Source: Candidatus Poribacteria bacterium (GTDB taxonomy: Bacteria; Poribacteria; WGA-4E; WGA-3G). Taken from it: a DNA stretch of 64,000 bases. The position numbers and the translations under genes are program-made. The stretch lies in the NCBI GenBank assembly GCA_965205025.1, contig CBDBFU010000020.1:64001-128000 (forward strand). Reading direction: 5' to 3'. The notes under the pieces were generated by a model, which had not been told where the DNA came from, made no database searches, and saw only the letters and a program-made list of their open reading frames with translations. Shown piece by piece: positions 1 through 64,000 of this stretch. Position 1 is the first letter of the stretch; each line of letters starts with the position of its first letter.

Positions 1-1
1 T

Positions 2-787
2 GATAGATACGGTATGGTAGATCCGGATGATGTATATGCAGCTTTAACTACTAAGACAATTTTGATTAGTATAATTTATGCAAATAACGAAGTTGGAACG
101 ATCAATCCATTGAGAGATATTGCCAATATAGCATCAAAAAATAATGTCTTCTTCCATTCAGATGCTGTTCAGGGTATTGGTAAGATTGAATCGAATATGG
201 ATGTTTTAGGTCTTGATTTAGCATCTATGACTGCCCATAAAATCTATGGACCAAAGGGGGTAGGTGCATTATATTTAAGAGAAGGAATTGATCTTCACCC
301 ACTTTTTTATGGTGGAGGACAGGAAAACGGTATCCGTTCTGGTACACTGAACGTTGGTGGGATTGTTGGATTGGGTGCTGCATGTGAAAGTTGTAGTAGT
401 GCGATGAAAGAGAAAATCGAGGAAAAAGTTGTTTGGGATTTACGGGATACATTACACAAGAAATTAGTTTCTCAAATACCAGATATCCATCTTAATGGAC
501 ATCCTGAAAAAAGACTTGCTGGTAACCTACACATTTCATTTGAAAGAGTACAAAACCAAGCATTGATGATGGGACTTGACAATATCGCAGTTTCTGCTGG
601 TTCAGCATGCGATTCAGAATCTGTTACCCCATCCCATGTCTTATCTGCAATGGGTGTACCGAATGAATTGGCATTGACGGCAGTCCGTTTTGGTGTAGGA
701 CGGTATAATACTTCAGAGGAAATAGAAATTGTAGTAGATGAAGTTGAAAAGACAGTTAGAAGACTTCGTTCTTTAGCACCAGAATAG
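2..787 (+). CDS. iscS: Cysteine desulfurase (IscS/NifS type), 5' end outside window
   Basis: NNEVGTI, HSDAVQ, AHKIYGPKG (PLP lysine), RSGT, SAGSAC motifs; frame is open to the window start. Confidence 0.93.
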   Translation, partial: DRYGMVDPDDVYAALTTKTILISIIYANNEVGTINPLRDIANIASKNNVFFHSDAVQGIGKIESNMDVLGLDLASMTAHKIYGPKGVGALYLREGIDLHPLFYGGGQENGIRSGTLNVGGIVGLGAACESCSSAMKEKIEEKVVWDLRDTLHKKLVSQIPDIHLNGHPEKRLAGNLHISFERVQNQALMMGLDNIAVSAGSACDSESVTPSHVLSAMGVPNELALTAVRFGVGRYNTSEEIEIVVDEVEKTVRRLRSLAPE

Positions 788-796
788 GAGATCCTC

Positions 797-1369
797 ATGA
801 CATCAATTGCAGCGCAAACATTACTAACTTCTGATGAATACATTTCTGCTGAAAGGAAGGCTACACTCAAAAGCGAATATCTCAGTGGTGAGATTGTAGC
901 AAGGTCAGGAGCAAGTCATGAACATAATTTAATCACTATGAATACAGCTACAAGTCTGTATAATCAATTATCTAATCAAGGATGTATGGTATATTCAAGT
1001 GATATGCGCGTAGGGAGTGATAATGGAGATTCCTATTTATATCCAGATGTTTCAGTTGTTTGTGAAAGACCTCGTTTTGAGGACGATGTCCTTGATACAC
1101 TTCTAAATCCAATTATTGTTATAGAAGTGCTTTCACACTCAACCGAGGAATATGACAGAGGAGAGAAGGCTGAACGTTATAAGAAATTGGAATCACTTAA
1201 AGAATATATACTTATTTCACAGGATCGGCTAAACGTTGAACATTACACTGTTAAGGATGGAATATGGTCAGTAAAAGAACTTAACGACCTGAATGATTCT
1301 CTAAGACTAACCTCAGTAGATGCTAAACTAAAACTACAACATCTGTATAGATTTGTAGAGTTTGAATAA
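797..1369 (+). CDS. Uma2/DUF820 family endonuclease-fold protein
   Basis: EYLSGEI, YPDVSVVC, IEVLSHST..YDRGEK, EYILISQD motifs; GGAG RBS. Confidence 0.88.
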   Translation: MTSIAAQTLLTSDEYISAERKATLKSEYLSGEIVARSGASHEHNLITMNTATSLYNQLSNQGCMVYSSDMRVGSDNGDSYLYPDVSVVCERPRFEDDVLDTLLNPIIVIEVLSHSTEEYDRGEKAERYKKLESLKEYILISQDRLNVEHYTVKDGIWSVKELNDLNDSLRLTSVDAKLKLQHLYRFVEFE

Positions 1370-1379
1370 TATACTCACA

Positions 1380-2264
1380 TTATTCAGAAAGTTCCATAAT
1401 TGCAATTCCTTGCTCCCCTGCCACTGAATACAGAAGCCATTTCCTACCATCTTCACAATATATATCTGGATCTCTCAATTGATGTACCCGTTCTCTATCC
1501 AATCCGTTAGTGGATGGGACAATGGGTATATCAACACCTTCAAAATCATATTTGGGTGCTATAACCTCAATCGGTGGAGATGGTGTCCAATCATTCCAAT
1601 CTTCAGTAAGTTCAACAGTACTTTTCAAAATCCGTTCTGGTGTATCTCCATAGAGTGAATAGTATACTGTCAAAGTATCTCCATCAAGATAGTTGGCTGT
1701 ATGGCGCGGAGTTCCATCCCTACCCTTTCCAATAAATAAAGGTGTTTCACGTCTTTCAAAAACTGTCGTCCATTCTGCTGTTTTACCACGGTTAAGCAAG
1801 TTGTGATTTGTAGCATATATTGTATCGTTCCACCAAAACACCTTAAAATATGGACCTTGTTGCTTTTCTAAGGATTCGGATGCAGAGAAATCCAAACCAT
1901 TCTCTGATGTTGCCCAACATGTGGCTTGACCTCCCCGGTAATTTCCATGGAAGTACATGATGAATTTTTTGTTATCCTCATCTATATGCACATCTGGGGA
2001 TGCAATATGATCACAACCTTTGAAGACGGTGTTATCTCTATGGAGCGCACCGCCAGGATAAACAGTATACGGTCCAATAATATCATCTGCATAAGCTAAT
2101 CGTATATAAGATCCACGATGGTGTGCAAAATATAGATAGTATTTACCCAATGGGTTTTCAATCCAATCAGGTACACGTACAAGTGATGGACCATTTATAT
2201 TTGGAAATCCGTGTTCATTTTCTATATTAGGCATTTCTGGATGAATGAGTAGTGTACGTTCCAT
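1380..2264 (-). CDS. Five-bladed beta-propeller glycoside-hydrolase-like protein (GH43/GH130-like)
   Basis: YYLYFAHH, ASPDV, LRDPDIY, LLYSVAGEQGI blades. Confidence 0.6.
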   Translation of the reverse strand: MERTLLIHPEMPNIENEHGFPNINGPSLVRVPDWIENPLGKYYLYFAHHRGSYIRLAYADDIIGPYTVYPGGALHRDNTVFKGCDHIASPDVHIDEDNKKFIMYFHGNYRGGQATCWATSENGLDFSASESLEKQQGPYFKVFWWNDTIYATNHNLLNRGKTAEWTTVFERRETPLFIGKGRDGTPRHTANYLDGDTLTVYYSLYGDTPERILKSTVELTEDWNDWTPSPPIEVIAPKYDFEGVDIPIVPSTNGLDRERVHQLRDPDIYCEDGRKWLLYSVAGEQGIAIMELSE

Positions 2265-2288
2265 GTTTATCCTCTAAATCTAAAATCT

Positions 2289-3104
2289 TTAATCATGTGC
2301 TTGAAAACGGTATACCGATTGTGTTTCTTCTGACATTGTTGACCAAATTTCTTCTGGAATACGCGCATTAAAAATACCGGGGGCATTCGGTGAATGATGG
2401 AATCTTCTAAAATAAACTAATGCCAACATATGTCTTGGAGAATCTGTCGTATTCGGCATTGCTCTGTGCCAACACCGCATATCTCGTACAACGACGGACC
2501 CGGCTGGCATGGTTAACTGAAATGAAGGATGTTGGGCTGCACGTGCTTCATCACATACATGGTAAGGGGTATTCCTAACATCATCATCATCTATAATAAG
2601 ATGTGATCCGGGCCAAACTTCAGTTGCACCATTCTCCACAGTAAAATCTGTTAGTGGTATATTTACAACGATTGTTGTTACAGGTAGCGCGAATGATAAT
2701 TCTGGGAAGAGTTGACCAGAATCTCGATGAATCCACTGTATCTCATTACCTGGTGCAGTTGAATTACACCCATAGGGTAGATAGGCAAAAAACTGTTCTC
2801 CCATGGCTTCCTTCATTATTGCCATTGAAAAAGGATTACTGATGATACGGGGATCCATAAACGGCATCTTAAGCATCGGATTTACACCGTTCTCATCTTC
2901 ATTCTCTCCATCCATCACTGCTTGCATAGCCGTATTAACTTCTTCTATCCAGTCTCGGGGCAATACACTTTCAATAACGACTAATCCAGCTTCACGTAGA
3001 AGACGTACACCAGCATCAATTGAATCTTGAGATAAGTAATTTCCTATTCGTTCCTGATCTGAAATTTCAAGTCTTGGAATGTTTACAGTTGTTCCTTTAC
3101 ACAT
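2289..3104 (-). CDS. Phytanoyl-CoA dioxygenase (PhyH) family 2OG-Fe(II) oxygenase
   Basis: HRD facial triad, NGATEVWPGSH, distal WHRAMPN..R. Confidence 0.88.
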   Translation of the reverse strand: MCKGTTVNIPRLEISDQERIGNYLSQDSIDAGVRLLREAGLVVIESVLPRDWIEEVNTAMQAVMDGENEDENGVNPMLKMPFMDPRIISNPFSMAIMKEAMGEQFFAYLPYGCNSTAPGNEIQWIHRDSGQLFPELSFALPVTTIVVNIPLTDFTVENGATEVWPGSHLIIDDDDVRNTPYHVCDEARAAQHPSFQLTMPAGSVVVRDMRCWHRAMPNTTDSPRHMLALVYFRRFHHSPNAPGIFNARIPEEIWSTMSEETQSVYRFQAHD

Positions 3105-3864
3105 TGCTTTCTTCTTCCGTTAATTCATTGGGTGATAGGTTAAGACTTTGGTGAATTGCATGACTGACAATGTTGCATTTTGATATTGCAATTTCTACAT
3201 TTTCTCCAGTTGCTGACTTTCCCGGATATCGAAAGTTTACTGCATGATTTGATAGAGTTGAAAGATCTGATTTCCAGGAATTCCATTCAGGTATATAGGG
3301 TATTATTAGATCCAATAGATCTTCTAACTTGTGTGTTCTTGGAATTGGAATATTCTTTTCTTGGAGCCATGCTTTTAAGTACTTCTCGATGCATTGTTGC
3401 GCATGGAAACAGATAATATTTTTACTTGAAATTTCATTCTGATACAATAACTTAACTGTTGTGTAATTTTCTTCTGCTTTTTCTACCCATTCTAATGTCA
3501 AAGGATTCATATTAGTTTTTTCATTTTTATTATTTATTTCTATCGTGTTGATATCCCCGTAAAGGATTTCCCCTCTTTCTGTGATTTCACGTAAGAACCA
3601 GTCGTTATGTGAAATTCGAAATGAGATCTCATCTTGTGATCTTACCAATAAATCCATACTAAAACGTCGTGGAATTCGTTTACGTATTTCCGATGTCTTA
3701 CGACTCGTTTCAGATGCAGGAATATCCATAACTACTAACATATCCACATCAGAATCTTCAGTCGGAATACCATAAGCATAAGATCCAAAAAGGATCACAT
3801 GCAATGGAGAAAATTCCCTTACAATGTCATCACAGGTGGCTTGAATATCTTCTTGACTGACCAT
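3097..3864 (-). CDS. Fused minimal nucleotidyltransferase (MNT) + HEPN domain protein
   Basis: N-term LFGSYAYG..DSDVD; C-term CFHAQQCIEKYLKA, RTHKL, FRYPG; probable start MVSQED at 3864. Confidence 0.85.
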   Translation of the reverse strand: MVSQEDIQATCDDIVREFSPLHVILFGSYAYGIPTEDSDVDMLVVMDIPASETSRKTSEIRKRIPRRFSMDLLVRSQDEISFRISHNDWFLREITERGEILYGDINTIEINNKNEKTNMNPLTLEWVEKAEENYTTVKLLYQNEISSKNIICFHAQQCIEKYLKAWLQEKNIPIPRTHKLEDLLDLIIPYIPEWNSWKSDLSTLSNHAVNFRYPGKSATGENVEIAISKCNIVSHAIHQSLNLSPNELTEEESNV

Positions 3865-4087
3865 ACATTGTCTCCCATTTGAGAGTATACCATTAAGAGA
3901 TAAGGGTGTCAACGATGGGATAATCTATGTATGTGTAAGGTCCTTATGACACAACAAGTCATGTGAAGTGTTCAAAGGATATTTCGTCTGAACTTGCATA
4001 ATACTTATTAATTTTGTCAAATTTGTGTTGTATTAACATATTGTTTTATGTAAAATTTACAATTATTTACTGTTTAGGAGCAATTGA

Positions 4088-4876
4088 ATGACACCTGAAG
4101 TGGCTATTGAAAAACGTGAACAGATGCTTCGTGACGGATTTTGTGTAGTTGAAGATGTTCTATCTGATGAATTCTTACAAGAACTGCACGATGAATCAGA
4201 AAGATTAATTGCAGCACATACTGAACCAGCGGAAATGGTATACCAAGGGCAACATGTCAATGTAAATGGGGCTGATAACCCGTATATTAAAAGATTATTA
4301 GAATGGCAACCTTCTCGTGATGCACTTGAAGACCTCGGTTTTGGTGATTTCGCTGCATCAGGGGGTATTATCATACTAACAAAAGAAGCAGGTGGACCTC
4401 CACTCTATTGGCATCAAGATTGGATGCGTTGGAATGATCCACTTAGTTGTACCCCCTGGCCACAGACTATCTTTCTAAACTATTACTTGTCAGACACATC
4501 ACGGGAAAATGGGTGTTTAAAGGTAATTCCCGGTACACATCTAAAGAGAATTGATCTACACAATCAACTTGTACCTGCACATGAACAAGGTGCACGGTTT
4601 ATTCAAGAAGATCATCCAATAATGTTTTGTGATCACCCAGATCAAGTGGAAATTTCTGCTAAAGCTGGTTCTTTGGTTATGGCAGATGCTCGATTATTAC
4701 ATGCTGCACATAATAATCTTACTGATACACGAAGAACTTTGATCTTAGCATGGCATAGTAGACCAAACACTATTCCAGAATATTGGGATAAAGAGATTCC
4801 TGAAATTATTGCAAATAGAGATGAGAATGGAAACTATCCGGGTTCACGTATTCCAGGTGAGCTTTTACAACCATAA
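4088..4876 (+). CDS. PhyH family dioxygenase
   Basis: WHQD, NGCLKVIPGTH, LLHAAHNN..RR. Confidence 0.88.
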   Translation: MTPEVAIEKREQMLRDGFCVVEDVLSDEFLQELHDESERLIAAHTEPAEMVYQGQHVNVNGADNPYIKRLLEWQPSRDALEDLGFGDFAASGGIIILTKEAGGPPLYWHQDWMRWNDPLSCTPWPQTIFLNYYLSDTSRENGCLKVIPGTHLKRIDLHNQLVPAHEQGARFIQEDHPIMFCDHPDQVEISAKAGSLVMADARLLHAAHNNLTDTRRTLILAWHSRPNTIPEYWDKEIPEIIANRDENGNYPGSRIPGELLQP

Positions 4877-4975
4877 GATATTCAATCACTGTGAGTTAGT
4901 TTTTGACGTTGTTCCACATCAAAAATTGAGTGTTTTATGGGCAAATATGAAGACATTTTACTAAGGAGTTAAGAA

Positions 4976-5791
4976 ATGAGAAAATACCAAATTAGTAAGT
5001 ATTCTATATTAATTCTTATATGGATGGGGGTATCATTCAATGTATATGGAATAAATTTGGACTCAACAGATCTTGTTGTATACTACAGTTTTGATGCGGA
5101 TACACGTAATGGAACGGACTTTTTAGATGAATCTGGAAATGAAAACCACGGTTTTGTGCAAGGCAACAATATAAAGAACGTTGAAGGGCAGGTCAACGAA
5201 GCAGTAGAGTTTCCTGGATTAGGTGGACAGTATATTGCTGTTCGAAATATACTATATTCTGAAGGTATACCTAAACTAAGTATATCTGTTTGGATAAAAA
5301 CCCCACAGAAAGGGTTAATCTCATCTTGGGATCGTAGTGAATTTTTTCGATTTGGTGTGGGGGATGACCAACTTGGGAATGAAACCTTGGTTGCTTTTGA
5401 TATTTGTTGTCCAATATCCGATTGGCATGGTAACATTGAGGTAACAGACGATGAATGGCACCATATTGTCGTTACATTTGACGGTGAGAAAAAACGAATA
5501 TTTGTTGATGGGGAATTAGATGCTGAAGAACCAGTGCATGTGGCATTTATCGGTCCAAAAGCACAACGTTTTGGTTTTATAGGCGTTGGTTCTGAAGCAA
5601 CAGATTTTAATGGTCTACGGGGTCCTACCACTTTTCCTTTCAAGGGTTTGATGGACGAGTATATGATGTTCCATCGGGCATTGACTGAGAAAGAAGTAGA
5701 AAAACTTGCTAATACTCTGGGAAATCCGTTCCTTGTTGAACCAAAAAATAAGATAACGACAGTATGGGGTAGCATCAAGAAATTACAATAG
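4976..5791 (+). CDS. Secreted LamG/concanavalin A-like domain protein with C-terminal VEP..TTxWG.IK motif
   Basis: Signal peptide; YYSFD, WHHIVVTFDG, FVDG, FKGLMDE, RALT. Confidence 0.85.
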   Translation: MRKYQISKYSILILIWMGVSFNVYGINLDSTDLVVYYSFDADTRNGTDFLDESGNENHGFVQGNNIKNVEGQVNEAVEFPGLGGQYIAVRNILYSEGIPKLSISVWIKTPQKGLISSWDRSEFFRFGVGDDQLGNETLVAFDICCPISDWHGNIEVTDDEWHHIVVTFDGEKKRIFVDGELDAEEPVHVAFIGPKAQRFGFIGVGSEATDFNGLRGPTTFPFKGLMDEYMMFHRALTEKEVEKLANTLGNPFLVEPKNKITTVWGSIKKLQ

Positions 5792-5841
5792 AAAATCTAT
5801 GCACTATTGCTATTCTAATCACTTATGCTTCCCTAAGAAAT

Positions 5842-6627
5842 TTACTCATCGTTTGATGTTAATACCTCTTGAATCCCAGGATATTCTCGCCAGATGTCTG
5901 TATAACAATCATATCCATTTTCATTGCAGTCTACATGTCGAAGACGAAATATAACAGCATATCTAATGTCAGCAGAAGCGTTTTGTGCAGCAGAATGGAC
6001 AACCTGATGATGGGTTAATACCACATCTCCAGCATTACCAGTAATTTGTTTCGGTTCTTCTGGTAGATCAGGACGCGGCATGCCGTCAGCTAATACCTCA
6101 TGCCCTTCCTTTTCAAAATAGTCAGCAAAGAAAGAGTGTGATTTTGGCCATACAGTAAAATTTCCACTATTCGTTTCTGGTACATCTGCAAGATATACAA
6201 CAGCTAATGCAGAAAACCCTCGTTTGTAAACACCTTTTGGCATCCCGTTAGATCCACTACCCAATCCATCCAAATGTCCACTTGGTGCATTCGCATCACG
6301 GTCCAACGGCATTGGGAATCTTAATGCAATTTGGGCAGAACCGGGTGTTTGCACATTTCCTTCACCTAATAAAGATTCAGCGATATTCTGTACTGGTGTT
6401 TTGCGGTATATATCTACTATTTGAGGTGCATTTTGTATCTCATTGCAATAAGATTGTGCTCTGAACTTTTCTAAGTCCCCTTCATGCATACCAACTGCCC
6501 CTATTGAATGGTTAATTAATTTACGAGCGGAATCAACCATTAACTTTGGTACAGCACCAGGAACAGTAATATACCCATTTTCATGAAATTCTAACTTCTG
6601 TTTCTGTGTTAACATCATACTCTCCAA
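5842..6627 (-). CDS. PhyH family dioxygenase
   Basis: FHENGY, HLD, GNFTVWPKSH, VHSAAQN..IRY. Confidence 0.82.
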   Translation of the reverse strand: MESMMLTQKQKLEFHENGYITVPGAVPKLMVDSARKLINHSIGAVGMHEGDLEKFRAQSYCNEIQNAPQIVDIYRKTPVQNIAESLLGEGNVQTPGSAQIALRFPMPLDRDANAPSGHLDGLGSGSNGMPKGVYKRGFSALAVVYLADVPETNSGNFTVWPKSHSFFADYFEKEGHEVLADGMPRPDLPEEPKQITGNAGDVVLTHHQVVHSAAQNASADIRYAVIFRLRHVDCNENGYDCYTDIWREYPGIQEVLTSNDE

Positions 6628-6710
6628 AATGAGTTATTATGAATTCAATATACTGATTAGACAAATTATTTTCTTAATTCGTTTAAATAAAATTCTGAAG
6701 CAAAGGAAGG

Positions 6711-7880
6711 CTATTTTAACCAATGATGAAAGACAATCTTCTCACCAATTGGTTCAATGACTCGTAGTAGTACTCTACCATCGTTTAGAAAATCAACGGA
6801 CATAAAACCGGTATGTTGATGGGCAAAAAGTGTATTCTCACCATGGGAAACTGGGGTTGCTTTCTCTGTAGATCCAAGTCCACTTATGAGTAAATAATCT
6901 GTAATATCGTCTTTAAGTACTTGTAGTGAATGATCATGACCGGAGGCATATATTAACAATGATGTCTGATTGGATTCTGAGAATGCATGGTTCAACTGTT
7001 TCACCATCTTTTTATATCTTTTTCCATTTAAATCTTGAGGATAGTCTACTATATACCAACGAGATAGTGGGACTATTGATCCAAGAATTGGAATAGGCAA
7101 CCATAGCCACTTCTTATACATTCTGCCAGGGAAAATGTGATCTTTCCAATCAAAGAAACCACCGTGGGGTCCATAACTTTCAATCGGATGATGTCCAACA
7201 ACTATAACCGGTAAATCCGTATTTAATAAAGTCTTTAGTTCTGATATGACAGATTCATAAGATTCACTTGAATGAGGGTTTTCCTGTAACCACCATTGTG
7301 TATCCAAGACAATTAAACGAAGAGTAGGTGAAGCTTTCGGAAGGTCAACTGGAACTGGACCTGGGGTTCCCTCTATTGGAAGAAATTTTGGGTTTTGTGT
7401 TAATACATTATTTATGTAATTTTGCTGTTTGAGAATTGCTTGATACCCCTCATCTTTACCACTTGCCCAATCATGATTACCAGGTATAAATAAGCCATGT
7501 GCATTGGATGATGTAATTACATCTAATTGCGGTAGTAATTTCTCTTCTACCTCATCCCGTCTTTCTTCTGTCATCCCATCAGGATACATATTATCTCCTA
7601 AAAAGACAACCGTAGTTCGATCTGACGCTTTTGACGTCCAATTCTTTAGTGATTTTAAAACGGGTTCATTAGGTTTTGGCTGTCCTGCATCTCCAATTAG
7701 TACGATGCGGTAGAGTAAGGAGGAATTCGTTTGAGTTTCTGTTTTCGCAGCTAACGATATTTCTGGATGATAATAAGGTGTGGTATGGCTACACCCAACA
7801 AAGGAAAGGTATACAATCTGAACGATGAAGCCGAGTAATAGATAACTCCATATAATACGAGAACGTCTGTTTGAAATCAT
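6711..7880 (-). CDS. Calcineurin-like metallophosphoesterase, probable lipoprotein
   Basis: GDAG, GDNMY, GNHD, GHHP, GHDH motifs; hydrophobic N-term with FVGC. Confidence 0.87.
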   Translation of the reverse strand: MISNRRSRIIWSYLLLGFIVQIVYLSFVGCSHTTPYYHPEISLAAKTETQTNSSLLYRIVLIGDAGQPKPNEPVLKSLKNWTSKASDRTTVVFLGDNMYPDGMTEERRDEVEEKLLPQLDVITSSNAHGLFIPGNHDWASGKDEGYQAILKQQNYINNVLTQNPKFLPIEGTPGPVPVDLPKASPTLRLIVLDTQWWLQENPHSSESYESVISELKTLLNTDLPVIVVGHHPIESYGPHGGFFDWKDHIFPGRMYKKWLWLPIPILGSIVPLSRWYIVDYPQDLNGKRYKKMVKQLNHAFSESNQTSLLIYASGHDHSLQVLKDDITDYLLISGLGSTEKATPVSHGENTLFAHQHTGFMSVDFLNDGRVLLRVIEPIGEKIVFHHWLK

Positions 7881-7932
7881 TGTAGTAGTATAAAGAAAGT
7901 TTTAACTCAGTAATGTGGATATATAATGAATT

Positions 7933-9267
7933 TCATTCATTGTATATCATTGTATTTATATGGTCAACTAAATCTTCCAAAGGTACATCTTTCTGTTGTC
8001 TACTTGAAAGTTCCCGCACTGCAGCTATTCCTGCATCTAATTCATCAGATCCTAATATTACTGCGTAAGGAATACCCTTCGAATCTGCATATTTCAGTTG
8101 TACGCTTATTTTTCCTGGACGGAAATATACCTCTGTCCGAATTCCACCTTTACGCAATTGTGTTGCTAATTTTAGTGATTCATTCATCAAATCATCATCA
8201 AAAACGGTCATTAATACCTGTGTCACTGTTTTACCCACCGTTGATGGAAACATATCGAATTCTTCCATGACATCAATAATCCGTTCTATACCGAAACTTG
8301 TCCCTGTAGCAGGAAAACTCTGTTTACTAAAACTACCAATCAATTCATCATATCTACCACCACCCGTTATACTACCTATCTTCGGTTCTTCAACAACTGT
8401 TTCATAAATAGGTCCTGTGTAGTATTCCAAACCACGTACCATTGCTACATTCACACAAAAAAATTCTTCTGGAACACCGAGTATTGAAATATAATCTATT
8501 AACTCTTTCAAATTTGAAATGCCTTCACGGGCTGTTTCGAAATCGTTGAGTTGATTGCTTAATTCAGATAGAATTGTTTCTGCATCACCTTCAATCTGTA
8601 ACAAAGCAAGTAGTTTTTCAATGACATCTTCAGGGATATTATTTTCTCTTAATTCTGATGTGACCCCATCTATTCCTATCTTATCCAATTTATCTATTGA
8701 TCGGTAAAGTCCTCCTAACTGTTCAGTTGGAACTCCAGCGAATTGTCCAATCCCAGTTATCAATTTTCTCTCATTGATGTTTATCTCAAATTGTTTAAAC
8801 CCAAGTCGAGAAAGTATTTGATATATCAGATTGACATTTTCAGCATCCGCTAACATGCTCTCACTACCAACTGTATCCGCATCACATTGGAAGAACTGAC
8901 GGTAACGACCTTTTTGTGGACGTTCTGCGCGCCACACAGGATCAATTTGATACCTTTTAAAGGGTTTAGGAAGTTGCGGGTACATTGCTACTACCCGACA
9001 TAAAGGAACAGAAAGATCATACCTGAGTGAGATATCTTCTTTACCACCTGTATGTCCTGCTTGATAGATCAACTTCTCTGCATCTGGACCGTATTTTCCT
9101 GTAAGTACTTCAGTTAACTCCATCGCAGGTGTTTGTAATGGTTCAAAACCGAATTCTTCAAATATATCACGAATTACATCAATCACATACAGCCTACGAA
9201 TCATCTGTTCCGGTAAAATATCACGCATACCTCTCGGTACACGTGGTTTTATGAGCTGTGCCATCAA
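7933..9267 (-). CDS. hisS: Histidine--tRNA ligase
   Basis: LRYDL, WRAERPQKGRYRQFFQCD, RGLEYYTG, GGGRYD, GIERI, anticodon-binding domain. Confidence 0.97.
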   Translation of the reverse strand: MMAQLIKPRVPRGMRDILPEQMIRRLYVIDVIRDIFEEFGFEPLQTPAMELTEVLTGKYGPDAEKLIYQAGHTGGKEDISLRYDLSVPLCRVVAMYPQLPKPFKRYQIDPVWRAERPQKGRYRQFFQCDADTVGSESMLADAENVNLIYQILSRLGFKQFEININERKLITGIGQFAGVPTEQLGGLYRSIDKLDKIGIDGVTSELRENNIPEDVIEKLLALLQIEGDAETILSELSNQLNDFETAREGISNLKELIDYISILGVPEEFFCVNVAMVRGLEYYTGPIYETVVEEPKIGSITGGGRYDELIGSFSKQSFPATGTSFGIERIIDVMEEFDMFPSTVGKTVTQVLMTVFDDDLMNESLKLATQLRKGGIRTEVYFRPGKISVQLKYADSKGIPYAVILGSDELDAGIAAVRELSSRQQKDVPLEDLVDHINTMIYNE

Positions 9268-9276
9268 CCCTACTCC

Positions 9277-10047
9277 TTATATATGTCCTGGAAGCCCTTG
9301 ACTTCTACGTCTACGAACACCTTTTTCAAGTGTCTGTTTTAGTTCATCAATTTTTTCACGTTTCCAGGGATCTCTAAGCGATTTAGGATTCGCGATTAAT
9401 GATGATTCTGATTCGCGCAAAACTTCAACAATCTTTAGGTTGTTTGCTTTTAATGTACGAGCTGAACTACAATTATCAATAATCGCATCCGCCTCCTCTG
9501 GTGGTTTTCCTTCTGTTGCCCCAAAAGACAACATCAACATGATTGGTGATTGATAGGTACCAAGAGTATTTAGACGTTTCCACGGGGTTAATATAACGGG
9601 AGCAATTTTGTTTTCTGTTTGTTCAAGAATATATTTCTCGGAAATGTTTAAATACTCAGTCGAGATTCTTATATTTCTATCGGCAAGATTGACCAGATCC
9701 ATAAACGAATTGATATCATCTCTCTCTTCACGCACTGCCAAAACAATACTAACGAATCCGTAATCCAACGGTAAGACCTCCTCAACATTCGCATCTGTTT
9801 CTTCCACCCAATCCTGACCAGTAACACCTAAATCGTAAAAATCATCCATACCTACATAAACTGGAATTTCTTGTGGTCGAGAAACCTTAATTTGGATTTC
9901 TTCATCATTCGTAATTGAAGCACGGTAGGATCTATCAGTTGATTTATATCCATTAATTTCATACCCAGCACGTTGAAACATCTCAAGGGTTTCAGACTGT
10001 ATTGTTCCTTTCGGTAATAGTAAATTTAAAGTCCTTTCTGTCTGCAT
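9277..10047 (-). CDS. hisG: ATP phosphoribosyltransferase (apparently short form)
   Basis: LPKG, RPQEIP.YV, DLGVTGQD, GATE, ADAIID; no full C-terminal regulatory domain; lies between hisZ and hisS. Confidence 0.88.
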   Translation of the reverse strand: MQTERTLNLLLPKGTIQSETLEMFQRAGYEINGYKSTDRSYRASITNDEEIQIKVSRPQEIPVYVGMDDFYDLGVTGQDWVEETDANVEEVLPLDYGFVSIVLAVREERDDINSFMDLVNLADRNIRISTEYLNISEKYILEQTENKIAPVILTPWKRLNTLGTYQSPIMLMLSFGATEGKPPEEADAIIDNCSSARTLKANNLKIVEVLRESESSLIANPKSLRDPWKREKIDELKQTLEKGVRRRRSQGLPGHI

Positions 10048-10094
10048 AATAAAGTATTCCTTTTGTTTCGGTATATCAGCATAATGCTTTCTGG

Positions 10095-11534
10095 TTAGAG
10101 TTCTTCTATTGAAATCTTCTCGATTGATTTAGTTTTTAAATCTATTCGAGTAATTGAATCATCTGCATCTATACGGATGATATAATCGAATTGTGCTTTA
10201 ACCGCATACTCTTGCTGTTCTTCAAAGGTTCGTTTCATTAGGTCAATTTCTACTGTTTTTCCTTGATTTCTTATTGTATCAGCAATTTTATTCACAGAAC
10301 TTAACAAATCATTAGATGTAGAAGTAATAAAATAGTCTTTAGATATTTTAATGTTATTGATAACAATATTTAAGAATGCCTCTACAAGTAAATCAAATTG
10401 GAATGCGAAACCTGCTCCTGGTAGTGAGGGGCCTCCAAAACTTTCAATCAATCTATCGTACCTACCACCCCCACAGATTGCTAAATTCTTTTCTGAATCT
10501 TCAATTTGAAAAACTGTACCTGTATAGAAATCAAATCCTCGGGTAATTCCCAAATTAATCTTATAGTCAGTTATACCATTGTTTTGCAGATAATTACATA
10601 ATGAAGTTAATTCCATATAGGATTGTGTAGAAATGTCATCTAATTCTTTGCCATATTCAGAAACAACAGCGTCTTTATCACCATTAATTTTTGAGATATT
10701 AATACATTTTTGTGCCATCTCTTGTGATATATCGTAATAACGGTTCCACCTGGAAATATACGTTTCCTCTGCAATTGCAGGTAGATTGTTTTTCCATTCA
10801 TCAGAATTACTCGCTGACAAGTCTTGTATGATGTCCATATCAATTTTGAATTCACCTTGATAATCTGCCCCTTGAGAACGACGTAACATATTCAATTCAT
10901 CACGTAGAGTTTCAAGATTCATTATATCGTTTTCTATACGAACTCGTGAAAGATGGTCTATATCCAAGATGACTTCACTCTGGTCTTTTGGATCAAGATC
11001 CAATTTCTCTAATAAATGTCTAAGTAATCCAGTATTCCCTATAACTAATTGAGTATTATCAATATTTAACTTCTCAAGTATTCTGACAGGAATAGTAATC
11101 ACCTCTGCATCAGCTAAAGTAGATTCTGATCCAATTAGTTCTATTCCCGCTTGCCGAAATTCTCTTCGAATGTCTTCATTATTTGTTTTCGGCTCTTGTC
11201 GTACACATTGTCCAATATAATAAAGTTTATATGGATATGGATAATCATCTAAATCCCCATTTGCAATAATTCGACAAACAGGAGCTGTTAGTTCAGGTCT
11301 TAATGCATAGTCAACCCGATCAGGACCAACGAAAGTAAACATCTTATGCCGTATTTCTTCTCCTGCTTGGGCTGAAAGCAGTGAGAATGATTCATATAAT
11401 GGAGTCTGAATCTGTGAAAATCCATAACTTTCAAAGGTATCACGTATTATCTTTTCCACATAATTTCGTTGAACCATCTGTTCAGGTAAAAAATCGTTAG
11501 TTCCTATCGGTCTTATAAACGTCTCCATAGTCAT
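10095..11534 (-). CDS. hisZ: HisRS paralogue, probable ATP phosphoribosyltransferase regulatory subunit
   Basis: LRPELTAPVCR, REFRQAGIELIG, RGFDFYTG, GGGRYD; lacks RPQKGR of HisS; directly upstream of short hisG. Confidence 0.75.
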   Translation of the reverse strand: MTMETFIRPIGTNDFLPEQMVQRNYVEKIIRDTFESYGFSQIQTPLYESFSLLSAQAGEEIRHKMFTFVGPDRVDYALRPELTAPVCRIIANGDLDDYPYPYKLYYIGQCVRQEPKTNNEDIRREFRQAGIELIGSESTLADAEVITIPVRILEKLNIDNTQLVIGNTGLLRHLLEKLDLDPKDQSEVILDIDHLSRVRIENDIMNLETLRDELNMLRRSQGADYQGEFKIDMDIIQDLSASNSDEWKNNLPAIAEETYISRWNRYYDISQEMAQKCINISKINGDKDAVVSEYGKELDDISTQSYMELTSLCNYLQNNGITDYKINLGITRGFDFYTGTVFQIEDSEKNLAICGGGRYDRLIESFGGPSLPGAGFAFQFDLLVEAFLNIVINNIKISKDYFITSTSNDLLSSVNKIADTIRNQGKTVEIDLMKRTFEEQQEYAVKAQFDYIIRIDADDSITRIDLKTKSIEKISIEEL

Positions 11535-11625
11535 TACTCCTCAAATTAGCAATATTATCCTCCATTACTTCTATTTGATTCTGAGAAATGGAATATTTAA
11601 CATTGGCTCGAATTAAGTTGTCTTT

Positions 11626-11712
11626 TAAACAAAAAACCCGGTAAACAGGGTGCTCTTTAGGCACTACGAATGCATATAATGCACGTAGGAGAGCGGTTAG
11701 TTTACCAGGGAA
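11626..11712 (-). terminator. Attenuator/terminator hairpin in his leader
   Basis: Minus strand CCCTGGTAAAC...GTTTACCGGG stem followed by TTTTTTGTTT. Confidence 0.65.
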
Positions 11713-11782
11713 TCTTTTGCAAGTATTCTTACAATTAGTCCACTATGATGTATGTTTACTTCATCATTCTAATCCGCCCAAC

Positions 11783-11827
11783 TCAGGAATGGACAGAATG
11801 ATGATGTATATAGAGTATTATTTTCAT
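11783..11827 (-). CDS. His operon leader peptide MKIILYIHHHSVHS
   Basis: ATG AAA ATA ATA CTC TAT ATA CAT CAT CAT TCT GTC CAT TCC TGA; 4 His codons; located between promoter and terminator upstream of hisZ-hisG-hisS. Confidence 0.8.
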   Translation of the reverse strand: MKIILYIHHHSVHS

Positions 11828-11865
11828 AGATATATTAAATGTCAGAAACTAATTTTACCATATCA

Positions 11866-11894
11866 ATTATACATGGTTAATTTGTTTAAGTCAA
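11866..11894 (-). promoter_or_regulatory. Sigma70 promoter of his operon
   Basis: Minus strand TTGACT-N17-TATAAT. Confidence 0.75.
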
Positions 11895-11954
11895 AAATTA
11901 ATTAGGATTTGACTTATTTCTATAATCATGCCAAATTAATTCTATATTTTAGAA

Positions 11955-12611
11955 ATGGAGTTTATGATGGGATTTCCTGTATACGATTATCGCAAAGATA
12001 TAAAAAATGTTCTTGTTACACCACAAATCCGTTCCCGTTTTCTAAAGATGGAACCTGGACAATCTGCCCAACTTCATAGTCACGATCTTGGTCATGAGAT
12101 ATTCCTAATTTTGGAAGGACGAGTGGAGTTTGAAATAGAGGGTGAAACCGAGGAATTAGGTCCAGGACAAATGTGTATCGCCTTAGTAGATCAACCACAT
12201 AAAGTACGTGTCCTCGGGGATGAACCGATGACAATGTACCTGTCAGTTACACCTCATATTCATCCGACACATACACCACGAAATGATGATGGTGAACGAC
12301 TACCACATAATTATGCTCCGTCAAGTGCCTATGATGTAGAACCTGATATGCAGGTAACTGTTTCTGAATTGGTTTCTCGTCAGATACATGCTGCGAATCT
12401 CCTTGCAGAACTATCAGCAACTTGTGCAAAAGTACAAAAGGAGATGGGAGAACAATTAATGACTGCACTTAGCGATGAAAATAAACAGAATGTAATTGAT
12501 ACACGTGAAACAATGTGGGAGTCGCTCTATCCAGTATTTAAAGCCGTATCAGAATTAGGTGAAATATGGAATCAGCTTGCACCTCGTTTATCTGATAAGG
12601 AGAATATTTAA
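11955..12611 (+). CDS. Cupin domain protein
   Basis: HSHDLGHEIF..LEG, LGPGQ....QPH cupin motifs plus helical C-terminus. Confidence 0.75.
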   Translation: MEFMMGFPVYDYRKDIKNVLVTPQIRSRFLKMEPGQSAQLHSHDLGHEIFLILEGRVEFEIEGETEELGPGQMCIALVDQPHKVRVLGDEPMTMYLSVTPHIHPTHTPRNDDGERLPHNYAPSSAYDVEPDMQVTVSELVSRQIHAANLLAELSATCAKVQKEMGEQLMTALSDENKQNVIDTRETMWESLYPVFKAVSELGEIWNQLAPRLSDKENI

Positions 12612-12698
12612 TTTGCGTAAATTCTCGGTTGTATGTTATAATTACGCTAAAGTTTAACCCGAATTTCACAAGATTCATCATTTGAAAACGTAATTGAC

Positions 12699-12727
12699 TT
12701 GACAACGTTTATACTTATGGATAAACT
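12699..12727 (+). promoter_or_regulatory. Sigma70-like promoter of the cohesin/spondin gene
   Basis: TTGACA-N17-TAAACT about 215 nt upstream of the start. Confidence 0.5.
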
Positions 12728-12942
12728 TGTTATTAAATACCTTAGTCAGGTGATGATAATTTAGTACGTAATATATCTAAGTCACGTCATGCGTATTGCC
12801 TATGACAGATATATGTAGCGCGTTAAGAAGAATCGTGAATTGAGTCTCTCAGTGTTACCTCTCCTCTTAAGGTTAAGAGACTTAGACTTGTATCGTATAG
12901 GTAGAGTTAATTACAAAGTTAATGATTTTTAAGGAGTTTTAT

Positions 12943-15402
12943 ATGAATATTCAGCTTAACAATAGGAAAATACTGTTTTCCCTATTGGCTGTTATAATGT
13001 GTTTTGGAATTACAGCGTATAGTTACGGCGCAGCTACCGTATCTATCGACCCCGCCACTCAAGAATCCCCTGCTGTTGGCGAAGAACTTACCATTAATAT
13101 TAATATTGCTGGTGGTGAAGGCGTAGCCGGTGGCCAAGCAACGGTTAATTATGATAATACTGCCCTTGAATATGTCTCCGCTGCAAAAGGTGATTATCTT
13201 CCCGGTGATCCAGCTGCAGGAACGTTCTTTCCAGTAATTAAACCTGGTGATTCGAACATAACAGTAGGTGGAACTTCAATTGGAGCAGGAACAGCAAGCG
13301 GAGATGGTACACTTGCTACTGTTACATTTAAGGTAATTGAAGTTAAGGCATCAGCTATTACTTTGTCAGGTGTAGTTATTTCTGATGCTGCAGCAAATGA
13401 ATTGGAAGTCACAACTGCAGATGGTGAAATAACAGTTCCTGCACCCACCGATGATGGTACTACAGATGATGGCACCACCGATGATGGTACTACAGATGAT
13501 GGTACTACAGATGACGGTACTACAGATGACGGTACCACCGATGATGGTACTACAGATGACGGCACTACAGATGACGGTACCACCGATGATGGCACCACAG
13601 ATGATACGATGGTCGACGATACTGATGATACGATGGTCGACGATACCGATGATACGATGGTCGATGATACTGATGATACGATGGTCGACGATACCGATGA
13701 TACGATGGTCGACGATACTGATGATACGATGGTCGACGATACCGATGATACGATGGTCGACGATACCGATGATACGATGGTCGTTCCCGATCCTCAAGTT
13801 TTTAAGATTACCCTCACAAACCTCACATCTGGTGAACCAGGAGTAGGTGGTCAAATCTTCTCACCTCCCATCTTCGCATCACATCTTGCAGGAGCAAGAA
13901 TATATACCCTTGGTGAACCTGCATCTGAAGCAATGGTCTTACTTGCTGAAAATGGTGACCGATCAGGACTCGCTGCTATAGCAACCGCTGCTGGTGCTAC
14001 ACCAGTTATGCCAGACGGATTTGTCTTTCCTGGTACATCTGTTACTGTGATGGTCTCCGCAGATGCTGTAAATTCTGCTCTTTCGTTTGCAACTATGTTG
14101 GTTTCAACAAATGATGCTTTTATTGGAGCAACTAATGTCGCTCTTTATGATGAAGCAGGTATGCCTATTACAACGACTATTCCTCTGATGTCTTATGATG
14201 CAGGTAGTGAACAGAATACTGAACGTGCATCTGATATACCCGGACCAATCGGTTTAGGACCAGACGAAGATCCTGAAGGTACTAATGAACGTGTTCCTAC
14301 AGAAGGTGGCGTCATCACACCTCATGCCGGTATTTTGGGTGTTGGAGAAGTCGCAGAATCATTTGGTTGGACTGAACCCACAGCAACACTTATGATCGAA
14401 CCTTACGTCCCAGAACCGGAACCAGAACCAGAACCCGTCATACCAACTTACGACGTTATGCTTGAAGCTGGTTTGAATATGATTTCTGTTCCTTTAATGC
14501 CAACCGAACCTTATACAGCTAAATCTCTTGCTGAATTAGTTGGTGCTACAGTTGTTATCAAATTAGATCCAGTATCACAAAGTTTCGTCGGTTATGTCGT
14601 CGTTGAAGAAGATGATGGCTTCGGAATTGAAGGTGGACAAGGTTATATCGTTAATAAACTTGAAGCGGGAATGGTACAATTTTCAGGTAATGCATGGTCT
14701 AATCCTTCAACAGAAATGATGGATGATGAGACTATGATGGATGATGAGACTATGATGGATGATACAGCCGCTGCACCATCACTTTCAATTTTGAAAAATG
14801 CTTGGGCATTTATTGTCTCAAGTGAATTGAAAGAGATGCAACCTGGAATGTCTTATATAGTCGTTGCTAAGAATCTTCGTACTGGAACTGTTGCTACAGA
14901 AAAAGTTACAGGTGAAGATGGAAGTGTCTCTGCTGTTTGGGCAGACTTGAATCGTAAGAGTGTTGTTGAAGCTGGCGACAAAATTGAGATCTCTCTACTT
15001 GATCAAGAGGGAACAATTGTATCCGGTCCTTTCCAACGTACAGTCCAAACTTCAGATATTCATAATGCCTATCTCACAGTACAATTACGGGTTGGTGATG
15101 TCCGTCCACAAGAAACTATTCTTGGACAAAACTTCCCTAATCCATTCAACCCAGAAACTTGGATTCCATATCAATTGAGTAAGGATTCTACTGTATCAAT
15201 CTCAATATTTAATGTTTCTGGACACATCGTACGTTCAATTGACTTAGGTCATCAGTCAGTAGGTTCATACATGCAACCTTCGACTGCAGCTTATTGGGAT
15301 GGCAAAAACGACGCTGGCGAGGCTGTTTCGAGTGGTATTTACTTCTATACACTCCAAACAAATAACTTCTCAGCTACCCGTCGTATGGTTATCTTGAAGT
15401 AA
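12943..15402 (+). CDS. Secreted multidomain protein: cohesin, acidic repeat linker, spondin_N-like domain, C-terminal FlgD-Ig/secretion-tail-like domain
   Basis: Signal peptide; cohesin-like YDNTALEY..GDGTLATVTFKV; spondin-like FSPP..H, LAENGD, TMLVSTNDAFIG, YDAGSEQNTE; QNFPNPFNPETWIPYQL..YWDGKN..SGIYFYTL; AAGGAG RBS before ATG 12943. Confidence 0.8.
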   Translation: MNIQLNNRKILFSLLAVIMCFGITAYSYGAATVSIDPATQESPAVGEELTININIAGGEGVAGGQATVNYDNTALEYVSAAKGDYLPGDPAAGTFFPVIKPGDSNITVGGTSIGAGTASGDGTLATVTFKVIEVKASAITLSGVVISDAAANELEVTTADGEITVPAPTDDGTTDDGTTDDGTTDDGTTDDGTTDDGTTDDGTTDDGTTDDGTTDDGTTDDTMVDDTDDTMVDDTDDTMVDDTDDTMVDDTDDTMVDDTDDTMVDDTDDTMVDDTDDTMVVPDPQVFKITLTNLTSGEPGVGGQIFSPPIFASHLAGARIYTLGEPASEAMVLLAENGDRSGLAAIATAAGATPVMPDGFVFPGTSVTVMVSADAVNSALSFATMLVSTNDAFIGATNVALYDEAGMPITTTIPLMSYDAGSEQNTERASDIPGPIGLGPDEDPEGTNERVPTEGGVITPHAGILGVGEVAESFGWTEPTATLMIEPYVPEPEPEPEPVIPTYDVMLEAGLNMISVPLMPTEPYTAKSLAELVGATVVIKLDPVSQSFVGYVVVEEDDGFGIEGGQGYIVNKLEAGMVQFSGNAWSNPSTEMMDDETMMDDETMMDDTAAAPSLSILKNAWAFIVSSELKEMQPGMSYIVVAKNLRTGTVATEKVTGEDGSVSAVWADLNRKSVVEAGDKIEISLLDQEGTIVSGPFQRTVQTSDIHNAYLTVQLRVGDVRPQETILGQNFPNPFNPETWIPYQLSKDSTVSISIFNVSGHIVRSIDLGHQSVGSYMQPSTAAYWDGKNDAGEAVSSGIYFYTLQTNNFSATRRMVILK
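13447..13782 (+). repeat. Intragenic tandem repeats: 15-bp (TDDGT)n, then 24-bp (TMVDDTDD)n
   Basis: Directly visible in DNA and protein. Confidence 0.95.
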
Positions 15403-15424
15403 GTTTAAGTAATTAGACATATAT

Positions 15425-15495
15425 AAAAACGCCCCGACTGCCGGTTTTCCGACTGCAAATCTATACCGATTAGCGTCGGCGGTGGGGCGTTTTTT
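15425..15495 (+). terminator. Intrinsic terminator (bidirectional-looking)
   Basis: AAAAACGCCCC...GGGGCGTTTTT. Confidence 0.75.
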
Positions 15496-15525
15496 ACGTA
15501 TATGTGAAGGGATCTCATTTATTCT

Positions 15526-18500
15526 ATGAAATACATATATTCTGTTTCTCTCTTACTGTTATTCTCATTGATTGCAAATAGTCATGTATTTGCTTTTTCA
15601 AATGGTCCTCCAGATGGAAGGACTGGTGGTCCAAATGAACTTACTTGTGCTACTGCTGGTTGTCATTTGGGTAAATCGTTAAATTCTGCAGGTGGCTCAT
15701 TAGTATTGACAGTTCCTGAAACTTATATGCCAGGTATGGTCTATGATATTATTGTTGAATTAAGACGATCCGGTCAATCCAAATGGGGGTTTGAGATGAC
15801 CGCACTCAATAGTAAGAATGACCGTGCTGGCACATTCTCTAAAATAGATGGCAATACACAAACCTCAGGAGAAGACACTGATCGACAATATATAAAACAT
15901 ACATTTGCGGGAAACGCCAATGGGAAACAGAACTCTAATAGCTGGCGCTTTAAATGGACTGCACCTGATTCAAATGTAGGACCAATTACCTTCTATACAG
16001 CAGGAAATGCATCTAATGGAAATTTTAATCCTGCTGATGATTATATTTATACACAGGAGGCAACATCAGAAGTTGTAACCCACGGTGTAACAATTACCAG
16101 TGATGAAATCAGAAAAGAAACAACCGATGCAAATACTGGAGTAGAATATACACTCAAGGTAACTAATACTGGTAATGTTGAGGATACGATACAACTCGGC
16201 TCATCTGCTGAGTTCGGAATTGGTGGAGCTTTTCTCGGTTCATTTAAAAGAGAAAATTCTCAAGATACACCAACATCCCAGTTAGAAATAACACTTGATC
16301 CAGGAGAAACAACTGATGTCATCTTCATCGCTTCTGGTGATTTACTTACAAAACCAGGGGTTTATCCAATCATAGTAACTGCATCATCTAAAGGTAATCC
16401 TACAAAAACTGCTAAGATTAACACAATTACAAAAATTGAAGCAGTCTACGGTGTATCAATAACAGGTATCGGTGATTTGACTCAGGAAATTGATGATGCG
16501 AGTTCAGGTGTAAATTATACCCTCCGAATAACGAATACTGGAAATGATAGAGATAGGATTCGTCTATCTACAACAGGTGATATTACTGCCGCATTGAGCA
16601 GTAACATTGTAATTCTTGAATCTGGTGCATCAAGGAATATCACTCTTTCTATTCCAAGTAATTCACTTTCCCGGGCAGGTGAATATTCCATAAAGGTCAC
16701 TGCTACATCCCAAGGTGATTTAGCCAAGACAGCAGAAATATCCACGACGACATCAATCCTACCTGTTTATGGTGTTAGTTTGGTAGGAATAGGTGATCTG
16801 ACATCTGAAACATCTGATGCAAGCGATGGTGTTAGTTACAAGTTTTCATTATCAAATACTGGGAATACAGATGATATACTTGCTTTATCCATCTCAGGTG
16901 ATGTCTCTGGTACATTAAGTCAAACAACGGTATCACTATCTTATGGAACTTCAAAGGATATTACCTTAACAATCCCTGGTTCGGTATTAGCAAAAGCAGG
17001 AGATTATACTGTAAAGGTCACTGCTACATCCCAAGGTAATTTAACCAAGACAGCAGAAATAACCACGACGACAACGATCCTACCTGTTTATGGTGTTAGT
17101 TTGGTAGGAATAGGTGATCTGACATCTGAAACATCTGATGCAAGCGATGGTGTTAGTTACAAGTTTTCATTATCAAATACTGGGAATACAGATGATATAC
17201 TTGCTTTATCCATCTCAGGTGATGTCTCTGATACATTAAGTCAAACAACGGTATCACTATCTTATGGAACTTCAAAGGATATTACCTTAACAATCCCTGG
17301 TTCGGTATTAGCAAAAGCAGGAGATTATACTGTAAAGGTCACTGCTACATCCCAAGGTAATTTAGCCAAGACAGCAGAAATATCCACGACGACATCAATC
17401 CTTCCTGTTTATGGTGTTAGTTTGGTAGGTATAGGTGATCTGACATCTGAGACAACTGATGCAAGCGATGGTGTTAGTTACAAGTTTACAATATCTAACA
17501 CTGGGAATACAGATGATATACTTGCTTTATCCATCTCAGGGGATGTCTCTGGTACATTAAGTCAGACAACGGTATCACTATCTTATGGAACTTCAAAGGA
17601 TATTACCTTAACAATCCCTGGTTCGGTATTAGCAAAAGCAGGAGATTATACTGTAAAGGTCACTGCCACATCCCAAGGTGATTTAGCCAAGACAGCAGAA
17701 ATATCCACGATGACATCAATCCTTCCAGTTTATGGTGTTAGTTTGGTAGGAATAGGGGATCTGACATCTGAAACATCTGATGCAAGTGATGGTGTTAGTT
17801 ATAAATTCACTGTTACAAACACTGGAAATACAGATGATACTATTCGCTTATCTTCATCTGGGGATGTAGCATCTACATTGAGCCAAACCTCTGTATCACT
17901 TGCTTCTGGTATTTCATCGGAAATCACACTTACAATTAACGGAGCATCCCTTGTAAGTGCTGGTGATTATGTAGTCAAAGTTGCGGCAACTTCTCAGGGT
18001 GATATTGAAAAGATTGCCGAACTAACAACTACAACTAAAATCCTTCCTGTTTATGGTGTTAGATTAGTAGGAATAGGCGATCTGACATTTGAGACAACTG
18101 ATGCAAGTGATGGTGTTAGTTATAAATTCACTGTTACAAACACTGGGAATACAGATGATACTATTCGCTTATCTTCATCTGGGGATGTAGCATCTACATT
18201 GAGCCAAACCTCTGTATCACTTGCTTCTGGTATTTCATCGGAAATCACACTTACAATTAACGGAGCATCCCTTGTAAGTGCTGGTGATTATGTAGTCAAA
18301 GTTTCGGCAACTTCTCAGGGTGATATTGAAAAGATTGCTGAACTAACAACTACAACCACAATACTTCCTATTTACGGTGTTATCTTAGGAGGTGTAGGTA
18401 ATTTGATTACAGAGACAACTGATGCAGGTGATGGTGTCAGTTATACATTCACTGTTACAAACATTGGAAATACAGATGATATTATAAATTTATCTTCATC

Positions 18501-19893
18501 CAATGATACAATCTCTACACTGAGTCAAACCTCTGTATCACTTGCTTCTGGTGCTTCATCGGAAATCACACTTACAATTAACGGAGCATCCCTTGTAAGT
18601 GCTGGTGATTATGTAGTCAAAGTTTCGGCAACTTCTCAGGGTGATATTGAAAAGATTGCTGAACTAACAACTACAACCACAATACTTCCTATTTACGGTG
18701 TTACCTTAGGAGGTGTAGGTGACCTGACTACCAAAACTAATAATGCAAGTAATGGAGTCAGTTATACACTTACAATCACCAATACAGGCAATACAGAAGA
18801 TACCTTCGTTTTAACATCATCTGACAATACAGCAACAATAAATCAATCCTTAGTTAGTATTGGGTCTAATGCTTCAACAATAGTGATTCTGACCATTCCT
18901 GCTTCGACTTTAGCTACAGCTGGTGATTATATTGTCAGAGTTACTGCCACATCTCAAGGGGATAATACAAAGTCTGCTGAGATTTCAACAATGACCTCAA
19001 TTCTACCTATTTATGATGTTACAATTTCAGGATTAATGAAATTGAGTACTGATACATCGGACACAGATGCTGGTATCAGTTATAAGTTAACTGTAACAAA
19101 TAATGGTAATACGGACGATGTGATCAATTTATCTACATCAGATGATGCATTGACTACACTAAATCCAAATTCAATTTCGTTGGCATCAGGAACTTCACAA
19201 GAAGTGGTTCTAACTGTATCCGCAGATGCACTTTCAACTGCAGGTGAGTTTGAAGTCAGGGTTACCGCTACATCCCAAGGAGATCCAACGATAACAGATG
19301 AAACTACAATTTCAACATCAATTGATCCAGTTTACGGTGTTATGTTTGAGGGTGCTGACCAACTGGTAGATTCCACCATGGATATATTGGATGGTGTCAG
19401 TTACGAACTCATTCTTACAAACATTGGTAATATTGAAGATACTATATTACTTAGTTCATCTGCGGAAGTTGGTATAGAAGGTAGTGTTCTTGGTTCATTT
19501 AAAACAGCAATAGACCAAGAGATATCTACAAGTCAAGTTGAGATAACACTAAAACCGGGTTCATCTGTAACGCTTACATTCATAGTCGCAGGTGATTCAT
19601 TCACTAAACCTGGTGATTATGAAATCATAGTCACTGCTTCATCACAAGGAGATACCACAAAATCAGTAGATATCACTACAACAACTACTATTAATCCAGT
19701 TGTATGGGATTTGAATGCTGATGGAATAATTAATATCTTGGATTTAGTAAGTGTGTCAAACCAGTTCGGTAAATCTGGTGAAGGTCTTATTGGTGATGTA
19801 AATGAGGATGGTACAGTGAATATACTTGATCTTGTTCAAGTTGCTTCCTATTTTGGTAAATCACAAGTTGAAATAATTGAGGAAATGCAATAA
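15526..19893 (+). CDS. Large secreted protein: reeler/choice-of-anchor-V-like N-domain, about 11 Ig-like (NEW3/CARDB-like) repeats, C-terminal dockerin
   Basis: Signal peptide; GRTGGP..TCATAGCH, WGFEMTA, WRFKWTAP...ITFYTAGNASNG; repeats with YxxTxxNTGNTDD; two dockerin loops DLNADGIINILDLV / DVNEDGTVNILDLV. Confidence 0.8.
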   Translation: MKYIYSVSLLLLFSLIANSHVFAFSNGPPDGRTGGPNELTCATAGCHLGKSLNSAGGSLVLTVPETYMPGMVYDIIVELRRSGQSKWGFEMTALNSKNDRAGTFSKIDGNTQTSGEDTDRQYIKHTFAGNANGKQNSNSWRFKWTAPDSNVGPITFYTAGNASNGNFNPADDYIYTQEATSEVVTHGVTITSDEIRKETTDANTGVEYTLKVTNTGNVEDTIQLGSSAEFGIGGAFLGSFKRENSQDTPTSQLEITLDPGETTDVIFIASGDLLTKPGVYPIIVTASSKGNPTKTAKINTITKIEAVYGVSITGIGDLTQEIDDASSGVNYTLRITNTGNDRDRIRLSTTGDITAALSSNIVILESGASRNITLSIPSNSLSRAGEYSIKVTATSQGDLAKTAEISTTTSILPVYGVSLVGIGDLTSETSDASDGVSYKFSLSNTGNTDDILALSISGDVSGTLSQTTVSLSYGTSKDITLTIPGSVLAKAGDYTVKVTATSQGNLTKTAEITTTTTILPVYGVSLVGIGDLTSETSDASDGVSYKFSLSNTGNTDDILALSISGDVSDTLSQTTVSLSYGTSKDITLTIPGSVLAKAGDYTVKVTATSQGNLAKTAEISTTTSILPVYGVSLVGIGDLTSETTDASDGVSYKFTISNTGNTDDILALSISGDVSGTLSQTTVSLSYGTSKDITLTIPGSVLAKAGDYTVKVTATSQGDLAKTAEISTMTSILPVYGVSLVGIGDLTSETSDASDGVSYKFTVTNTGNTDDTIRLSSSGDVASTLSQTSVSLASGISSEITLTINGASLVSAGDYVVKVAATSQGDIEKIAELTTTTKILPVYGVRLVGIGDLTFETTDASDGVSYKFTVTNTGNTDDTIRLSSSGDVASTLSQTSVSLASGISSEITLTINGASLVSAGDYVVKVSATSQGDIEKIAELTTTTTILPIYGVILGGVGNLITETTDAGDGVSYTFTVTNIGNTDDIINLSSSNDTISTLSQTSVSLASGASSEITLTINGASLVSAGDYVVKVSATSQGDIEKIAELTTTTTILPIYGVTLGGVGDLTTKTNNASNGVSYTLTITNTGNTEDTFVLTSSDNTATINQSLVSIGSNASTIVILTIPASTLATAGDYIVRVTATSQGDNTKSAEISTMTSILPIYDVTISGLMKLSTDTSDTDAGISYKLTVTNNGNTDDVINLSTSDDALTTLNPNSISLASGTSQEVVLTVSADALSTAGEFEVRVTATSQGDPTITDETTISTSIDPVYGVMFEGADQLVDSTMDILDGVSYELILTNIGNIEDTILLSSSAEVGIEGSVLGSFKTAIDQEISTSQVEITLKPGSSVTLTFIVAGDSFTKPGDYEIIVTASSQGDTTKSVDITTTTTINPVVWDLNADGIINILDLVSVSNQFGKSGEGLIGDVNEDGTVNILDLVQVASYFGKSQVEIIEEMQ
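16440..19330 (+). repeat. Intragenic tandem repeats, period about 321 bp (107 aa), central copies near identical
   Basis: CCTGTTTATGGTGTTAG-like starts at 16762, 17083, 17404, 17725, 18046. Confidence 0.92.
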
Positions 19894-19903
19894 ATGGATA
19901 GAA

Positions 19904-19945
19904 AATCCTGAATACGCATGCATTTCTGTGTGCCTATTCAGGATT
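19904..19945 (+). terminator. Hairpin after dockerin gene
   Basis: AATCCTGAATA...TATTCAGGATT inverted repeat. Confidence 0.5.
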
Positions 19946-19973
19946 GGTAATTTTAACTTTTTGGGAGAAATAA

Positions 19974-21044
19974 ATGGCATCAAAATACCGTGTAGGAATT
20001 ATTGGATGCGGAGGAATAGCAAGAGCACATGCAGGTGGTTATCAGGGAGTTGATGAAACAGAGATCGTAGCACTTGCAGATCCTATCCAAGCAGCACTTG
20101 ATAACTTTTCAGAAGCCTATGGTGTTTCAAATGACAACTGTTATTTGGATCCAAGAGAGATGCTGGACAAAGAGAATCTTGACATTGTGAGTGTAGCAAC
20201 ATGGCATAAACTTCATGCCCCTATGACTATTGCAGCATGTGCAAGATCCCCTAAAGCTGTATTATGTGAAAAACCTATGGGAGTTAGTCTCGGTGAATGT
20301 GATGACATGCTAATTGCTGCACGGCGAAATAATGTCAAGATTGTTATAGGTCACCAAAGAAGATTTAATTCTGCATGGACGGATGCTCGAAATCTAATTG
20401 CTGATGGAGCAATAGGTGAACCGAGACAGATTGTCTGTCATGGTGGACAAGGGTTATTGAATGATTGTTCACATCTATTTGATATGATGCGATATGTATT
20501 AGGAGACCCTGATCCACAATGGGTTATTGGGAATGTTGAACGAAAAACCGAACGTTATGAGCGTGATATTCAGATTGAGGATAGAAGTGCAGGTATAGTA
20601 GGTTTCGAGGGTGGATGTATTGGAATGTTGATGCAGGAAATTGGAAGACCAAATTATCAGGGAGGAATAGTATACGGATCAGATGGAATTGCTGATGTAA
20701 CAGAAGGACGTGTACGTCTATTAAATAATAAAGCAACCGATTGGGAAGAACGTCCATCAGATGGAATTAATCAACATGTTGCACAAGCCAAAGAATTAGT
20801 GGAATGGATTGAAGATGATACTGAACACCGTGGTGCAGCAGTACACGGACGCGCTGCTGTTGAAATAATTATGGCGATCTATGAATCTGCACGGATGCAT
20901 GAAGTCGTCCAATTACCATTACGAACCCATGCAAATCCGTTAGATCTGATGATTGATAATGGAGACCTACCGGTAGAACGTCCAGGACGATACGATATAC
21001 GTGCTTTCTTATTACACGGTGAATCAATGAAGCCAAATGAATAA
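19974..21044 (+). CDS. Gfo/Idh/MocA oxidoreductase
   Basis: GIIGCGGIA, LCEKP, GHQRRF. Confidence 0.92.
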   Translation: MASKYRVGIIGCGGIARAHAGGYQGVDETEIVALADPIQAALDNFSEAYGVSNDNCYLDPREMLDKENLDIVSVATWHKLHAPMTIAACARSPKAVLCEKPMGVSLGECDDMLIAARRNNVKIVIGHQRRFNSAWTDARNLIADGAIGEPRQIVCHGGQGLLNDCSHLFDMMRYVLGDPDPQWVIGNVERKTERYERDIQIEDRSAGIVGFEGGCIGMLMQEIGRPNYQGGIVYGSDGIADVTEGRVRLLNNKATDWEERPSDGINQHVAQAKELVEWIEDDTEHRGAAVHGRAAVEIIMAIYESARMHEVVQLPLRTHANPLDLMIDNGDLPVERPGRYDIRAFLLHGESMKPNE

Positions 21045-21069
21045 TAATTTTTGATGAGAATTCAATACT

Positions 21070-22311
21070 ATGCAGATTACACAAGGGATTAGTGTTGGTT
21101 TATCTGCACTCCGAAGAAACAAATTACGTTCTGTTCTAACTACACTCGGCATTATCATAGGGATAGCCGCAGTTGTGTCAGTAGTTTCAGTTGGGGGTGG
21201 TGCTGAACATTTGATTCTTCTGGAAATGGAACGTGCTGGTGGCGCGGGGATGATTGTCTGTTTCCGTAAAGAATTTATACGGAGAGATGATGGCAGATAT
21301 ATGCGTAATAAAGTGCCAGAATTTATAGAATACGAGGATTTAGATTTTATTCTGGAATACTGTCCATCTCTGAAAACAGCAACCGTACAAGCAGGTCAAA
21401 ATTTACGGGTTTCCTATAGACATAGGAATCAATCTCTTCAGGTTCAAGGTGTTACCCCATTCTACCAAGATGTAAATAACTGGTTTTTTGAGTATGGAAG
21501 ATTTATCACTGAGGATGATATCAATCGTATTGACCCGGTCTGTGTAATCGGTTCTGAAGTTCATAAAGATCTGTTTGAGATGGAAGATCCAATTGGAAGA
21601 GAGATAAAAATTGGATCTGAGAGATTTACCGTCGTAGGTATCATGGAGGAGAAGGGGAATATGATGGCAACCGAGGGATGGGATAACCGTGTGATTATTC
21701 CAATCTCTACAATGCAGGCACGTTTCCTCGGTCAAATGAGAGGATGGTTAGTCCTCTTTGCTCAAGCAAAAAGTTACGATCTTGTTGAACAAGCTGTTGC
21801 AGAAATAAAAGTCGCCTTCAGACAACAGCATAGTGATGAAAAATACTTCGATTTCTTTACTGCTAAACAGATTATAGAACAGGTAGGAAATGTAAGTAAT
21901 ATTGTTCAAATCCTGTTGGGAGCAGTTGCAAGTATTGCCTTATTCGTTGGAGGTATCGGTATTATGAATATAATGTTGGTTTCCGTCACCGAGAGAACGA
22001 GGGAAATCGGTCTAAGAAAAGCCATAGGTGCAAGACGTCTGGATATTCTATTACAATTCCTTATTGAGGCAATTGTTCTAAGTATCTGTGGCGGAATAAT
22101 TGGGATTTTCATCGGGAGTGGACTTGCTACTGGTTCCGGGTGGGTCATATCAACATTCATGATAAAAGATGCAAACTGGCCAGCAGTTGTTTCATTACAA
22201 GCAGCATTAATTGCATTTGGGGTATCCGCATTTATCGGTGTATTCTTTGGTATATACCCAGCCAACAAAGCAGCAAGTCTCACACCCACAGAGGCATTAC
22301 GTCACGATTAA
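21070..22311 (+). CDS. MacB/FtsX-like ABC transporter permease
   Basis: LRSVLTTLGIIIG, GGIGIMNIMLVSVTERTREIGLRKAIGA, YPANKAA.L.P.EALR. Confidence 0.92.
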   Translation: MQITQGISVGLSALRRNKLRSVLTTLGIIIGIAAVVSVVSVGGGAEHLILLEMERAGGAGMIVCFRKEFIRRDDGRYMRNKVPEFIEYEDLDFILEYCPSLKTATVQAGQNLRVSYRHRNQSLQVQGVTPFYQDVNNWFFEYGRFITEDDINRIDPVCVIGSEVHKDLFEMEDPIGREIKIGSERFTVVGIMEEKGNMMATEGWDNRVIIPISTMQARFLGQMRGWLVLFAQAKSYDLVEQAVAEIKVAFRQQHSDEKYFDFFTAKQIIEQVGNVSNIVQILLGAVASIALFVGGIGIMNIMLVSVTERTREIGLRKAIGARRLDILLQFLIEAIVLSICGGIIGIFIGSGLATGSGWVISTFMIKDANWPAVVSLQAALIAFGVSAFIGVFFGIYPANKAASLTPTEALRHD

Positions 22312-22375
22312 ACTATATCATTCTATTAATTTCTTGATAATATAGAATTCGACGGGAACCGTTCCAACGGTTGAA

Positions 22376-23914
22376 TTACCAAGAATCTGTCCGGAACGGG
22401 GATGCTGGAAGTCCTTCCTTGTTAATCAAATTTGGTTCTGCAATTTGATCCCATCCAAACCTTACTGCCACTGGTGCGGTAACCGCTTCGCTACTTACAA
22501 CAACTGTATCACCATCTACAATTGCATTTGCTTTATAAAACTGCTTATCTTCACCAGCAATTTCAAACCAAGTTAGAGCAAGTCCGTCACGCGACATCAA
22601 TCCACTACCAACATGATCAAAATTTAAACGAATAGAGTCATCCTCAATTTCCATTCCTTTGTAGAGCGGACCTGAACACACAAGATCTTCTTTACCATAA
22701 GTCTTCGCAAGAGCCCATAAGGCAAGTCTTACCCCAACATCCTGCTTATTCCTTGGATGAATATCTCTGATATTTCCTACATCCGTAGTAACGACCATAC
22801 CAGTATTAGGAACAGATAATGTAGCAGCTTGTGCTTCCCATAATCTTGCTAACCTTGCAGTTTCATCTCCTTGCCCACCATAATTGAAAGGAGCAAGTTG
22901 CACAAAGTAAAATGGAAAATCTCCCTGGCCCCATACATCACGCCAACCATTGATGAGTGCTTTCATTTTTTTATGATAGGTCATACCCTCTGGCATATTA
23001 GATTCTCCTTGATACCAGAGTGCACCACGGATAGCATAAGGAACAATTGGGTAGATCATAGCATTGTATAGAGAGGTAGGTCTACCAGAATTCGTCAATG
23101 GATGCATATTTTCAGGCATCTGTATAATAGTCGTATTATTCTCAATTGCTTCTTTTGTTTCAGCAATCCATTCCTCTATTTCTTCTATCTTATCTGGAAG
23201 TTGTGATCTATAGTTGGTATTAATATCTTCGATTTCATCAGATATGGATGATAGTGCTGGAACAGAGTCAAATCCAACTTGTGGTGTCCACGGTTCAATT
23301 CGTGTTCCACCCCATGATGTGTTAATTAGACCAATTGGTATGTCCAACTCATTATATAGATGTCTCCCGAAATAGTATGCTACTGCTGAAAAATGTCTAA
23401 TATTATCTGGTGTGGTTGGACGCCACTGAGCATCCACATCAAGCATAGGTAAACCTGATGCTACCCTTGGGATATGAAATAAACGAATGTTAGGATAATC
23501 AGCAGCAGCGATTTCCTCCTGACTATTATTAGATGCATTAACTGGCCATTCCATATTCGATTGTCCTGAACAGACCCACACCTCACCAAATAGGATGTCA
23601 GATAATTCAATAGTCGTACTACCTTCAACAGTTAGTGAATACGGTCCACCTGCTGGAGTGGTAGGTAATGATGATTTCCAATTGCCCTTTTCATCTGCAA
23701 CTACTTCCTCTGATGTTACAATTTCTCCATCTGAATCTCTAATTAACGTAATTGAGACTTTTTCATTAGCATTTGCCCAACCCCATATTGGTACAGCCAT
23801 ATCACGTTGTAATACCATGTTACTACCAAAAACACGTGGTAGTCTTACCTCAGCAATAGCATATAGGTGGGATAACAGAAACATGGAACTGATTACCACA
23901 ATAAGTACTTTCAT
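22376..23914 (-). CDS. Sialate O-acetylesterase (SGNH)
   Basis: GEVWVCSGQSNM, WYQGESN, DIHP; signal peptide. Confidence 0.92.
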   Translation of the reverse strand: MKVLIVVISSMFLLSHLYAIAEVRLPRVFGSNMVLQRDMAVPIWGWANANEKVSITLIRDSDGEIVTSEEVVADEKGNWKSSLPTTPAGGPYSLTVEGSTTIELSDILFGEVWVCSGQSNMEWPVNASNNSQEEIAAADYPNIRLFHIPRVASGLPMLDVDAQWRPTTPDNIRHFSAVAYYFGRHLYNELDIPIGLINTSWGGTRIEPWTPQVGFDSVPALSSISDEIEDINTNYRSQLPDKIEEIEEWIAETKEAIENNTTIIQMPENMHPLTNSGRPTSLYNAMIYPIVPYAIRGALWYQGESNMPEGMTYHKKMKALINGWRDVWGQGDFPFYFVQLAPFNYGGQGDETARLARLWEAQAATLSVPNTGMVVTTDVGNIRDIHPRNKQDVGVRLALWALAKTYGKEDLVCSGPLYKGMEIEDDSIRLNFDHVGSGLMSRDGLALTWFEIAGEDKQFYKANAIVDGDTVVVSSEAVTAPVAVRFGWDQIAEPNLINKEGLPASPFRTDSW

Positions 23915-24036
23915 ATAAGTATCCTTTGTATAAGTTTAGAGTTATATAATACCATTTTCAGCAAATTGGTATTATAACATGAGTTTGATAATGAATTTGT
24001 TAATTTAGGTTATAACAAATTCATAATTATAATTCT

Positions 24037-25594
24037 TTACCATGAATCTGTCCTAAATGGAGAAGCAGGTAATCCTTCCTTATTAATCAGATTTGGTTCA
24101 GCAATTTGGTTCCAACCAAATCTAACAGCAATTGGGTTAGTTACAGATTGACTTATAACCATAATCGTATTCCCTTCTATTGTTGCTTCAGCATCGTGGT
24201 ATTGTTTGTCTTCACCTGCAATTTCAAACCAAGTAAGCGGTTCACCATCACTTGACATCAATCCACCACCCACATGATCGAAACTAATACGGATTTTATT
24301 CTCATTCACTTCAAAATCTTTATATAATGGTCCTGAAAAAACAACGTCGTTTTTTCCATAGTTTTTTGCCAATGCCCATAATGCAAGTCTGTAACCGACT
24401 GCTTGTTTATTCCTCGGATGAATATCATTTATTTTACTTATATCTGTGGTAACAACCATTCCAGTGTTAGGAATAGATAATGTAGCTGTTTGAGCCTCCC
24501 ATAATCTTGGTAGAACATAAGGATTTGGTTTCAATCCGCGTCTGGTGGCAATTCTATTGTAATTAAAGGGGTGCAAGCTGAACAAAATAGAATGGGAATT
24601 CTCCTTGCTGCCATACCTCTCGCCATCCGTGAATAAGCGCTTTCATCTTTCTGTGATACATCATTCCCTCTCTGACATTTGATTCTCCTTGATACCAAAT
24701 CGCTCCACGGATCGCATAAGGAAGGAGAGGATGTATCATATTGTTGTAAATTGATGTAGGTCTTGTATGGTTATTAAATGGATGGTTAATGACTGGAAGT
24801 GGTGAAAAAATCTCATCAGTTTTTAAAGCTTTCTTTGTTTTGTCAATCCATTCCTCAATCTCTTGAATTTTCAAAGGGAGATTCTTTCGATAGTTTGATT
24901 GCACCGTTTCAATTTCCTGGGATATGGATTTCAATGCAGGAACATCAGCAAAACCGACGGGTGGTGTCCAAGGTTCAATCCGTGTTCCACCCCATGAAGT
25001 ATTGATTAATCCAATGGGTACGTTTAAGTCTGTGTGTAACTTTCTACCAAAGTAATAGGCAACAGCAGAAAAATTTGGAATCGTCTCAGGAGTTGTCTCC
25101 TTCCAATCCGCCGTTACATTTTGCATAAGAAGACCTGAAGCCTTTCTTGGTACATAAAACAATCGAATATCGGGGTATTTTGCGGCAGCAATTTCCTTAA
25201 CATTGTCTTTAGATGCGTTGACAGACCATTGCATGTTTGATTGTCCTGAACATACCCAGACTTCACCAAAAAGTATATTCCCCAGTTTTAGAGTGTTATT
25301 TCCAACAACCTCAAGGGAATAAGGACCACCCGCTTCCATTGGTGGAATCTTGATCTCCCAATTTCCATCAACACCTACAACCGTAGTGAGCGTATGAATG
25401 GTGTCTCCTTCTTCTGAATTTAGTGTTAGAGTTATTTCTTCATTCGGAGATCCCCATCCCCATATAGGAACTTCCATATTCCGTTGCAATACCATGTTAT
25501 TACCAATTACATTTGGTAATGTAACATCAGAATAAACTACTACTGATGTTAACAGCAAAAAATAGAGTAAGAGTAATAATGTGAGTCGTTTCAT
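24037..25594 (-). pseudogene. Second sialate O-acetylesterase split by one frameshift (possibly a sequencing error)
   Basis: ORFs 24563-25594 and 24037-24585 join at QLAP/FNY if one base of the C4 run (24568-24571) is removed; collinear with the adjacent paralogue. Confidence 0.85.
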
Positions 25595-25597
25595 GAA

Positions 25598-27922
25598 TTA
25601 TCCTTCAATCAGTTGATTGTTAAGACGTTCAGCAAGGTAACTGTTTCGGTCCATTACTTGGTTATTCCTAATACAGATACCCAGTGCTTGTTTGGTACCT
25701 ACTATGATTACGCGTTCTTTTGCACGAGTAATTCCTGTATAGAGTAAATTACGTTGTAGCATAATATAATGTTGTGTATGAATAGGAATGACTACTGCTG
25801 GATATTCACTTCCTTGTGCCTTGTGTATAGTTGTTGCATAAGCCAAAACCAATTCATTTAAATCAGCCATATCATAGGCGACTATTTTTTCAGGAAATCT
25901 AACCTTCACAGTTTTCTCTACTTGATCTATTCCAGCAATCCTACCTATATCACCATTATATACGTCGTAATCATAGTTATTTCTAATCTGCATTACCTTA
26001 TCGCCAACACGAAAAGTATGCCAGCCTCTGACTGCTTGTTCAGTATTTGGATTAAGGGCTTCTTGTAAACGGTTGTTTAGGTTTTCTGATCCAAGACTCC
26101 CTTTTCGCATAGGACAAAGTAGTTGGATGTCGTCTATAGGATGATAGTTATAATGATTTGGTAACCGTTTTGAAATCAAAGCTATAATAAGATCTACAGA
26201 TTCTACATCATCTTCAGATTCAATAAAAAAGAAATTCCTATCTTTTGGACCAGAAAGTTTTGGGAATTCACCGGTATTAATTAGGTGTGCATTCGTAACT
26301 ATCATGCTCTGTTGTGCCTGTCTGAAAATTTCAGTGAGTTTTACAACGGGAATCTTCATTGATTGTATTAAACTATTCAGAACATTACCTGCACCTACGG
26401 ATGGAAGTTGATCAGTATCTCCAATTAGTATTAGTGTCGCATCTGAAGGAACAGCTTGCATCAGACGATTCATCAAGACTATATCAACCATAGACATCTC
26501 ATCCAATATCACTACATCCGTTTCTAAAGGATTTTCTCTGTTTCGTTTGAATCCATTATCTTGGGGTGAGAATTCAAGAAGTCTATGGATCGTCTTAGCT
26601 TCTTTACCAGTAGTTTCACTCAATCGTTTTGCTGCACGTCCAGTTGGGGCAGCAAATGCAATTGACTTATCAAGTGACTCAAACATATGTATCATTCCAA
26701 CTGTAGTCGTCGTTTTTCCTGTACCTGGACCTCCAGTTAATATCATGGCGCGTTCTGTGGCAGCTGTATGGATTGCTTGTCTCTGGTGTGATGCAAATTC
26801 TATTTTCATCTCTATCTGCAACTTATTCAATATAGAATCAATATCAATTGGTTTTCTATCCATTCCACCATTTGAGAGTAATCTGTGAAACTGATTAGTT
26901 ATTCCCATTTCAGCATAGAAAAAGGGTGCAAGATAGATTGCACCCTCTTCAGGAATTGATTGTATTTCATAAGATTCTGGACTTTCATCAATTACATCGG
27001 TTTCTTCGACAATTTCAATATAATCTGATTGTTTCTCAGTGATTTGTCCCAATGTGGCGATTCCAGAACCATCCAAAGATCTACTGTTTTCATCTAATAT
27101 CTCCGGTTGTCCACTCTCATCAGATAATATTATCTCTTCCTTAATTCTTAACTCGTAAATTCCTTTTTCAATAGCCTTATCTTCTAATTCAAGCATTTCT
27201 TGGCACGCTTCAGACAGCTCTTTTGAATTTTGAAACACATGCCCATCATCTGCTTTTTGACTAAGCACATACTTTATGCCGGCTTGAACACGGTGAGGGT
27301 CGTCTTTATTCATCCCAAGTTTCTGTGCAATTGTGTCTGCAGTTACAAAACCAATTCCATAGATATCATCTGCAAGTCGATATGGGTTTTCAGTTACAAT
27401 ATTTATTGCTTCATTTTGATATGTCTTGAAAATCTTTGCTGCATGAGTTGTACTTACATTATGAGACTGTAGGAATAGCATGACGTTTTTTATTTCACGT
27501 TGTTCTTCCCACGCATCCTGAATCATCTTGACGCGTTTACGTCCAATACCCTCTACTCCAGCAATCTTATCTGGTTCTTGTTCTATTACATCTATAGTAT
27601 CCATCCCAAATTTATTCACTATTCGAGATGCCATTTTAGGTCCAATACCTTTGATCAGTCCAGATCCAAGGTATTTCTTGATACCCGCAATGTTTGCTGG
27701 AAGTATTGTCTCATATTTATCAATTTGAAACTGACGTCCATATTTAGGATTATTGACCCATTCACCTTTTAAGATCAAACTCTCACCAGCATATACACTT
27801 GCCAGATTACCGACGATTGTTATGAGTTCTGAATGACCGCGCGCAGAAAACCTACCAATGGTATAACCGTTATCTGGATTTTCAAAAACTATCCGTTCAA
27901 GAATCCCATTCAACGTTTCCAT
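25598..27922 (-). CDS. recD2: ATP-dependent RecD-like DNA helicase
   Basis: N-term OB/HhH (KGIGPK), GGPGTGKT, DEMSM, TIHKAQGSE, LYTGITRA. Confidence 0.94.
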   Translation of the reverse strand: METLNGILERIVFENPDNGYTIGRFSARGHSELITIVGNLASVYAGESLILKGEWVNNPKYGRQFQIDKYETILPANIAGIKKYLGSGLIKGIGPKMASRIVNKFGMDTIDVIEQEPDKIAGVEGIGRKRVKMIQDAWEEQREIKNVMLFLQSHNVSTTHAAKIFKTYQNEAINIVTENPYRLADDIYGIGFVTADTIAQKLGMNKDDPHRVQAGIKYVLSQKADDGHVFQNSKELSEACQEMLELEDKAIEKGIYELRIKEEIILSDESGQPEILDENSRSLDGSGIATLGQITEKQSDYIEIVEETDVIDESPESYEIQSIPEEGAIYLAPFFYAEMGITNQFHRLLSNGGMDRKPIDIDSILNKLQIEMKIEFASHQRQAIHTAATERAMILTGGPGTGKTTTTVGMIHMFESLDKSIAFAAPTGRAAKRLSETTGKEAKTIHRLLEFSPQDNGFKRNRENPLETDVVILDEMSMVDIVLMNRLMQAVPSDATLILIGDTDQLPSVGAGNVLNSLIQSMKIPVVKLTEIFRQAQQSMIVTNAHLINTGEFPKLSGPKDRNFFFIESEDDVESVDLIIALISKRLPNHYNYHPIDDIQLLCPMRKGSLGSENLNNRLQEALNPNTEQAVRGWHTFRVGDKVMQIRNNYDYDVYNGDIGRIAGIDQVEKTVKVRFPEKIVAYDMADLNELVLAYATTIHKAQGSEYPAVVIPIHTQHYIMLQRNLLYTGITRAKERVIIVGTKQALGICIRNNQVMDRNSYLAERLNNQLIEG

Positions 27923-28043
27923 CTGTCTTTCCTACTCATACATTAACTTAGAACTAATAGGGTTTTGTCTCAAGACTGGATCATTCGGTAGGTCTTAATC
28001 AATATTCTGTTTATTGAAATGAAAATACCAATATACCGAATAA

Positions 28044-29288
28044 TTATTCAATGCTCAACATTAACTTACGAAACGCATTTAGTTGGGGTGGAATAATATG
28101 AGGTTCAGGCATATTGTCTTCTAAGGCTTCAATTGTTTTGAAACCATTACCAGTGATGGCAACTACGATCCGTTCATCACGACCTATATCTCCATTCTCA
28201 ATCAGTTTCTTGGTTGCTGCAAGTGTTACGCCACCAGCAGTTTCAGTGAAAATACCTTCTGTGGCAGCAAGTAATTGGATAGCTTCTATTATCTCTTCAT
28301 CATTCGCATGTTCACCAAAACCCCCAGATTTTCTCACTGTATCTACTGCATATATACCATCAGCAGGATTACCGATTGCCAATGATTTTGCAATTGTGTC
28401 CGGTTTTACAGGTTTAACAAAATCACTATTCTCTTTAAAGGTATTTACAATAGGACCACATCCTTCTGCTTGAGCTACATGTATTTTAGTCTTTGGTTCA
28501 TCAATCAAACCCAATATATGGAATTCTTTTAATGCTTTACCAATTTTTGTAATTAGTGATCCGCCAGCAGCAGGAGCAACTATATGATCTGGTGCTTCCC
28601 AACCCAACTGTTCAATCAATTCAAAACAGAGTGTCTTTGATCCTTCAGCATAATATGGACGGATATTTATATTCACAAATGCCCAAGGATGAACTCCAGC
28701 TATTTCGCTACATAAACGGTTTACATCATCATAATTACCCATTATACCAACAACTGTAGGCGCATAAACGAGAGAGGCAACCACTTTACCTAATTCTAAG
28801 TCCGCAGGGATGAAAATAAAACAATTTAAATTCGCAATGGCGGCATGGGCTGCAACAGAGTTAGCTAAATTTCCAGTTGATGCACAAGATACCGTATCAA
28901 AATTGAATTCCTTAGATTTACTTAAAGCGATCGCCACAACTCTATCTTTGAAAGATAATGTTGGATGACAAACTGAATCATCCTTGATATAGATATCCTT
29001 GACACCAAGTGCATCCCCAAGATTCTTTGCTCTAATTAACGGAGTAAATCCAGAATTTAATCCATCAGTGGGTTCACCATCAATCGGTAATAAATCAATA
29101 TATCTCCATAAGCTATCAGGTCCATCTTCTATCGACTTTCTGGAAATTGATTTCTGTATTGCTTCATAGTTATAATCTACTTCTAAAGGACCAAAACAAA
29201 ACTCGCAAACGTGAAGCGGCTCCTTCGGATATTTTCTTTCACATTCACGGCATTTTAAGCCTAAAACCTTATCCATTAACGCCTCCAA
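28044..29288 (-). CDS. thrC: Threonine synthase
   Basis: Zn ribbon CREC..CEFC, PTLSFKDR, ASTGN, EGSKT, ITGNGFK. Confidence 0.9.
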   Translation of the reverse strand: MEALMDKVLGLKCRECERKYPKEPLHVCEFCFGPLEVDYNYEAIQKSISRKSIEDGPDSLWRYIDLLPIDGEPTDGLNSGFTPLIRAKNLGDALGVKDIYIKDDSVCHPTLSFKDRVVAIALSKSKEFNFDTVSCASTGNLANSVAAHAAIANLNCFIFIPADLELGKVVASLVYAPTVVGIMGNYDDVNRLCSEIAGVHPWAFVNINIRPYYAEGSKTLCFELIEQLGWEAPDHIVAPAAGGSLITKIGKALKEFHILGLIDEPKTKIHVAQAEGCGPIVNTFKENSDFVKPVKPDTIAKSLAIGNPADGIYAVDTVRKSGGFGEHANDEEIIEAIQLLAATEGIFTETAGGVTLAATKKLIENGDIGRDERIVVAITGNGFKTIEALEDNMPEPHIIPPQLNAFRKLMLSIE

Positions 29289-29352
29289 ATTTATCTAATC
29301 TATAATGTTCATCATCAATCTTCTAAATCAAAAATTCATAGTTTGTATCGGT

Positions 29353-30756
29353 TCATATTGTCAATACTATTTCAAAGTCATTTTGTCCATGTTGTAAAGC
29401 AAGGCGGACGAAAAGTAGGTATTCATCTACCCATGTCACACTCTTCGCATTTGAACTTGCCAATTCTAATCCCAAATGATTCCCCCATATTGCAATACCG
29501 TATGGCATCGCTTTAGTAGATTCTATTGTGAAGGATAGATGCAAACGAGACCGTTTTCGTATAGGTCTAAATCCCACAACTTTTGGCAAATGATATTCCA
29601 CACCATGTAAAGAAGTTCCTTCAAATGAAACTCCTAATTCTGAATTTTCAACCACTGGTGGAGAGATATAATTCTTCATCTCCTCAGGTTCCATAATTCC
29701 GTCATAAAAAGTAAATTGACATTCAGAATCATAAAAGTATAGTGTTCTTTTTCCCTTTACATCCTCTAAATTATTTACTTCAGGTATTATTGATTCACTC
29801 TCCTCCGGTACATCTGGAGTGTTGTTATCAGGTGTATCTACAATCAAGAATGTGGGTTCAGTTTGTTGACAACTTGTCCAATATTCATCTACCATTTCTG
29901 AGAGTGGGAATACTTTAGTAATCTCATTATCAGTAACATAAGCGAAGTATGTATCAAGACGATCTAAGGATTCTTGTCCTAACTGTGATACCTCAATTGC
30001 GTTAACATGTTGGATATACCCTAACCAACTATTCCATTTCTCATTTTCTACATATACATTATAATTCTGAGTTAATGTATCGTTTATTAATGCTGCTCTT
30101 AGGGTGGCTGCTTCAGGAATAAGGTGGGAAATAGTATCGTAGGGTATAGCAGCTATACTACCGGATGTAGGTGCACTAAAATTATGTTGATCATTTGACG
30201 GATAAAAGAAACCGAAAGGACATCCCCTATCATCTTCGGCTAATGTATCTCGTTCATTCCAACGATAACCCCACAAGCCACGAAAACCTTCCTGTTCAAT
30301 CGCGTGAATTAAGACTTGGTTCTTCCATTCCGCACCTACTATACTTGGATTTGCCCATTCCAAAGATCGTTGAACTTTTTTCCATTGACTTCGAATATAT
30401 CCAGGTAATGTTTCGCGCATTCTAACAAGATGTTCTGCCACTAATTCGGGTGATGCTAAATGGGTTTGAATTGATATTTCATTCCCTTCATCTATATCTA
30501 TGTCAGAAATACCTGTCAGTTTCCTCCATTGTGAATCCCATAAAGTTTTTATATCAAGCATTATCAGGAAATCATCACCAAATTCATTATGCCATTCAGT
30601 TAATTCTTTAGCATGAAATTGAATATCATCTGCTACAATTGCCCATGTAATTGGTATTTTATACTTGTGTGCATAACCTGCTAAATGACGCATTCCCTCT
30701 CTAAGCTGCTGCCGTTCTTTAGATATTGCTGTGCATACAAGACCATAATATAACAT
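29353..30756 (-). CDS. Hypothetical protein (possible glycoside hydrolase/deacetylase-like barrel)
   Basis: Long ORF in operon context; IPITWA and GLWG..RGCPFGFFYPS segments; family not recognised. Confidence 0.55.
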   Translation of the reverse strand: MLYYGLVCTAISKERQQLREGMRHLAGYAHKYKIPITWAIVADDIQFHAKELTEWHNEFGDDFLIMLDIKTLWDSQWRKLTGISDIDIDEGNEISIQTHLASPELVAEHLVRMRETLPGYIRSQWKKVQRSLEWANPSIVGAEWKNQVLIHAIEQEGFRGLWGYRWNERDTLAEDDRGCPFGFFYPSNDQHNFSAPTSGSIAAIPYDTISHLIPEAATLRAALINDTLTQNYNVYVENEKWNSWLGYIQHVNAIEVSQLGQESLDRLDTYFAYVTDNEITKVFPLSEMVDEYWTSCQQTEPTFLIVDTPDNNTPDVPEESESIIPEVNNLEDVKGKRTLYFYDSECQFTFYDGIMEPEEMKNYISPPVVENSELGVSFEGTSLHGVEYHLPKVVGFRPIRKRSRLHLSFTIESTKAMPYGIAIWGNHLGLELASSNAKSVTWVDEYLLFVRLALQHGQNDFEIVLTI

Positions 30757-30764
30757 TCTTCTGA

Positions 30765-31472
30765 CTATTCTAAAAAAACAGTAACACCCATTTCAGCATA
30801 TTTTTCACGTGTACTCGGGTTACCATTTCTAAAGCAGACAGCAGTTGGAGAGTCTTCTAACTCCTTTACTACATACTGTACACATTCATCAACAGATTGG
30901 AGGGCATGATTCGGATGTCCTTCCATGCTGAAAGTCAAATCCGTTGGACCAAACGATAAACAATCAACTCCTGATTTAGCAAGTCGTCGCGCATGGGTAA
31001 CAGCTTCAATTGACTCAATCTGCATCCATAGCATTCCATAATTATTCCACCAGTCTGCATATTCTAATCGATCCCATCTGTCAGAGTTCTTCCTCGCTCC
31101 TCCACCCCAACTCCGTATTCCTTTCTGTGGATAGTAGAAAAAAGCAACCGCTTCATCAACGGTTTCTTCCAATTCAACTTGTGGCACCTCAATACCAGAT
31201 GGTCCTAAGTCGAGATAATTACCTATTAAGTAAGAATTTCGTGTGTGTTTTATCCTAAAGTTGACGGGTATATCTAATGAATCTGCCATATTACAGAATT
31301 CAACTAAACGATCTTCACTGTATGCAGAATGTTGACTATCTACTGCCACAAAATCATAGTTGCCATTTATTACTCTTGAAGCAAGACTGTCTGTATCTAT
31401 CATCATAGATACAGAAACCCCGTAAATATGCTCTCCATTTCGTATACGTTGTTTCAAGTTATTGTCTGACAT
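30765..31472 (-). CDS. HpcH/HpaI aldolase family protein
   Basis: DFVAVDSQH, LDLG..GIEVPQV, YPQKGIRSWG, QIES, FGPTDL. Confidence 0.85.
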   Translation of the reverse strand: MSDNNLKQRIRNGEHIYGVSVSMMIDTDSLASRVINGNYDFVAVDSQHSAYSEDRLVEFCNMADSLDIPVNFRIKHTRNSYLIGNYLDLGPSGIEVPQVELEETVDEAVAFFYYPQKGIRSWGGGARKNSDRWDRLEYADWWNNYGMLWMQIESIEAVTHARRLAKSGVDCLSFGPTDLTFSMEGHPNHALQSVDECVQYVVKELEDSPTAVCFRNGNPSTREKYAEMGVTVFLE

Positions 31473-31736
31473 ATCACACCCCCAGACCTGTCAATTCAAG
31501 AGTTCCGATTCTTTAGATTAGCTAAAATAAATAATAAAAATATCATTAAACAATTCCCACTATTATACCACATTTCCTTCTCTTTTCCAAAGACATTTAG
31601 GACTTATCAAAGTCTATACTCTCCCATTAGTTATAGGATATTATACTTGTAAAGATAGTCAATTAATGATATTCTAATACCTTTCAAGGACATAGTTACC
31701 AAAATAAAAAATTGCTAAATTCAAGGAGCATTACAA

Positions 31737-32762
31737 ATGTATCGTGTCGGTATTATTGGGTTAGGAAGCATTGCTGCTCGTTATTCAAATCCAGATGATG
31801 CTTATCCTTACTGCCATACTGGTGGAATTCGACATTGTGAGACAACTGAATTGGTTGCAGTTGCAGATATGTCTAAAGAACGACAATCGGAATTCCAACA
31901 GACATGGGGTCCAGGTTTTCCTGATGAATCTATCAACTATTATGATTCTGATATTCAAATGCTTGAAAGTGAAGAATTAGATATCATTGCTGTTTGTGTT
32001 AGAGGACCACACCATTTTCCTGTAATGCAAAACGTCCTAAAGGCAGATATTAAAGCAATATTTCTTGAGAAACCTGCAGGATGCTCCCTTGAAGAAGTTG
32101 ATACAATGACAACAGGTGCGGATGCTAAAGGAATTCCTATAGTAGTAGATTATACAAGACATTGGGGGCCACATCTAATCCGTCTACAAACGCTCATTGA
32201 GGATGGTTTAATTGGTGAAGTACAAACCGTCATAGGCTATTGTGGTGGGGGTGTTCTATCGTTCGGTATTCATACTACGGACATGATATGTCAATTTGCA
32301 GGTTATGATCCTGTGTCTGTATCTGGTTTAGTTTCAGGATCAGGTGATGTGCCTGAACCGTATGAATATGAACCTGCGATTGTCAGTGCTACAATAAAAT
32401 ATGAAAGTGGGGTAATCGGATTTCAGGTTGGAAACCATGGAGTAAGGGGAGGATTTTCTGTAGATATACTTGGAAGTGAAGGATCTGTCCAAACCGGATT
32501 TTATACTGGTGTTTCAGTGCAAAAAGGTGGACAACAAGTTGATAATGATACGCTTGATTTACCTGAAAATGCAGGTCCATTCAAAATCGCATATCAACAA
32601 ATTACCGACTATCTTGATGGAGGTCCCTTACCTCATTGTTCACGAGATCATTATACTGCTGTAAATGAAATTGGATTTGCTGTAATTGAAAGTGCTATTA
32701 CTGGACAAACAATAGAACTACCATGTCAGAATAGGACACGTCTTATTTACGCAAATGGTTAA
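31737..32762 (+). CDS. Gfo/Idh/MocA oxidoreductase
   Basis: GIIGLGSIA, FLEKP. Confidence 0.9.
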   Translation: MYRVGIIGLGSIAARYSNPDDAYPYCHTGGIRHCETTELVAVADMSKERQSEFQQTWGPGFPDESINYYDSDIQMLESEELDIIAVCVRGPHHFPVMQNVLKADIKAIFLEKPAGCSLEEVDTMTTGADAKGIPIVVDYTRHWGPHLIRLQTLIEDGLIGEVQTVIGYCGGGVLSFGIHTTDMICQFAGYDPVSVSGLVSGSGDVPEPYEYEPAIVSATIKYESGVIGFQVGNHGVRGGFSVDILGSEGSVQTGFYTGVSVQKGGQQVDNDTLDLPENAGPFKIAYQQITDYLDGGPLPHCSRDHYTAVNEIGFAVIESAITGQTIELPCQNRTRLIYANG

Positions 32763-32774
32763 TTACAAATTATA

Positions 32775-33515
32775 ATGGCATCCTTTAATGACCTTGGAAT
32801 TATAGATCGTTATCTTATTCGGTTATATCCATTTAAGAAATATAACACATCACCTCATACTCCACTTAATAAACCATTAGATGAAACACGATATACACTT
32901 ATCACTACTGGTGGGTTTTATCTTGAAGGGCAACAACCTTTTGCAAAAAGTATAGGTGGTGATTGTTCTTTTCGTGAGATACCAAATTCTATAAGTACAC
33001 AAGACCTGTTAATACAACATAGTAGCAGTGTTTACGATCCAAGTGATACCAGAACTGATGCTAACCTTGTATTCCCATTGGATAGATTTCGAGAATTAGA
33101 GCATAAAGGAAAAATCGGTTCATTAAACCATAGACACTTCAGTTTTATGGGTTCAATCTCATTACCAAGATCCCTTATAAAACTAACTGCACCTAAGGTT
33201 GGAATGCTACTTAAAGAGGATAAAGTAGATGTGGTATTCCTAACTCCTGTATGACCTTTATGTAATCAATCTGTAGGATTGATTCAACGCGCTATCGAAG
33301 ATGTTGGTATCTCAACAGTATCAATTACGCTTGTTGAAAGTGTAGCTAAAAAAGTGAAACCACCGCGGGCATTATCTGTCCCCTTTGATTTTGGACATCC
33401 TCTTGGTGAACCTAACAATCCAACGTTACAACACACTTTAATTTCTGAAGCACTTGAGCTGCTACAAATTGATGAACCTTCACCAATCTTAAAACGTAGT
33501 AGTATTACTACCTAA
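32775..33515 (+). CDS. Selenoprotein of glycine/betaine/proline reductase B (GrdB/PrdB-like) family; Sec at TGA 33252-33254
   Basis: Two ORF-track pieces are in the same frame and read VFLTPV-U-PLC-NQSVGLIQRAIE..GISTV..KPPRAL.VPF.FGHPLG; LITTGG, GDCSFREIP, NLVFPLDR motifs; SECIS-like hairpin downstream. Confidence 0.88.
33264..33284 (+). promoter_or_regulatory. Bacterial SECIS-like hairpin
   Basis: AATCAATC-TGTAG-GATTGATT perfect 8-bp stem with G-containing loop starting 17 nt after the UGA. Confidence 0.75.
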
Positions 33516-33692
33516 TTATTATCACGAGTTGTGCTAAATAGCTTTCAGCAACCAATTGTTTCACATAAATAAAGGTTGTATGAATATCTTTCATTAGTTG
33601 AGACGTTCTTTAGTCCCGTAGGGACGAAATGTCTATAAATGACATTCATACCCGGGGAATGCCATAAGGCATTCATACCCGGGGAATGACTA

Positions 33693-34933
33693 ATGAAGAT
33701 TAATTTTTTAATTCGGTAATAATCCGATCTGGCGTAGCAGCATCTGTGATCCTCCTATGAACTGCGACATAAAACTAATCACCTTGTCTTTCACGATTTC
33801 CCAATCATCGCAATGACGATGGTTATGTAAAACCGATTGACGCACCCATCGCCATAACTTTTCAATCGGGTTCGTCCACGGCGCATAAGTCGGTAGTTGT
33901 ATTATCTCAATCGGAAGTTTTTGTAGTGTTCCGATTTTCTCTGAGGGTTTACCTGTCCAATTCGGTGGCTTCGGTTTCACAAACGATGCTGTTTGCGGGA
34001 GAAGTGCTTCCAATAAGTTAGCTTGAAAGTGGGTTGACCAATTGTCTTGTATCAAATATATCCGTTGCTTGTTTGCGTAGCGTTGGCAAATCTCGGTGTA
34101 AAAAGAATGAAGTGCTTCAGCAGTGCAGCGTGAAACTTGCTGGTAAACAACATCTCCAGTATGTGGGTTCAGAGCCCCGATCCCATAGCACGTTTGGTTG
34201 TGTCTGTAGCTCTGACGGGCTAAAGGTGTTTTCGTGCCTGTTTGTGCCCAGTCTTTTGCTATGGTAGGGTTGCGATAAAACGAGAACTCATCTTGGTAAA
34301 GCGCAACACAGGTCTGTGGATGTTGACGGGTCTCTTCCAAAACTTGCTGGACCCTGTCTATTTTTTGGGCATAGTCTGTATCCGGACTATGTATGTATAA
34401 GCGAGCGCGTTTATAGCTGAGACCGAGTCGACTAAGGATTTTGTGAATACCCGGCACAGACACATCACTGAGCCAAGGGACGATGTTTCCAAGGGATCGG
34501 AGTGTCCATCGTGTTTGATGCGGATTATGTTGTTCAGGTCCCTGTGCGATAGTATTATAGACCTCCGCCTCTGCTTCTTCGGGGGATTTAGGGGAATAAG
34601 CAGGTTTGCGACCACGACCGGGTGTATAGAATAAACCTTGAATACCGTTTTCATTGTATCGGTGAAGCCACGAATAGACCGTATCAGGATCGCGTTCTTT
34701 CAAGAGCATTTTTCGGGCGACTTTGTGAGGGGAAAACCCCTCGCTTATTTTCAAAAAGGCAGCAGCGCGTTCTCGTAGATAAGCCGGTTCGCCTTTATCA
34801 CGGAGTTCAACGAGTTTTTGTCGTTCAGTTTCACTGAGTTCAAGTTTATGATGTTTTGCCATGAATAAATACCTCCTTGAACAAGAGGATAGCACAAAAA
34901 TAAAATTTACCGAATTAAAAAATTAATCTTCAT
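33693..34933 (-). mobile_element. IS630 family insertion sequence
   Basis: 27-bp terminal inverted repeats ATGAAGATTAATTTTTTAATTCGGTAA; inserted at TA in the loop of a GAATGAC/GTCATTC palindromic repeat. Confidence 0.9.
33708..34862 (-). CDS. IS630 transposase
   Basis: HTH, YQDE, IQDN, LPTYAPWTNPIEKLW DDE motifs. Confidence 0.93.
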   Translation of the reverse strand: MAKHHKLELSETERQKLVELRDKGEPAYLRERAAAFLKISEGFSPHKVARKMLLKERDPDTVYSWLHRYNENGIQGLFYTPGRGRKPAYSPKSPEEAEAEVYNTIAQGPEQHNPHQTRWTLRSLGNIVPWLSDVSVPGIHKILSRLGLSYKRARLYIHSPDTDYAQKIDRVQQVLEETRQHPQTCVALYQDEFSFYRNPTIAKDWAQTGTKTPLARQSYRHNQTCYGIGALNPHTGDVVYQQVSRCTAEALHSFYTEICQRYANKQRIYLIQDNWSTHFQANLLEALLPQTASFVKPKPPNWTGKPSEKIGTLQKLPIEIIQLPTYAPWTNPIEKLWRWVRQSVLHNHRHCDDWEIVKDKVISFMSQFIGGSQMLLRQIGLLPN

Positions 34934-35460
34934 ATGTCATTCATACCGTTGATTCCTTGATTCCTTGATTCCGCGCATTCGGCGTTGATTTGGGGAACGA
35001 CTTAATGTCGTTCATACCCGGGGAATGTCTAAATGACATTCATGCCGTTGATTCCTTGATTCCGGGATTCCGGGATTCCTTGATTTCTTAATTCCCTTAG
35101 ACTCCGATCCTCGATTCATCCATTTCTTCTGTGGGCGGGGAATGCCTAAATGGCATTCATACCCGACGAATGCCCGGTGAATGCCTAAATGGCATTCATA
35201 CCCGGGGAATGCCATAAGGCATTCATACCGTTGATTCCGGGATTCCGCGCATTCGGCGTTGATTTGGGGAATGTCTAAATGACATTCATACCCGGGGAAT
35301 GCCATAAGGCATTCATACCGTTGATTCCGGGATTCCGGGATTCCGGGATTCCGGGATTCCGGGATTCCGAATCCCCGATCTTCTCCACTTCTGTAGGATG
35401 TAATTCCGACCCCCGAACTTCTCCTCTTCTCTTCTGTAGGATGTAATTCCGACCCCCGAT
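34934..35460. repeat. Cluster of REP-like palindromes and octamer repeats
   Basis: Multiple GGGGAATGCC-(ATAA/TAAA)-GGCATTCATACC units, (GATTCCGG)n at 35323-35370, CTGTAGGATGTAATTCCGACCCCCGA x2. Confidence 0.88.
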
Positions 35461-35568
35461 CTTAACTACAAACGTATCGTGATACGAAGAACATACCTTC
35501 CAGCACGTTAATGCCAAAAACTTTATACACCCAAAGACAATTTAGTATTCTTCAATAGGTTATATATG

Positions 35569-35903
35569 ATGAAGATTAAGAACATATTTTGGTAATTCTA
35601 ATTTTCCCAAACCCGGTAGGTGCGGTTTCCTAACCACGTATAGGTGTCAATTTAAGGAGAAGTACGCTATAAATTTCAGGTCGGTAGGTTCGGTTTCCTA
35701 ACCGAACCGGGTTTGTTCCAATTGCGTTCATAAAGTTTTTCGCGAAGGAGCCAGTGCGATTAGGAAATCGCACCTACCGGACTGGGAAAACCACTAAATT
35801 GACGCCTATGGTGCGGTTTCCTAACCACGGGGAATGCTAAATAGCATTCATACCGTTGATTTGGATTTTTTCAAAATTACCGAATTTAAAAATTAATCTT
35901 CAT
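35569..35903. mobile_element. Non-autonomous element (MITE) with IS630-type ends and nested REPs
   Basis: Ends ATGAAGATTAA / TTACCGAATTTAAAAATTAATCTTCAT match the IS630 at 33693-34933; absent from leader copies 2 and 3. Confidence 0.75.
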
Positions 35904-35984
35904 TATATATAGGCAAATTCCAATGTTCGTTAAGGACATATTTAAAGTTATTAATTCATTTTTTTTGAATTAAAATTAATTTTA

Positions 35985-36011
35985 TGTCGGAATTCATCCC
36001 AAATTTACGTC
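35985..36011 (+). promoter_or_regulatory. Putative ECF sigma promoter, copy 1
   Basis: TGTCGGA-N16-CGTC. Confidence 0.6.
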
Positions 36012-36109
36012 ACGCTTAGTAAAGGCAGTGATATTTTTCACTGGATGGAGGCAGTGATGTTTTTCTCTTGGGGGAGGAGATGAATGAAACGTCCTAAATC
36101 GGCATTTTT

Positions 36110-36793
36110 ATGGGAACCGGCAGCGAAGAAACGCTACGTCTGCTTATGAAGAAGTATTATGAACCGATCCGTGCTTCCGTTACCAAGATCATAGGAAACC
36201 GTGAAGATGCCGATGAAATTACGAGTGAAACCTTCTTCAAAGCCTTCAATAAGAGAAATACGATTAAGGACCCTGAGAGACTCGTGGGGTGGTTATACAC
36301 CACAGCGAGAAATGCTGCGTTTGACCGAATAAGAGACAGACAACAAAAGGTTAATCAGATGCATGAATTCGTCTCTCTTTATAATGTGGATGGTGAAAGA
36401 GAAGCATCCATGCTTGCAGCACAGCAGGCACAACAGACTGAGGCAGAACATTATCTGTTGAAACGTCTCCTGCGGCTACTACCAGAAAAGGACCTTCAGG
36501 TTGTTGAATACCTATTAGATGACCTAAAGCCGAAGCAGATTGCAGAACTGATAGGTTCCACTGCCGAGGCTGTTCAGAAAAGATGGGAGCGGATACTCAA
36601 ATGGTTACGTCTGATTGCGCAACAATTAGATGAACTAATCAGCGATCTTCCATCTCAAGAACAGAAGATTATGGAACGGTATTTAGACAATCAACCTCTC
36701 AAAGAGATAAGTGAAAAATTAGGTATGTCTCCGAATGACATTGAAGTGCGCGTGAAACGTGTGATAAAGCGGTGGAAGAAGACCGTAACGTAA
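36110..36793 (+). CDS. ECF sigma factor with duplicated sigma4 domain
   Basis: sigma2 DADEITSETFFKA..GWLYTTARNAAFD; two sigma4/HTH units LPEKD..KQIAELIG and LPSQE..KEISEKLG; SD-led ATG at 36080 is cut by in-frame TAA 36095. Confidence 0.85.
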   Translation: MGTGSEETLRLLMKKYYEPIRASVTKIIGNREDADEITSETFFKAFNKRNTIKDPERLVGWLYTTARNAAFDRIRDRQQKVNQMHEFVSLYNVDGEREASMLAAQQAQQTEAEHYLLKRLLRLLPEKDLQVVEYLLDDLKPKQIAELIGSTAEAVQKRWERILKWLRLIAQQLDELISDLPSQEQKIMERYLDNQPLKEISEKLGMSPNDIEVRVKRVIKRWKKTVT

Positions 36794-37241
36794 AACGCCA
36801 CTACAAAGTTAAGCGTGAGAGTAATTGATTTATTTTATTTTGATAAATTACGGGAGAAATGATACAATTTGCAAAATACTACCATGAGAATGAGAGAAAA
36901 CAAACACGATTCGGATGGTATTTCCAAATTGCATTTTTTCCTTCAACTAACACTGACTTCCAACACGGAAATTAGAAAGGAGTAAAGGAAATGACAGATG
37001 TTTTACAATACTTTCACATATAATCTGAGTTTTAGTTGAATGGTTGCAGAGTGAATAAAATTGATTGCTCAGAGAAGTTCCGAGATTTCAGGATTAAAAT
37101 AACTTCAGGTTTTTACTGAAGCCATTTTTAATTTACGGTCTTCTGACCCCATGTCATCTCGTCAATTTTAACTTTACGTTACTGCATGTTTGCACGCTGA
37201 TCGCGTGTAGATAAAACTATAACTCTATAAAGGAGAATATT

Positions 37242-38048
37242 ATGTGGTATAAAATGAGCTGGGGACTTGGTGTTCTCGCAGTTGTTCTGCTTATAGGTTT
37301 CTCTATGCTTATTATTCCCACCCAGATGGAACTTAAGCAGATGCGTGAGGAAGCAAAAGCAAATGAGAAAATATCACAAGAGAAAAGAGACCATGAACAT
37401 TATCAGGCTGATAATGAAACACACGCTGGAATCTCGGATTCAGAACAGGGTACGGAAACAACTGTGAAACCGGACAATCCAGTTAATATAAATGAGAATG
37501 ACAACGTGACTGAAACTACGGAAACGGTTGGTGTTGGCACCGGTGCTAATGGCGAAGTTTTTCGATTTAAAGATGGTATCTATAAAGGTATGACCTATCC
37601 TGAAGCACTGAAGTTTTGGCAAAAACGTGTAAGTGATGCAGAAAAAGAATATAATGATGTCCTTGGTACATACAACGGCATAAAAGAGGCTTTATTCAAC
37701 GCAAGTCATTCAGGAATGGCGATTTTAGTCGGAAGTCTTAGAAAATTACCCTCTAATGTGTATGAGCAAGCAATGGATCGGTTTTTTAAAAATGATCCGA
37801 ACGGTCGTGAAAAATTTGAAGCATATATGAACGAAGTTGAGAAACATGCTTATTCAGGATCCTTAGCGGATCAGGTATCAAGGTTTGAGAATGAAAAAGA
37901 GTATCGGCAAATGCTTAGAGTTTCATGGGATGAATTACGCCCTGAAAGGGATAGGCTTCGGGCTGAATATATGAAAATTTATCTTGAAACGCACCCACTT
38001 AGAGATAAGGAGGCACTTAGAGAAATAAGGAGGCACTTAGAGAAATAA
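37242..38048 (+). CDS. Membrane-anchored hypothetical protein A (copy 1)
   Basis: AAGGAG RBS, N-terminal TM helix, polar linker, helical domain; near identical to 39167-39952. Confidence 0.8.
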   Translation: MWYKMSWGLGVLAVVLLIGFSMLIIPTQMELKQMREEAKANEKISQEKRDHEHYQADNETHAGISDSEQGTETTVKPDNPVNINENDNVTETTETVGVGTGANGEVFRFKDGIYKGMTYPEALKFWQKRVSDAEKEYNDVLGTYNGIKEALFNASHSGMAILVGSLRKLPSNVYEQAMDRFFKNDPNGREKFEAYMNEVEKHAYSGSLADQVSRFENEKEYRQMLRVSWDELRPERDRLRAEYMKIYLETHPLRDKEALREIRRHLEK

Positions 38049-38053
38049 GGAGG
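37996..38053 (+). repeat. Three tandem 18-20 bp repeats CACTTAGAG(AA)ATAAGGAGG
   Basis: Visible directly; extends the protein A C-terminus relative to copy 2. Confidence 0.85.
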
Positions 38054-38067
38054 AATTAAGAAATATT

Positions 38068-38221
38068 TAAAATTAAGAAAGCAACTGCTTTTTTGGCTGT
38101 TAGTATATTTATTTTAACGCATATCTGTTTATTAACTTCTGTTATAGCAGAATGTGGTATAGACAGTTATGAAAAATTAGAAGAGGCTAAAAAGGAATTA
38201 GATCGGTTGAAAACCGTGTAA
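38068..38221 (+). pseudogene. Truncated remnant of secreted protein B
   Basis: Translates KIKKATAFLAVSIFILTHICLLTSVIAECGIDSYEKL..*, homologous to 39956 ORF; start lost. Confidence 0.8.
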
Positions 38222-38331
38222 AACCTTCCGCGGATAGCAAAAACATCGGATCGTCTCCTTAAGTCTCAGTAAATTGCGATAGCAAACTTAACATCCCAAA
38301 AGCCATACCTATTGTAAAAAATAATATTAGG

Positions 38332-38628
38332 ATGCAATTACCTCCTTACCTTCGGAAAATCCTTGTCTGTGTCCTGCTTTTATACCTCATGTTTCTCACT
38401 TTTGTGATACGTAACCAAGGTGTAGAACATCTCTCCGCTGGACACTTTACAGAAAACGATGCTTTCCTTTATTAGTGGATGGCGGAGAAAATTGTAGAAA
38501 ACAGCATCCTCCCGCCCCGTGATACACATCGCTGGCTTCCCCTCGTCAGATAACGCTCAACTGTTACCACTCTATTCTTATGCCATTGCCTATATCCATA
38601 ACACATTGGCGTGGATCTTTCCTGCACT
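38332..38628 (+). pseudogene. 5' remnant of STT3-like oligosaccharyltransferase
   Basis: ATGCAATTACCTCCTTACCTTCG... highly similar to 47663 onward; in-frame stops; truncated by repeat elements. Confidence 0.85.
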
Positions 38629-38756
38629 ATAAGCGTCAATTTAAGCATTAGACTCTTGGTAGGAAGGGATTCCAATCCCCGATCTTTTCCTCTTCTGTGG
38701 GCGGGGAATGCCTAAATGGCATTCATACCGTTGATTCCTGGATTCCAATCCCCGAT
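38629..38756. repeat. REP-like/MITE-end cluster
   Basis: GCGTCAATTTAAG, GTAGGAAGGGATTCCAATCCC, GGGGAATGCCTAAATGGCATTC. Confidence 0.75.
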
Positions 38757-38948
38757 CTTAACTACAAACGTATCGTGATACGAAGAACATACCTTCCAGT
38801 GCGTTAATGCCAACAACTTTATACACCCAAAGACAATTTAGTATTCTTCGATAGGTTATATATGTATATAAAGGCAAATTCTTATGTTCCTTAAGGTCAT
38901 TTATAAAGTTAATAATACAATGATCTTTATGGCTTAAAATTAATTTTA

Positions 38949-38975
38949 TGTCGGAATTCTTCCCAATTCTACGTC
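38949..38975 (+). promoter_or_regulatory. Putative ECF promoter, copy 2
   Basis: TGTCGGA-N16-CGTC. Confidence 0.6.
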
Positions 38976-39005
38976 AGGTTAAATAAAGGCAGTGATGTTT
39001 TCACT

Positions 39006-39087
39006 TGCCGAGGCTGTTAAGAAAAGATAGGAACGGATACTTAAGTGGTTACGTCCGATTGCGCAACAATTAGATGAACTAATCAGT
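39006..39087 (+). pseudogene. Internal fragment of the ECF sigma gene
   Basis: Matches about 36561-36642 (GCCGAGGCTGTT..GCGCAACAATTAGATGAACTAATCAG). Confidence 0.8.
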
Positions 39088-39166
39088 AATTTTAACTTTA
39101 CATTACTGCATGTTTTGCGCGCTGATCGCGTGTAGATAAAACTATAACTCTATAAAGGAGAATATT

Positions 39167-39952
39167 ATGTGGTATAAAATGAGTTGGGGACTTGGTGTTC
39201 TCGCAGTTGTTCTGCTTATAGGTTTCTCTATGCTTGTTATTCCCGCACAGATGGAACTTAAGGAGATGCGTGAGGAAGCAAAAGCAAATGAGAAAATGTT
39301 ACAAGGTGAAAGAAAACATGACCATGAACATTATCAGGCTGATAATGAAACACACGTTGGAATCTCGGATTTAAAACAGGTTACGGAAACAGCTGTGAAA
39401 CCGGACAATCCAGTTAATATAAATGAGAATGACAACGTGACTGAAACTACGGAAACGGTTGGTGTTGGCACCGGTGCTAATGGCGAAGTTTTTCGATTTA
39501 AAGATGGTATCTATAAAGGTATGACCTATCCTGAAGCACTGAAGTTTTGGCAAAAACGTGTAAGTGATGCAGAGAAAGAATATAATGATGTCCTTGGTAC
39601 ATACAACGGCATAAAAGAGGCTTTATTCAACGCAAGTCATTCAGGAATGGCGATTTTAGTCGGAAGTCTTAGAAAATTACCCTCTAATGTGTATGAGCAA
39701 GCAATGGATCGGTTTTTTAAAAATGATCCGAACGGTCGTGAAAAATTTGAAGCATATATGAACGAAGTTGAGAAACATGCTTATTCAGGATCCTTAGCGG
39801 ATCAGGTATCAAGGTTTGAGAATGAGAAAGAGTATCGGCAAATGCTTAGAGTTTCATGGGATGAATTACGCCCTGAAAGGGATAGGCTTCGGGCTGAATA
39901 TATGAAAATTTATCTTGAAGCGCACCCGCTTAGAGGAATAAGGAGGAATTAA
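39167..39952 (+). CDS. Membrane-anchored hypothetical protein A (copy 2)
   Basis: RBS, N-terminal TM; duplicate of 37242-38048. Confidence 0.8.
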   Translation: MWYKMSWGLGVLAVVLLIGFSMLVIPAQMELKEMREEAKANEKMLQGERKHDHEHYQADNETHVGISDLKQVTETAVKPDNPVNINENDNVTETTETVGVGTGANGEVFRFKDGIYKGMTYPEALKFWQKRVSDAEKEYNDVLGTYNGIKEALFNASHSGMAILVGSLRKLPSNVYEQAMDRFFKNDPNGREKFEAYMNEVEKHAYSGSLADQVSRFENEKEYRQMLRVSWDELRPERDRLRAEYMKIYLEAHPLRGIRRN

Positions 39953-39955
39953 AAA

Positions 39956-40492
39956 TTGAAATTATTGTTTAAAATTAAGAAGGTAACTGCTTTTTTTGTT
40001 GTTAGTATATTTATTTTAACGCATATCTGTTTCTTATCTTCTGCTATAGCAGATTGCGGTATAGACACTTATAAGCAATTAGTAGAGGCTACAAACGAAC
40101 TAAGTAAGTTGGAAAACACAGATCTTCCAATCGCTCAAAATAATTTGGACCTAGCAGAGGCCGCCTTTCTTGACTTTACAGAGCGAATAAAATACTATTA
40201 TATTGTTGGTATATTAGGCGGCGGTATAATTAGTGGTCCGGGGGGCATCGTACTTGGAGCAGCGGGTGCAACAATTATGACTGGTATGGAAGCAACTCAG
40301 CTCATGGAAAATATTAATAATGCCCGGGACAGGCTTAAGGAAGTGAATGCTCAGATAAAGACGCTTAAGAAACTATTAAAAACATTTGATGAAACTCATG
40401 GTTTCGATGATACCATTAACAACCCTGATTTCTATGACGATGATGGTGGTGCTAATAATGACGGCGGTTGTAATGACGGCGCCTATGCTTAA
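39956..40492 (+). CDS. Secreted helical protein B1 with Gly-rich hydrophobic core and acidic GGC tail
   Basis: AAGGAGG RBS, TTG start, signal peptide ending AIA-DC, coiled coils flanking GILGGGIISGPGGIVLGAAG, tail DDDGGANNDGGCNDGAYA. Confidence 0.78.
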   Translation: MKLLFKIKKVTAFFVVSIFILTHICFLSSAIADCGIDTYKQLVEATNELSKLENTDLPIAQNNLDLAEAAFLDFTERIKYYYIVGILGGGIISGPGGIVLGAAGATIMTGMEATQLMENINNARDRLKEVNAQIKTLKKLLKTFDETHGFDDTINNPDFYDDDGGANNDGGCNDGAYA

Positions 40493-40501
40493 TTTTGATA
40501 T

Positions 40502-40541
40502 TGTGGTTCCTACACTTTTTGTGCAGGAACCACATTTTTTT
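40502..40541 (+). terminator. Intrinsic terminator between B1 and the OST gene
   Basis: TGTGGTTCCT..AGGAACCACA followed by a T run. Confidence 0.75.
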
Positions 40542-40549
40542 GTGAAAGA

Positions 40550-43013
40550 ATGAAAGATAAAATAACCATCTTATTATTAGTTATTATTTTATTTTTGACT
40601 TTTTGGATTCGTGTTCAGGGCGTTGAACGGATTCCAGCGGGTCAATTTACGGAGAACGATGCGTATACGTATTATTGGCAATCGGGTATTATAGCAGAGC
40701 AGGGTAGGTTACCAGTCCGTGATATGTCTCGTTGGTTGCCAGTGGGCCGTGATAATGGTCAGTTGTTTTCGTTTTATGCCTATGCGTTAGGGTATTTGTC
40801 CAAACTTTTTCCGTGGGTGTCGCGATATACCATTCAGATTTATCTTCCTGTCTTTTGCTTCACTTTGATTGTAGGGCTTATTTTTGTGTTCTTTTGGCGT
40901 ACTGACGGTGAGTTATTTACGTTGATTGTAGGGGTGGTGCTTGCGACATTGCCTGGAAGTATTAGTCGGAGTGCAGTCGGGTTTGGTGATAGGGATACGT
41001 GGTGTTATCTGTTTGGTGCTCTTGCTATTTTTGGATATCTATTTAAAGAGCGTATGGAAGTAGGTATTCATAGAACAATTGTGAATTGTTTGTGTGGGTT
41101 GGTAGTATTTATTGGCGGTCTTTCTTGGGAGGCGTTTGGTGTATTTGTTTTAGTTATTGTGTCTTTGGAAATATGGAAGTTTTGTCGTGAGGAAGGAATT
41201 GAGAGTTATAGTGAGTACTTAATATGGGTGCTAATGTTTGTTCCTGGATTACTGCTTATCAGTCCAGCATATAGAAACGGTTACGGTTTTTCTGCACATG
41301 TGGGCGCGTTATTGATATTTCCTGTTTTGACGGTCTTAGTGATACGTGTTATTCGCCAGTTGTGTTTTAAATATGTAAAGGTTGTTCGTTTACATAAGAA
41401 AAAACTTGTTTGGGGTCTAACTTTATTTTCGTTTTTGCTTGGGATAGGGTATATCGTTCTTCAATCAGGAAGTTTTGCATCGACAGTTTTTTCTTTTCAA
41501 GAGAGTCGTTTGATGCAAAATGTAGGTGAGTTACAGGATCCGCATTTTAGGTATTGGTATTGGCGGTACGGATCTATCTATATTTTAGGGAGTATTGGTT
41601 TTATTGTTTGTTCCGTTATTCTATGGGGTCGTTTTGGTGTTGTACTCGCGGCATCTGTTTTATTATTTGTGTTGACGACATTCTTTCGGTGGCCTGTAAG
41701 TGATGTTATTGGTGAGAATATTTGTGATGTTCTATTCATGGTTTCATTGTGTTTAACAGGAATTAGTGTCGGTATTGCTTCTTTGCGAGAATCACAAAAA
41801 AAAGAGGTATATGTTGTATTGGCGATGTTGATGTGGTTTGTAATATGGGTATCATTTGCGCGTGGTGGCAAACGGTTTGACTTCTTTATAGGTTTGCCAC
41901 TTGCGTATGGAACCGCATGGCTTTTGTATTCATCACCCGTGTATGTTATAGAGAAGTTAAAAGAAATTGGAGTGATTTATAGGGAACGTCTTAATGGTAT
42001 GCACGTAGCTGTTGTATTTTCTATTGTCGTATTAGTGCCAGTGTTATTTGTAGATGTATTGGGAGGGCATGTTAATCGTTCTGTTCATGCTTCGGCAGAG
42101 ATGAAAAAACCTATTCCTGGTGTGAATGATGTTGCAGAGGCGTTTGAATGGATCAAAGAGAATTTGAATGAAAATGTTGTGATGGCAGCAAATTGGCCAC
42201 ATGGAACGCAGCTGAATGTGCTTGGGAATGTAAAAACGGTTGTAGATTCGGATCATTATCTGCCACATTGGATACATTTGTACTATAGACATGTGTTTTG
42301 TGCTCAGGATCCGTATGAAGCGTTAAGTTTTTTGAAAACACATAATGCAACCCATTTGATGATGACCGAGTGGGAGGTGATTTCTCGTTCACATGTATAT
42401 TCTTATATTGGTAGTAATGCGGATAATGATAGACGATTTCGGTTACACAAGTTTGTTCGGGTTGATGGACCTATCGGTGAACCCTATCAGTTAGAACCTG
42501 AATCTGATCGAATGCCAATAGCATTTATTGATTTTGTTTCCAAAACAGGAACACGTGAACCTGGAACACACGGACCTGTTGAAATTGGCAAGCAACAGAA
42601 GTTAGGATTTACGATTCACTTGAAAACAGATGAGAACTTAACAGGGGACCTGGCTATTACGTTTGGAAAAGAGTCTATCCGTACAGTGAGTATGGGCAGT
42701 AGTGGGTTAGTGTTTTACTTTGATCGTAATGGTGTCCTAAAACAGGGGTATTTATTGTCCTCTCGTGGGTGGGAAAGTCTGGCAATAGAACTATTTTTGA
42801 GAAATAAAGCATGAGGAGTTTTTTATTCCGATGTATCCTATGGAGAACTTTAAAACAAGTGATGTAAAGATATGGAAAATTAATTATCCTGACTCTATTA
42901 AAGCGGATCCGAAATATCTTGTGACTGCTCCTGTGAATTCTGAAACAGATGACAATTCTCATGTTCCAAATGACCATTCCCATGATATAGATGAGCATTC
43001 GCATGAACACTAA
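40550..43013 (+). CDS. STT3/AglB/PglB-like oligosaccharyltransferase (GT-C) with atypical NWPHG motif; one frameshift near the 3' end
   Basis: Multi-TM N-half with ENDAY, GFGDRD (DxD), NVGE, KRFDFF; soluble C-domain MAANWPHGTQLNVLGNVKTVVD; removing one A at 42806-42808 joins it to 42831-43013 (HEEFFIPMYP..VKIWKINYP). Confidence 0.78.
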
Positions 43014-43722
43014 TAAGAATTTTATATCAATAGTCATGCCTTGTTTGAATGAGGAGGAGACACTTGGTATTTGTATTGAAAAAACACAATCTACTTTGAA
43101 AATGTTAGAATTTTTCGGAGAAGTAATTGTATCTGATAACGGTTCCACCGATGCCTCTGTAGAAATTGCTGAACGTCTCGGTGCGCGCGTAGTGCATCAA
43201 CCTACACGCGGCTACGGTGCCGCCTATCTTGCAGGCTTCGCCGCCGCACAAGGACAATACATCGTCATGGGAGACTCCGATGATACATACGATTTCACAG
43301 ATTTAGAAAGGTTTATCACCCCGCTTCAAAACGGTTACGATCTTGTCATCGGAAATCGGTTCAAAGGGACAATCCTTCCAGGTGCAATGCCATGGGCAAG
43401 ACGCTACATCGGCAATCCCGTTTTATCTGGTATGCTGCGTGTCCTTTTTGGTACATATATTTCAGATTCACACTGTGGGATGCGATCATTCACTGCCGAG
43501 GCATATAAACGGATGGATTTGAAAACAACAGGTATGGAATTCGCCTCTGAAATGGTCATCAAGGCAATACAGACCGAGTTGAAAATACTTGAAATTCCCA
43601 TCACCTATCATCCCCGTGGCGGCGAGTCTAAACTCAATGCCATACGGGACGCCCTCCGACATCTACGCTTTATGTTCCAATATAAACTGACATCTGCCAA
43701 AAAACATGCACGCGACAAATGA
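43003..43722 (+). CDS. GT2 glycosyltransferase, polyprenol/dolichol-phosphate sugar synthase (DPM1-like)
   Basis: ISIVMPCLNEE, DNGSTD, GYGAA, MGDSD, DSHCGMR, YHPRGGESKL. Confidence 0.88.
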   Translation: MNTNKNFISIVMPCLNEEETLGICIEKTQSTLKMLEFFGEVIVSDNGSTDASVEIAERLGARVVHQPTRGYGAAYLAGFAAAQGQYIVMGDSDDTYDFTDLERFITPLQNGYDLVIGNRFKGTILPGAMPWARRYIGNPVLSGMLRVLFGTYISDSHCGMRSFTAEAYKRMDLKTTGMEFASEMVIKAIQTELKILEIPITYHPRGGESKLNAIRDALRHLRFMFQYKLTSAKKHARDK

Positions 43723-44281
43723 ACTGCCAAAAATACCGAAGAAACTGATAGATAGACTTCTTGAATACTTACGATTTAAGACGGCAAAAAGGTATATCTA
43801 CAGAGACAGTCGGGTTTTAGACGTTGGCACTGGAGATGGCACATTCCTACAATATCTCAATGGACACATAAGTTCAGGAACCGGCATTGATCCACTTTTC
43901 ACACACGCTATACATTTTGAGAATTACACTCTCTGCCCAGGTGTGTTCCCGCACGATTTTTATACCGAAGAACAATTTGATGTTATCACACTCCTTGCTG
44001 TCGTAGAACATATCCCTGAAACCGAACTACAGCATGTAGCAGAAGCCTGCTATAATTATCTCACGCCAAAAGGACGTATCATCATCACTGTCCCACACCC
44101 CTTTGCTGATAAGATACTCAATATATTGAAGGCTCTTAGAGTGATAAATGGACTATCGCTTGAACAACATTATGGGTTCAATCCCGAACAATTGACCGAT
44201 ATTTTCAACAAGTGGAAACTGATCAAAAAAGAAAGGTGGGAGCTCGGATTGAATTATCTGTTTATCTTTGAAAAATATTAG
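43706..44281 (+). CDS. Class I SAM-dependent methyltransferase
   Basis: VLDVGTGDG, FDVITLLAVVEH, LTPKGRIIITVP. Confidence 0.9.
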   Translation: MHATNELPKIPKKLIDRLLEYLRFKTAKRYIYRDSRVLDVGTGDGTFLQYLNGHISSGTGIDPLFTHAIHFENYTLCPGVFPHDFYTEEQFDVITLLAVVEHIPETELQHVAEACYNYLTPKGRIIITVPHPFADKILNILKALRVINGLSLEQHYGFNPEQLTDIFNKWKLIKKERWELGLNYLFIFEKY

Positions 44282-44327
44282 ACAGAATCAATTCAACGAT
44301 AATAAAAACGATCCGACTGATTAACAA

Positions 44328-44585
44328 TAGGTGTCAATTTAGTACGGATATATTTGATACAAGACAATTGGTCTACCCACTTTCAAGCGAACTTATTGGA
44401 AGCACTTCTCCAGCAAACAGTGTCGTTTGTGAAGCCCGGGGAATGCCATAAGGCATTCATACCGTTGATTTCTTGATTTCTTGATTCCTTTAGATTCCGA
44501 TCCTCAATTCTTACATTTCTTCTGTATGAGGGATTCCAATCCCCGATCTTCTCCTCTTCTGTGGGAGGGGATTCCAATCCCCGAT
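44328..44585. repeat. REP-like/MITE-end cluster
   Basis: TAGGTGTCAATTTAG, CCCGGGGAATGCCATAAGGCATTCATACCG, GGGATTCCAATCCCCGA x2. Confidence 0.75.
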
Positions 44586-44669
44586 CTTAACTACAAACGT
44601 ATCGTGATACGAAGAACATACCTTCCAGTGCGTTAATGCCAACAACTTTATACACCCAAAGACAATTTA

Positions 44670-45575
44670 TAGTAAACTTTAGAATTAATGATACATGTTT
44701 ATAACTTCATCAATGGTTATATCAGCATTGTATTCTCTGAGACGTTTGATATTCGCAAAGTCGTGTTCAATCGGGTTGTAGTCCGGTGAATAAGGTGGTA
44801 AAAACAATACCTCTGCTCCCGATGCTTCTATCAACTCACGCGTCCGAAGCGTCTTGTGGATCTTCGCATTATCAAGAACAACCACGTCTGAGACAGACAG
44901 CCGTGGACATAAATAGGCTTCAAGCCACGCATTGAAACACGCAGAATCGCAGCTTCCATCAAACAAACAAGGTGCCGTAAAAGTCGAACCGATACGCGCT
45001 GCGACCAGCGTCGTTGTTCGTGTTCTTGTGCCTGAGATCAAACCTAAGACACATTCACCTTTCGGGGCATAGCCATGACGCCTATAACTTTCAGCACGAA
45101 AAACCGCATTCATCAACATAAACTATCTTTTTACCAGCGGCGTGTTTCTCGGTGAGTGTCTGACGGTAGCCCCTACGTTTCTCATCGCACCGCTCCTTAT
45201 ATCCGATTGTTTTTTTTTCGTGTGATGCCGAGTTTCCGCAACCCATAGGCTATAGAAGACTCTGAAACACCGAAATGTGAGGCGCGTTCGTTTTGCGTCA
45301 AGTCTGGGAAATCAGCGACATGTTTTTTCAGTGCTGCCTCGTCAAGCACTCTCATGCTTTTGGGCCCCGGTTTTTGGGTCGAAAGCGGGTCTTCAGCGGC
45401 TAACCATCTATAAATCGTTGAACGATTCAGAGAAAAACGACGGGCAGCTTCGGCTTTTTTCCCGCCAGCTTCAATAAAATCTAAAACGCGTTTGCGTAAA
45501 TCTGTTGAATATGCCATAATAGACACATTCTACTACAAAATACAAAAAATGTCTCTTTAATTCTGATAGTCACTA
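44670..45575 (-). mobile_element. IS630 family element (906 bp) inserted in cassette leader copy 3; transposase frameshifted
   Basis: TA duplication at 44668-69 and 45576-77 versus empty site GACAATTTAGTATTC in copies 1 and 2; imperfect IRs TAGT..AGAATTAA; MAYSTDLRKRV HTH, VDE, LDNA, LPPYSPDYNPIE; frameshifts at A9 (45210-45218) and T5 (45099-45103). Confidence 0.92.
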
Positions 45576-45685
45576 TAGTATTCTTCGGTAGGTTATATAT
45601 GTATTAAAGGTAAATTCCAATGTTCCTTAAGGCCATTTATAAAGTTAATAATACAATGATTTTTATGGCTTAAAAATTAATTTTA

Positions 45686-45712
45686 TGTCGGAATTCTTCC
45701 CAAATCTACGTC
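45686..45712 (+). promoter_or_regulatory. Putative ECF promoter, copy 3
   Basis: TGTCGGA-N16-CGTC. Confidence 0.6.
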
Positions 45713-45743
45713 ATGCTCAATAAAGGCAGTGATGTTTTCACTT

Positions 45744-45836
45744 AAGCAGATAATTGAAAAATTAGGTATCTCCCCGCATAACATTGAAGTGTGCGTGAGA
45801 CGTGTGATAAAGCGGTGGAAGAAAACCGTAACGTAA
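45744..45836 (+). pseudogene. 3' fragment of the ECF sigma gene
   Basis: Matches about 36702-36793; the following ~190 bp also match 36794-36985. Confidence 0.82.
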
Positions 45837-46030
45837 AACGCCGCTACAAAAGTTAAGCGTGAGAGTAATTGATTTATTTTATTTTGATAAATTACGGGAG
45901 AAATGATACAATTTGCAAAATACTACCGCATGAATGAGGGTAAACAAGCACGATTCGGATAGTATTTCCAAATTGCATTTTCTCCTTCTACTCACATTGA
46001 CTTCCGACACGGAAGTTTGAAAGGAAGGAA

Positions 46031-46444
46031 ATGAAAATGACAAATACGATCAGGTTGCTAAAACTAAACACGAATTTGCTCAGCATGATAAGTCTCATTG
46101 TGCTGCTTACAATCATATTCCCAACAGTTTATTCGATTGCAATGCATGATTGCGACGAAGCAAGAGAGGATCTTGAGGCAGCTCATAGGACACTTCAAAA
46201 AGAAAGATCAGATTTACACATTGCGCAATTTTTGTATTCCGCTGCATTGCTAACCAGAAATCCAATTCTTATACATGTAGCGAGGGCTAACTTGGATAGA
46301 GCAGAAGAACAATTTGAGAAAGCGAAAAAAGATCATTTATTAAAATGGTTAGCTTACTTTAGTTGTATATACGACGATCATAGTGATGATGAAGGTGGAG
46401 CAGATGCCGGCGGTTGTGATAGTGGTGGGGATACTCCTGCCTAA
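46031..46444 (+). CDS. Secreted helical protein B2 with acidic GGC tail
   Basis: RBS AAGGAAGG; signal peptide ending SIA-MHDC; DLHIAQ..NLDRAE resembles B1; tail DDEGGADAGGCDSGGDTPA. Confidence 0.78.
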   Translation: MKMTNTIRLLKLNTNLLSMISLIVLLTIIFPTVYSIAMHDCDEAREDLEAAHRTLQKERSDLHIAQFLYSAALLTRNPILIHVARANLDRAEEQFEKAKKDHLLKWLAYFSCIYDDHSDDEGGADAGGCDSGGDTPA

Positions 46445-46488
46445 AAGTTGTGTTGATTGGAAACCACTAAAGTCCGTTTTATCTTTGT

Positions 46489-46520
46489 GATATGTTCTCT
46501 TTTTTGAAAGAGAACATATC
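46489..46520 (+). terminator. Hairpin after B2
   Basis: GATATGTTCTCT..AGAGAACATATC inverted repeat. Confidence 0.6.
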
Positions 46521-46552
46521 AAATTTATACAAAATTTAGGAGATTAATCCTG

Positions 46553-47251
46553 ATGAAAACTCAACGAAACGTAACAGGACATATTGTGATAGGAACAATT
46601 TGCCTTGCAGTATTGGGTTGTGTAACATGGTACTTTGTTTTTTATCGATCTCAGTTAAACGTTGATCCAATAAAAAAGTATAACACTATTACCTTTACAC
46701 AAAAAGATTCTGTTGAAACATTTGAAAAATCTGTATCATCCGCATTGGATACTGCAGATACAGAAGGTATCAGGGATACTTTGAGTAAAGCTGAAACTGC
46801 TGTCAGGTCAAATTCCGAAAACTCCAGTAATGTAGTCTTTCCGGTTGATGAGAACCGAAAGATAAACTCCGAACAAGATGCACAGAAAAGCACAGCAGAC
46901 TCTACAAAAGATGCAGAAATTATGAGGATCCTGATGGAAGCAGAGAAGCTTCAAAAGTTGACAGATGACACCCTGGCACGACATAAACAATTCATGGAAA
47001 TTCTAGACACGGTACCTATCTCCCAACACCAAGGGAAATTACCTGAGAATGTAGTCGAAAATCTACTTAATCAACTTGTGCCCAATTTGGTTGAGGAATT
47101 GAACACACTTTCTGCAACAGAGCAACGCAAACTTATTACTCAGTTGCGCCCATTGATGAAAACAATGGTTGGCGCGCATACCCAGGAGTCCGATTCAGTC
47201 GATGTTCTCTTAAAAATGCTTCATGCACATGGGTTTGAACCGAAGTTTTGA
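46553..47251 (+). CDS. Membrane-anchored hypothetical protein (A-like architecture)
   Basis: AGGAG RBS, N-terminal TM, Ser/Thr-rich linker, helical C-domain. Confidence 0.75.
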   Translation: MKTQRNVTGHIVIGTICLAVLGCVTWYFVFYRSQLNVDPIKKYNTITFTQKDSVETFEKSVSSALDTADTEGIRDTLSKAETAVRSNSENSSNVVFPVDENRKINSEQDAQKSTADSTKDAEIMRILMEAEKLQKLTDDTLARHKQFMEILDTVPISQHQGKLPENVVENLLNQLVPNLVEELNTLSATEQRKLITQLRPLMKTMVGAHTQESDSVDVLLKMLHAHGFEPKF

Positions 47252-47268
47252 GAATGGAGAGTAACTTT

Positions 47269-47532
47269 ATGAAGGACAATTTCTTCGTATATGGCGTTGG
47301 CATCCTTGCAATCGTTGGTGTCCTCGTTTGCTTTATCGGATACGCAACAAATACGGCGTCTATGTACACACCAAAGCAGACAACTGCTATTACAACAACC
47401 GCTGGAAAGAAGAAAAACTGCAAATGCTGTTCAAAGCGGTTGGAACGCGTCAAAAAAGCTAATAAAGATTTACTTGAACGCAACCCTGTCTTGAAAAAAG
47501 CCTTAACTGCAATCGAACACGAGACACAATAG
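47269..47532 (+). CDS. Small membrane-anchored protein with CKCC motif
   Basis: GGAG RBS before MKDNFF, TM helix, KKKNCKCCSKR. Confidence 0.6.
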   Translation: MKDNFFVYGVGILAIVGVLVCFIGYATNTASMYTPKQTTAITTTAGKKKNCKCCSKRLERVKKANKDLLERNPVLKKALTAIEHETQ

Positions 47533-47662
47533 GCGCGAAGGAATCACAAGACACCTGGGTTTCCAAAACGCTGGATCGCCTCTGCTATCAGTACCTTGTC
47601 TTGTCCATAAATGTGCTATTGAATTCGGGTGTAGAACCTATCCCTGAAAAATTGAAATTAGG

Positions 47663-50081
47663 ATGCAATTACCTCCTTATCTTCGCAAAATCCTTGTCTG
47701 TGTCCTACTTTTATACCTCATGTTTCTCACTTTTGGGATACGTATCCAAGGTGTAGAATATCTCCCAGCAGGACAATTTACAGAAAACGATGCTTTCCTT
47801 TATCAGTGGATGGCGGAGATAATTGCAGAAAACGGCACCCTTCCGCCACGCGATACACATCGCTGGCTTCCCCTCGGCAGAGATAACGGTCAATTGTTAC
47901 CACTCTATTCTTATGCCATCGCCTATACGCATAAAACGTTGGCATGGAATCTTCCCTACACTCACACGGTATCACATTCAACTCTACATCACCGCTATCT
48001 GTTTTACATTAGGGCTTGGCGTGCTTATGCCTTTTGCTTATCCGCACCCACGGGCTGCTATTTGCGTCCATCGTTAGCGCTGCTGTTGGCAACGTTACCG
48101 GGAAGTGTAGAGCGAAGTGCTGCTGGTTTTGGCGATCGCGATGCATGGTGCTGGATGTTTGGCGTACTCGCTGTCGCTGTTTACCTGTGGAAAGAACAAA
48201 TTCCATTAAACCCTTCTGTCATGAGGGAAAGAGGGGTTCCTGAAAAGGAAGGTAAGGGGATTAGTAATTGGCTTAGATATTTCGCTACCGCGCCTTGCTA
48301 GGATTTATCGTCTTCTTGGGTGGACTCTCATGGGAAAGTTTCGGGCTTTTTGTTTTAATTATTCTCTGTACAGAACTCTGGAAATTTTGCACTACAGAGA
48401 CAGAATCTCACCTAAAAGAGTACCTTATATGGATAGCTCATGTTCGTTCCGGGACTCTATCTCATCAGTCCTGCCTATCGGAGCGGATATACTTATGCAA
48501 CGCATCTGGCTGCGCTAACACTTGCCCCACCAATTGCAGTTTTTATCATGCGTGGACTGAGATACCTACTGCTTGAAGTATTACCCATCGCTACGTCTGC
48601 ATGCACGGAAACTCGCGGGAGGACTCACCTTGTTCGGCATCGGAATAGGAATTGGTTATATTCTGCTGCAATCCGGTACATTCGAGAATACCGCGTTCAT
48701 CTTCCGAGAAAACCGACTCATGAAGGACATGACAGAACTTGCTGATCCAAATTTCGGATATTGGCCCAGCCCGGTACGGCACCGTCTTTATGTTAGGTAG
48801 TCTCGGCTTGATACTTGGGAGTCTTGTACCTCTGGAAGCAGCGCGGGATTCCTGTTGCCATAGCGCTTTCACTTTTCACCGCAACAACATTTTTCCGATG
48901 GCCCCTGAGTGAGTTGGTTGGAGGAGGAAGCTGCGATATACTCTTTCTCGTTTCACTGGGACTCACGGCTATCACTCTCGCAATTGCATGTTTGCGAAAA
49001 GAAACAGCGAAAAATGAATTGGTAACGGTTATAATGGTTTGTATGGTTTGTTTTGTGGGTGGCACTTTCACGTGGTGCAAAACGTTATGATTTCTTCATA
49101 GGTGTACCTCTTGCATACGGCACCGCATGGCTCTTGTGGCAGTTGCCGGCAACACTCACACAACAATTCAAAAAACCGCAGTGGATACCCGTTACAATTG
49201 CAATTGCCGTTTTAATACCTGTCCTGTTTTGGACTCCTTTCGGTGGGCATGCAAACAGAGCTGTTCCTTCCGCCGCTTACTGGCGAAAACCGCTTCCCGG
49301 AACAGGAGATATCGCGCAAGCACTCAACTGGATAAAAACATCGCTTCCACAAGATACAGTCATGGCAGCAAACTGGAGTTATGGCAGCAGACTTAACGTC
49401 TTCGGTGGTGTCAAAACCATCACCGATCAGGATACGTTTCTCCCACACTGGATACACCTCTATTACCGACATGTCTACTGTGCACAAGACGTACGAGAAG
49501 CACTTGAATTCCTCAAAACCCACGGTGCTACGCATCTCATGCTCAGAGAGTGGGGATTGATTGACCGTGCCTTTACCTATTCTTATATCGGCAGCGATGA
49601 AATCGGTGATAAAAGATTCGGATTTACCCGCCTTGTTCAACTTGGATACAAACATCTCTCAAAGATAGAACAAACGCCTTTTCTGTACGTTGAAGAACCT
49701 GATATCGCATCACCACCTGATTTCATAACAGCACGTTTGAAAGAGGGAGGGATTGCGCGGCTCCCGTATGTGGCGTTCAAAGGTAGCAAACGCCATATCC
49801 ACAAAACTGCACTTGACGAAAATCCATACGGAAACATCATCCTTTATTACGATGAAGATGGTGCACTTGAAAAGGCGTACCACATTTCTAATCTCGGCTG
49901 GCAAAGCCTTGCTGTCCGTCTCTATTTTCTCGAGGACTTCTCCAACATCTTTGCCCCTATCTATCCTACAAATGGTGAAGATACCGCTCCTCTTAAGATA
50001 TGGGAAATTCGTTATCCACCTGACATAAAAACCGATGACAAATATCTTGCTATGGAGCCAAACGAACAAGCCAAAGAATAG
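47663..50081 (+). pseudogene. Second STT3-like oligosaccharyltransferase, multiply frameshifted
   Basis: Consecutive fragments in different frames collinear with 40550 gene: ENDAF, GFGDRD, GGLSWE, DMTELADP, KRYDFF, MAANWSYG, LPHWIHLYYRHV, LKIWEIRYP. Confidence 0.85.
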
Positions 50082-50687
50082 ATGGCAAACTCTATTACCC
50101 GATTTCTCAAAAACAGAAAGTTTCAACAAGGTGATCAGTATCCCAGAAAACCCCTGGATTCCTTCCTTGAATATCTGCGATTTACGAAAGTCGAACCGTA
50201 CATTCCGATAGGTGCGCGTCTTTTGGACGTTGGGACTGGAGACGGAAACTTTTTACGTTATCTCAATGATAGTCTACATACCGGTATAGGAATTGACTCA
50301 CATCTCACACAAACTGTAGAATTTGGGTCGTGTTGTCTTATGCCTGGATATTTTCCAAATGACTTCATTCGAGATGAAACCTTTGATGTTATCACGATGC
50401 TTGCAGTCGTAGAACACATCCCGATGCATGTTCTCCCCTCGGTTGCAGATGCTTGCTGGAAATATCTAAACCCAGAAGGACGACTCATTATTACAGTGCA
50501 ACACCCGCGTGTTGAGAAACTTCTTGACTTGCTAAAAGCACTAAAGATTGTTGAAGGATTCTCAATACATGAGCATTATGGATTCAATCCAGAGTGTCTA
50601 CCGGAGATTTTCACCCGATGGAAACTCGTGAAAAGGGAACGTTGGGGATTTGGAAATAATAATCTATTCATATTTGAAAAACCCTAA
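50082..50687 (+). CDS. Class I SAM-dependent methyltransferase (paralogue of 43706)
   Basis: LLDVGTGDG, FDVITMLAVVEH, HYGFNPE shared with 43706 gene. Confidence 0.9.
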   Translation: MANSITRFLKNRKFQQGDQYPRKPLDSFLEYLRFTKVEPYIPIGARLLDVGTGDGNFLRYLNDSLHTGIGIDSHLTQTVEFGSCCLMPGYFPNDFIRDETFDVITMLAVVEHIPMHVLPSVADACWKYLNPEGRLIITVQHPRVEKLLDLLKALKIVEGFSIHEHYGFNPECLPEIFTRWKLVKRERWGFGNNNLFIFEKP

Positions 50688-50774
50688 TGGTAAATATACA
50701 ATTCTTGATACACTAACAATAGTTTGGACAGTTTTTAATGTTCCCAGATTATAGTAGAATCCATAATTATTTGG

Positions 50775-51020
50775 ATAGGGCGGTAGGTTCGGTTTCCCGG
50801 GGAATGCCATACGGCATTCATACCGTTGATTCACCGAACCTGTGTTCATCGTGCGGTTAGAAACCGCACCTACCAGGTGAGTGTAAACATATTTTGGAAT
50901 TTTACTATAAACTATAGTAAAGCTTAGAAATAAATACACACTTTCGCCCTCCCACGGTAGGCACGGTTTCTAACCGTGCTGGTGCAAAGTGTCTCATTAA
51001 TACTAAGATCCACCATAAAT
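50775..51020. repeat. REP-like cluster closing the island
   Basis: GGTAGGTTCGGTTTC, GGGGAATGCCATACGGCATTC, GTGCGGTTAGAAACCGCACCTACC, GTAGGCACGGTTTCTAACCGTGC. Confidence 0.75.
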
Positions 51021-51159
51021 TGGCTTTTCTGATCTGCTATTAATGTAAACTAATTAAGTAAAATTGGTATAATAGATACATCAATCACACACGAATCAGC
51101 ACCGATTCCACTGAATAATATATTTCATGAATTAATTTCTATAAGAGTAAGGAGGCAAA

Positions 51160-52221
51160 ATGGAAAGATTAAGAGTTGGAATCATAGGTTGTGGTGGTAT
51201 CTTCCGCAATCTACATTCACCATATTATCAAGAACCGACACGAAGGGCAGATATTGTTGCTATTGCTGACCTAAATGAAACTTCTGCGAATGAACAAGCA
51301 GATAAATTCGGTGCCAAAGCCTATACAGATTACCGAGAACTATTGGACAGAGATGATATTGATGCCGTTGATGTCTGTGTTCATCCACGACCACATCTTG
51401 AGATAACTTGTGCTGCCGCTGATGCTGGAAAGCATATCCTTATGGAAAAACCGATGTGCTGTAATGTCAATGAAGGACGTCAAATGGTCGAGGTAACAGA
51501 TAAGGCTGATGTAATTCTGATGGTAGCCTATATGATGCGGTTCGACCCAGGGTATATGAAACTAAAATCACTGTTGGAAGATGGAACACTTGGCACACTG
51601 CAAATGGCATATTCAAATCAAGTTGGATGGTTTTCACCTGAAAAACACCCATGGTTGTTTGTAAAAGAAGAATCTGGTGGTATGCTTGTGGAACAGGCAA
51701 TTCATAATCTTGATATTTGGCTGTGGTTATTCGGACCTGCTTCTTCAGTATATGGATATACAAGTCATGTACCACTTGGAGGAACATATCCTGCGGCTAA
51801 TAAAGCTGTAGAGAACAATGCTGTCCTGACAGTGAATTTTAAGCATGGTGGCGTTGGGATGATGATTAAAAGTTGGGCAGCTGAAATTACCAATAGTGGG
51901 AATGGACTTGTTACAAGTAATGGTTCAGCAACACTGTTAAGACATGGATTGCGTTGGAAAACTCATAATATGTCAAAAGCAGAAGAATTTACTGAACCTG
52001 TTCCTGATGATGATACATATCGAAATATGAGTGAAGAACAACGAAATCAACGCTATTGGGGTATAGCAGCAAAAGGGGCAAGCATTGATCATTGGTTGAA
52101 ATGTATTGTGGGTGAAGAAGAACCAACTACCCATGGACAAATAGGTACAGATGGAATCGAATTAGCTGAAGCAACTTATCTATCTTCACAAACTGGTGAA
52201 CTTATAACTTTATCATTATAA
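51160..52221 (+). CDS. Gfo/Idh/MocA oxidoreductase
   Basis: GIIGCGGI, GKHILMEKP, SGGMLVEQAIHNLD. Confidence 0.92.
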   Translation: MERLRVGIIGCGGIFRNLHSPYYQEPTRRADIVAIADLNETSANEQADKFGAKAYTDYRELLDRDDIDAVDVCVHPRPHLEITCAAADAGKHILMEKPMCCNVNEGRQMVEVTDKADVILMVAYMMRFDPGYMKLKSLLEDGTLGTLQMAYSNQVGWFSPEKHPWLFVKEESGGMLVEQAIHNLDIWLWLFGPASSVYGYTSHVPLGGTYPAANKAVENNAVLTVNFKHGGVGMMIKSWAAEITNSGNGLVTSNGSATLLRHGLRWKTHNMSKAEEFTEPVPDDDTYRNMSEEQRNQRYWGIAAKGASIDHWLKCIVGEEEPTTHGQIGTDGIELAEATYLSSQTGELITLSL

Positions 52222-52368
52222 AAATTGAGAATTATACAAGATTAAAGGGTCTGTGATAGGGTTATTTAGTTTTCGATATTTTTGCTACTATATTCACATT
52301 CGTGAGCGAAACCCGACCTACAACTCTGATAAAGATTCGCAACATATTTCCATTAAGGAGAAGTTGTT

Positions 52369-53061
52369 ATGAAATCAGAAAAAATGAGATTCAAGGTATT
52401 TACATTATTCTTATTCATACTCATCTCAATATATACACCTATTTGTATAGGAAAGGTAATATTTGAGGATGACTTTGAGAAAAACGTAATTGACAAGGGA
52501 AAATGGAATCCTACAGGAAGTTGGTCATTGGAGGATGGTGTTTTGGTCGTTGATGGTGGTGAAGTAGGGTTAACTGTCAAAGACGACTTTACTGATTTTG
52601 AATTCTATGTAGACTTTTATATGATAAATCCACTCTGGGCAGCAAATTGGGTTATCCGAGGAGAAGACCCTAATAATTGTACACTTGTTCAAATTGTGGC
52701 AGATGACCGTGATCAATTTTGGTGGTTTACAAGAGTTAATGGTAACTACTTTGTACATGTGGAGGATCAATTAAAGAATGAATCCGGTATACACCCTAAA
52801 CTTAAAAAATGGTATACAGTTAAGATAGTTGCGAAAGGTAATCGTTACGACCTATATCTGGGGGAACAAGGTAAGAATTTGGAGTTATCCTGTACATGGA
52901 AAGACGAGACTACAAAAAAGGGGAGCATCGGATTCAGAGCAGGTGGCGGTGAACATTGTCTATATGATAATGTGATTGTTACCACCCTGGGACACAGTTT
53001 TCCAGTAGATCCTAAAGATGCTTTGGCAGTAACATGGGGAGAACTCAAGGCAATACAATAA
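52369..53061 (+). CDS. Secreted DUF1080/3-keto-disaccharide hydrolase-like protein with C-terminal VDP..VTWGELK motif
   Basis: Signal peptide, FEDDFE, WYTVKI..KGN, GSIGF, YDNV. Confidence 0.7.
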   Translation: MKSEKMRFKVFTLFLFILISIYTPICIGKVIFEDDFEKNVIDKGKWNPTGSWSLEDGVLVVDGGEVGLTVKDDFTDFEFYVDFYMINPLWAANWVIRGEDPNNCTLVQIVADDRDQFWWFTRVNGNYFVHVEDQLKNESGIHPKLKKWYTVKIVAKGNRYDLYLGEQGKNLELSCTWKDETTKKGSIGFRAGGGEHCLYDNVIVTTLGHSFPVDPKDALAVTWGELKAIQ

Positions 53062-53069
53062 AGGTAAAT

Positions 53070-53858
53070 ATGGCAAAAGAGAATCAAGCAATATCTCAAA
53101 ATGAGACAATACAACCCATCCCAGATAAATTAGTTGTCCTTACCTTTGATGACGGCAACAAATCAGATTACAATTACGTGGCACCAATGTTGAAGGAATA
53201 CGGATTTGGTGCAACCTTCTATATCACTGAAGGACTCGGTTTTCTCAATAACAAAGATCACTATGTCACATGGGAAGAGATCCGAGAACTCCATGACGCT
53301 GGCTTTGAAATCGGCAATCACACACGTCAACACCCAAACATAAATACATTAACAAAAGATGAACTACTATCCAGCCTGATCCATATTGATGAACGGTGTG
53401 ATGTGTATGACATACCGATTCCTGAAACGTTTGCATATCCTGGGGATAGCCGTGGACCAGAATCAATAGAAGTATTGATAGAAAAAGGGTATCTGTTCGC
53501 ACGTCGTGGTGTTGGTCCAGATTACCCTTATGATTTAGAAGGGGGACGTGGTCCAGTGTATGATCCAGATATACATCATCCGTTGGTCATTCCATCAACC
53601 GGAGTTCCCGGTCCACACTATCAATTTGAGGATTTAGTCTGGGCAGTGGAACAAGCTAAGGACGGAAAAATCGCTGTCCTGACATTTCACGGTGTTCCCG
53701 CCCTTGAACATCCGTGGGTAGATACCTCACCTAAACAGTTTAAGACATATATGGATTATCTTCGAGATAATAGCTGTACCGTAATTGCAGTGCGGGATTT
53801 GGTGAAATACGTTGATCCCACAGAAACAGATGGAAAAACTATAACATATTTTCCGTAA
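53070..53858 (+). CDS. Polysaccharide deacetylase (CE4/NodB)
   Basis: LTFDDG, ATFYI, EIGNHTRQH, FAYP, LTFH. Confidence 0.9.
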   Translation: MAKENQAISQNETIQPIPDKLVVLTFDDGNKSDYNYVAPMLKEYGFGATFYITEGLGFLNNKDHYVTWEEIRELHDAGFEIGNHTRQHPNINTLTKDELLSSLIHIDERCDVYDIPIPETFAYPGDSRGPESIEVLIEKGYLFARRGVGPDYPYDLEGGRGPVYDPDIHHPLVIPSTGVPGPHYQFEDLVWAVEQAKDGKIAVLTFHGVPALEHPWVDTSPKQFKTYMDYLRDNSCTVIAVRDLVKYVDPTETDGKTITYFP

Positions 53859-53889
53859 AAGTCCTGTAGAACGAAGATGTGTGACAATC

Positions 53890-53980
53890 GAACCTACCCC
53901 ATACGCGTCAATTTAGAAAAAACACTGTATCTCAAACCGCACCTACACTACTGGAGGCGCACTAAATTGACACCAATGTA
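53890..53980. repeat. Short MITE/REP-like element
   Basis: GCGTCAATTTAG...CTAAATTGACAC inverted ends with internal AACCGCACCTAC. Confidence 0.6.
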
Positions 53981-54131
53981 TAGCAAAAACCGACCATCAA
54001 ATAGATTGATACAATTTTTTCGGAACATTTTAGAGTGTTAAGGTGTGTTTGTAAAAAACGCTAACTTCAAAGCGCATATCGCGTACCCCAAATGTTTATC
54101 ATAGATTAACCATTTTAGAAAAAGGGAAACA

Positions 54132-54920
54132 ATGTTCAAACAATTAGATATCAAGGTAATTGGTGGGATAGTAATTCTCGCAGTTCTTCTCTTGGCAGGT
54201 ATCCATTTTTACTCAAAATGGAGTTATAACCGTTTTGCATTAGACATCGGGGTATCCCCCGAATCCACTACACAAACTACACAATCTAAAACTACCGAAA
54301 ATGATATAACCAAGTCTGTCGAACAGTCTAAGTCAACACAATCACCAAAATCAGTTAACAAGAATATTAAGGTTGATTCAAAGTCTGTTGTTGAATCTGA
54401 GTCAACGAATACCGCAGAAAACATGGAAGCATCTGCTGAAAAAACAGAGACACCCGAATTTGATGCTTCATCACTAATGTCCACATTTGGTATACCTGAA
54501 GAAGTTAAGTCACTTCTTGATGAGGACGCTGAAGAGGCAGATTTTGAAAAGGCACAAGCGTATCTCGCTGAGAAATATGGTCAATCTCCCGAAGTTGACG
54601 CAATAATGAATAGACTAAAGCAGATGTCTGGAGGCACAGTTGAACTTGATGATCTGACAGCCCTTTTTGAGGATTGGATTGAGATTCTGCCTGAGGACCA
54701 GCAAGAAAATCGTCGACAATTGATGGGTGTGCTTACACTGCTCAATCAGGCAAAGGCTAAGGTAGGTAGCAATCCAGTCCAGGTTATCGTTGGAGATAAT
54801 TTAGATGATATAGATCCGTCTCTACTTGAAGGAGATAATGTAAATCGCTTTAACATTCAAACCAATAGTAAGATCAATATAGTCGATTCTAAAATTAAAA
54901 CAGAGATTATAGACGATTAA
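54132..54920 (+). CDS. Membrane-anchored hypothetical protein
   Basis: N-terminal TM, Ser/Thr-rich linker, acidic helical domain. Confidence 0.72.
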   Translation: MFKQLDIKVIGGIVILAVLLLAGIHFYSKWSYNRFALDIGVSPESTTQTTQSKTTENDITKSVEQSKSTQSPKSVNKNIKVDSKSVVESESTNTAENMEASAEKTETPEFDASSLMSTFGIPEEVKSLLDEDAEEADFEKAQAYLAEKYGQSPEVDAIMNRLKQMSGGTVELDDLTALFEDWIEILPEDQQENRRQLMGVLTLLNQAKAKVGSNPVQVIVGDNLDDIDPSLLEGDNVNRFNIQTNSKINIVDSKIKTEIIDD

Positions 54921-55047
54921 AGATACATATTTAGAAATTCTCAACACATCATGTAAGGTGTTTATACTGATTGCATAGTGGTAAGAAGGCTTAAATTCCT
55001 TAAAAAGCATAATTTTTACAATAATTATGCTTTTTTGACATTTTAAT

Positions 55048-55076
55048 TTGACAAACAAATTATACGTTGGTATAAT
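55048..55076 (+). promoter_or_regulatory. rRNA promoter
   Basis: Perfect TTGACA-N17-TATAAT with TGn extension. Confidence 0.88.
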
Positions 55077-55108
55077 ATAGATTACCTTTCGATTCAGAAA
55101 GGTGAAGA

Positions 55109-55130
55109 TGTTCTTTGAAAGTTAAATAGT
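55109..55130 (+). promoter_or_regulatory. boxA-like sequence and 5' arm of 16S processing stem
   Basis: TGTTCTTTGAAA; 55115-55130 is the exact reverse complement of 56922-56937. Confidence 0.7.
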
Positions 55131-55149
55131 TTACGTGACGTGCCTATTA

Positions 55150-55297
55150 TATAGCTTGTGAGTGCCCTTCAATTATTTGAAGGTGTACTTCTAAACTTTA
55201 TAGCATGATGAGTACGCTCCATTTATTTGGAGTTGTACTTTGATACTTTATAGCTTGTGAGTGCGCTTCATTTATTTGAAGATGTACTTCAATACTT

Positions 55298-55298
<1 letters not shown>
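55150..55298 (+). repeat. Three tandem ~50-bp hairpin repeats in the 16S leader
   Basis: TATAGC..TGAGT.C.CT.CA.TTATTTG.AG.TGTACTT...ACTT x3. Confidence 0.85.
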
Positions 55299-56854
<1,556 letters not shown>

Positions 56855-56964
56855 CAATAACAATACGATCCTAACACGATCAAATTGTTCAGCTCTGAAC
56901 CTTACAAGGCATTTACGGCTTACTATTTAACTTTCAATTAACTTCTAACTATACCGACTTTCAG

Positions 56965-57038
56965 GGGCTTATAGCTCAGAAGGTTAGAGCGCGCGCCTGA
57001 TAAGCGCGAGGTCCCTGGTTCGATTCCAGGTAAGCCCA
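56965..57038 (+). tRNA. tRNA-Ile (GAT), CCA not encoded
   Basis: GGGCTTA/TAAGCCC acceptor stem, CGCGC-CTGATAA-GCGCG anticodon arm, GGTTCGATTCC T arm. Confidence 0.96.
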
Positions 57039-57361
57039 TCCTTTCAAATACAATTCCATAGATTTCAAATGAAACATTCAACACAACCTAAATCAGAACA
57101 AATTGTGCTAAATCATTTTGCTTCAATCCCATCAGATTGTATCGTTGAAATCAACTCTAAGAACAATACCCTACCCTCGTTCCATTCTCGTTATTCCTAA
57201 CTGTACATTCCTTTTTTCTAACCCAAATTACAAGTAGCATTGTTATCTTTTCGCACTTTATCCTTATGAAGATTAAATAAATATATCGGTAATTTTGCTG
57301 AGAAATTCGAATCAACGGTATAAATGACTGAAAAGTGCATTTATGTCCAAAGCGAACATCT

Positions 57362-57572
57362 TTACATAGCACTCCGCTGGAGTGCGGGGCTTTCTACCTT
57401 TTATTTCTATAGACATATCACGCCGCTGGCGTGAGGAGACATCTTAATGTCGGTATCGTTAGTTCTCTATTGATCGCGTCTAATACACAGATAAGTTGTG
57501 TGTCTTGCTCCAGTGGAGCAATATGTCTATAGCAGTGAAGCATAGCAATCCCGCACTCCAGCGGAGTGCTAT
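57362..57572. repeat. Inverted pair of REP-like elements
   Basis: ATAGCACTCCGCTGGAGTGCGGG vs CCCGCACTCCAGCGGAGTGCTAT; CTATAGACATAT vs ATATGTCTATAG. Confidence 0.75.
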
Positions 57573-57798
57573 ATCTAAAAATTGTCCAAACTATAGTAAA
57601 TCCTAATGTAAGTATACCAATTGAAAATGGTATAAACATCGTTTGTTTATCAGTTAAAAAATACAAAGTGCATCCGAAGTTGTATATAGGTGAACCATTG
57701 TTTGTAATAATCACATCCTCTTACGGATATATTAAGATTATTTAACGTATTAATATTTCGTAAGCAATAACCCAATTCAAATAAAAGGAGTTACATCA

Positions 57799-58299
57799 AT
57801 GAAAGACACACAAATAGTAGCAAGTTACCAACAATTTCATGTCATTGCTCACGATTTAGACGAGACAGATAACCTTAAGTCAGAATGCAAAGCACAGTTA
57901 GGTGAAGGTGTTCGACTCGCTGACTGGAACGATATAGCTGCTTATGTGAAAGCAGGTGGTTCATTGGAGGATTTTATCAACGCACTCAAGATACCCCTTG
58001 AGTATGTTACTCCAGAGGATCTTGAACCAATCCCGAATACTTCCTACCGTATTTCAATGAATAATGAACTACACTGGATCGGTGATCGACACTATTTCTT
58101 CGCCAGACACGATCACACCAAACGTGATGATTTTTTAGCACACAACAATATTGACAATTATCACCTCTCCCTGGGTTCATGGATCGGTAAGGGTGGTTAT
58201 GCACTCTGCTATGGAGACCCAAACGCTACGGTTCCCCCGCCTGAACCAGAGATCACCGAACCGGTGCCGAGACGAAGAGGCTGCGGTTGCGGCTGTTAA
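57799..58299 (+). CDS. Hypothetical protein (possible C-type-lectin-like fold) with Pro linker and RRRGCGCGC tail
   Basis: AAGGAG RBS; C....G...RLADW pattern; downstream hairpin at 58318-58354. Confidence 0.65.
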   Translation: MKDTQIVASYQQFHVIAHDLDETDNLKSECKAQLGEGVRLADWNDIAAYVKAGGSLEDFINALKIPLEYVTPEDLEPIPNTSYRISMNNELHWIGDRHYFFARHDHTKRDDFLAHNNIDNYHLSLGSWIGKGGYALCYGDPNATVPPPEPEITEPVPRRRGCGCGC

Positions 58300-58427
58300 T
58301 GTAAACCCATACTCTACTATAGTTAGGAGGGAATCTAATCCTCTCCTAACTATATTGCTTGAACTCACATTAAGATACCTACCTTTTATTGGTCCCATAT
58401 ACCCAGAGGAGTGCATCTATATATTCT

Positions 58428-59684
58428 ATGAACGAGAATAAATTTACCGTTTGGGAATTACCACAAGACGCAGTTACCCGTTTTGGACAGGGTTACCTAA
58501 ATGATTTTGCAGTCTCAACGGATGGAGCGTATTTGGCAATTGGTAGTTGGACAGGTGTGTGGTTATATGATCTTACGACACACACTCCTGTTGCCTTAAT
58601 GGAAACAGAACGAGGAATGGCCACCCGTATTGCACTCTGTTCAACACAACCCTGGTTAGCTGTGAAGAACTCTGACAAATATGGAAAAGAGGTGATAAAG
58701 GTATGGAATTGGCAAAAGTCTCAACGTATCGCTGTCATGGAATATCCTGAAAGGTTAAAGACTAATCCACCTGCAAATGACTTATGCAACCTTTGTTTTT
58801 CTGCTTCAGGAGAATGGCTATCCGTTAGTCGTTACTTTGATGATGTTGTTGACATCTGGGAATCAGAAACCGGCAAGCTGTATGCTGAGCTGCAATTAAC
58901 TTCTGAGGAAACGAAGGCACGCTGCTTTGACAGTGAAATCCATTATCATGATCTCAGCGGCGCGTTAGCGTTTTCACAGCACAATGGTTTCTTTGCATTT
59001 TCCCCCAATTCTCCTTTTATCACTGTATGGGATATCACAACCTGTAAACGTATCATCAATCTGACGGGAGATCCCGATGGTGTCTACTCGCTTAGTTTTC
59101 GCCCTGTGGGCAATTCCTTGCTGTTGGAGGAATGAATGGGACTGTGCAAGTGTCGTTACAGAACCGAGTTGTCATATCGTTGCCGTTTATTCGGATACCG
59201 CGGCTGGAAAATTTTATGCAACTGGGTTTCCTCCGGGAGAATCTGAATATTGGAGTAACACGCTGAATCTGTGGGAAATCGGAAAAGGAAAACCAATAAC
59301 CGAATTAACAATCCCTGGAGAATTACCTCATCGACGTTCAATGGCATACTCCCCTACTACAAATCTGCTTGCATGTGGGCATGGAACTGATGCTAAGGAT
59401 TGGGATGAAGATGATCCTGAAAACGGGGCAGTCTATGTATGGAATGTCGCACATGGACAGATGCAGTATGTATTTAGAGGCAAACATGTCAATAGCATCA
59501 ACTATGTAAGGTTCAGTCCAGATGGAACACGTCTTATTAGTAGAGATACAGACTGGGTAGTTCGATTGTGGGATGTACAGATATTCAATGCATTGCATTT
59601 TCACCAGATAGCAGGATCTTAGCAAGTGGCAGTTTCGATGGTACCATCCTTTTGTGGGATATGAAGCCCTATATCAATTCTTAA
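58428..59684 (+). pseudogene. WD40-repeat protein, frameshifted and internally deleted
   Basis: WELPQDAVTRFGQG start shared with neighbours; fragments in several frames; ends LASGSFDGTILLWDMKPYINS*. Confidence 0.8.
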
Positions 59685-59823
59685 ACATTCTTTATCAATT
59701 TCATTTATCGCATATCATATCAATACCGGTTGCGTTGCACAACTCTATCAGTCAATTTCGCGTAACATTTCGTAGTGCGAAGTTACCGATCCTCGCGTGC
59801 CAAATAACAATAAAGGAGCATTA

Positions 59824-61818
59824 ATGGAAACCACAAAAACACAAACAACAACTCCATTTCACTTTGATGATAGCAAAGTATGTAATTGGACACTTCCCGA
59901 AGGTGCAATCGCTCGATTGGGACGTGGAAGTGTACGTGATATGGAATTTTCACCGGATGGACAATACTTCGCTGTTGGATCAACAATAGGACTTTGGATA
60001 TATCAACTTTCAACACTTACACCAATTGCGCTCTGGGAAACTGATAGAGGATCTATTCATGGTGTTACATTCTCACCTGATAGTCGATGGATTGCTTCAA
60101 CTACACTTCACGAAGCACTCAGGGTGTGGGACATCCAGAGCAAGAGTTGTATTGCTGAGATGGAATTTAAGGAGAAACGGGACCGTTTCGGAATTACCAA
60201 ACCTATTTTTTCCGCAGATGGAGAACGTCTCGTTGCATTTAAGGAGCACAACAAGGTTTATGTTTGGTGCCCTCGCACCGGTACGAAAATGAGAGAAATA
60301 GAAATCAAATTAAATGGAACAGAAAACGAAACAATTAATGGGATCTATCCCACCTGCTTTTCTCCGGATATCAGTTTGTTGGCAGGTACGTGTTACGACC
60401 ATAGAAACCGTACCGCTGAATTCATTGTCCTGTGGGACGTGGAGACAGGAGAACAAGTTACTCGTCTTGAATGGACTAAAAGATGGGGTGCTCTATGTTT
60501 TTCACCGTGTGGAAGGTTTCTTGCTGCCGGCAGTTTAGAGGGTAAAATTCATGTGTGGGACGTGGAAAGTGGAAGTCTGACTGCAAGCTATTCTGACTAT
60601 GGAGATGCACAAATGAAACCATATTACCCCTCGGAAGGTGGATTGATTGCAACTATGGTTTTTCCATCTGAACCCAAAATTGAAGTCTGGGATTTAGAAA
60701 GAAACGAAAAAATCGTGACGTTCGAAAAAGGGAGCAAACTGAGTTCGGTCCGTTTTTCAGATGACGGTACTCAATTGGCATATACTGATGATGGTGAAAT
60801 CAAATTCTGGAAAAAAGAAAAACCCGTCCCTAAATTACTGCCGAGTATTAAAGGACATACACGTACAGTCAGTTCATTAGTCTATACTACAGATGAGGAA
60901 ACGCTTGTGGTTACATATTGGGGGTGGAAAGCGCTCTTTTGGGATGTTCCCAGCAGACGAGGACGACGACCCACTGGAGCAGATTTGCCCACAAGTAAAA
61001 CACTTCATCTCTATCAGGACAATAAGAACAAAATATATGCGACGGGTGGAGACAGTGACTACCTAAGAGTGTGGGAGAATGGCAATAGTGAATCAATCGC
61101 CGATATTCCAATACAGGAGCAAGAACTGGTATCGATCACAGGTAGTGAGGCGTTCGCACTAACAGCAGACCGGATAGCGCGGACAGATAGAGATTATAAC
61201 ATCTATGTATGGATGGGTAAATCAATATCAAATAGTAGTGATAATAAAAAGGACTGGATATTGCAAGCAAATCTGTCCGGACATACAGAACACATTGAAG
61301 CTTTGGCATTTAGTCCTGACGCAAAACAACTCGCGAGTATATCGAGAGATAAAACTGCGAGATTATGGGACGTTGAATCCGGAGAACAGATCATGGAACT
61401 ACCTTTATCACCACCTTCAGGTCCCAGACAATACCGAAGTTATGACAGAGGTATTACGTTTTCACCTCGTGGAGACTTAATTGCAGGTGGACAGTGGGGT
61501 GAGATAGTGCTGTGGAATGCCACAGATGGAAAAATCTATATGACAATTCCGCAACCCGAAGGAAATCAGCGACCGATTACATTATATTTTTCACCATGTG
61601 GGGAATACCTCCTTTCCGGTTCATGGTGGCAAGGTGGTTTGCAGAAAGTGCCGATCCGTTTGTGGAAAGTAGCGACAGGTGAGAATATCGCCACGTTTAC
61701 TGGACACACTACAGACGTTCAGTGTTTTGCATTAAATCACGATTGCACTGTTCTTGCCAGCGGTGGACATGATGGGGTAATATTCCTCTGGGATTTGAAA
61801 CCGTATATCAATTCATAA
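59824..61818 (+). CDS. WD40-repeat (double beta-propeller) protein
   Basis: AAGGAG RBS; W.LPEGAIARLGRG, many FSPDG/GH..WD repeats. Confidence 0.92.
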   Translation: METTKTQTTTPFHFDDSKVCNWTLPEGAIARLGRGSVRDMEFSPDGQYFAVGSTIGLWIYQLSTLTPIALWETDRGSIHGVTFSPDSRWIASTTLHEALRVWDIQSKSCIAEMEFKEKRDRFGITKPIFSADGERLVAFKEHNKVYVWCPRTGTKMREIEIKLNGTENETINGIYPTCFSPDISLLAGTCYDHRNRTAEFIVLWDVETGEQVTRLEWTKRWGALCFSPCGRFLAAGSLEGKIHVWDVESGSLTASYSDYGDAQMKPYYPSEGGLIATMVFPSEPKIEVWDLERNEKIVTFEKGSKLSSVRFSDDGTQLAYTDDGEIKFWKKEKPVPKLLPSIKGHTRTVSSLVYTTDEETLVVTYWGWKALFWDVPSRRGRRPTGADLPTSKTLHLYQDNKNKIYATGGDSDYLRVWENGNSESIADIPIQEQELVSITGSEAFALTADRIARTDRDYNIYVWMGKSISNSSDNKKDWILQANLSGHTEHIEALAFSPDAKQLASISRDKTARLWDVESGEQIMELPLSPPSGPRQYRSYDRGITFSPRGDLIAGGQWGEIVLWNATDGKIYMTIPQPEGNQRPITLYFSPCGEYLLSGSWWQGGLQKVPIRLWKVATGENIATFTGHTTDVQCFALNHDCTVLASGGHDGVIFLWDLKPYINS

Positions 61819-61915
61819 ACATTCCTCGTCAATTCTCTTGGTTAAATTCGCAATACCTATCAACATGCAAGATTAACGAATCTCACCATCCATTAGAGAT
61901 AAAGGAGACATCTTT

Positions 61916-63955
61916 ATGGAAAACAAAACCACTTCAACACCAGTACTTAGACCACATGACGACACAGATGTAACAACCTGGGAACTTCCCGATGGCGCAA
62001 TTGCTCGATTTGGACAAGGATTAGGCTTCGATGTAGAATTCTCACATGATACCAGATATCTTTCGGTTGCAACAAAAATCGGCTTTTGGCTATATGACAC
62101 TGAAACACTTGCTCCACGCGCATTATGGGGTACAGAACGCGGTATGATGAATGTCGCAACTTTTTCACATGATTCACGATGGATAGCCACAGGGGACCAA
62201 GACGGTATTCTTAAGGTATGGGATACACAAAACGGACAGTGTGTTACAAAAACAGACTGGGGAGGCACTGAGCGACGTAATGTCATCCTTCATGTCCACT
62301 TTTCACCGGACGATCAATATCTCGCAGCTTCCGGTTTCGGACATAGTGCTGTCTATGCATGGCACGAAGATCTCGGCGAACCTATAAGAAATTATAAACT
62401 TGAAAATCCAAATTTCAATGATTATAGGAAAGAAGGCGCTGCCTACGATAGATATTTTCCTATTGCTTTTTCACCCAACAGTAAACTATTTGCCTATGTG
62501 TCTTCACCGGAAACAGTGATAATCTCTAATATAAACACAGGTGAACACATAGCACACCTTACAGGACACACCGATCCCTTGCATACGCTTCTGTTTTCTC
62601 CTTGTGGACAATACCTTGCCAGTGCAAGTCTTGGGGTTACCGTACAAGTGTGGGATATTCAGAGTGAATCCCTTATTATGACACCTAAAAGCTATGAAGG
62701 AGACCGAGTAAGACTTGCGTATACACCTGATGAAACACTGCGAGTCGCAGACATCTATGATGATAAAATTATAATATGGGATGCTTCACAGCACAACGTG
62801 TTGGATACTTTCAACACGACGGGTACAAAAGCAGAGAACACAAGGTTTTCAAACGATGGAACGAAATTCGCTATTTCATGCTGGAACCACGAATTACAGA
62901 TATGGTATGAAGACACCTGTACCACAAAATCATTCTTTTCTGGTTATGGAAGTGTTCCTTATTCGGTGGCATTCTTACAAGATAACAAGACAATGGTCGG
63001 TGGTAACTGGGGGAGTACTGGCAAGATATTTTGGGACATTAAGAGCAGAACTGAAAAGTGTATACTTCCACCGAAAGCTAAGCGCAGCTCATTAAGACAA
63101 TGTATGGCACTGTCTCCAGATGATCAACTCTTGGCTATTGATACGGGAAATAATGATATACAAGTCTGGCATATTGAATCTGAAGAATTAGTTGCAGAAC
63201 TAACAGGACATGAAAACAACATCTATTCGTTGACGTTTTCTCCAACAGGGGAATACCTCGTCAGTGGAGGATTGAAAGACGAAATGTACGTTTGGGATGT
63301 TACACGTTGGAAAAAGCAACACACCCTTATAGGACATACAAGTTCAGTTGAAGCAATATCATTTCATCCTGATGCAAGACGGTTCGCCACCTCTTCCAGA
63401 GATGGAACCGCTTTGCTCTGGAATGTTGAAACCGGAGAACAAATCTCACCACTTCCTTTACCTGACACCTTAGAGGATGCCTCCTTATATAGAGGTGAAC
63501 CAGAGGAAATCGAACGAGTTATCAATGGTGGCAATCTCCATTGGAAGGATAATCAACACATGCAATCAATTGTTTTTTCACCTTGTGGAAATTGGATTGC
63601 GGGTGGACTCGGAACATGGTACGCAGCAGGGTTAATCAATGAAATCCGATTATGGGACACAGCTACATTAGAAACACGCATGATTCTCCTTCAACCTAAG
63701 GGATGTATTCGGCCCTGGGCATTAGCATTTTCTTCTTGTGGAAAGTATCTCGTTTCTGGTGCCTGGTGGAAATGGGGATTGGATAAGGCACCGATACATT
63801 TGTGGGAAATGTCAACTGGTGAATTACTCCACACTTTCTGGGGACATTCTTCGGATGTGCAAGATTTAGCTTTTTCGCCGGATGGTAAACTTTTGGCAAG
63901 CGGCAGTTTCGATGGCACCATCCTCCTCTGGAATATGACACCGTTTTTAAAATAG
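61916..63955 (+). CDS. WD40-repeat (double beta-propeller) protein
   Basis: AAGGAG RBS; WELPDGAIARFGQG, GH...FSP...WD repeats. Confidence 0.92.
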   Translation: MENKTTSTPVLRPHDDTDVTTWELPDGAIARFGQGLGFDVEFSHDTRYLSVATKIGFWLYDTETLAPRALWGTERGMMNVATFSHDSRWIATGDQDGILKVWDTQNGQCVTKTDWGGTERRNVILHVHFSPDDQYLAASGFGHSAVYAWHEDLGEPIRNYKLENPNFNDYRKEGAAYDRYFPIAFSPNSKLFAYVSSPETVIISNINTGEHIAHLTGHTDPLHTLLFSPCGQYLASASLGVTVQVWDIQSESLIMTPKSYEGDRVRLAYTPDETLRVADIYDDKIIIWDASQHNVLDTFNTTGTKAENTRFSNDGTKFAISCWNHELQIWYEDTCTTKSFFSGYGSVPYSVAFLQDNKTMVGGNWGSTGKIFWDIKSRTEKCILPPKAKRSSLRQCMALSPDDQLLAIDTGNNDIQVWHIESEELVAELTGHENNIYSLTFSPTGEYLVSGGLKDEMYVWDVTRWKKQHTLIGHTSSVEAISFHPDARRFATSSRDGTALLWNVETGEQISPLPLPDTLEDASLYRGEPEEIERVINGGNLHWKDNQHMQSIVFSPCGNWIAGGLGTWYAAGLINEIRLWDTATLETRMILLQPKGCIRPWALAFSSCGKYLVSGAWWKWGLDKAPIHLWEMSTGELLHTFWGHSSDVQDLAFSPDGKLLASGSFDGTILLWNMTPFLK

Positions 63956-64000
63956 TTTATGTATATCAGGTTAATCCAAAATTTTCTTTACTGTTCAAAC

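Follow-up and report, generated by a model that had tools for sequence, protein, structure and literature searches.

The 64,000-nt window considered here, a stretch of contig CBDBFU010000020.1 (assembly GCA_965205025.1; genome 5.66 Mb) from Candidatus Poribacteria bacterium, a sponge symbiont, encodes two small proteins, B1 and B2, which carry the same kind of acidic Gly/Cys tail, and it raises the question of what this tail is for. An initial annotation read the pair as variable cargo with a constant tag for the neighbouring enzymes, and overall that interpretation is partly supported. The features of the locus are as follows.

36110..36793, + strand: ECF-type sigma-70 factor at the head of the array (Pfam Sigma70_r2 and Sigma70_r4_2; NCBIfam TIGR02937, 4e-30)
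36805..36981, + strand: promoter-bearing intergenic block, copy 1 (direct repeat D3)
37242..38048, + strand: A1, N-terminally anchored protein, duplicate of A2 (ORF)
38063..38248, + strand: B1', decayed B1-like gene fragment (tblastn; repeat D4)
38350..38617, + strand: STT3-like gene fragment, N-terminal ~90 codons (tblastn with OST1 residues 1-90)
39167..39952, + strand: A2, N-terminally anchored protein (ORF)
39956..40492, + strand: B1, 178 aa, TTG start (ORF)
40502..40534, + strand: terminator- or attenuator-like stem-loop with a U7 run behind it, separating B1 from the enzyme gene
40550..43013, + strand: OST1, STT3/AglB/PglB-like GT-C enzyme (family profile; TIGR04154)
42991..43722, + strand: GT2 glycosyltransferase (Pfam Glycos_transf_2, 2.7e-29)
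43706..44281, + strand: MT1, SAM-dependent methyltransferase (Pfam Methyltransf_23, 5e-14)
44650..45607, - strand: IS630-family insertion between cassette units (Pfam DDE_3 and HTH_Tnp_IS630)
46031..46444, + strand: B2, 137 aa (ORF)
46488..46521, + strand: AT-rich 15-bp stem-loop 3' of B2 (fold prediction)
46553-47251, + strand: C, N-anchored protein (ORF)
47248-47532, + strand: D, small one-TM protein (ORF)
47663..50081, + strand: OST2, second STT3-like gene, in at least five frames in the assembly (ORF pieces; stops inside the match)
50082..50687, + strand: MT2, SAM-dependent methyltransferase (Pfam Methyltransf_23, 4e-13)

Three tandem cassette units lie downstream of the sigma gene, and one of them is decayed. 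The second unit runs A2, B1, hairpin, STT3-like gene, GT2 and methyltransferase; the third runs B2, hairpin, C, D, broken STT3-like gene and methyltransferase. A1 and A2 are 94% identical in amino acid sequence, MT2 is 56% identical to MT1, and the stop of A2 is 4 nt from the start of B1. B1' is 60% identical to B1 residues 4-63 by tblastn and 85% identical at the nucleotide level over D4; its frame lacks a start codon, is closely preceded by a stop and ends prematurely. The second copy of D3 (45849-46025), 92% identical to the first, lies directly 5' of B2, and identical promoter-like sites, TTGATA-17-TACAAT with a TG, are found at 36840-36868 and 45884-45912 (consensus match only). Homologues of the sigma factor also lie 5' of B2-type genes in other genomes. 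C and D accompany B2-type genes, and C-like proteins are the largest companion family 5' of the enzyme genes (13 members). Pfam and NCBIfam searches placed A1, A2, B1, C and D in no family. The IS630 insertion is missing in some public contigs, where the joints leave out 44650-45607 and 44667-45576 and show TA..TA ends.

B1 is composed of a signal peptide, Asp-Cys, helices around a Gly-rich hydrophobic segment (residues ~78-110) and the acidic Gly/Cys tail, and B2 of a signal peptide, a helical hairpin and a disordered tail of the same kind. As read from the translations, the N-terminal hydrophobic stretch ends in ..AIA before DC in B1 and in ..SIA before MHDC in B2; DLPIAQ and NLDLAE in B1 correspond to DLHIAQ and NLDRAE in B2; and the tails are YDDDGGANNDGGCNDG in B1 and YDDHSDDEGGADAGGCDSG in B2, each with one Cys. 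BLASTP aligns the two proteins in two local matches, one over the first 50 aa (E 2e-4) and the other over the tail (E 0.002). When all six frames of the genome were scanned (52,656 stop-to-stop ORFs, 40 aa or longer), the tail pattern GGA..GGC[DN]xG matched B1 and B2 only, and DL.IAQ and NLD.AE occurred in three ORFs each, two of which were B1 and B2. The shared signal peptide with DC, internal segments and tail listed in the initial annotation are thereby confirmed; its description of the cores as different holds for their divergence but goes too far, since the first ~50 residues align.

From these features B1 and B2 appear to be Sec-exported small helical proteins, with a mature size of 100-145 aa. 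A family HMM trained without B2 and without tails matched B2 at 9e-21; in the AF2 model its hairpin has a pLDDT of 89-96 and its tail about 40 (disordered), and Cys41 and Cys112 are symmetric about the turn. The single-sequence AF2 model of B1 is poor (pLDDT 48), and among 5.8 billion proteins B1 had no relative except itself. The best explanation is that B2 is a helical hairpin with a putative disulfide staple, as the model suggests, that B1 bears an extra Gly-rich hydrophobic hairpin, and that both belong to a fast-evolving group restricted to Poribacteria.

Is the tail maintained, or is it a relic of duplication? It could be that B1 and B2 are diverged paralogues of a tandem cassette duplication with no dedicated function, the tail being left-over low-complexity sequence that descent and composition have preserved. 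The window is indeed a tandem array with decayed copies (B1', enzyme fragments), nearly identical A1 and A2 and repeated spacers, and the alignable N-terminal regions of B1 and B2 agree with such a history. Tails of relatives are moreover simple repeats, (GGCDS)3 to at least six copies followed by poly-Asp, or (GGND)9, whose copy number varies between genomes. Within the B2 family, however, no region is as well conserved as the tail, which has a mean pairwise identity of 61%, against 50% for the signal region and 23% for the core; this bears out the idea of a variable core with a constant tag. Compared with an orthologue 62% identical to it, B2 has seven synonymous and six nonsynonymous changes in the tail, and the stretch YDDH..GGADAGGC has seven and two. 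The tail DNA of B1 and B2 shares an identical run of 9 nt at most; therefore, recent gene conversion does not account for the likeness. Since nine core families bear similar tails as well, a functionless remnant seems improbable.

The tail recurs beside the enzyme genes. By regular expression, a small upstream ORF with a similar tail was found at 16 of 104 enzyme loci (16 of 319 same-strand upstream ORFs), compared with one downstream ORF in 224, none of 257 on the opposite strand and, as the genome background, 5 in 4611; where the enzyme is at least 46% identical to OST1, the figure is 13 of 37 loci. BLAST divides these tail ORFs into the nine core families, and across them the tail type tracks the enzyme subtype, NWSYG enzymes occurring with GGCxSGGC and NWGYGIQ enzymes with (GNNDD)n; the related loci are not independent, and inherited synteny can mimic both the linkage and this match. 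The expected constant tail on diverging or unrelated cores beside STT3-like genes is thus found. The simplest criterion, Cys within the last six residues, is frequent in opposite-strand ORFs too (26 of 122).

In the reverse direction the linkage is loose. Among 11 places of the B2 family in other genomes, three have an intact STT3-like neighbour, two a split or remnant one, and the remaining six no STT3-like gene within the stretch examined; the small gene therefore persists without an enzyme in cis. In favour of a relation between tail and enzyme, the B-family proteins of the two genomes without a match to this enzyme (G026 and G038) lack the GGC tail, and in G026 the gene lies 200 nt 5' of a PMT_2-type GT-C gene. 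In the genome of B1 and B2, acidic low-complexity tails also occur on other secreted proteins encoded far from any STT3-like gene (C14:153945, C14:2343 and C26:74244).

The stem-loop after B1 has a dG of -20.4 kcal/mol (z -5.6; 0 of 200 shuffles equally stable), and that after B2 sits in a 108-nt intergenic fold with z -4.1, without a U run. Both hairpins are real, as had been described, but that of B2 precedes C and D rather than an enzyme gene. The arrangement recurs, a hairpin with z < -2 being found 3' of 14 of 20 tail ORFs versus 14 of 123 control ORFs.

The OST1 ORF (40550-42814) encodes 754 aa, and its conserved last ~60 codons lie in another frame (42831-43013), the frame having shifted by 1 nt at the A-run 42806-42808. 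A profile of its family (22 members) matched human STT3A (2e-15), AglB (4e-10) and PglB (1.5e-7) with the catalytic motifs aligned, and the solved structures that it matched are STT3A, STT3B, yeast STT3, AglB and PglB. OST1 itself scored 2.3e-13 against NCBIfam TIGR04154, far below the cutoff, and Pfam STT3 gave no match at E up to 10. On the profile alignments OST1 is a true STT3 relative, as the annotation of the cassette enzymes had it; the second enzyme gene, OST2, reads as broken in the assembly. OST2 is probably a pseudogene, although public contigs carry 1-nt indel differences at several of the break sites, and differences in assembly or strain may account for part of the breaks.

As in STT3, AglB and PglB, a multi-pass N-terminal part is followed by a C-terminal globular part, and the EL1 Asp, the D-x-D and the Glu of [T/S]-x-E are all conserved (among 106 members, D37 in 105, D147 and D149 in 105, and E327 in 106). 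The family differs in that WWDYG is reduced to xWxYG: the position of the first Trp usually holds Asn (42) or His (27), that of the Asp varies, and an intact WWDY is left in three of the 106, so that the sequon-reading motif is lost. An excerpt of PMC8342417 describes WWDYG and DK/MI as together forming the Ser/Thr pocket. The family is also multi-copy (up to 14 matches per genome), all of its named relatives are from Poribacteria, and the candidate acceptors beside its genes almost lack N-x-S/T, with three occurrences in 19 tails.

In the archaeal Agl pathway, AglJ is a lipid-phosphate hexose synthase and AglB the transferase, and a methyltransferase takes part. Cassette 1 likewise joins a GT2, an AglB/STT3-like GT-C and a SAM-dependent methyltransferase; it differs in its bacterial host, in the absence of further glycan-assembly genes and in scores below the family cutoffs. 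The GT2 matched NCBIfam AglJ at 5.7e-44 and Dol-P hexose transferase at 1.7e-30, both under the curated cutoffs, and thus looks like a polyprenyl- or dolichyl-phosphate hexose synthase rather than a glycocin S-glycosyltransferase.

Along the lines of the initial annotation, B1 and B2 could be precursors of secreted modified toxins, glycocin-like, RiPP-like or pore-forming, with the variable core as warhead and the constant ends recognised by the enzymes. The hypervariable core between two conserved ends, the small gene followed by a hairpin, and the hydrophobic Gly/Ala-rich hairpins in B1 and several family members would suit a toxin. According to an excerpt of PMC5890784, the helical peptide glycocin F holds two disulfides and bears an S-linked GlcNAc on its flexible C-terminal Cys43; B2 as modelled is reminiscent of it, with its helical hairpin, its symmetrically placed Cys residues and the Cys in its floppy tail. 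However, the N-termini resemble Sec signal peptides and not leader peptides, the mature proteins are two- to three-fold larger than glycocin F (43 aa), the enzyme is a periplasm-facing membrane GT-C whereas glycocin transferases are soluble GT2 enzymes, the GT2 matches lipid-phosphate hexose synthases, and Foldseek found nothing beyond generic long hairpins (E 0.045 or higher). The 16 neighbouring proteins scanned include no protease (such as a C39 peptidase), no ABC exporter, no immunity protein and no RiPP enzyme. The RiPP and glycocin readings are weak, and a toxin precursor is, to us, very doubtful.

The tail has also been considered as a sorting tag. PEP-CTERM, GlyGly-CTERM, MYXO-CTERM and LPXTG signals have a hydrophobic helix and a basic cluster at the end and are paired with a sortase-like protease; some C-terminal sorting tags contain Gly-Cys. 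The B1 and B2 tails resemble them as short conserved C-terminal elements on otherwise unrelated secreted proteins, but as read they are acidic and without a hydrophobic helix, and no sortase-like protease is encoded among the 16 neighbouring proteins scanned.

Alternatively, the tail may act alone, without glycosylation, as a Cys/Asp/Gly-rich module for disulfide formation, thiol, metal or Ca2+ binding, or docking to A, C or D, the STT3-like genes adjoining only as envelope functions under one ECF sigma factor. The sigma-B-C-D module with an intact tail survives enzyme loss (G014:C137, G018:C16 and two cassettes in G002:C29), B2-family tails have a fixed Cys pair, GGC-x-S-G-[GS]-C, besides the two Cys that possibly staple the hairpin, the repeats of relatives resemble ion-binding repeats, and the acidic-tailed proteins remote from STT3-like genes would fit as well. 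This explanation, which we hold to be rather unlikely, leaves unexplained the clustering of tails on unrelated cores just 5' of one enzyme family and the match of tail type to enzyme subtype; furthermore, the Cys-pair site is not conserved in B1 and B2, and the enzyme could be supplied in trans by paralogues at other loci of the genome.

We tentatively prefer, at somewhat less than even confidence, to regard the tail as a putative segment that the STT3-like enzyme recognises or uses as a non-canonical acceptor. Against it count the 88 of 104 enzyme loci without a tail ORF by the regular expression, the damage to both enzymes of this genome (OST2 broken, OST1 with a frame break near its 3' end) and the lack of any residue shared by every tail. 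Cys is missing from some related tails and Asn from others; to name Cys as the modified residue is guesswork.

A possible scheme for the acceptor or recognition segment can be described as follows. The disordered C-terminal tail, the selected, conserved part of B1 and B2, would be presented to the periplasm-facing GT-C of the cassette. This enzyme retains the oligosaccharyltransferase catalytic machinery; since the WWD pocket for the Ser/Thr of N-x-S/T is lost, a different context is proposed, Gly-rich and acidic, roughly G-G-[C/N]-[D/N], which it would recognise. The AglJ-like GT2 would supply a lipid-phosphate-hexose donor, the methyltransferase would act on either the sugar or the product, and the hairpin 3' of the small gene would allow the substrate gene to be expressed above the enzyme genes. 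The tail may thus be a dedicated sugar attachment site on these small, presumably exported proteins of Poribacteria.

The two small predicted-secreted proteins B1 (39956-40492) and B2 (46031-46444), which have an acidic Gly/Cys C-terminal tail in common, are encoded in a tandem array of cassette units on the + strand at 36.1-50.7 kb, in a genome of 5.66 Mb and 33 contigs. The units also encode STT3-like GT-C enzymes (OST1 and OST2), a GT2, two methyltransferases, and the companion proteins A1, A2, C, and D, which belong to no known family. The array is composed as follows.

36110-36793, + strand: ECF sigma gene, heading the array
36805-36981, + strand: 177-nt block with a promoter-like site; a 92% identical copy lies at 45849-46025, just upstream of B2
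37242-39166, + strand: unit 0, decayed, with A1, a B1-like fragment, and an enzyme gene fragment
Within unit 0, + strand: A1, 94% identical to A2
38063-38248, + strand: B1-like fragment, 60% amino acid identity to B1, with stops
38350-38617, + strand: N-terminal fragment of an enzyme gene, unit 0
Unit 1, + strand: A2, B1, hairpin, OST1 (754 aa), GT2, and methyltransferase, in this order
44650-45607: IS630 element, carried by the inter-unit spacer
Unit 2, + strand: B2, hairpin, C, D, second enzyme gene (at least 5 frame pieces), and second methyltransferase

The A copies are far more alike (94%) than the B copies (60%). The IS630-family insertion is polymorphic, being skipped by contigs from several runs, whose joints carry TA..TA ends; the base at 45099 is missing from all contigs, and the transposase frame of the window is split there. 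Short repeated intergenic elements are found at 44232-44669 and 38665-39006. At 44232-44592, contig depth reaches 10^3 to 10^4 in each of the four runs and loose ends are frequent at 44435/44437 and 44470/44471; this stretch looks like a very high-copy short repeat of the MITE or REP type. The spacer at 38740-38840 is identical to 44569-44669 (100%), and 38869-38947 matches 45605-45683 at 90%. This makes the spacer an empty-site copy of the IS630 target. Protein D (47248-47532) and its homologues have one N-terminal TM helix, a basic C-terminal part, and a conserved K-K-K-N-C-K-C-C motif; D-type proteins always occur alongside C-type proteins behind an ECF sigma gene, and therefore a role in sigma control is conceivable.

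All of the elements that the initial annotation had named as common to B1 and B2 are readable in the translations. When 52,656 six-frame ORFs of the genome were searched with the tail regex (of the type GGA..GGC[DN]xG), only B1 and B2 matched; DL.IAQ and NLD.AE were each found in three ORFs, two of which were B1 and B2. The two proteins had been described as having different cores, which needs correction for the first ~50 residues, as these align (BLASTP E 2e-4); the tails align with each other as well (E 0.002). Scored by the richest 20-aa window for G/D/N/C within the last 40 residues, B1 reached 16 and B2 14, and a score of at least 12 was obtained for 7 of 4611 non-overlapping ORFs of at least 80 aa. 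Against the same 4611 ORFs, an HMM of the B2 family, built without B2 and without tails, recovered B2 at E 9e-21 and gave B1 a non-significant E of 0.87; the kinship of B1 to B2 rests on the pairwise BLASTP match of the N-terminal 50 residues and on the common architecture. The set of 5.8 billion proteins contains 11 members of the B2 family including B1 and B2, the named ones being 'hypothetical protein, Candidatus Poribacteria', and relatives of B1 were not detectable in this set.

Pairwise identity among 13 members of the B2 family averages 0.50 over the signal region, 0.23 over the core, and 0.61 over the 12 residues at the C-terminus. When B2 is compared with an orthologue 62% identical to it, seven synonymous and two conservative nonsynonymous changes are counted in the YDDH..GGADAGGC stretch. 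The B1 and B2 tails have no identical DNA run longer than 9 nt, and a recent gene conversion between them was therefore rejected. That the tail was kept through descent and composition alone is another explanation to be set beside these figures, and it appears rather improbable.

In the AF2 model of B2, based on the family alignment, residues 40-115 form a confident helical hairpin (pLDDT 89-96), with Cys41 and Cys112 symmetric about the turn and the tail disordered. No usable model was obtained for B1 alone (pLDDT 48) or from the ESM Atlas (best score 0.77, clusters unnamed), and a complex prediction of OST1 with B1 residues 130-178 scored 0.00, which is uninformative either way. B1 and B2 could also be toxin precursors, a reading that we regard as quite unlikely; a Foldseek search of the B2 model against the PDB found generic long helical hairpins only (E of at least 0.045).

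Several known classes of tailed or modified proteins were considered. The signal peptide of bacterial lipoproteins ends in a lipobox, L-[AS]-[GA]-C; in B1 (..AIADC) and B2 (..AMHDC) the Cys is preceded by Asp, and a lipoprotein was ruled out. In the PEP-CTERM, GlyGly-CTERM, MYXO-CTERM, and LPXTG sorting tags, the C-terminal motif precedes a hydrophobic helix and then a basic cluster; the tails of B1 and B2 are acidic and Gly-rich without a hydrophobic stretch, and sorting tags of this kind were rejected. Glycocin and other RiPP precursors have a leader peptide and are encoded together with their own peptidase or ABC exporter and a soluble S/O-glycosyltransferase. The comparison with such precursors in the initial annotation is not borne out, as neither a peptidase nor an ABC exporter is present among the 16 proteins scanned at 36110-52221 and the GT2 is closest to AglJ/Dol-P hexose synthases.

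To what extent such tails accompany the enzymes was examined with 104 distinct full-length enzyme genes, each with ~4 kb upstream, by applying two tail regexes to the last 35 residues of ORFs. Loci L001-L012 (shorter flanks, duplicates of later loci) and enzyme ORFs below 600 aa were left out, enzyme genes with identical last 300 aa were counted once, and ORFs were discarded if they were shorter than 60 aa or overlapped a longer one by more than 30%. Tails were found in 16 of 319 same-strand upstream ORFs (16 of 104 loci), compared with 1 of 224 downstream ORFs, none of 257 opposite-strand ORFs, and 5 of 4611 ORFs of the genome, two of the last being B1 and B2. Tail-positive loci were 13 of 37 where the enzyme is at least 46% identical to OST1, 3 of 30 at 42-46%, and 0 of 37 below 42%. 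A Cys in the last six residues was dropped as a lone descriptor because opposite-strand ORFs reach 21%. Against a tight coupling of tail and enzyme, 88 of the 104 loci have no tail ORF by regex.

With the tails cut off, the tail ORFs fall into nine BLAST families; the tails include GGCDSGGCDSGGC, (GGND)9, (GNNDD[TS])n, and SGSCDSSGSC. Across different core families, the type of tail tracks the enzyme subtype, a match that could also come from descent of whole cassettes. Strong hairpins (z < -2, mononucleotide shuffles) follow 14 of 20 tail ORFs versus 14 of 123 other ORFs at the same loci. The hairpins reported after B1 and B2 are both far above shuffles in stability; the one after B2 precedes C and D rather than the enzyme gene, and a U run follows the first hairpin only.

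In the reverse direction, a profile search of 40 related genomes found 11 places of the B2 family outside the window's genome, two short fragments (G018:C16:7092 and G002:C29:162350) being excluded; patterns and profiles were applied in these 40 genomes and the window's genome was scanned whole. An intact enzyme gene adjoins 3 of the 11 and an IS-split or remnant one 2, and for 6 there is no enzyme gene within the stretch fetched. Some of the cassettes lacking an enzyme still have sigma, B, C, and D, and even remnants of a methyltransferase. In the two genomes with a B-family gene and no enzyme match, the B proteins have no GGC tail. A role of the tail based on its Cys, Asp, and Gly residues and independent of glycosylation should be weighed here, with the enzyme-less cassettes on one side and the upstream enrichment on the other; it is possible and on balance doubtful.

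Other Gly-rich or low-complexity tails were observed. One of the two genomes with a B-family gene and no match to the STT3-like family, G026, belongs to another genus; at locus L182 (G026:C1:2803000-2817000, 6821-13416) it encodes a B1-like protein, and 200 nt further downstream begins a PMT_2-type GT-C gene (560 aa) with three GT2 genes behind it. This protein has a signal, a Cys, a helix, a Gly-rich hydrophobic segment, a helix with ..DCL.., and an acidic DGGND tail without Cys; its BLASTP comparison with B1 is not significant, and a search of 28 further genomes of its family gave no relative, which leaves the PMT_2 association as a single case. In the window's genome, a 113-aa secreted protein ending in ..AEGGCGCGG (G000:C24:67054-67395) is encoded at the contig end, next to WD40 genes, a porin-like gene, and an identical IS630 copy; in L034, a homologue is found with an STT3-like gene 2.3-2.7 kb downstream of it. 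Three secreted or lipoprotein-like proteins (G000:C14:153945-154814, C14:2343-2885, and C26:74244-75197) have extreme low-complexity tails, (NG)n, D/H/G-rich, or poly-Asp/His, and none is near an STT3-like gene. Orthologous proteins of 230-253 aa carry GGCDS repeats followed by poly-Asp/Pro and a conserved ..EYYK..SID end; the repeat number varies between genomes, with three copies in G013 (L013/L154), at least six in G020 (L165/L176), and about one in G005 (L015). In G020, of the gene downstream only an enzyme-like N-terminus is left.

A profile of 22 members of the enzyme family (profile A1) matched human STT3A in the PDB at 2e-15 in two stretches (positions 10-388 and 406-623), as well as STT3B, yeast STT3, AglB (4e-10), and PglB (1.5e-7), so that the similarity covers both the membrane and the C-terminal parts. 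Many relatives carry a precomputed PF02516 match. OST1 alone had no Pfam match even at E 10, matched the C-terminal domain of yeast STT3 weakly, and scored 49 bits against TIGR04154 (cutoff 450). The EL1 Asp, the D-x-D, and the SVSE/TIXE Glu of STT3/AglB/PglB are aligned and kept as D37 (105/106), D147-R-D149 (105/106), and E327 (106/106), opposite the STT3A motifs EFDPY, GSYDNE, and SVSEHQ. In contrast, WWDYG is reduced to xWxYG: it reads NWPHG in OST1 and NWSYG in OST2, its first position is N in 42, H in 27, and D in 9 of 106 members, its Asp position is S in 24, G in 22, D in 18, and E in 12, and WWDY is retained in 3. In the comparison with the DK/MI and DGGK/DNxT motifs, a conserved D-x-D-[HTQ]-[YF] (D566, 102/106) aligns near the STT3A VDNNTW stretch, and DK/MI was not located. 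According to passages of PMC8342417, the pocket for the Ser/Thr of the sequon is built from WWDYG and DK/MI; from the degenerate state of WWDYG, the OST1 family probably does not read N-x-S/T. The tails contain three N-x-S/T sequons in 19, and some have no Asn and some no Cys. Canonical N-glycosylation of the tail was rejected because sequons are nearly absent from it and the enzyme has no WWD pocket.

The nearest matches of the GT2 are AglJ and dolichyl-phosphate hexose transferases, with scores below curated cutoffs; this fits a lipid-phosphate-sugar donor. Of 24 genomes sampled within the genus, 20 contain the STT3-like enzyme family, at up to 14 matches each; of 16 from other genera of the order, one does. 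All relatives with a name are MAGs of Candidatus Poribacteria or entries labelled 'uncultured bacterium' (of 427 relatives, 74 loci were kept); a scan of metagenome contigs found no relatives of OST1, and a full-text literature search linking Poribacteria with oligosaccharyltransferase, STT3, or N-glycosylation returned nothing relevant. Other members are preceded by WD40-repeat proteins, a ~340-aa protein ending in ..GWQYAFRL, or a MacB/FtsX-like permease, not by tail proteins (e.g. L031, L032, L084, L085, L093, L098, and L108); evidently, the family sits in several different contexts.

OST2 is broken in this assembly. The OST1 frame ends 15 nt past an A-run at 42806-42808, and a 1-nt shift costs it the conserved last ~60 codons; the nearly invariant C-terminal motif (..W.I.YP..I...KYL..) and the His-rich end continue in a 60-aa ORF at 42831-43013, and the frame of a 62%-identical homologue (P0014, 828 aa) runs straight through the break point. 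Since contigs of sequencing run X2 break at 42807 and a contig of run X1 has two unlocated gaps across OST1, the break may be an assembly error, or it may be a real frameshift.

The most economical account is that the tail is selected, exposed, and flexible, and is functionally tied to a sequon-independent STT3 offshoot, most likely as its acceptor or docking site, on the product of a small gene expressed above the enzymes; we favour this account tentatively, at somewhat less than even chances. A bolder proposal, which we consider improbable as a whole, is that an expanded STT3 family without a sequon pocket glycosylates the Gly-rich acidic tails of dedicated secreted helical-hairpin proteins, with matched enzyme and tail subtypes. 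The sugar might be attached through Cys (S-linked) or through an Asn/Asp standing in a G-G-[C/N]-D context, the acceptors would be dedicated, hypervariable secreted helical-hairpin proteins with disordered tails, and the whole would constitute a tag-directed periplasmic glycosylation system.

What is known of STT3-type glycosylation in bacteria comes mainly from PglB systems, in which the sequon is fixed. If the bolder proposal is true, the enzyme would be the first relative of the oligosaccharyltransferases to use an acceptor other than the sequon, possibly a thiol. An STT3 offshoot that is multi-copy and lineage-specific, has no sequon pocket, and lies beside candidate acceptors would widen the range of the enzyme class and would also offer a short portable tag for glyco-engineering. 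It would further suggest that variable glycosylated surface or secreted proteins take part in the dealings of sponge symbionts with their host.
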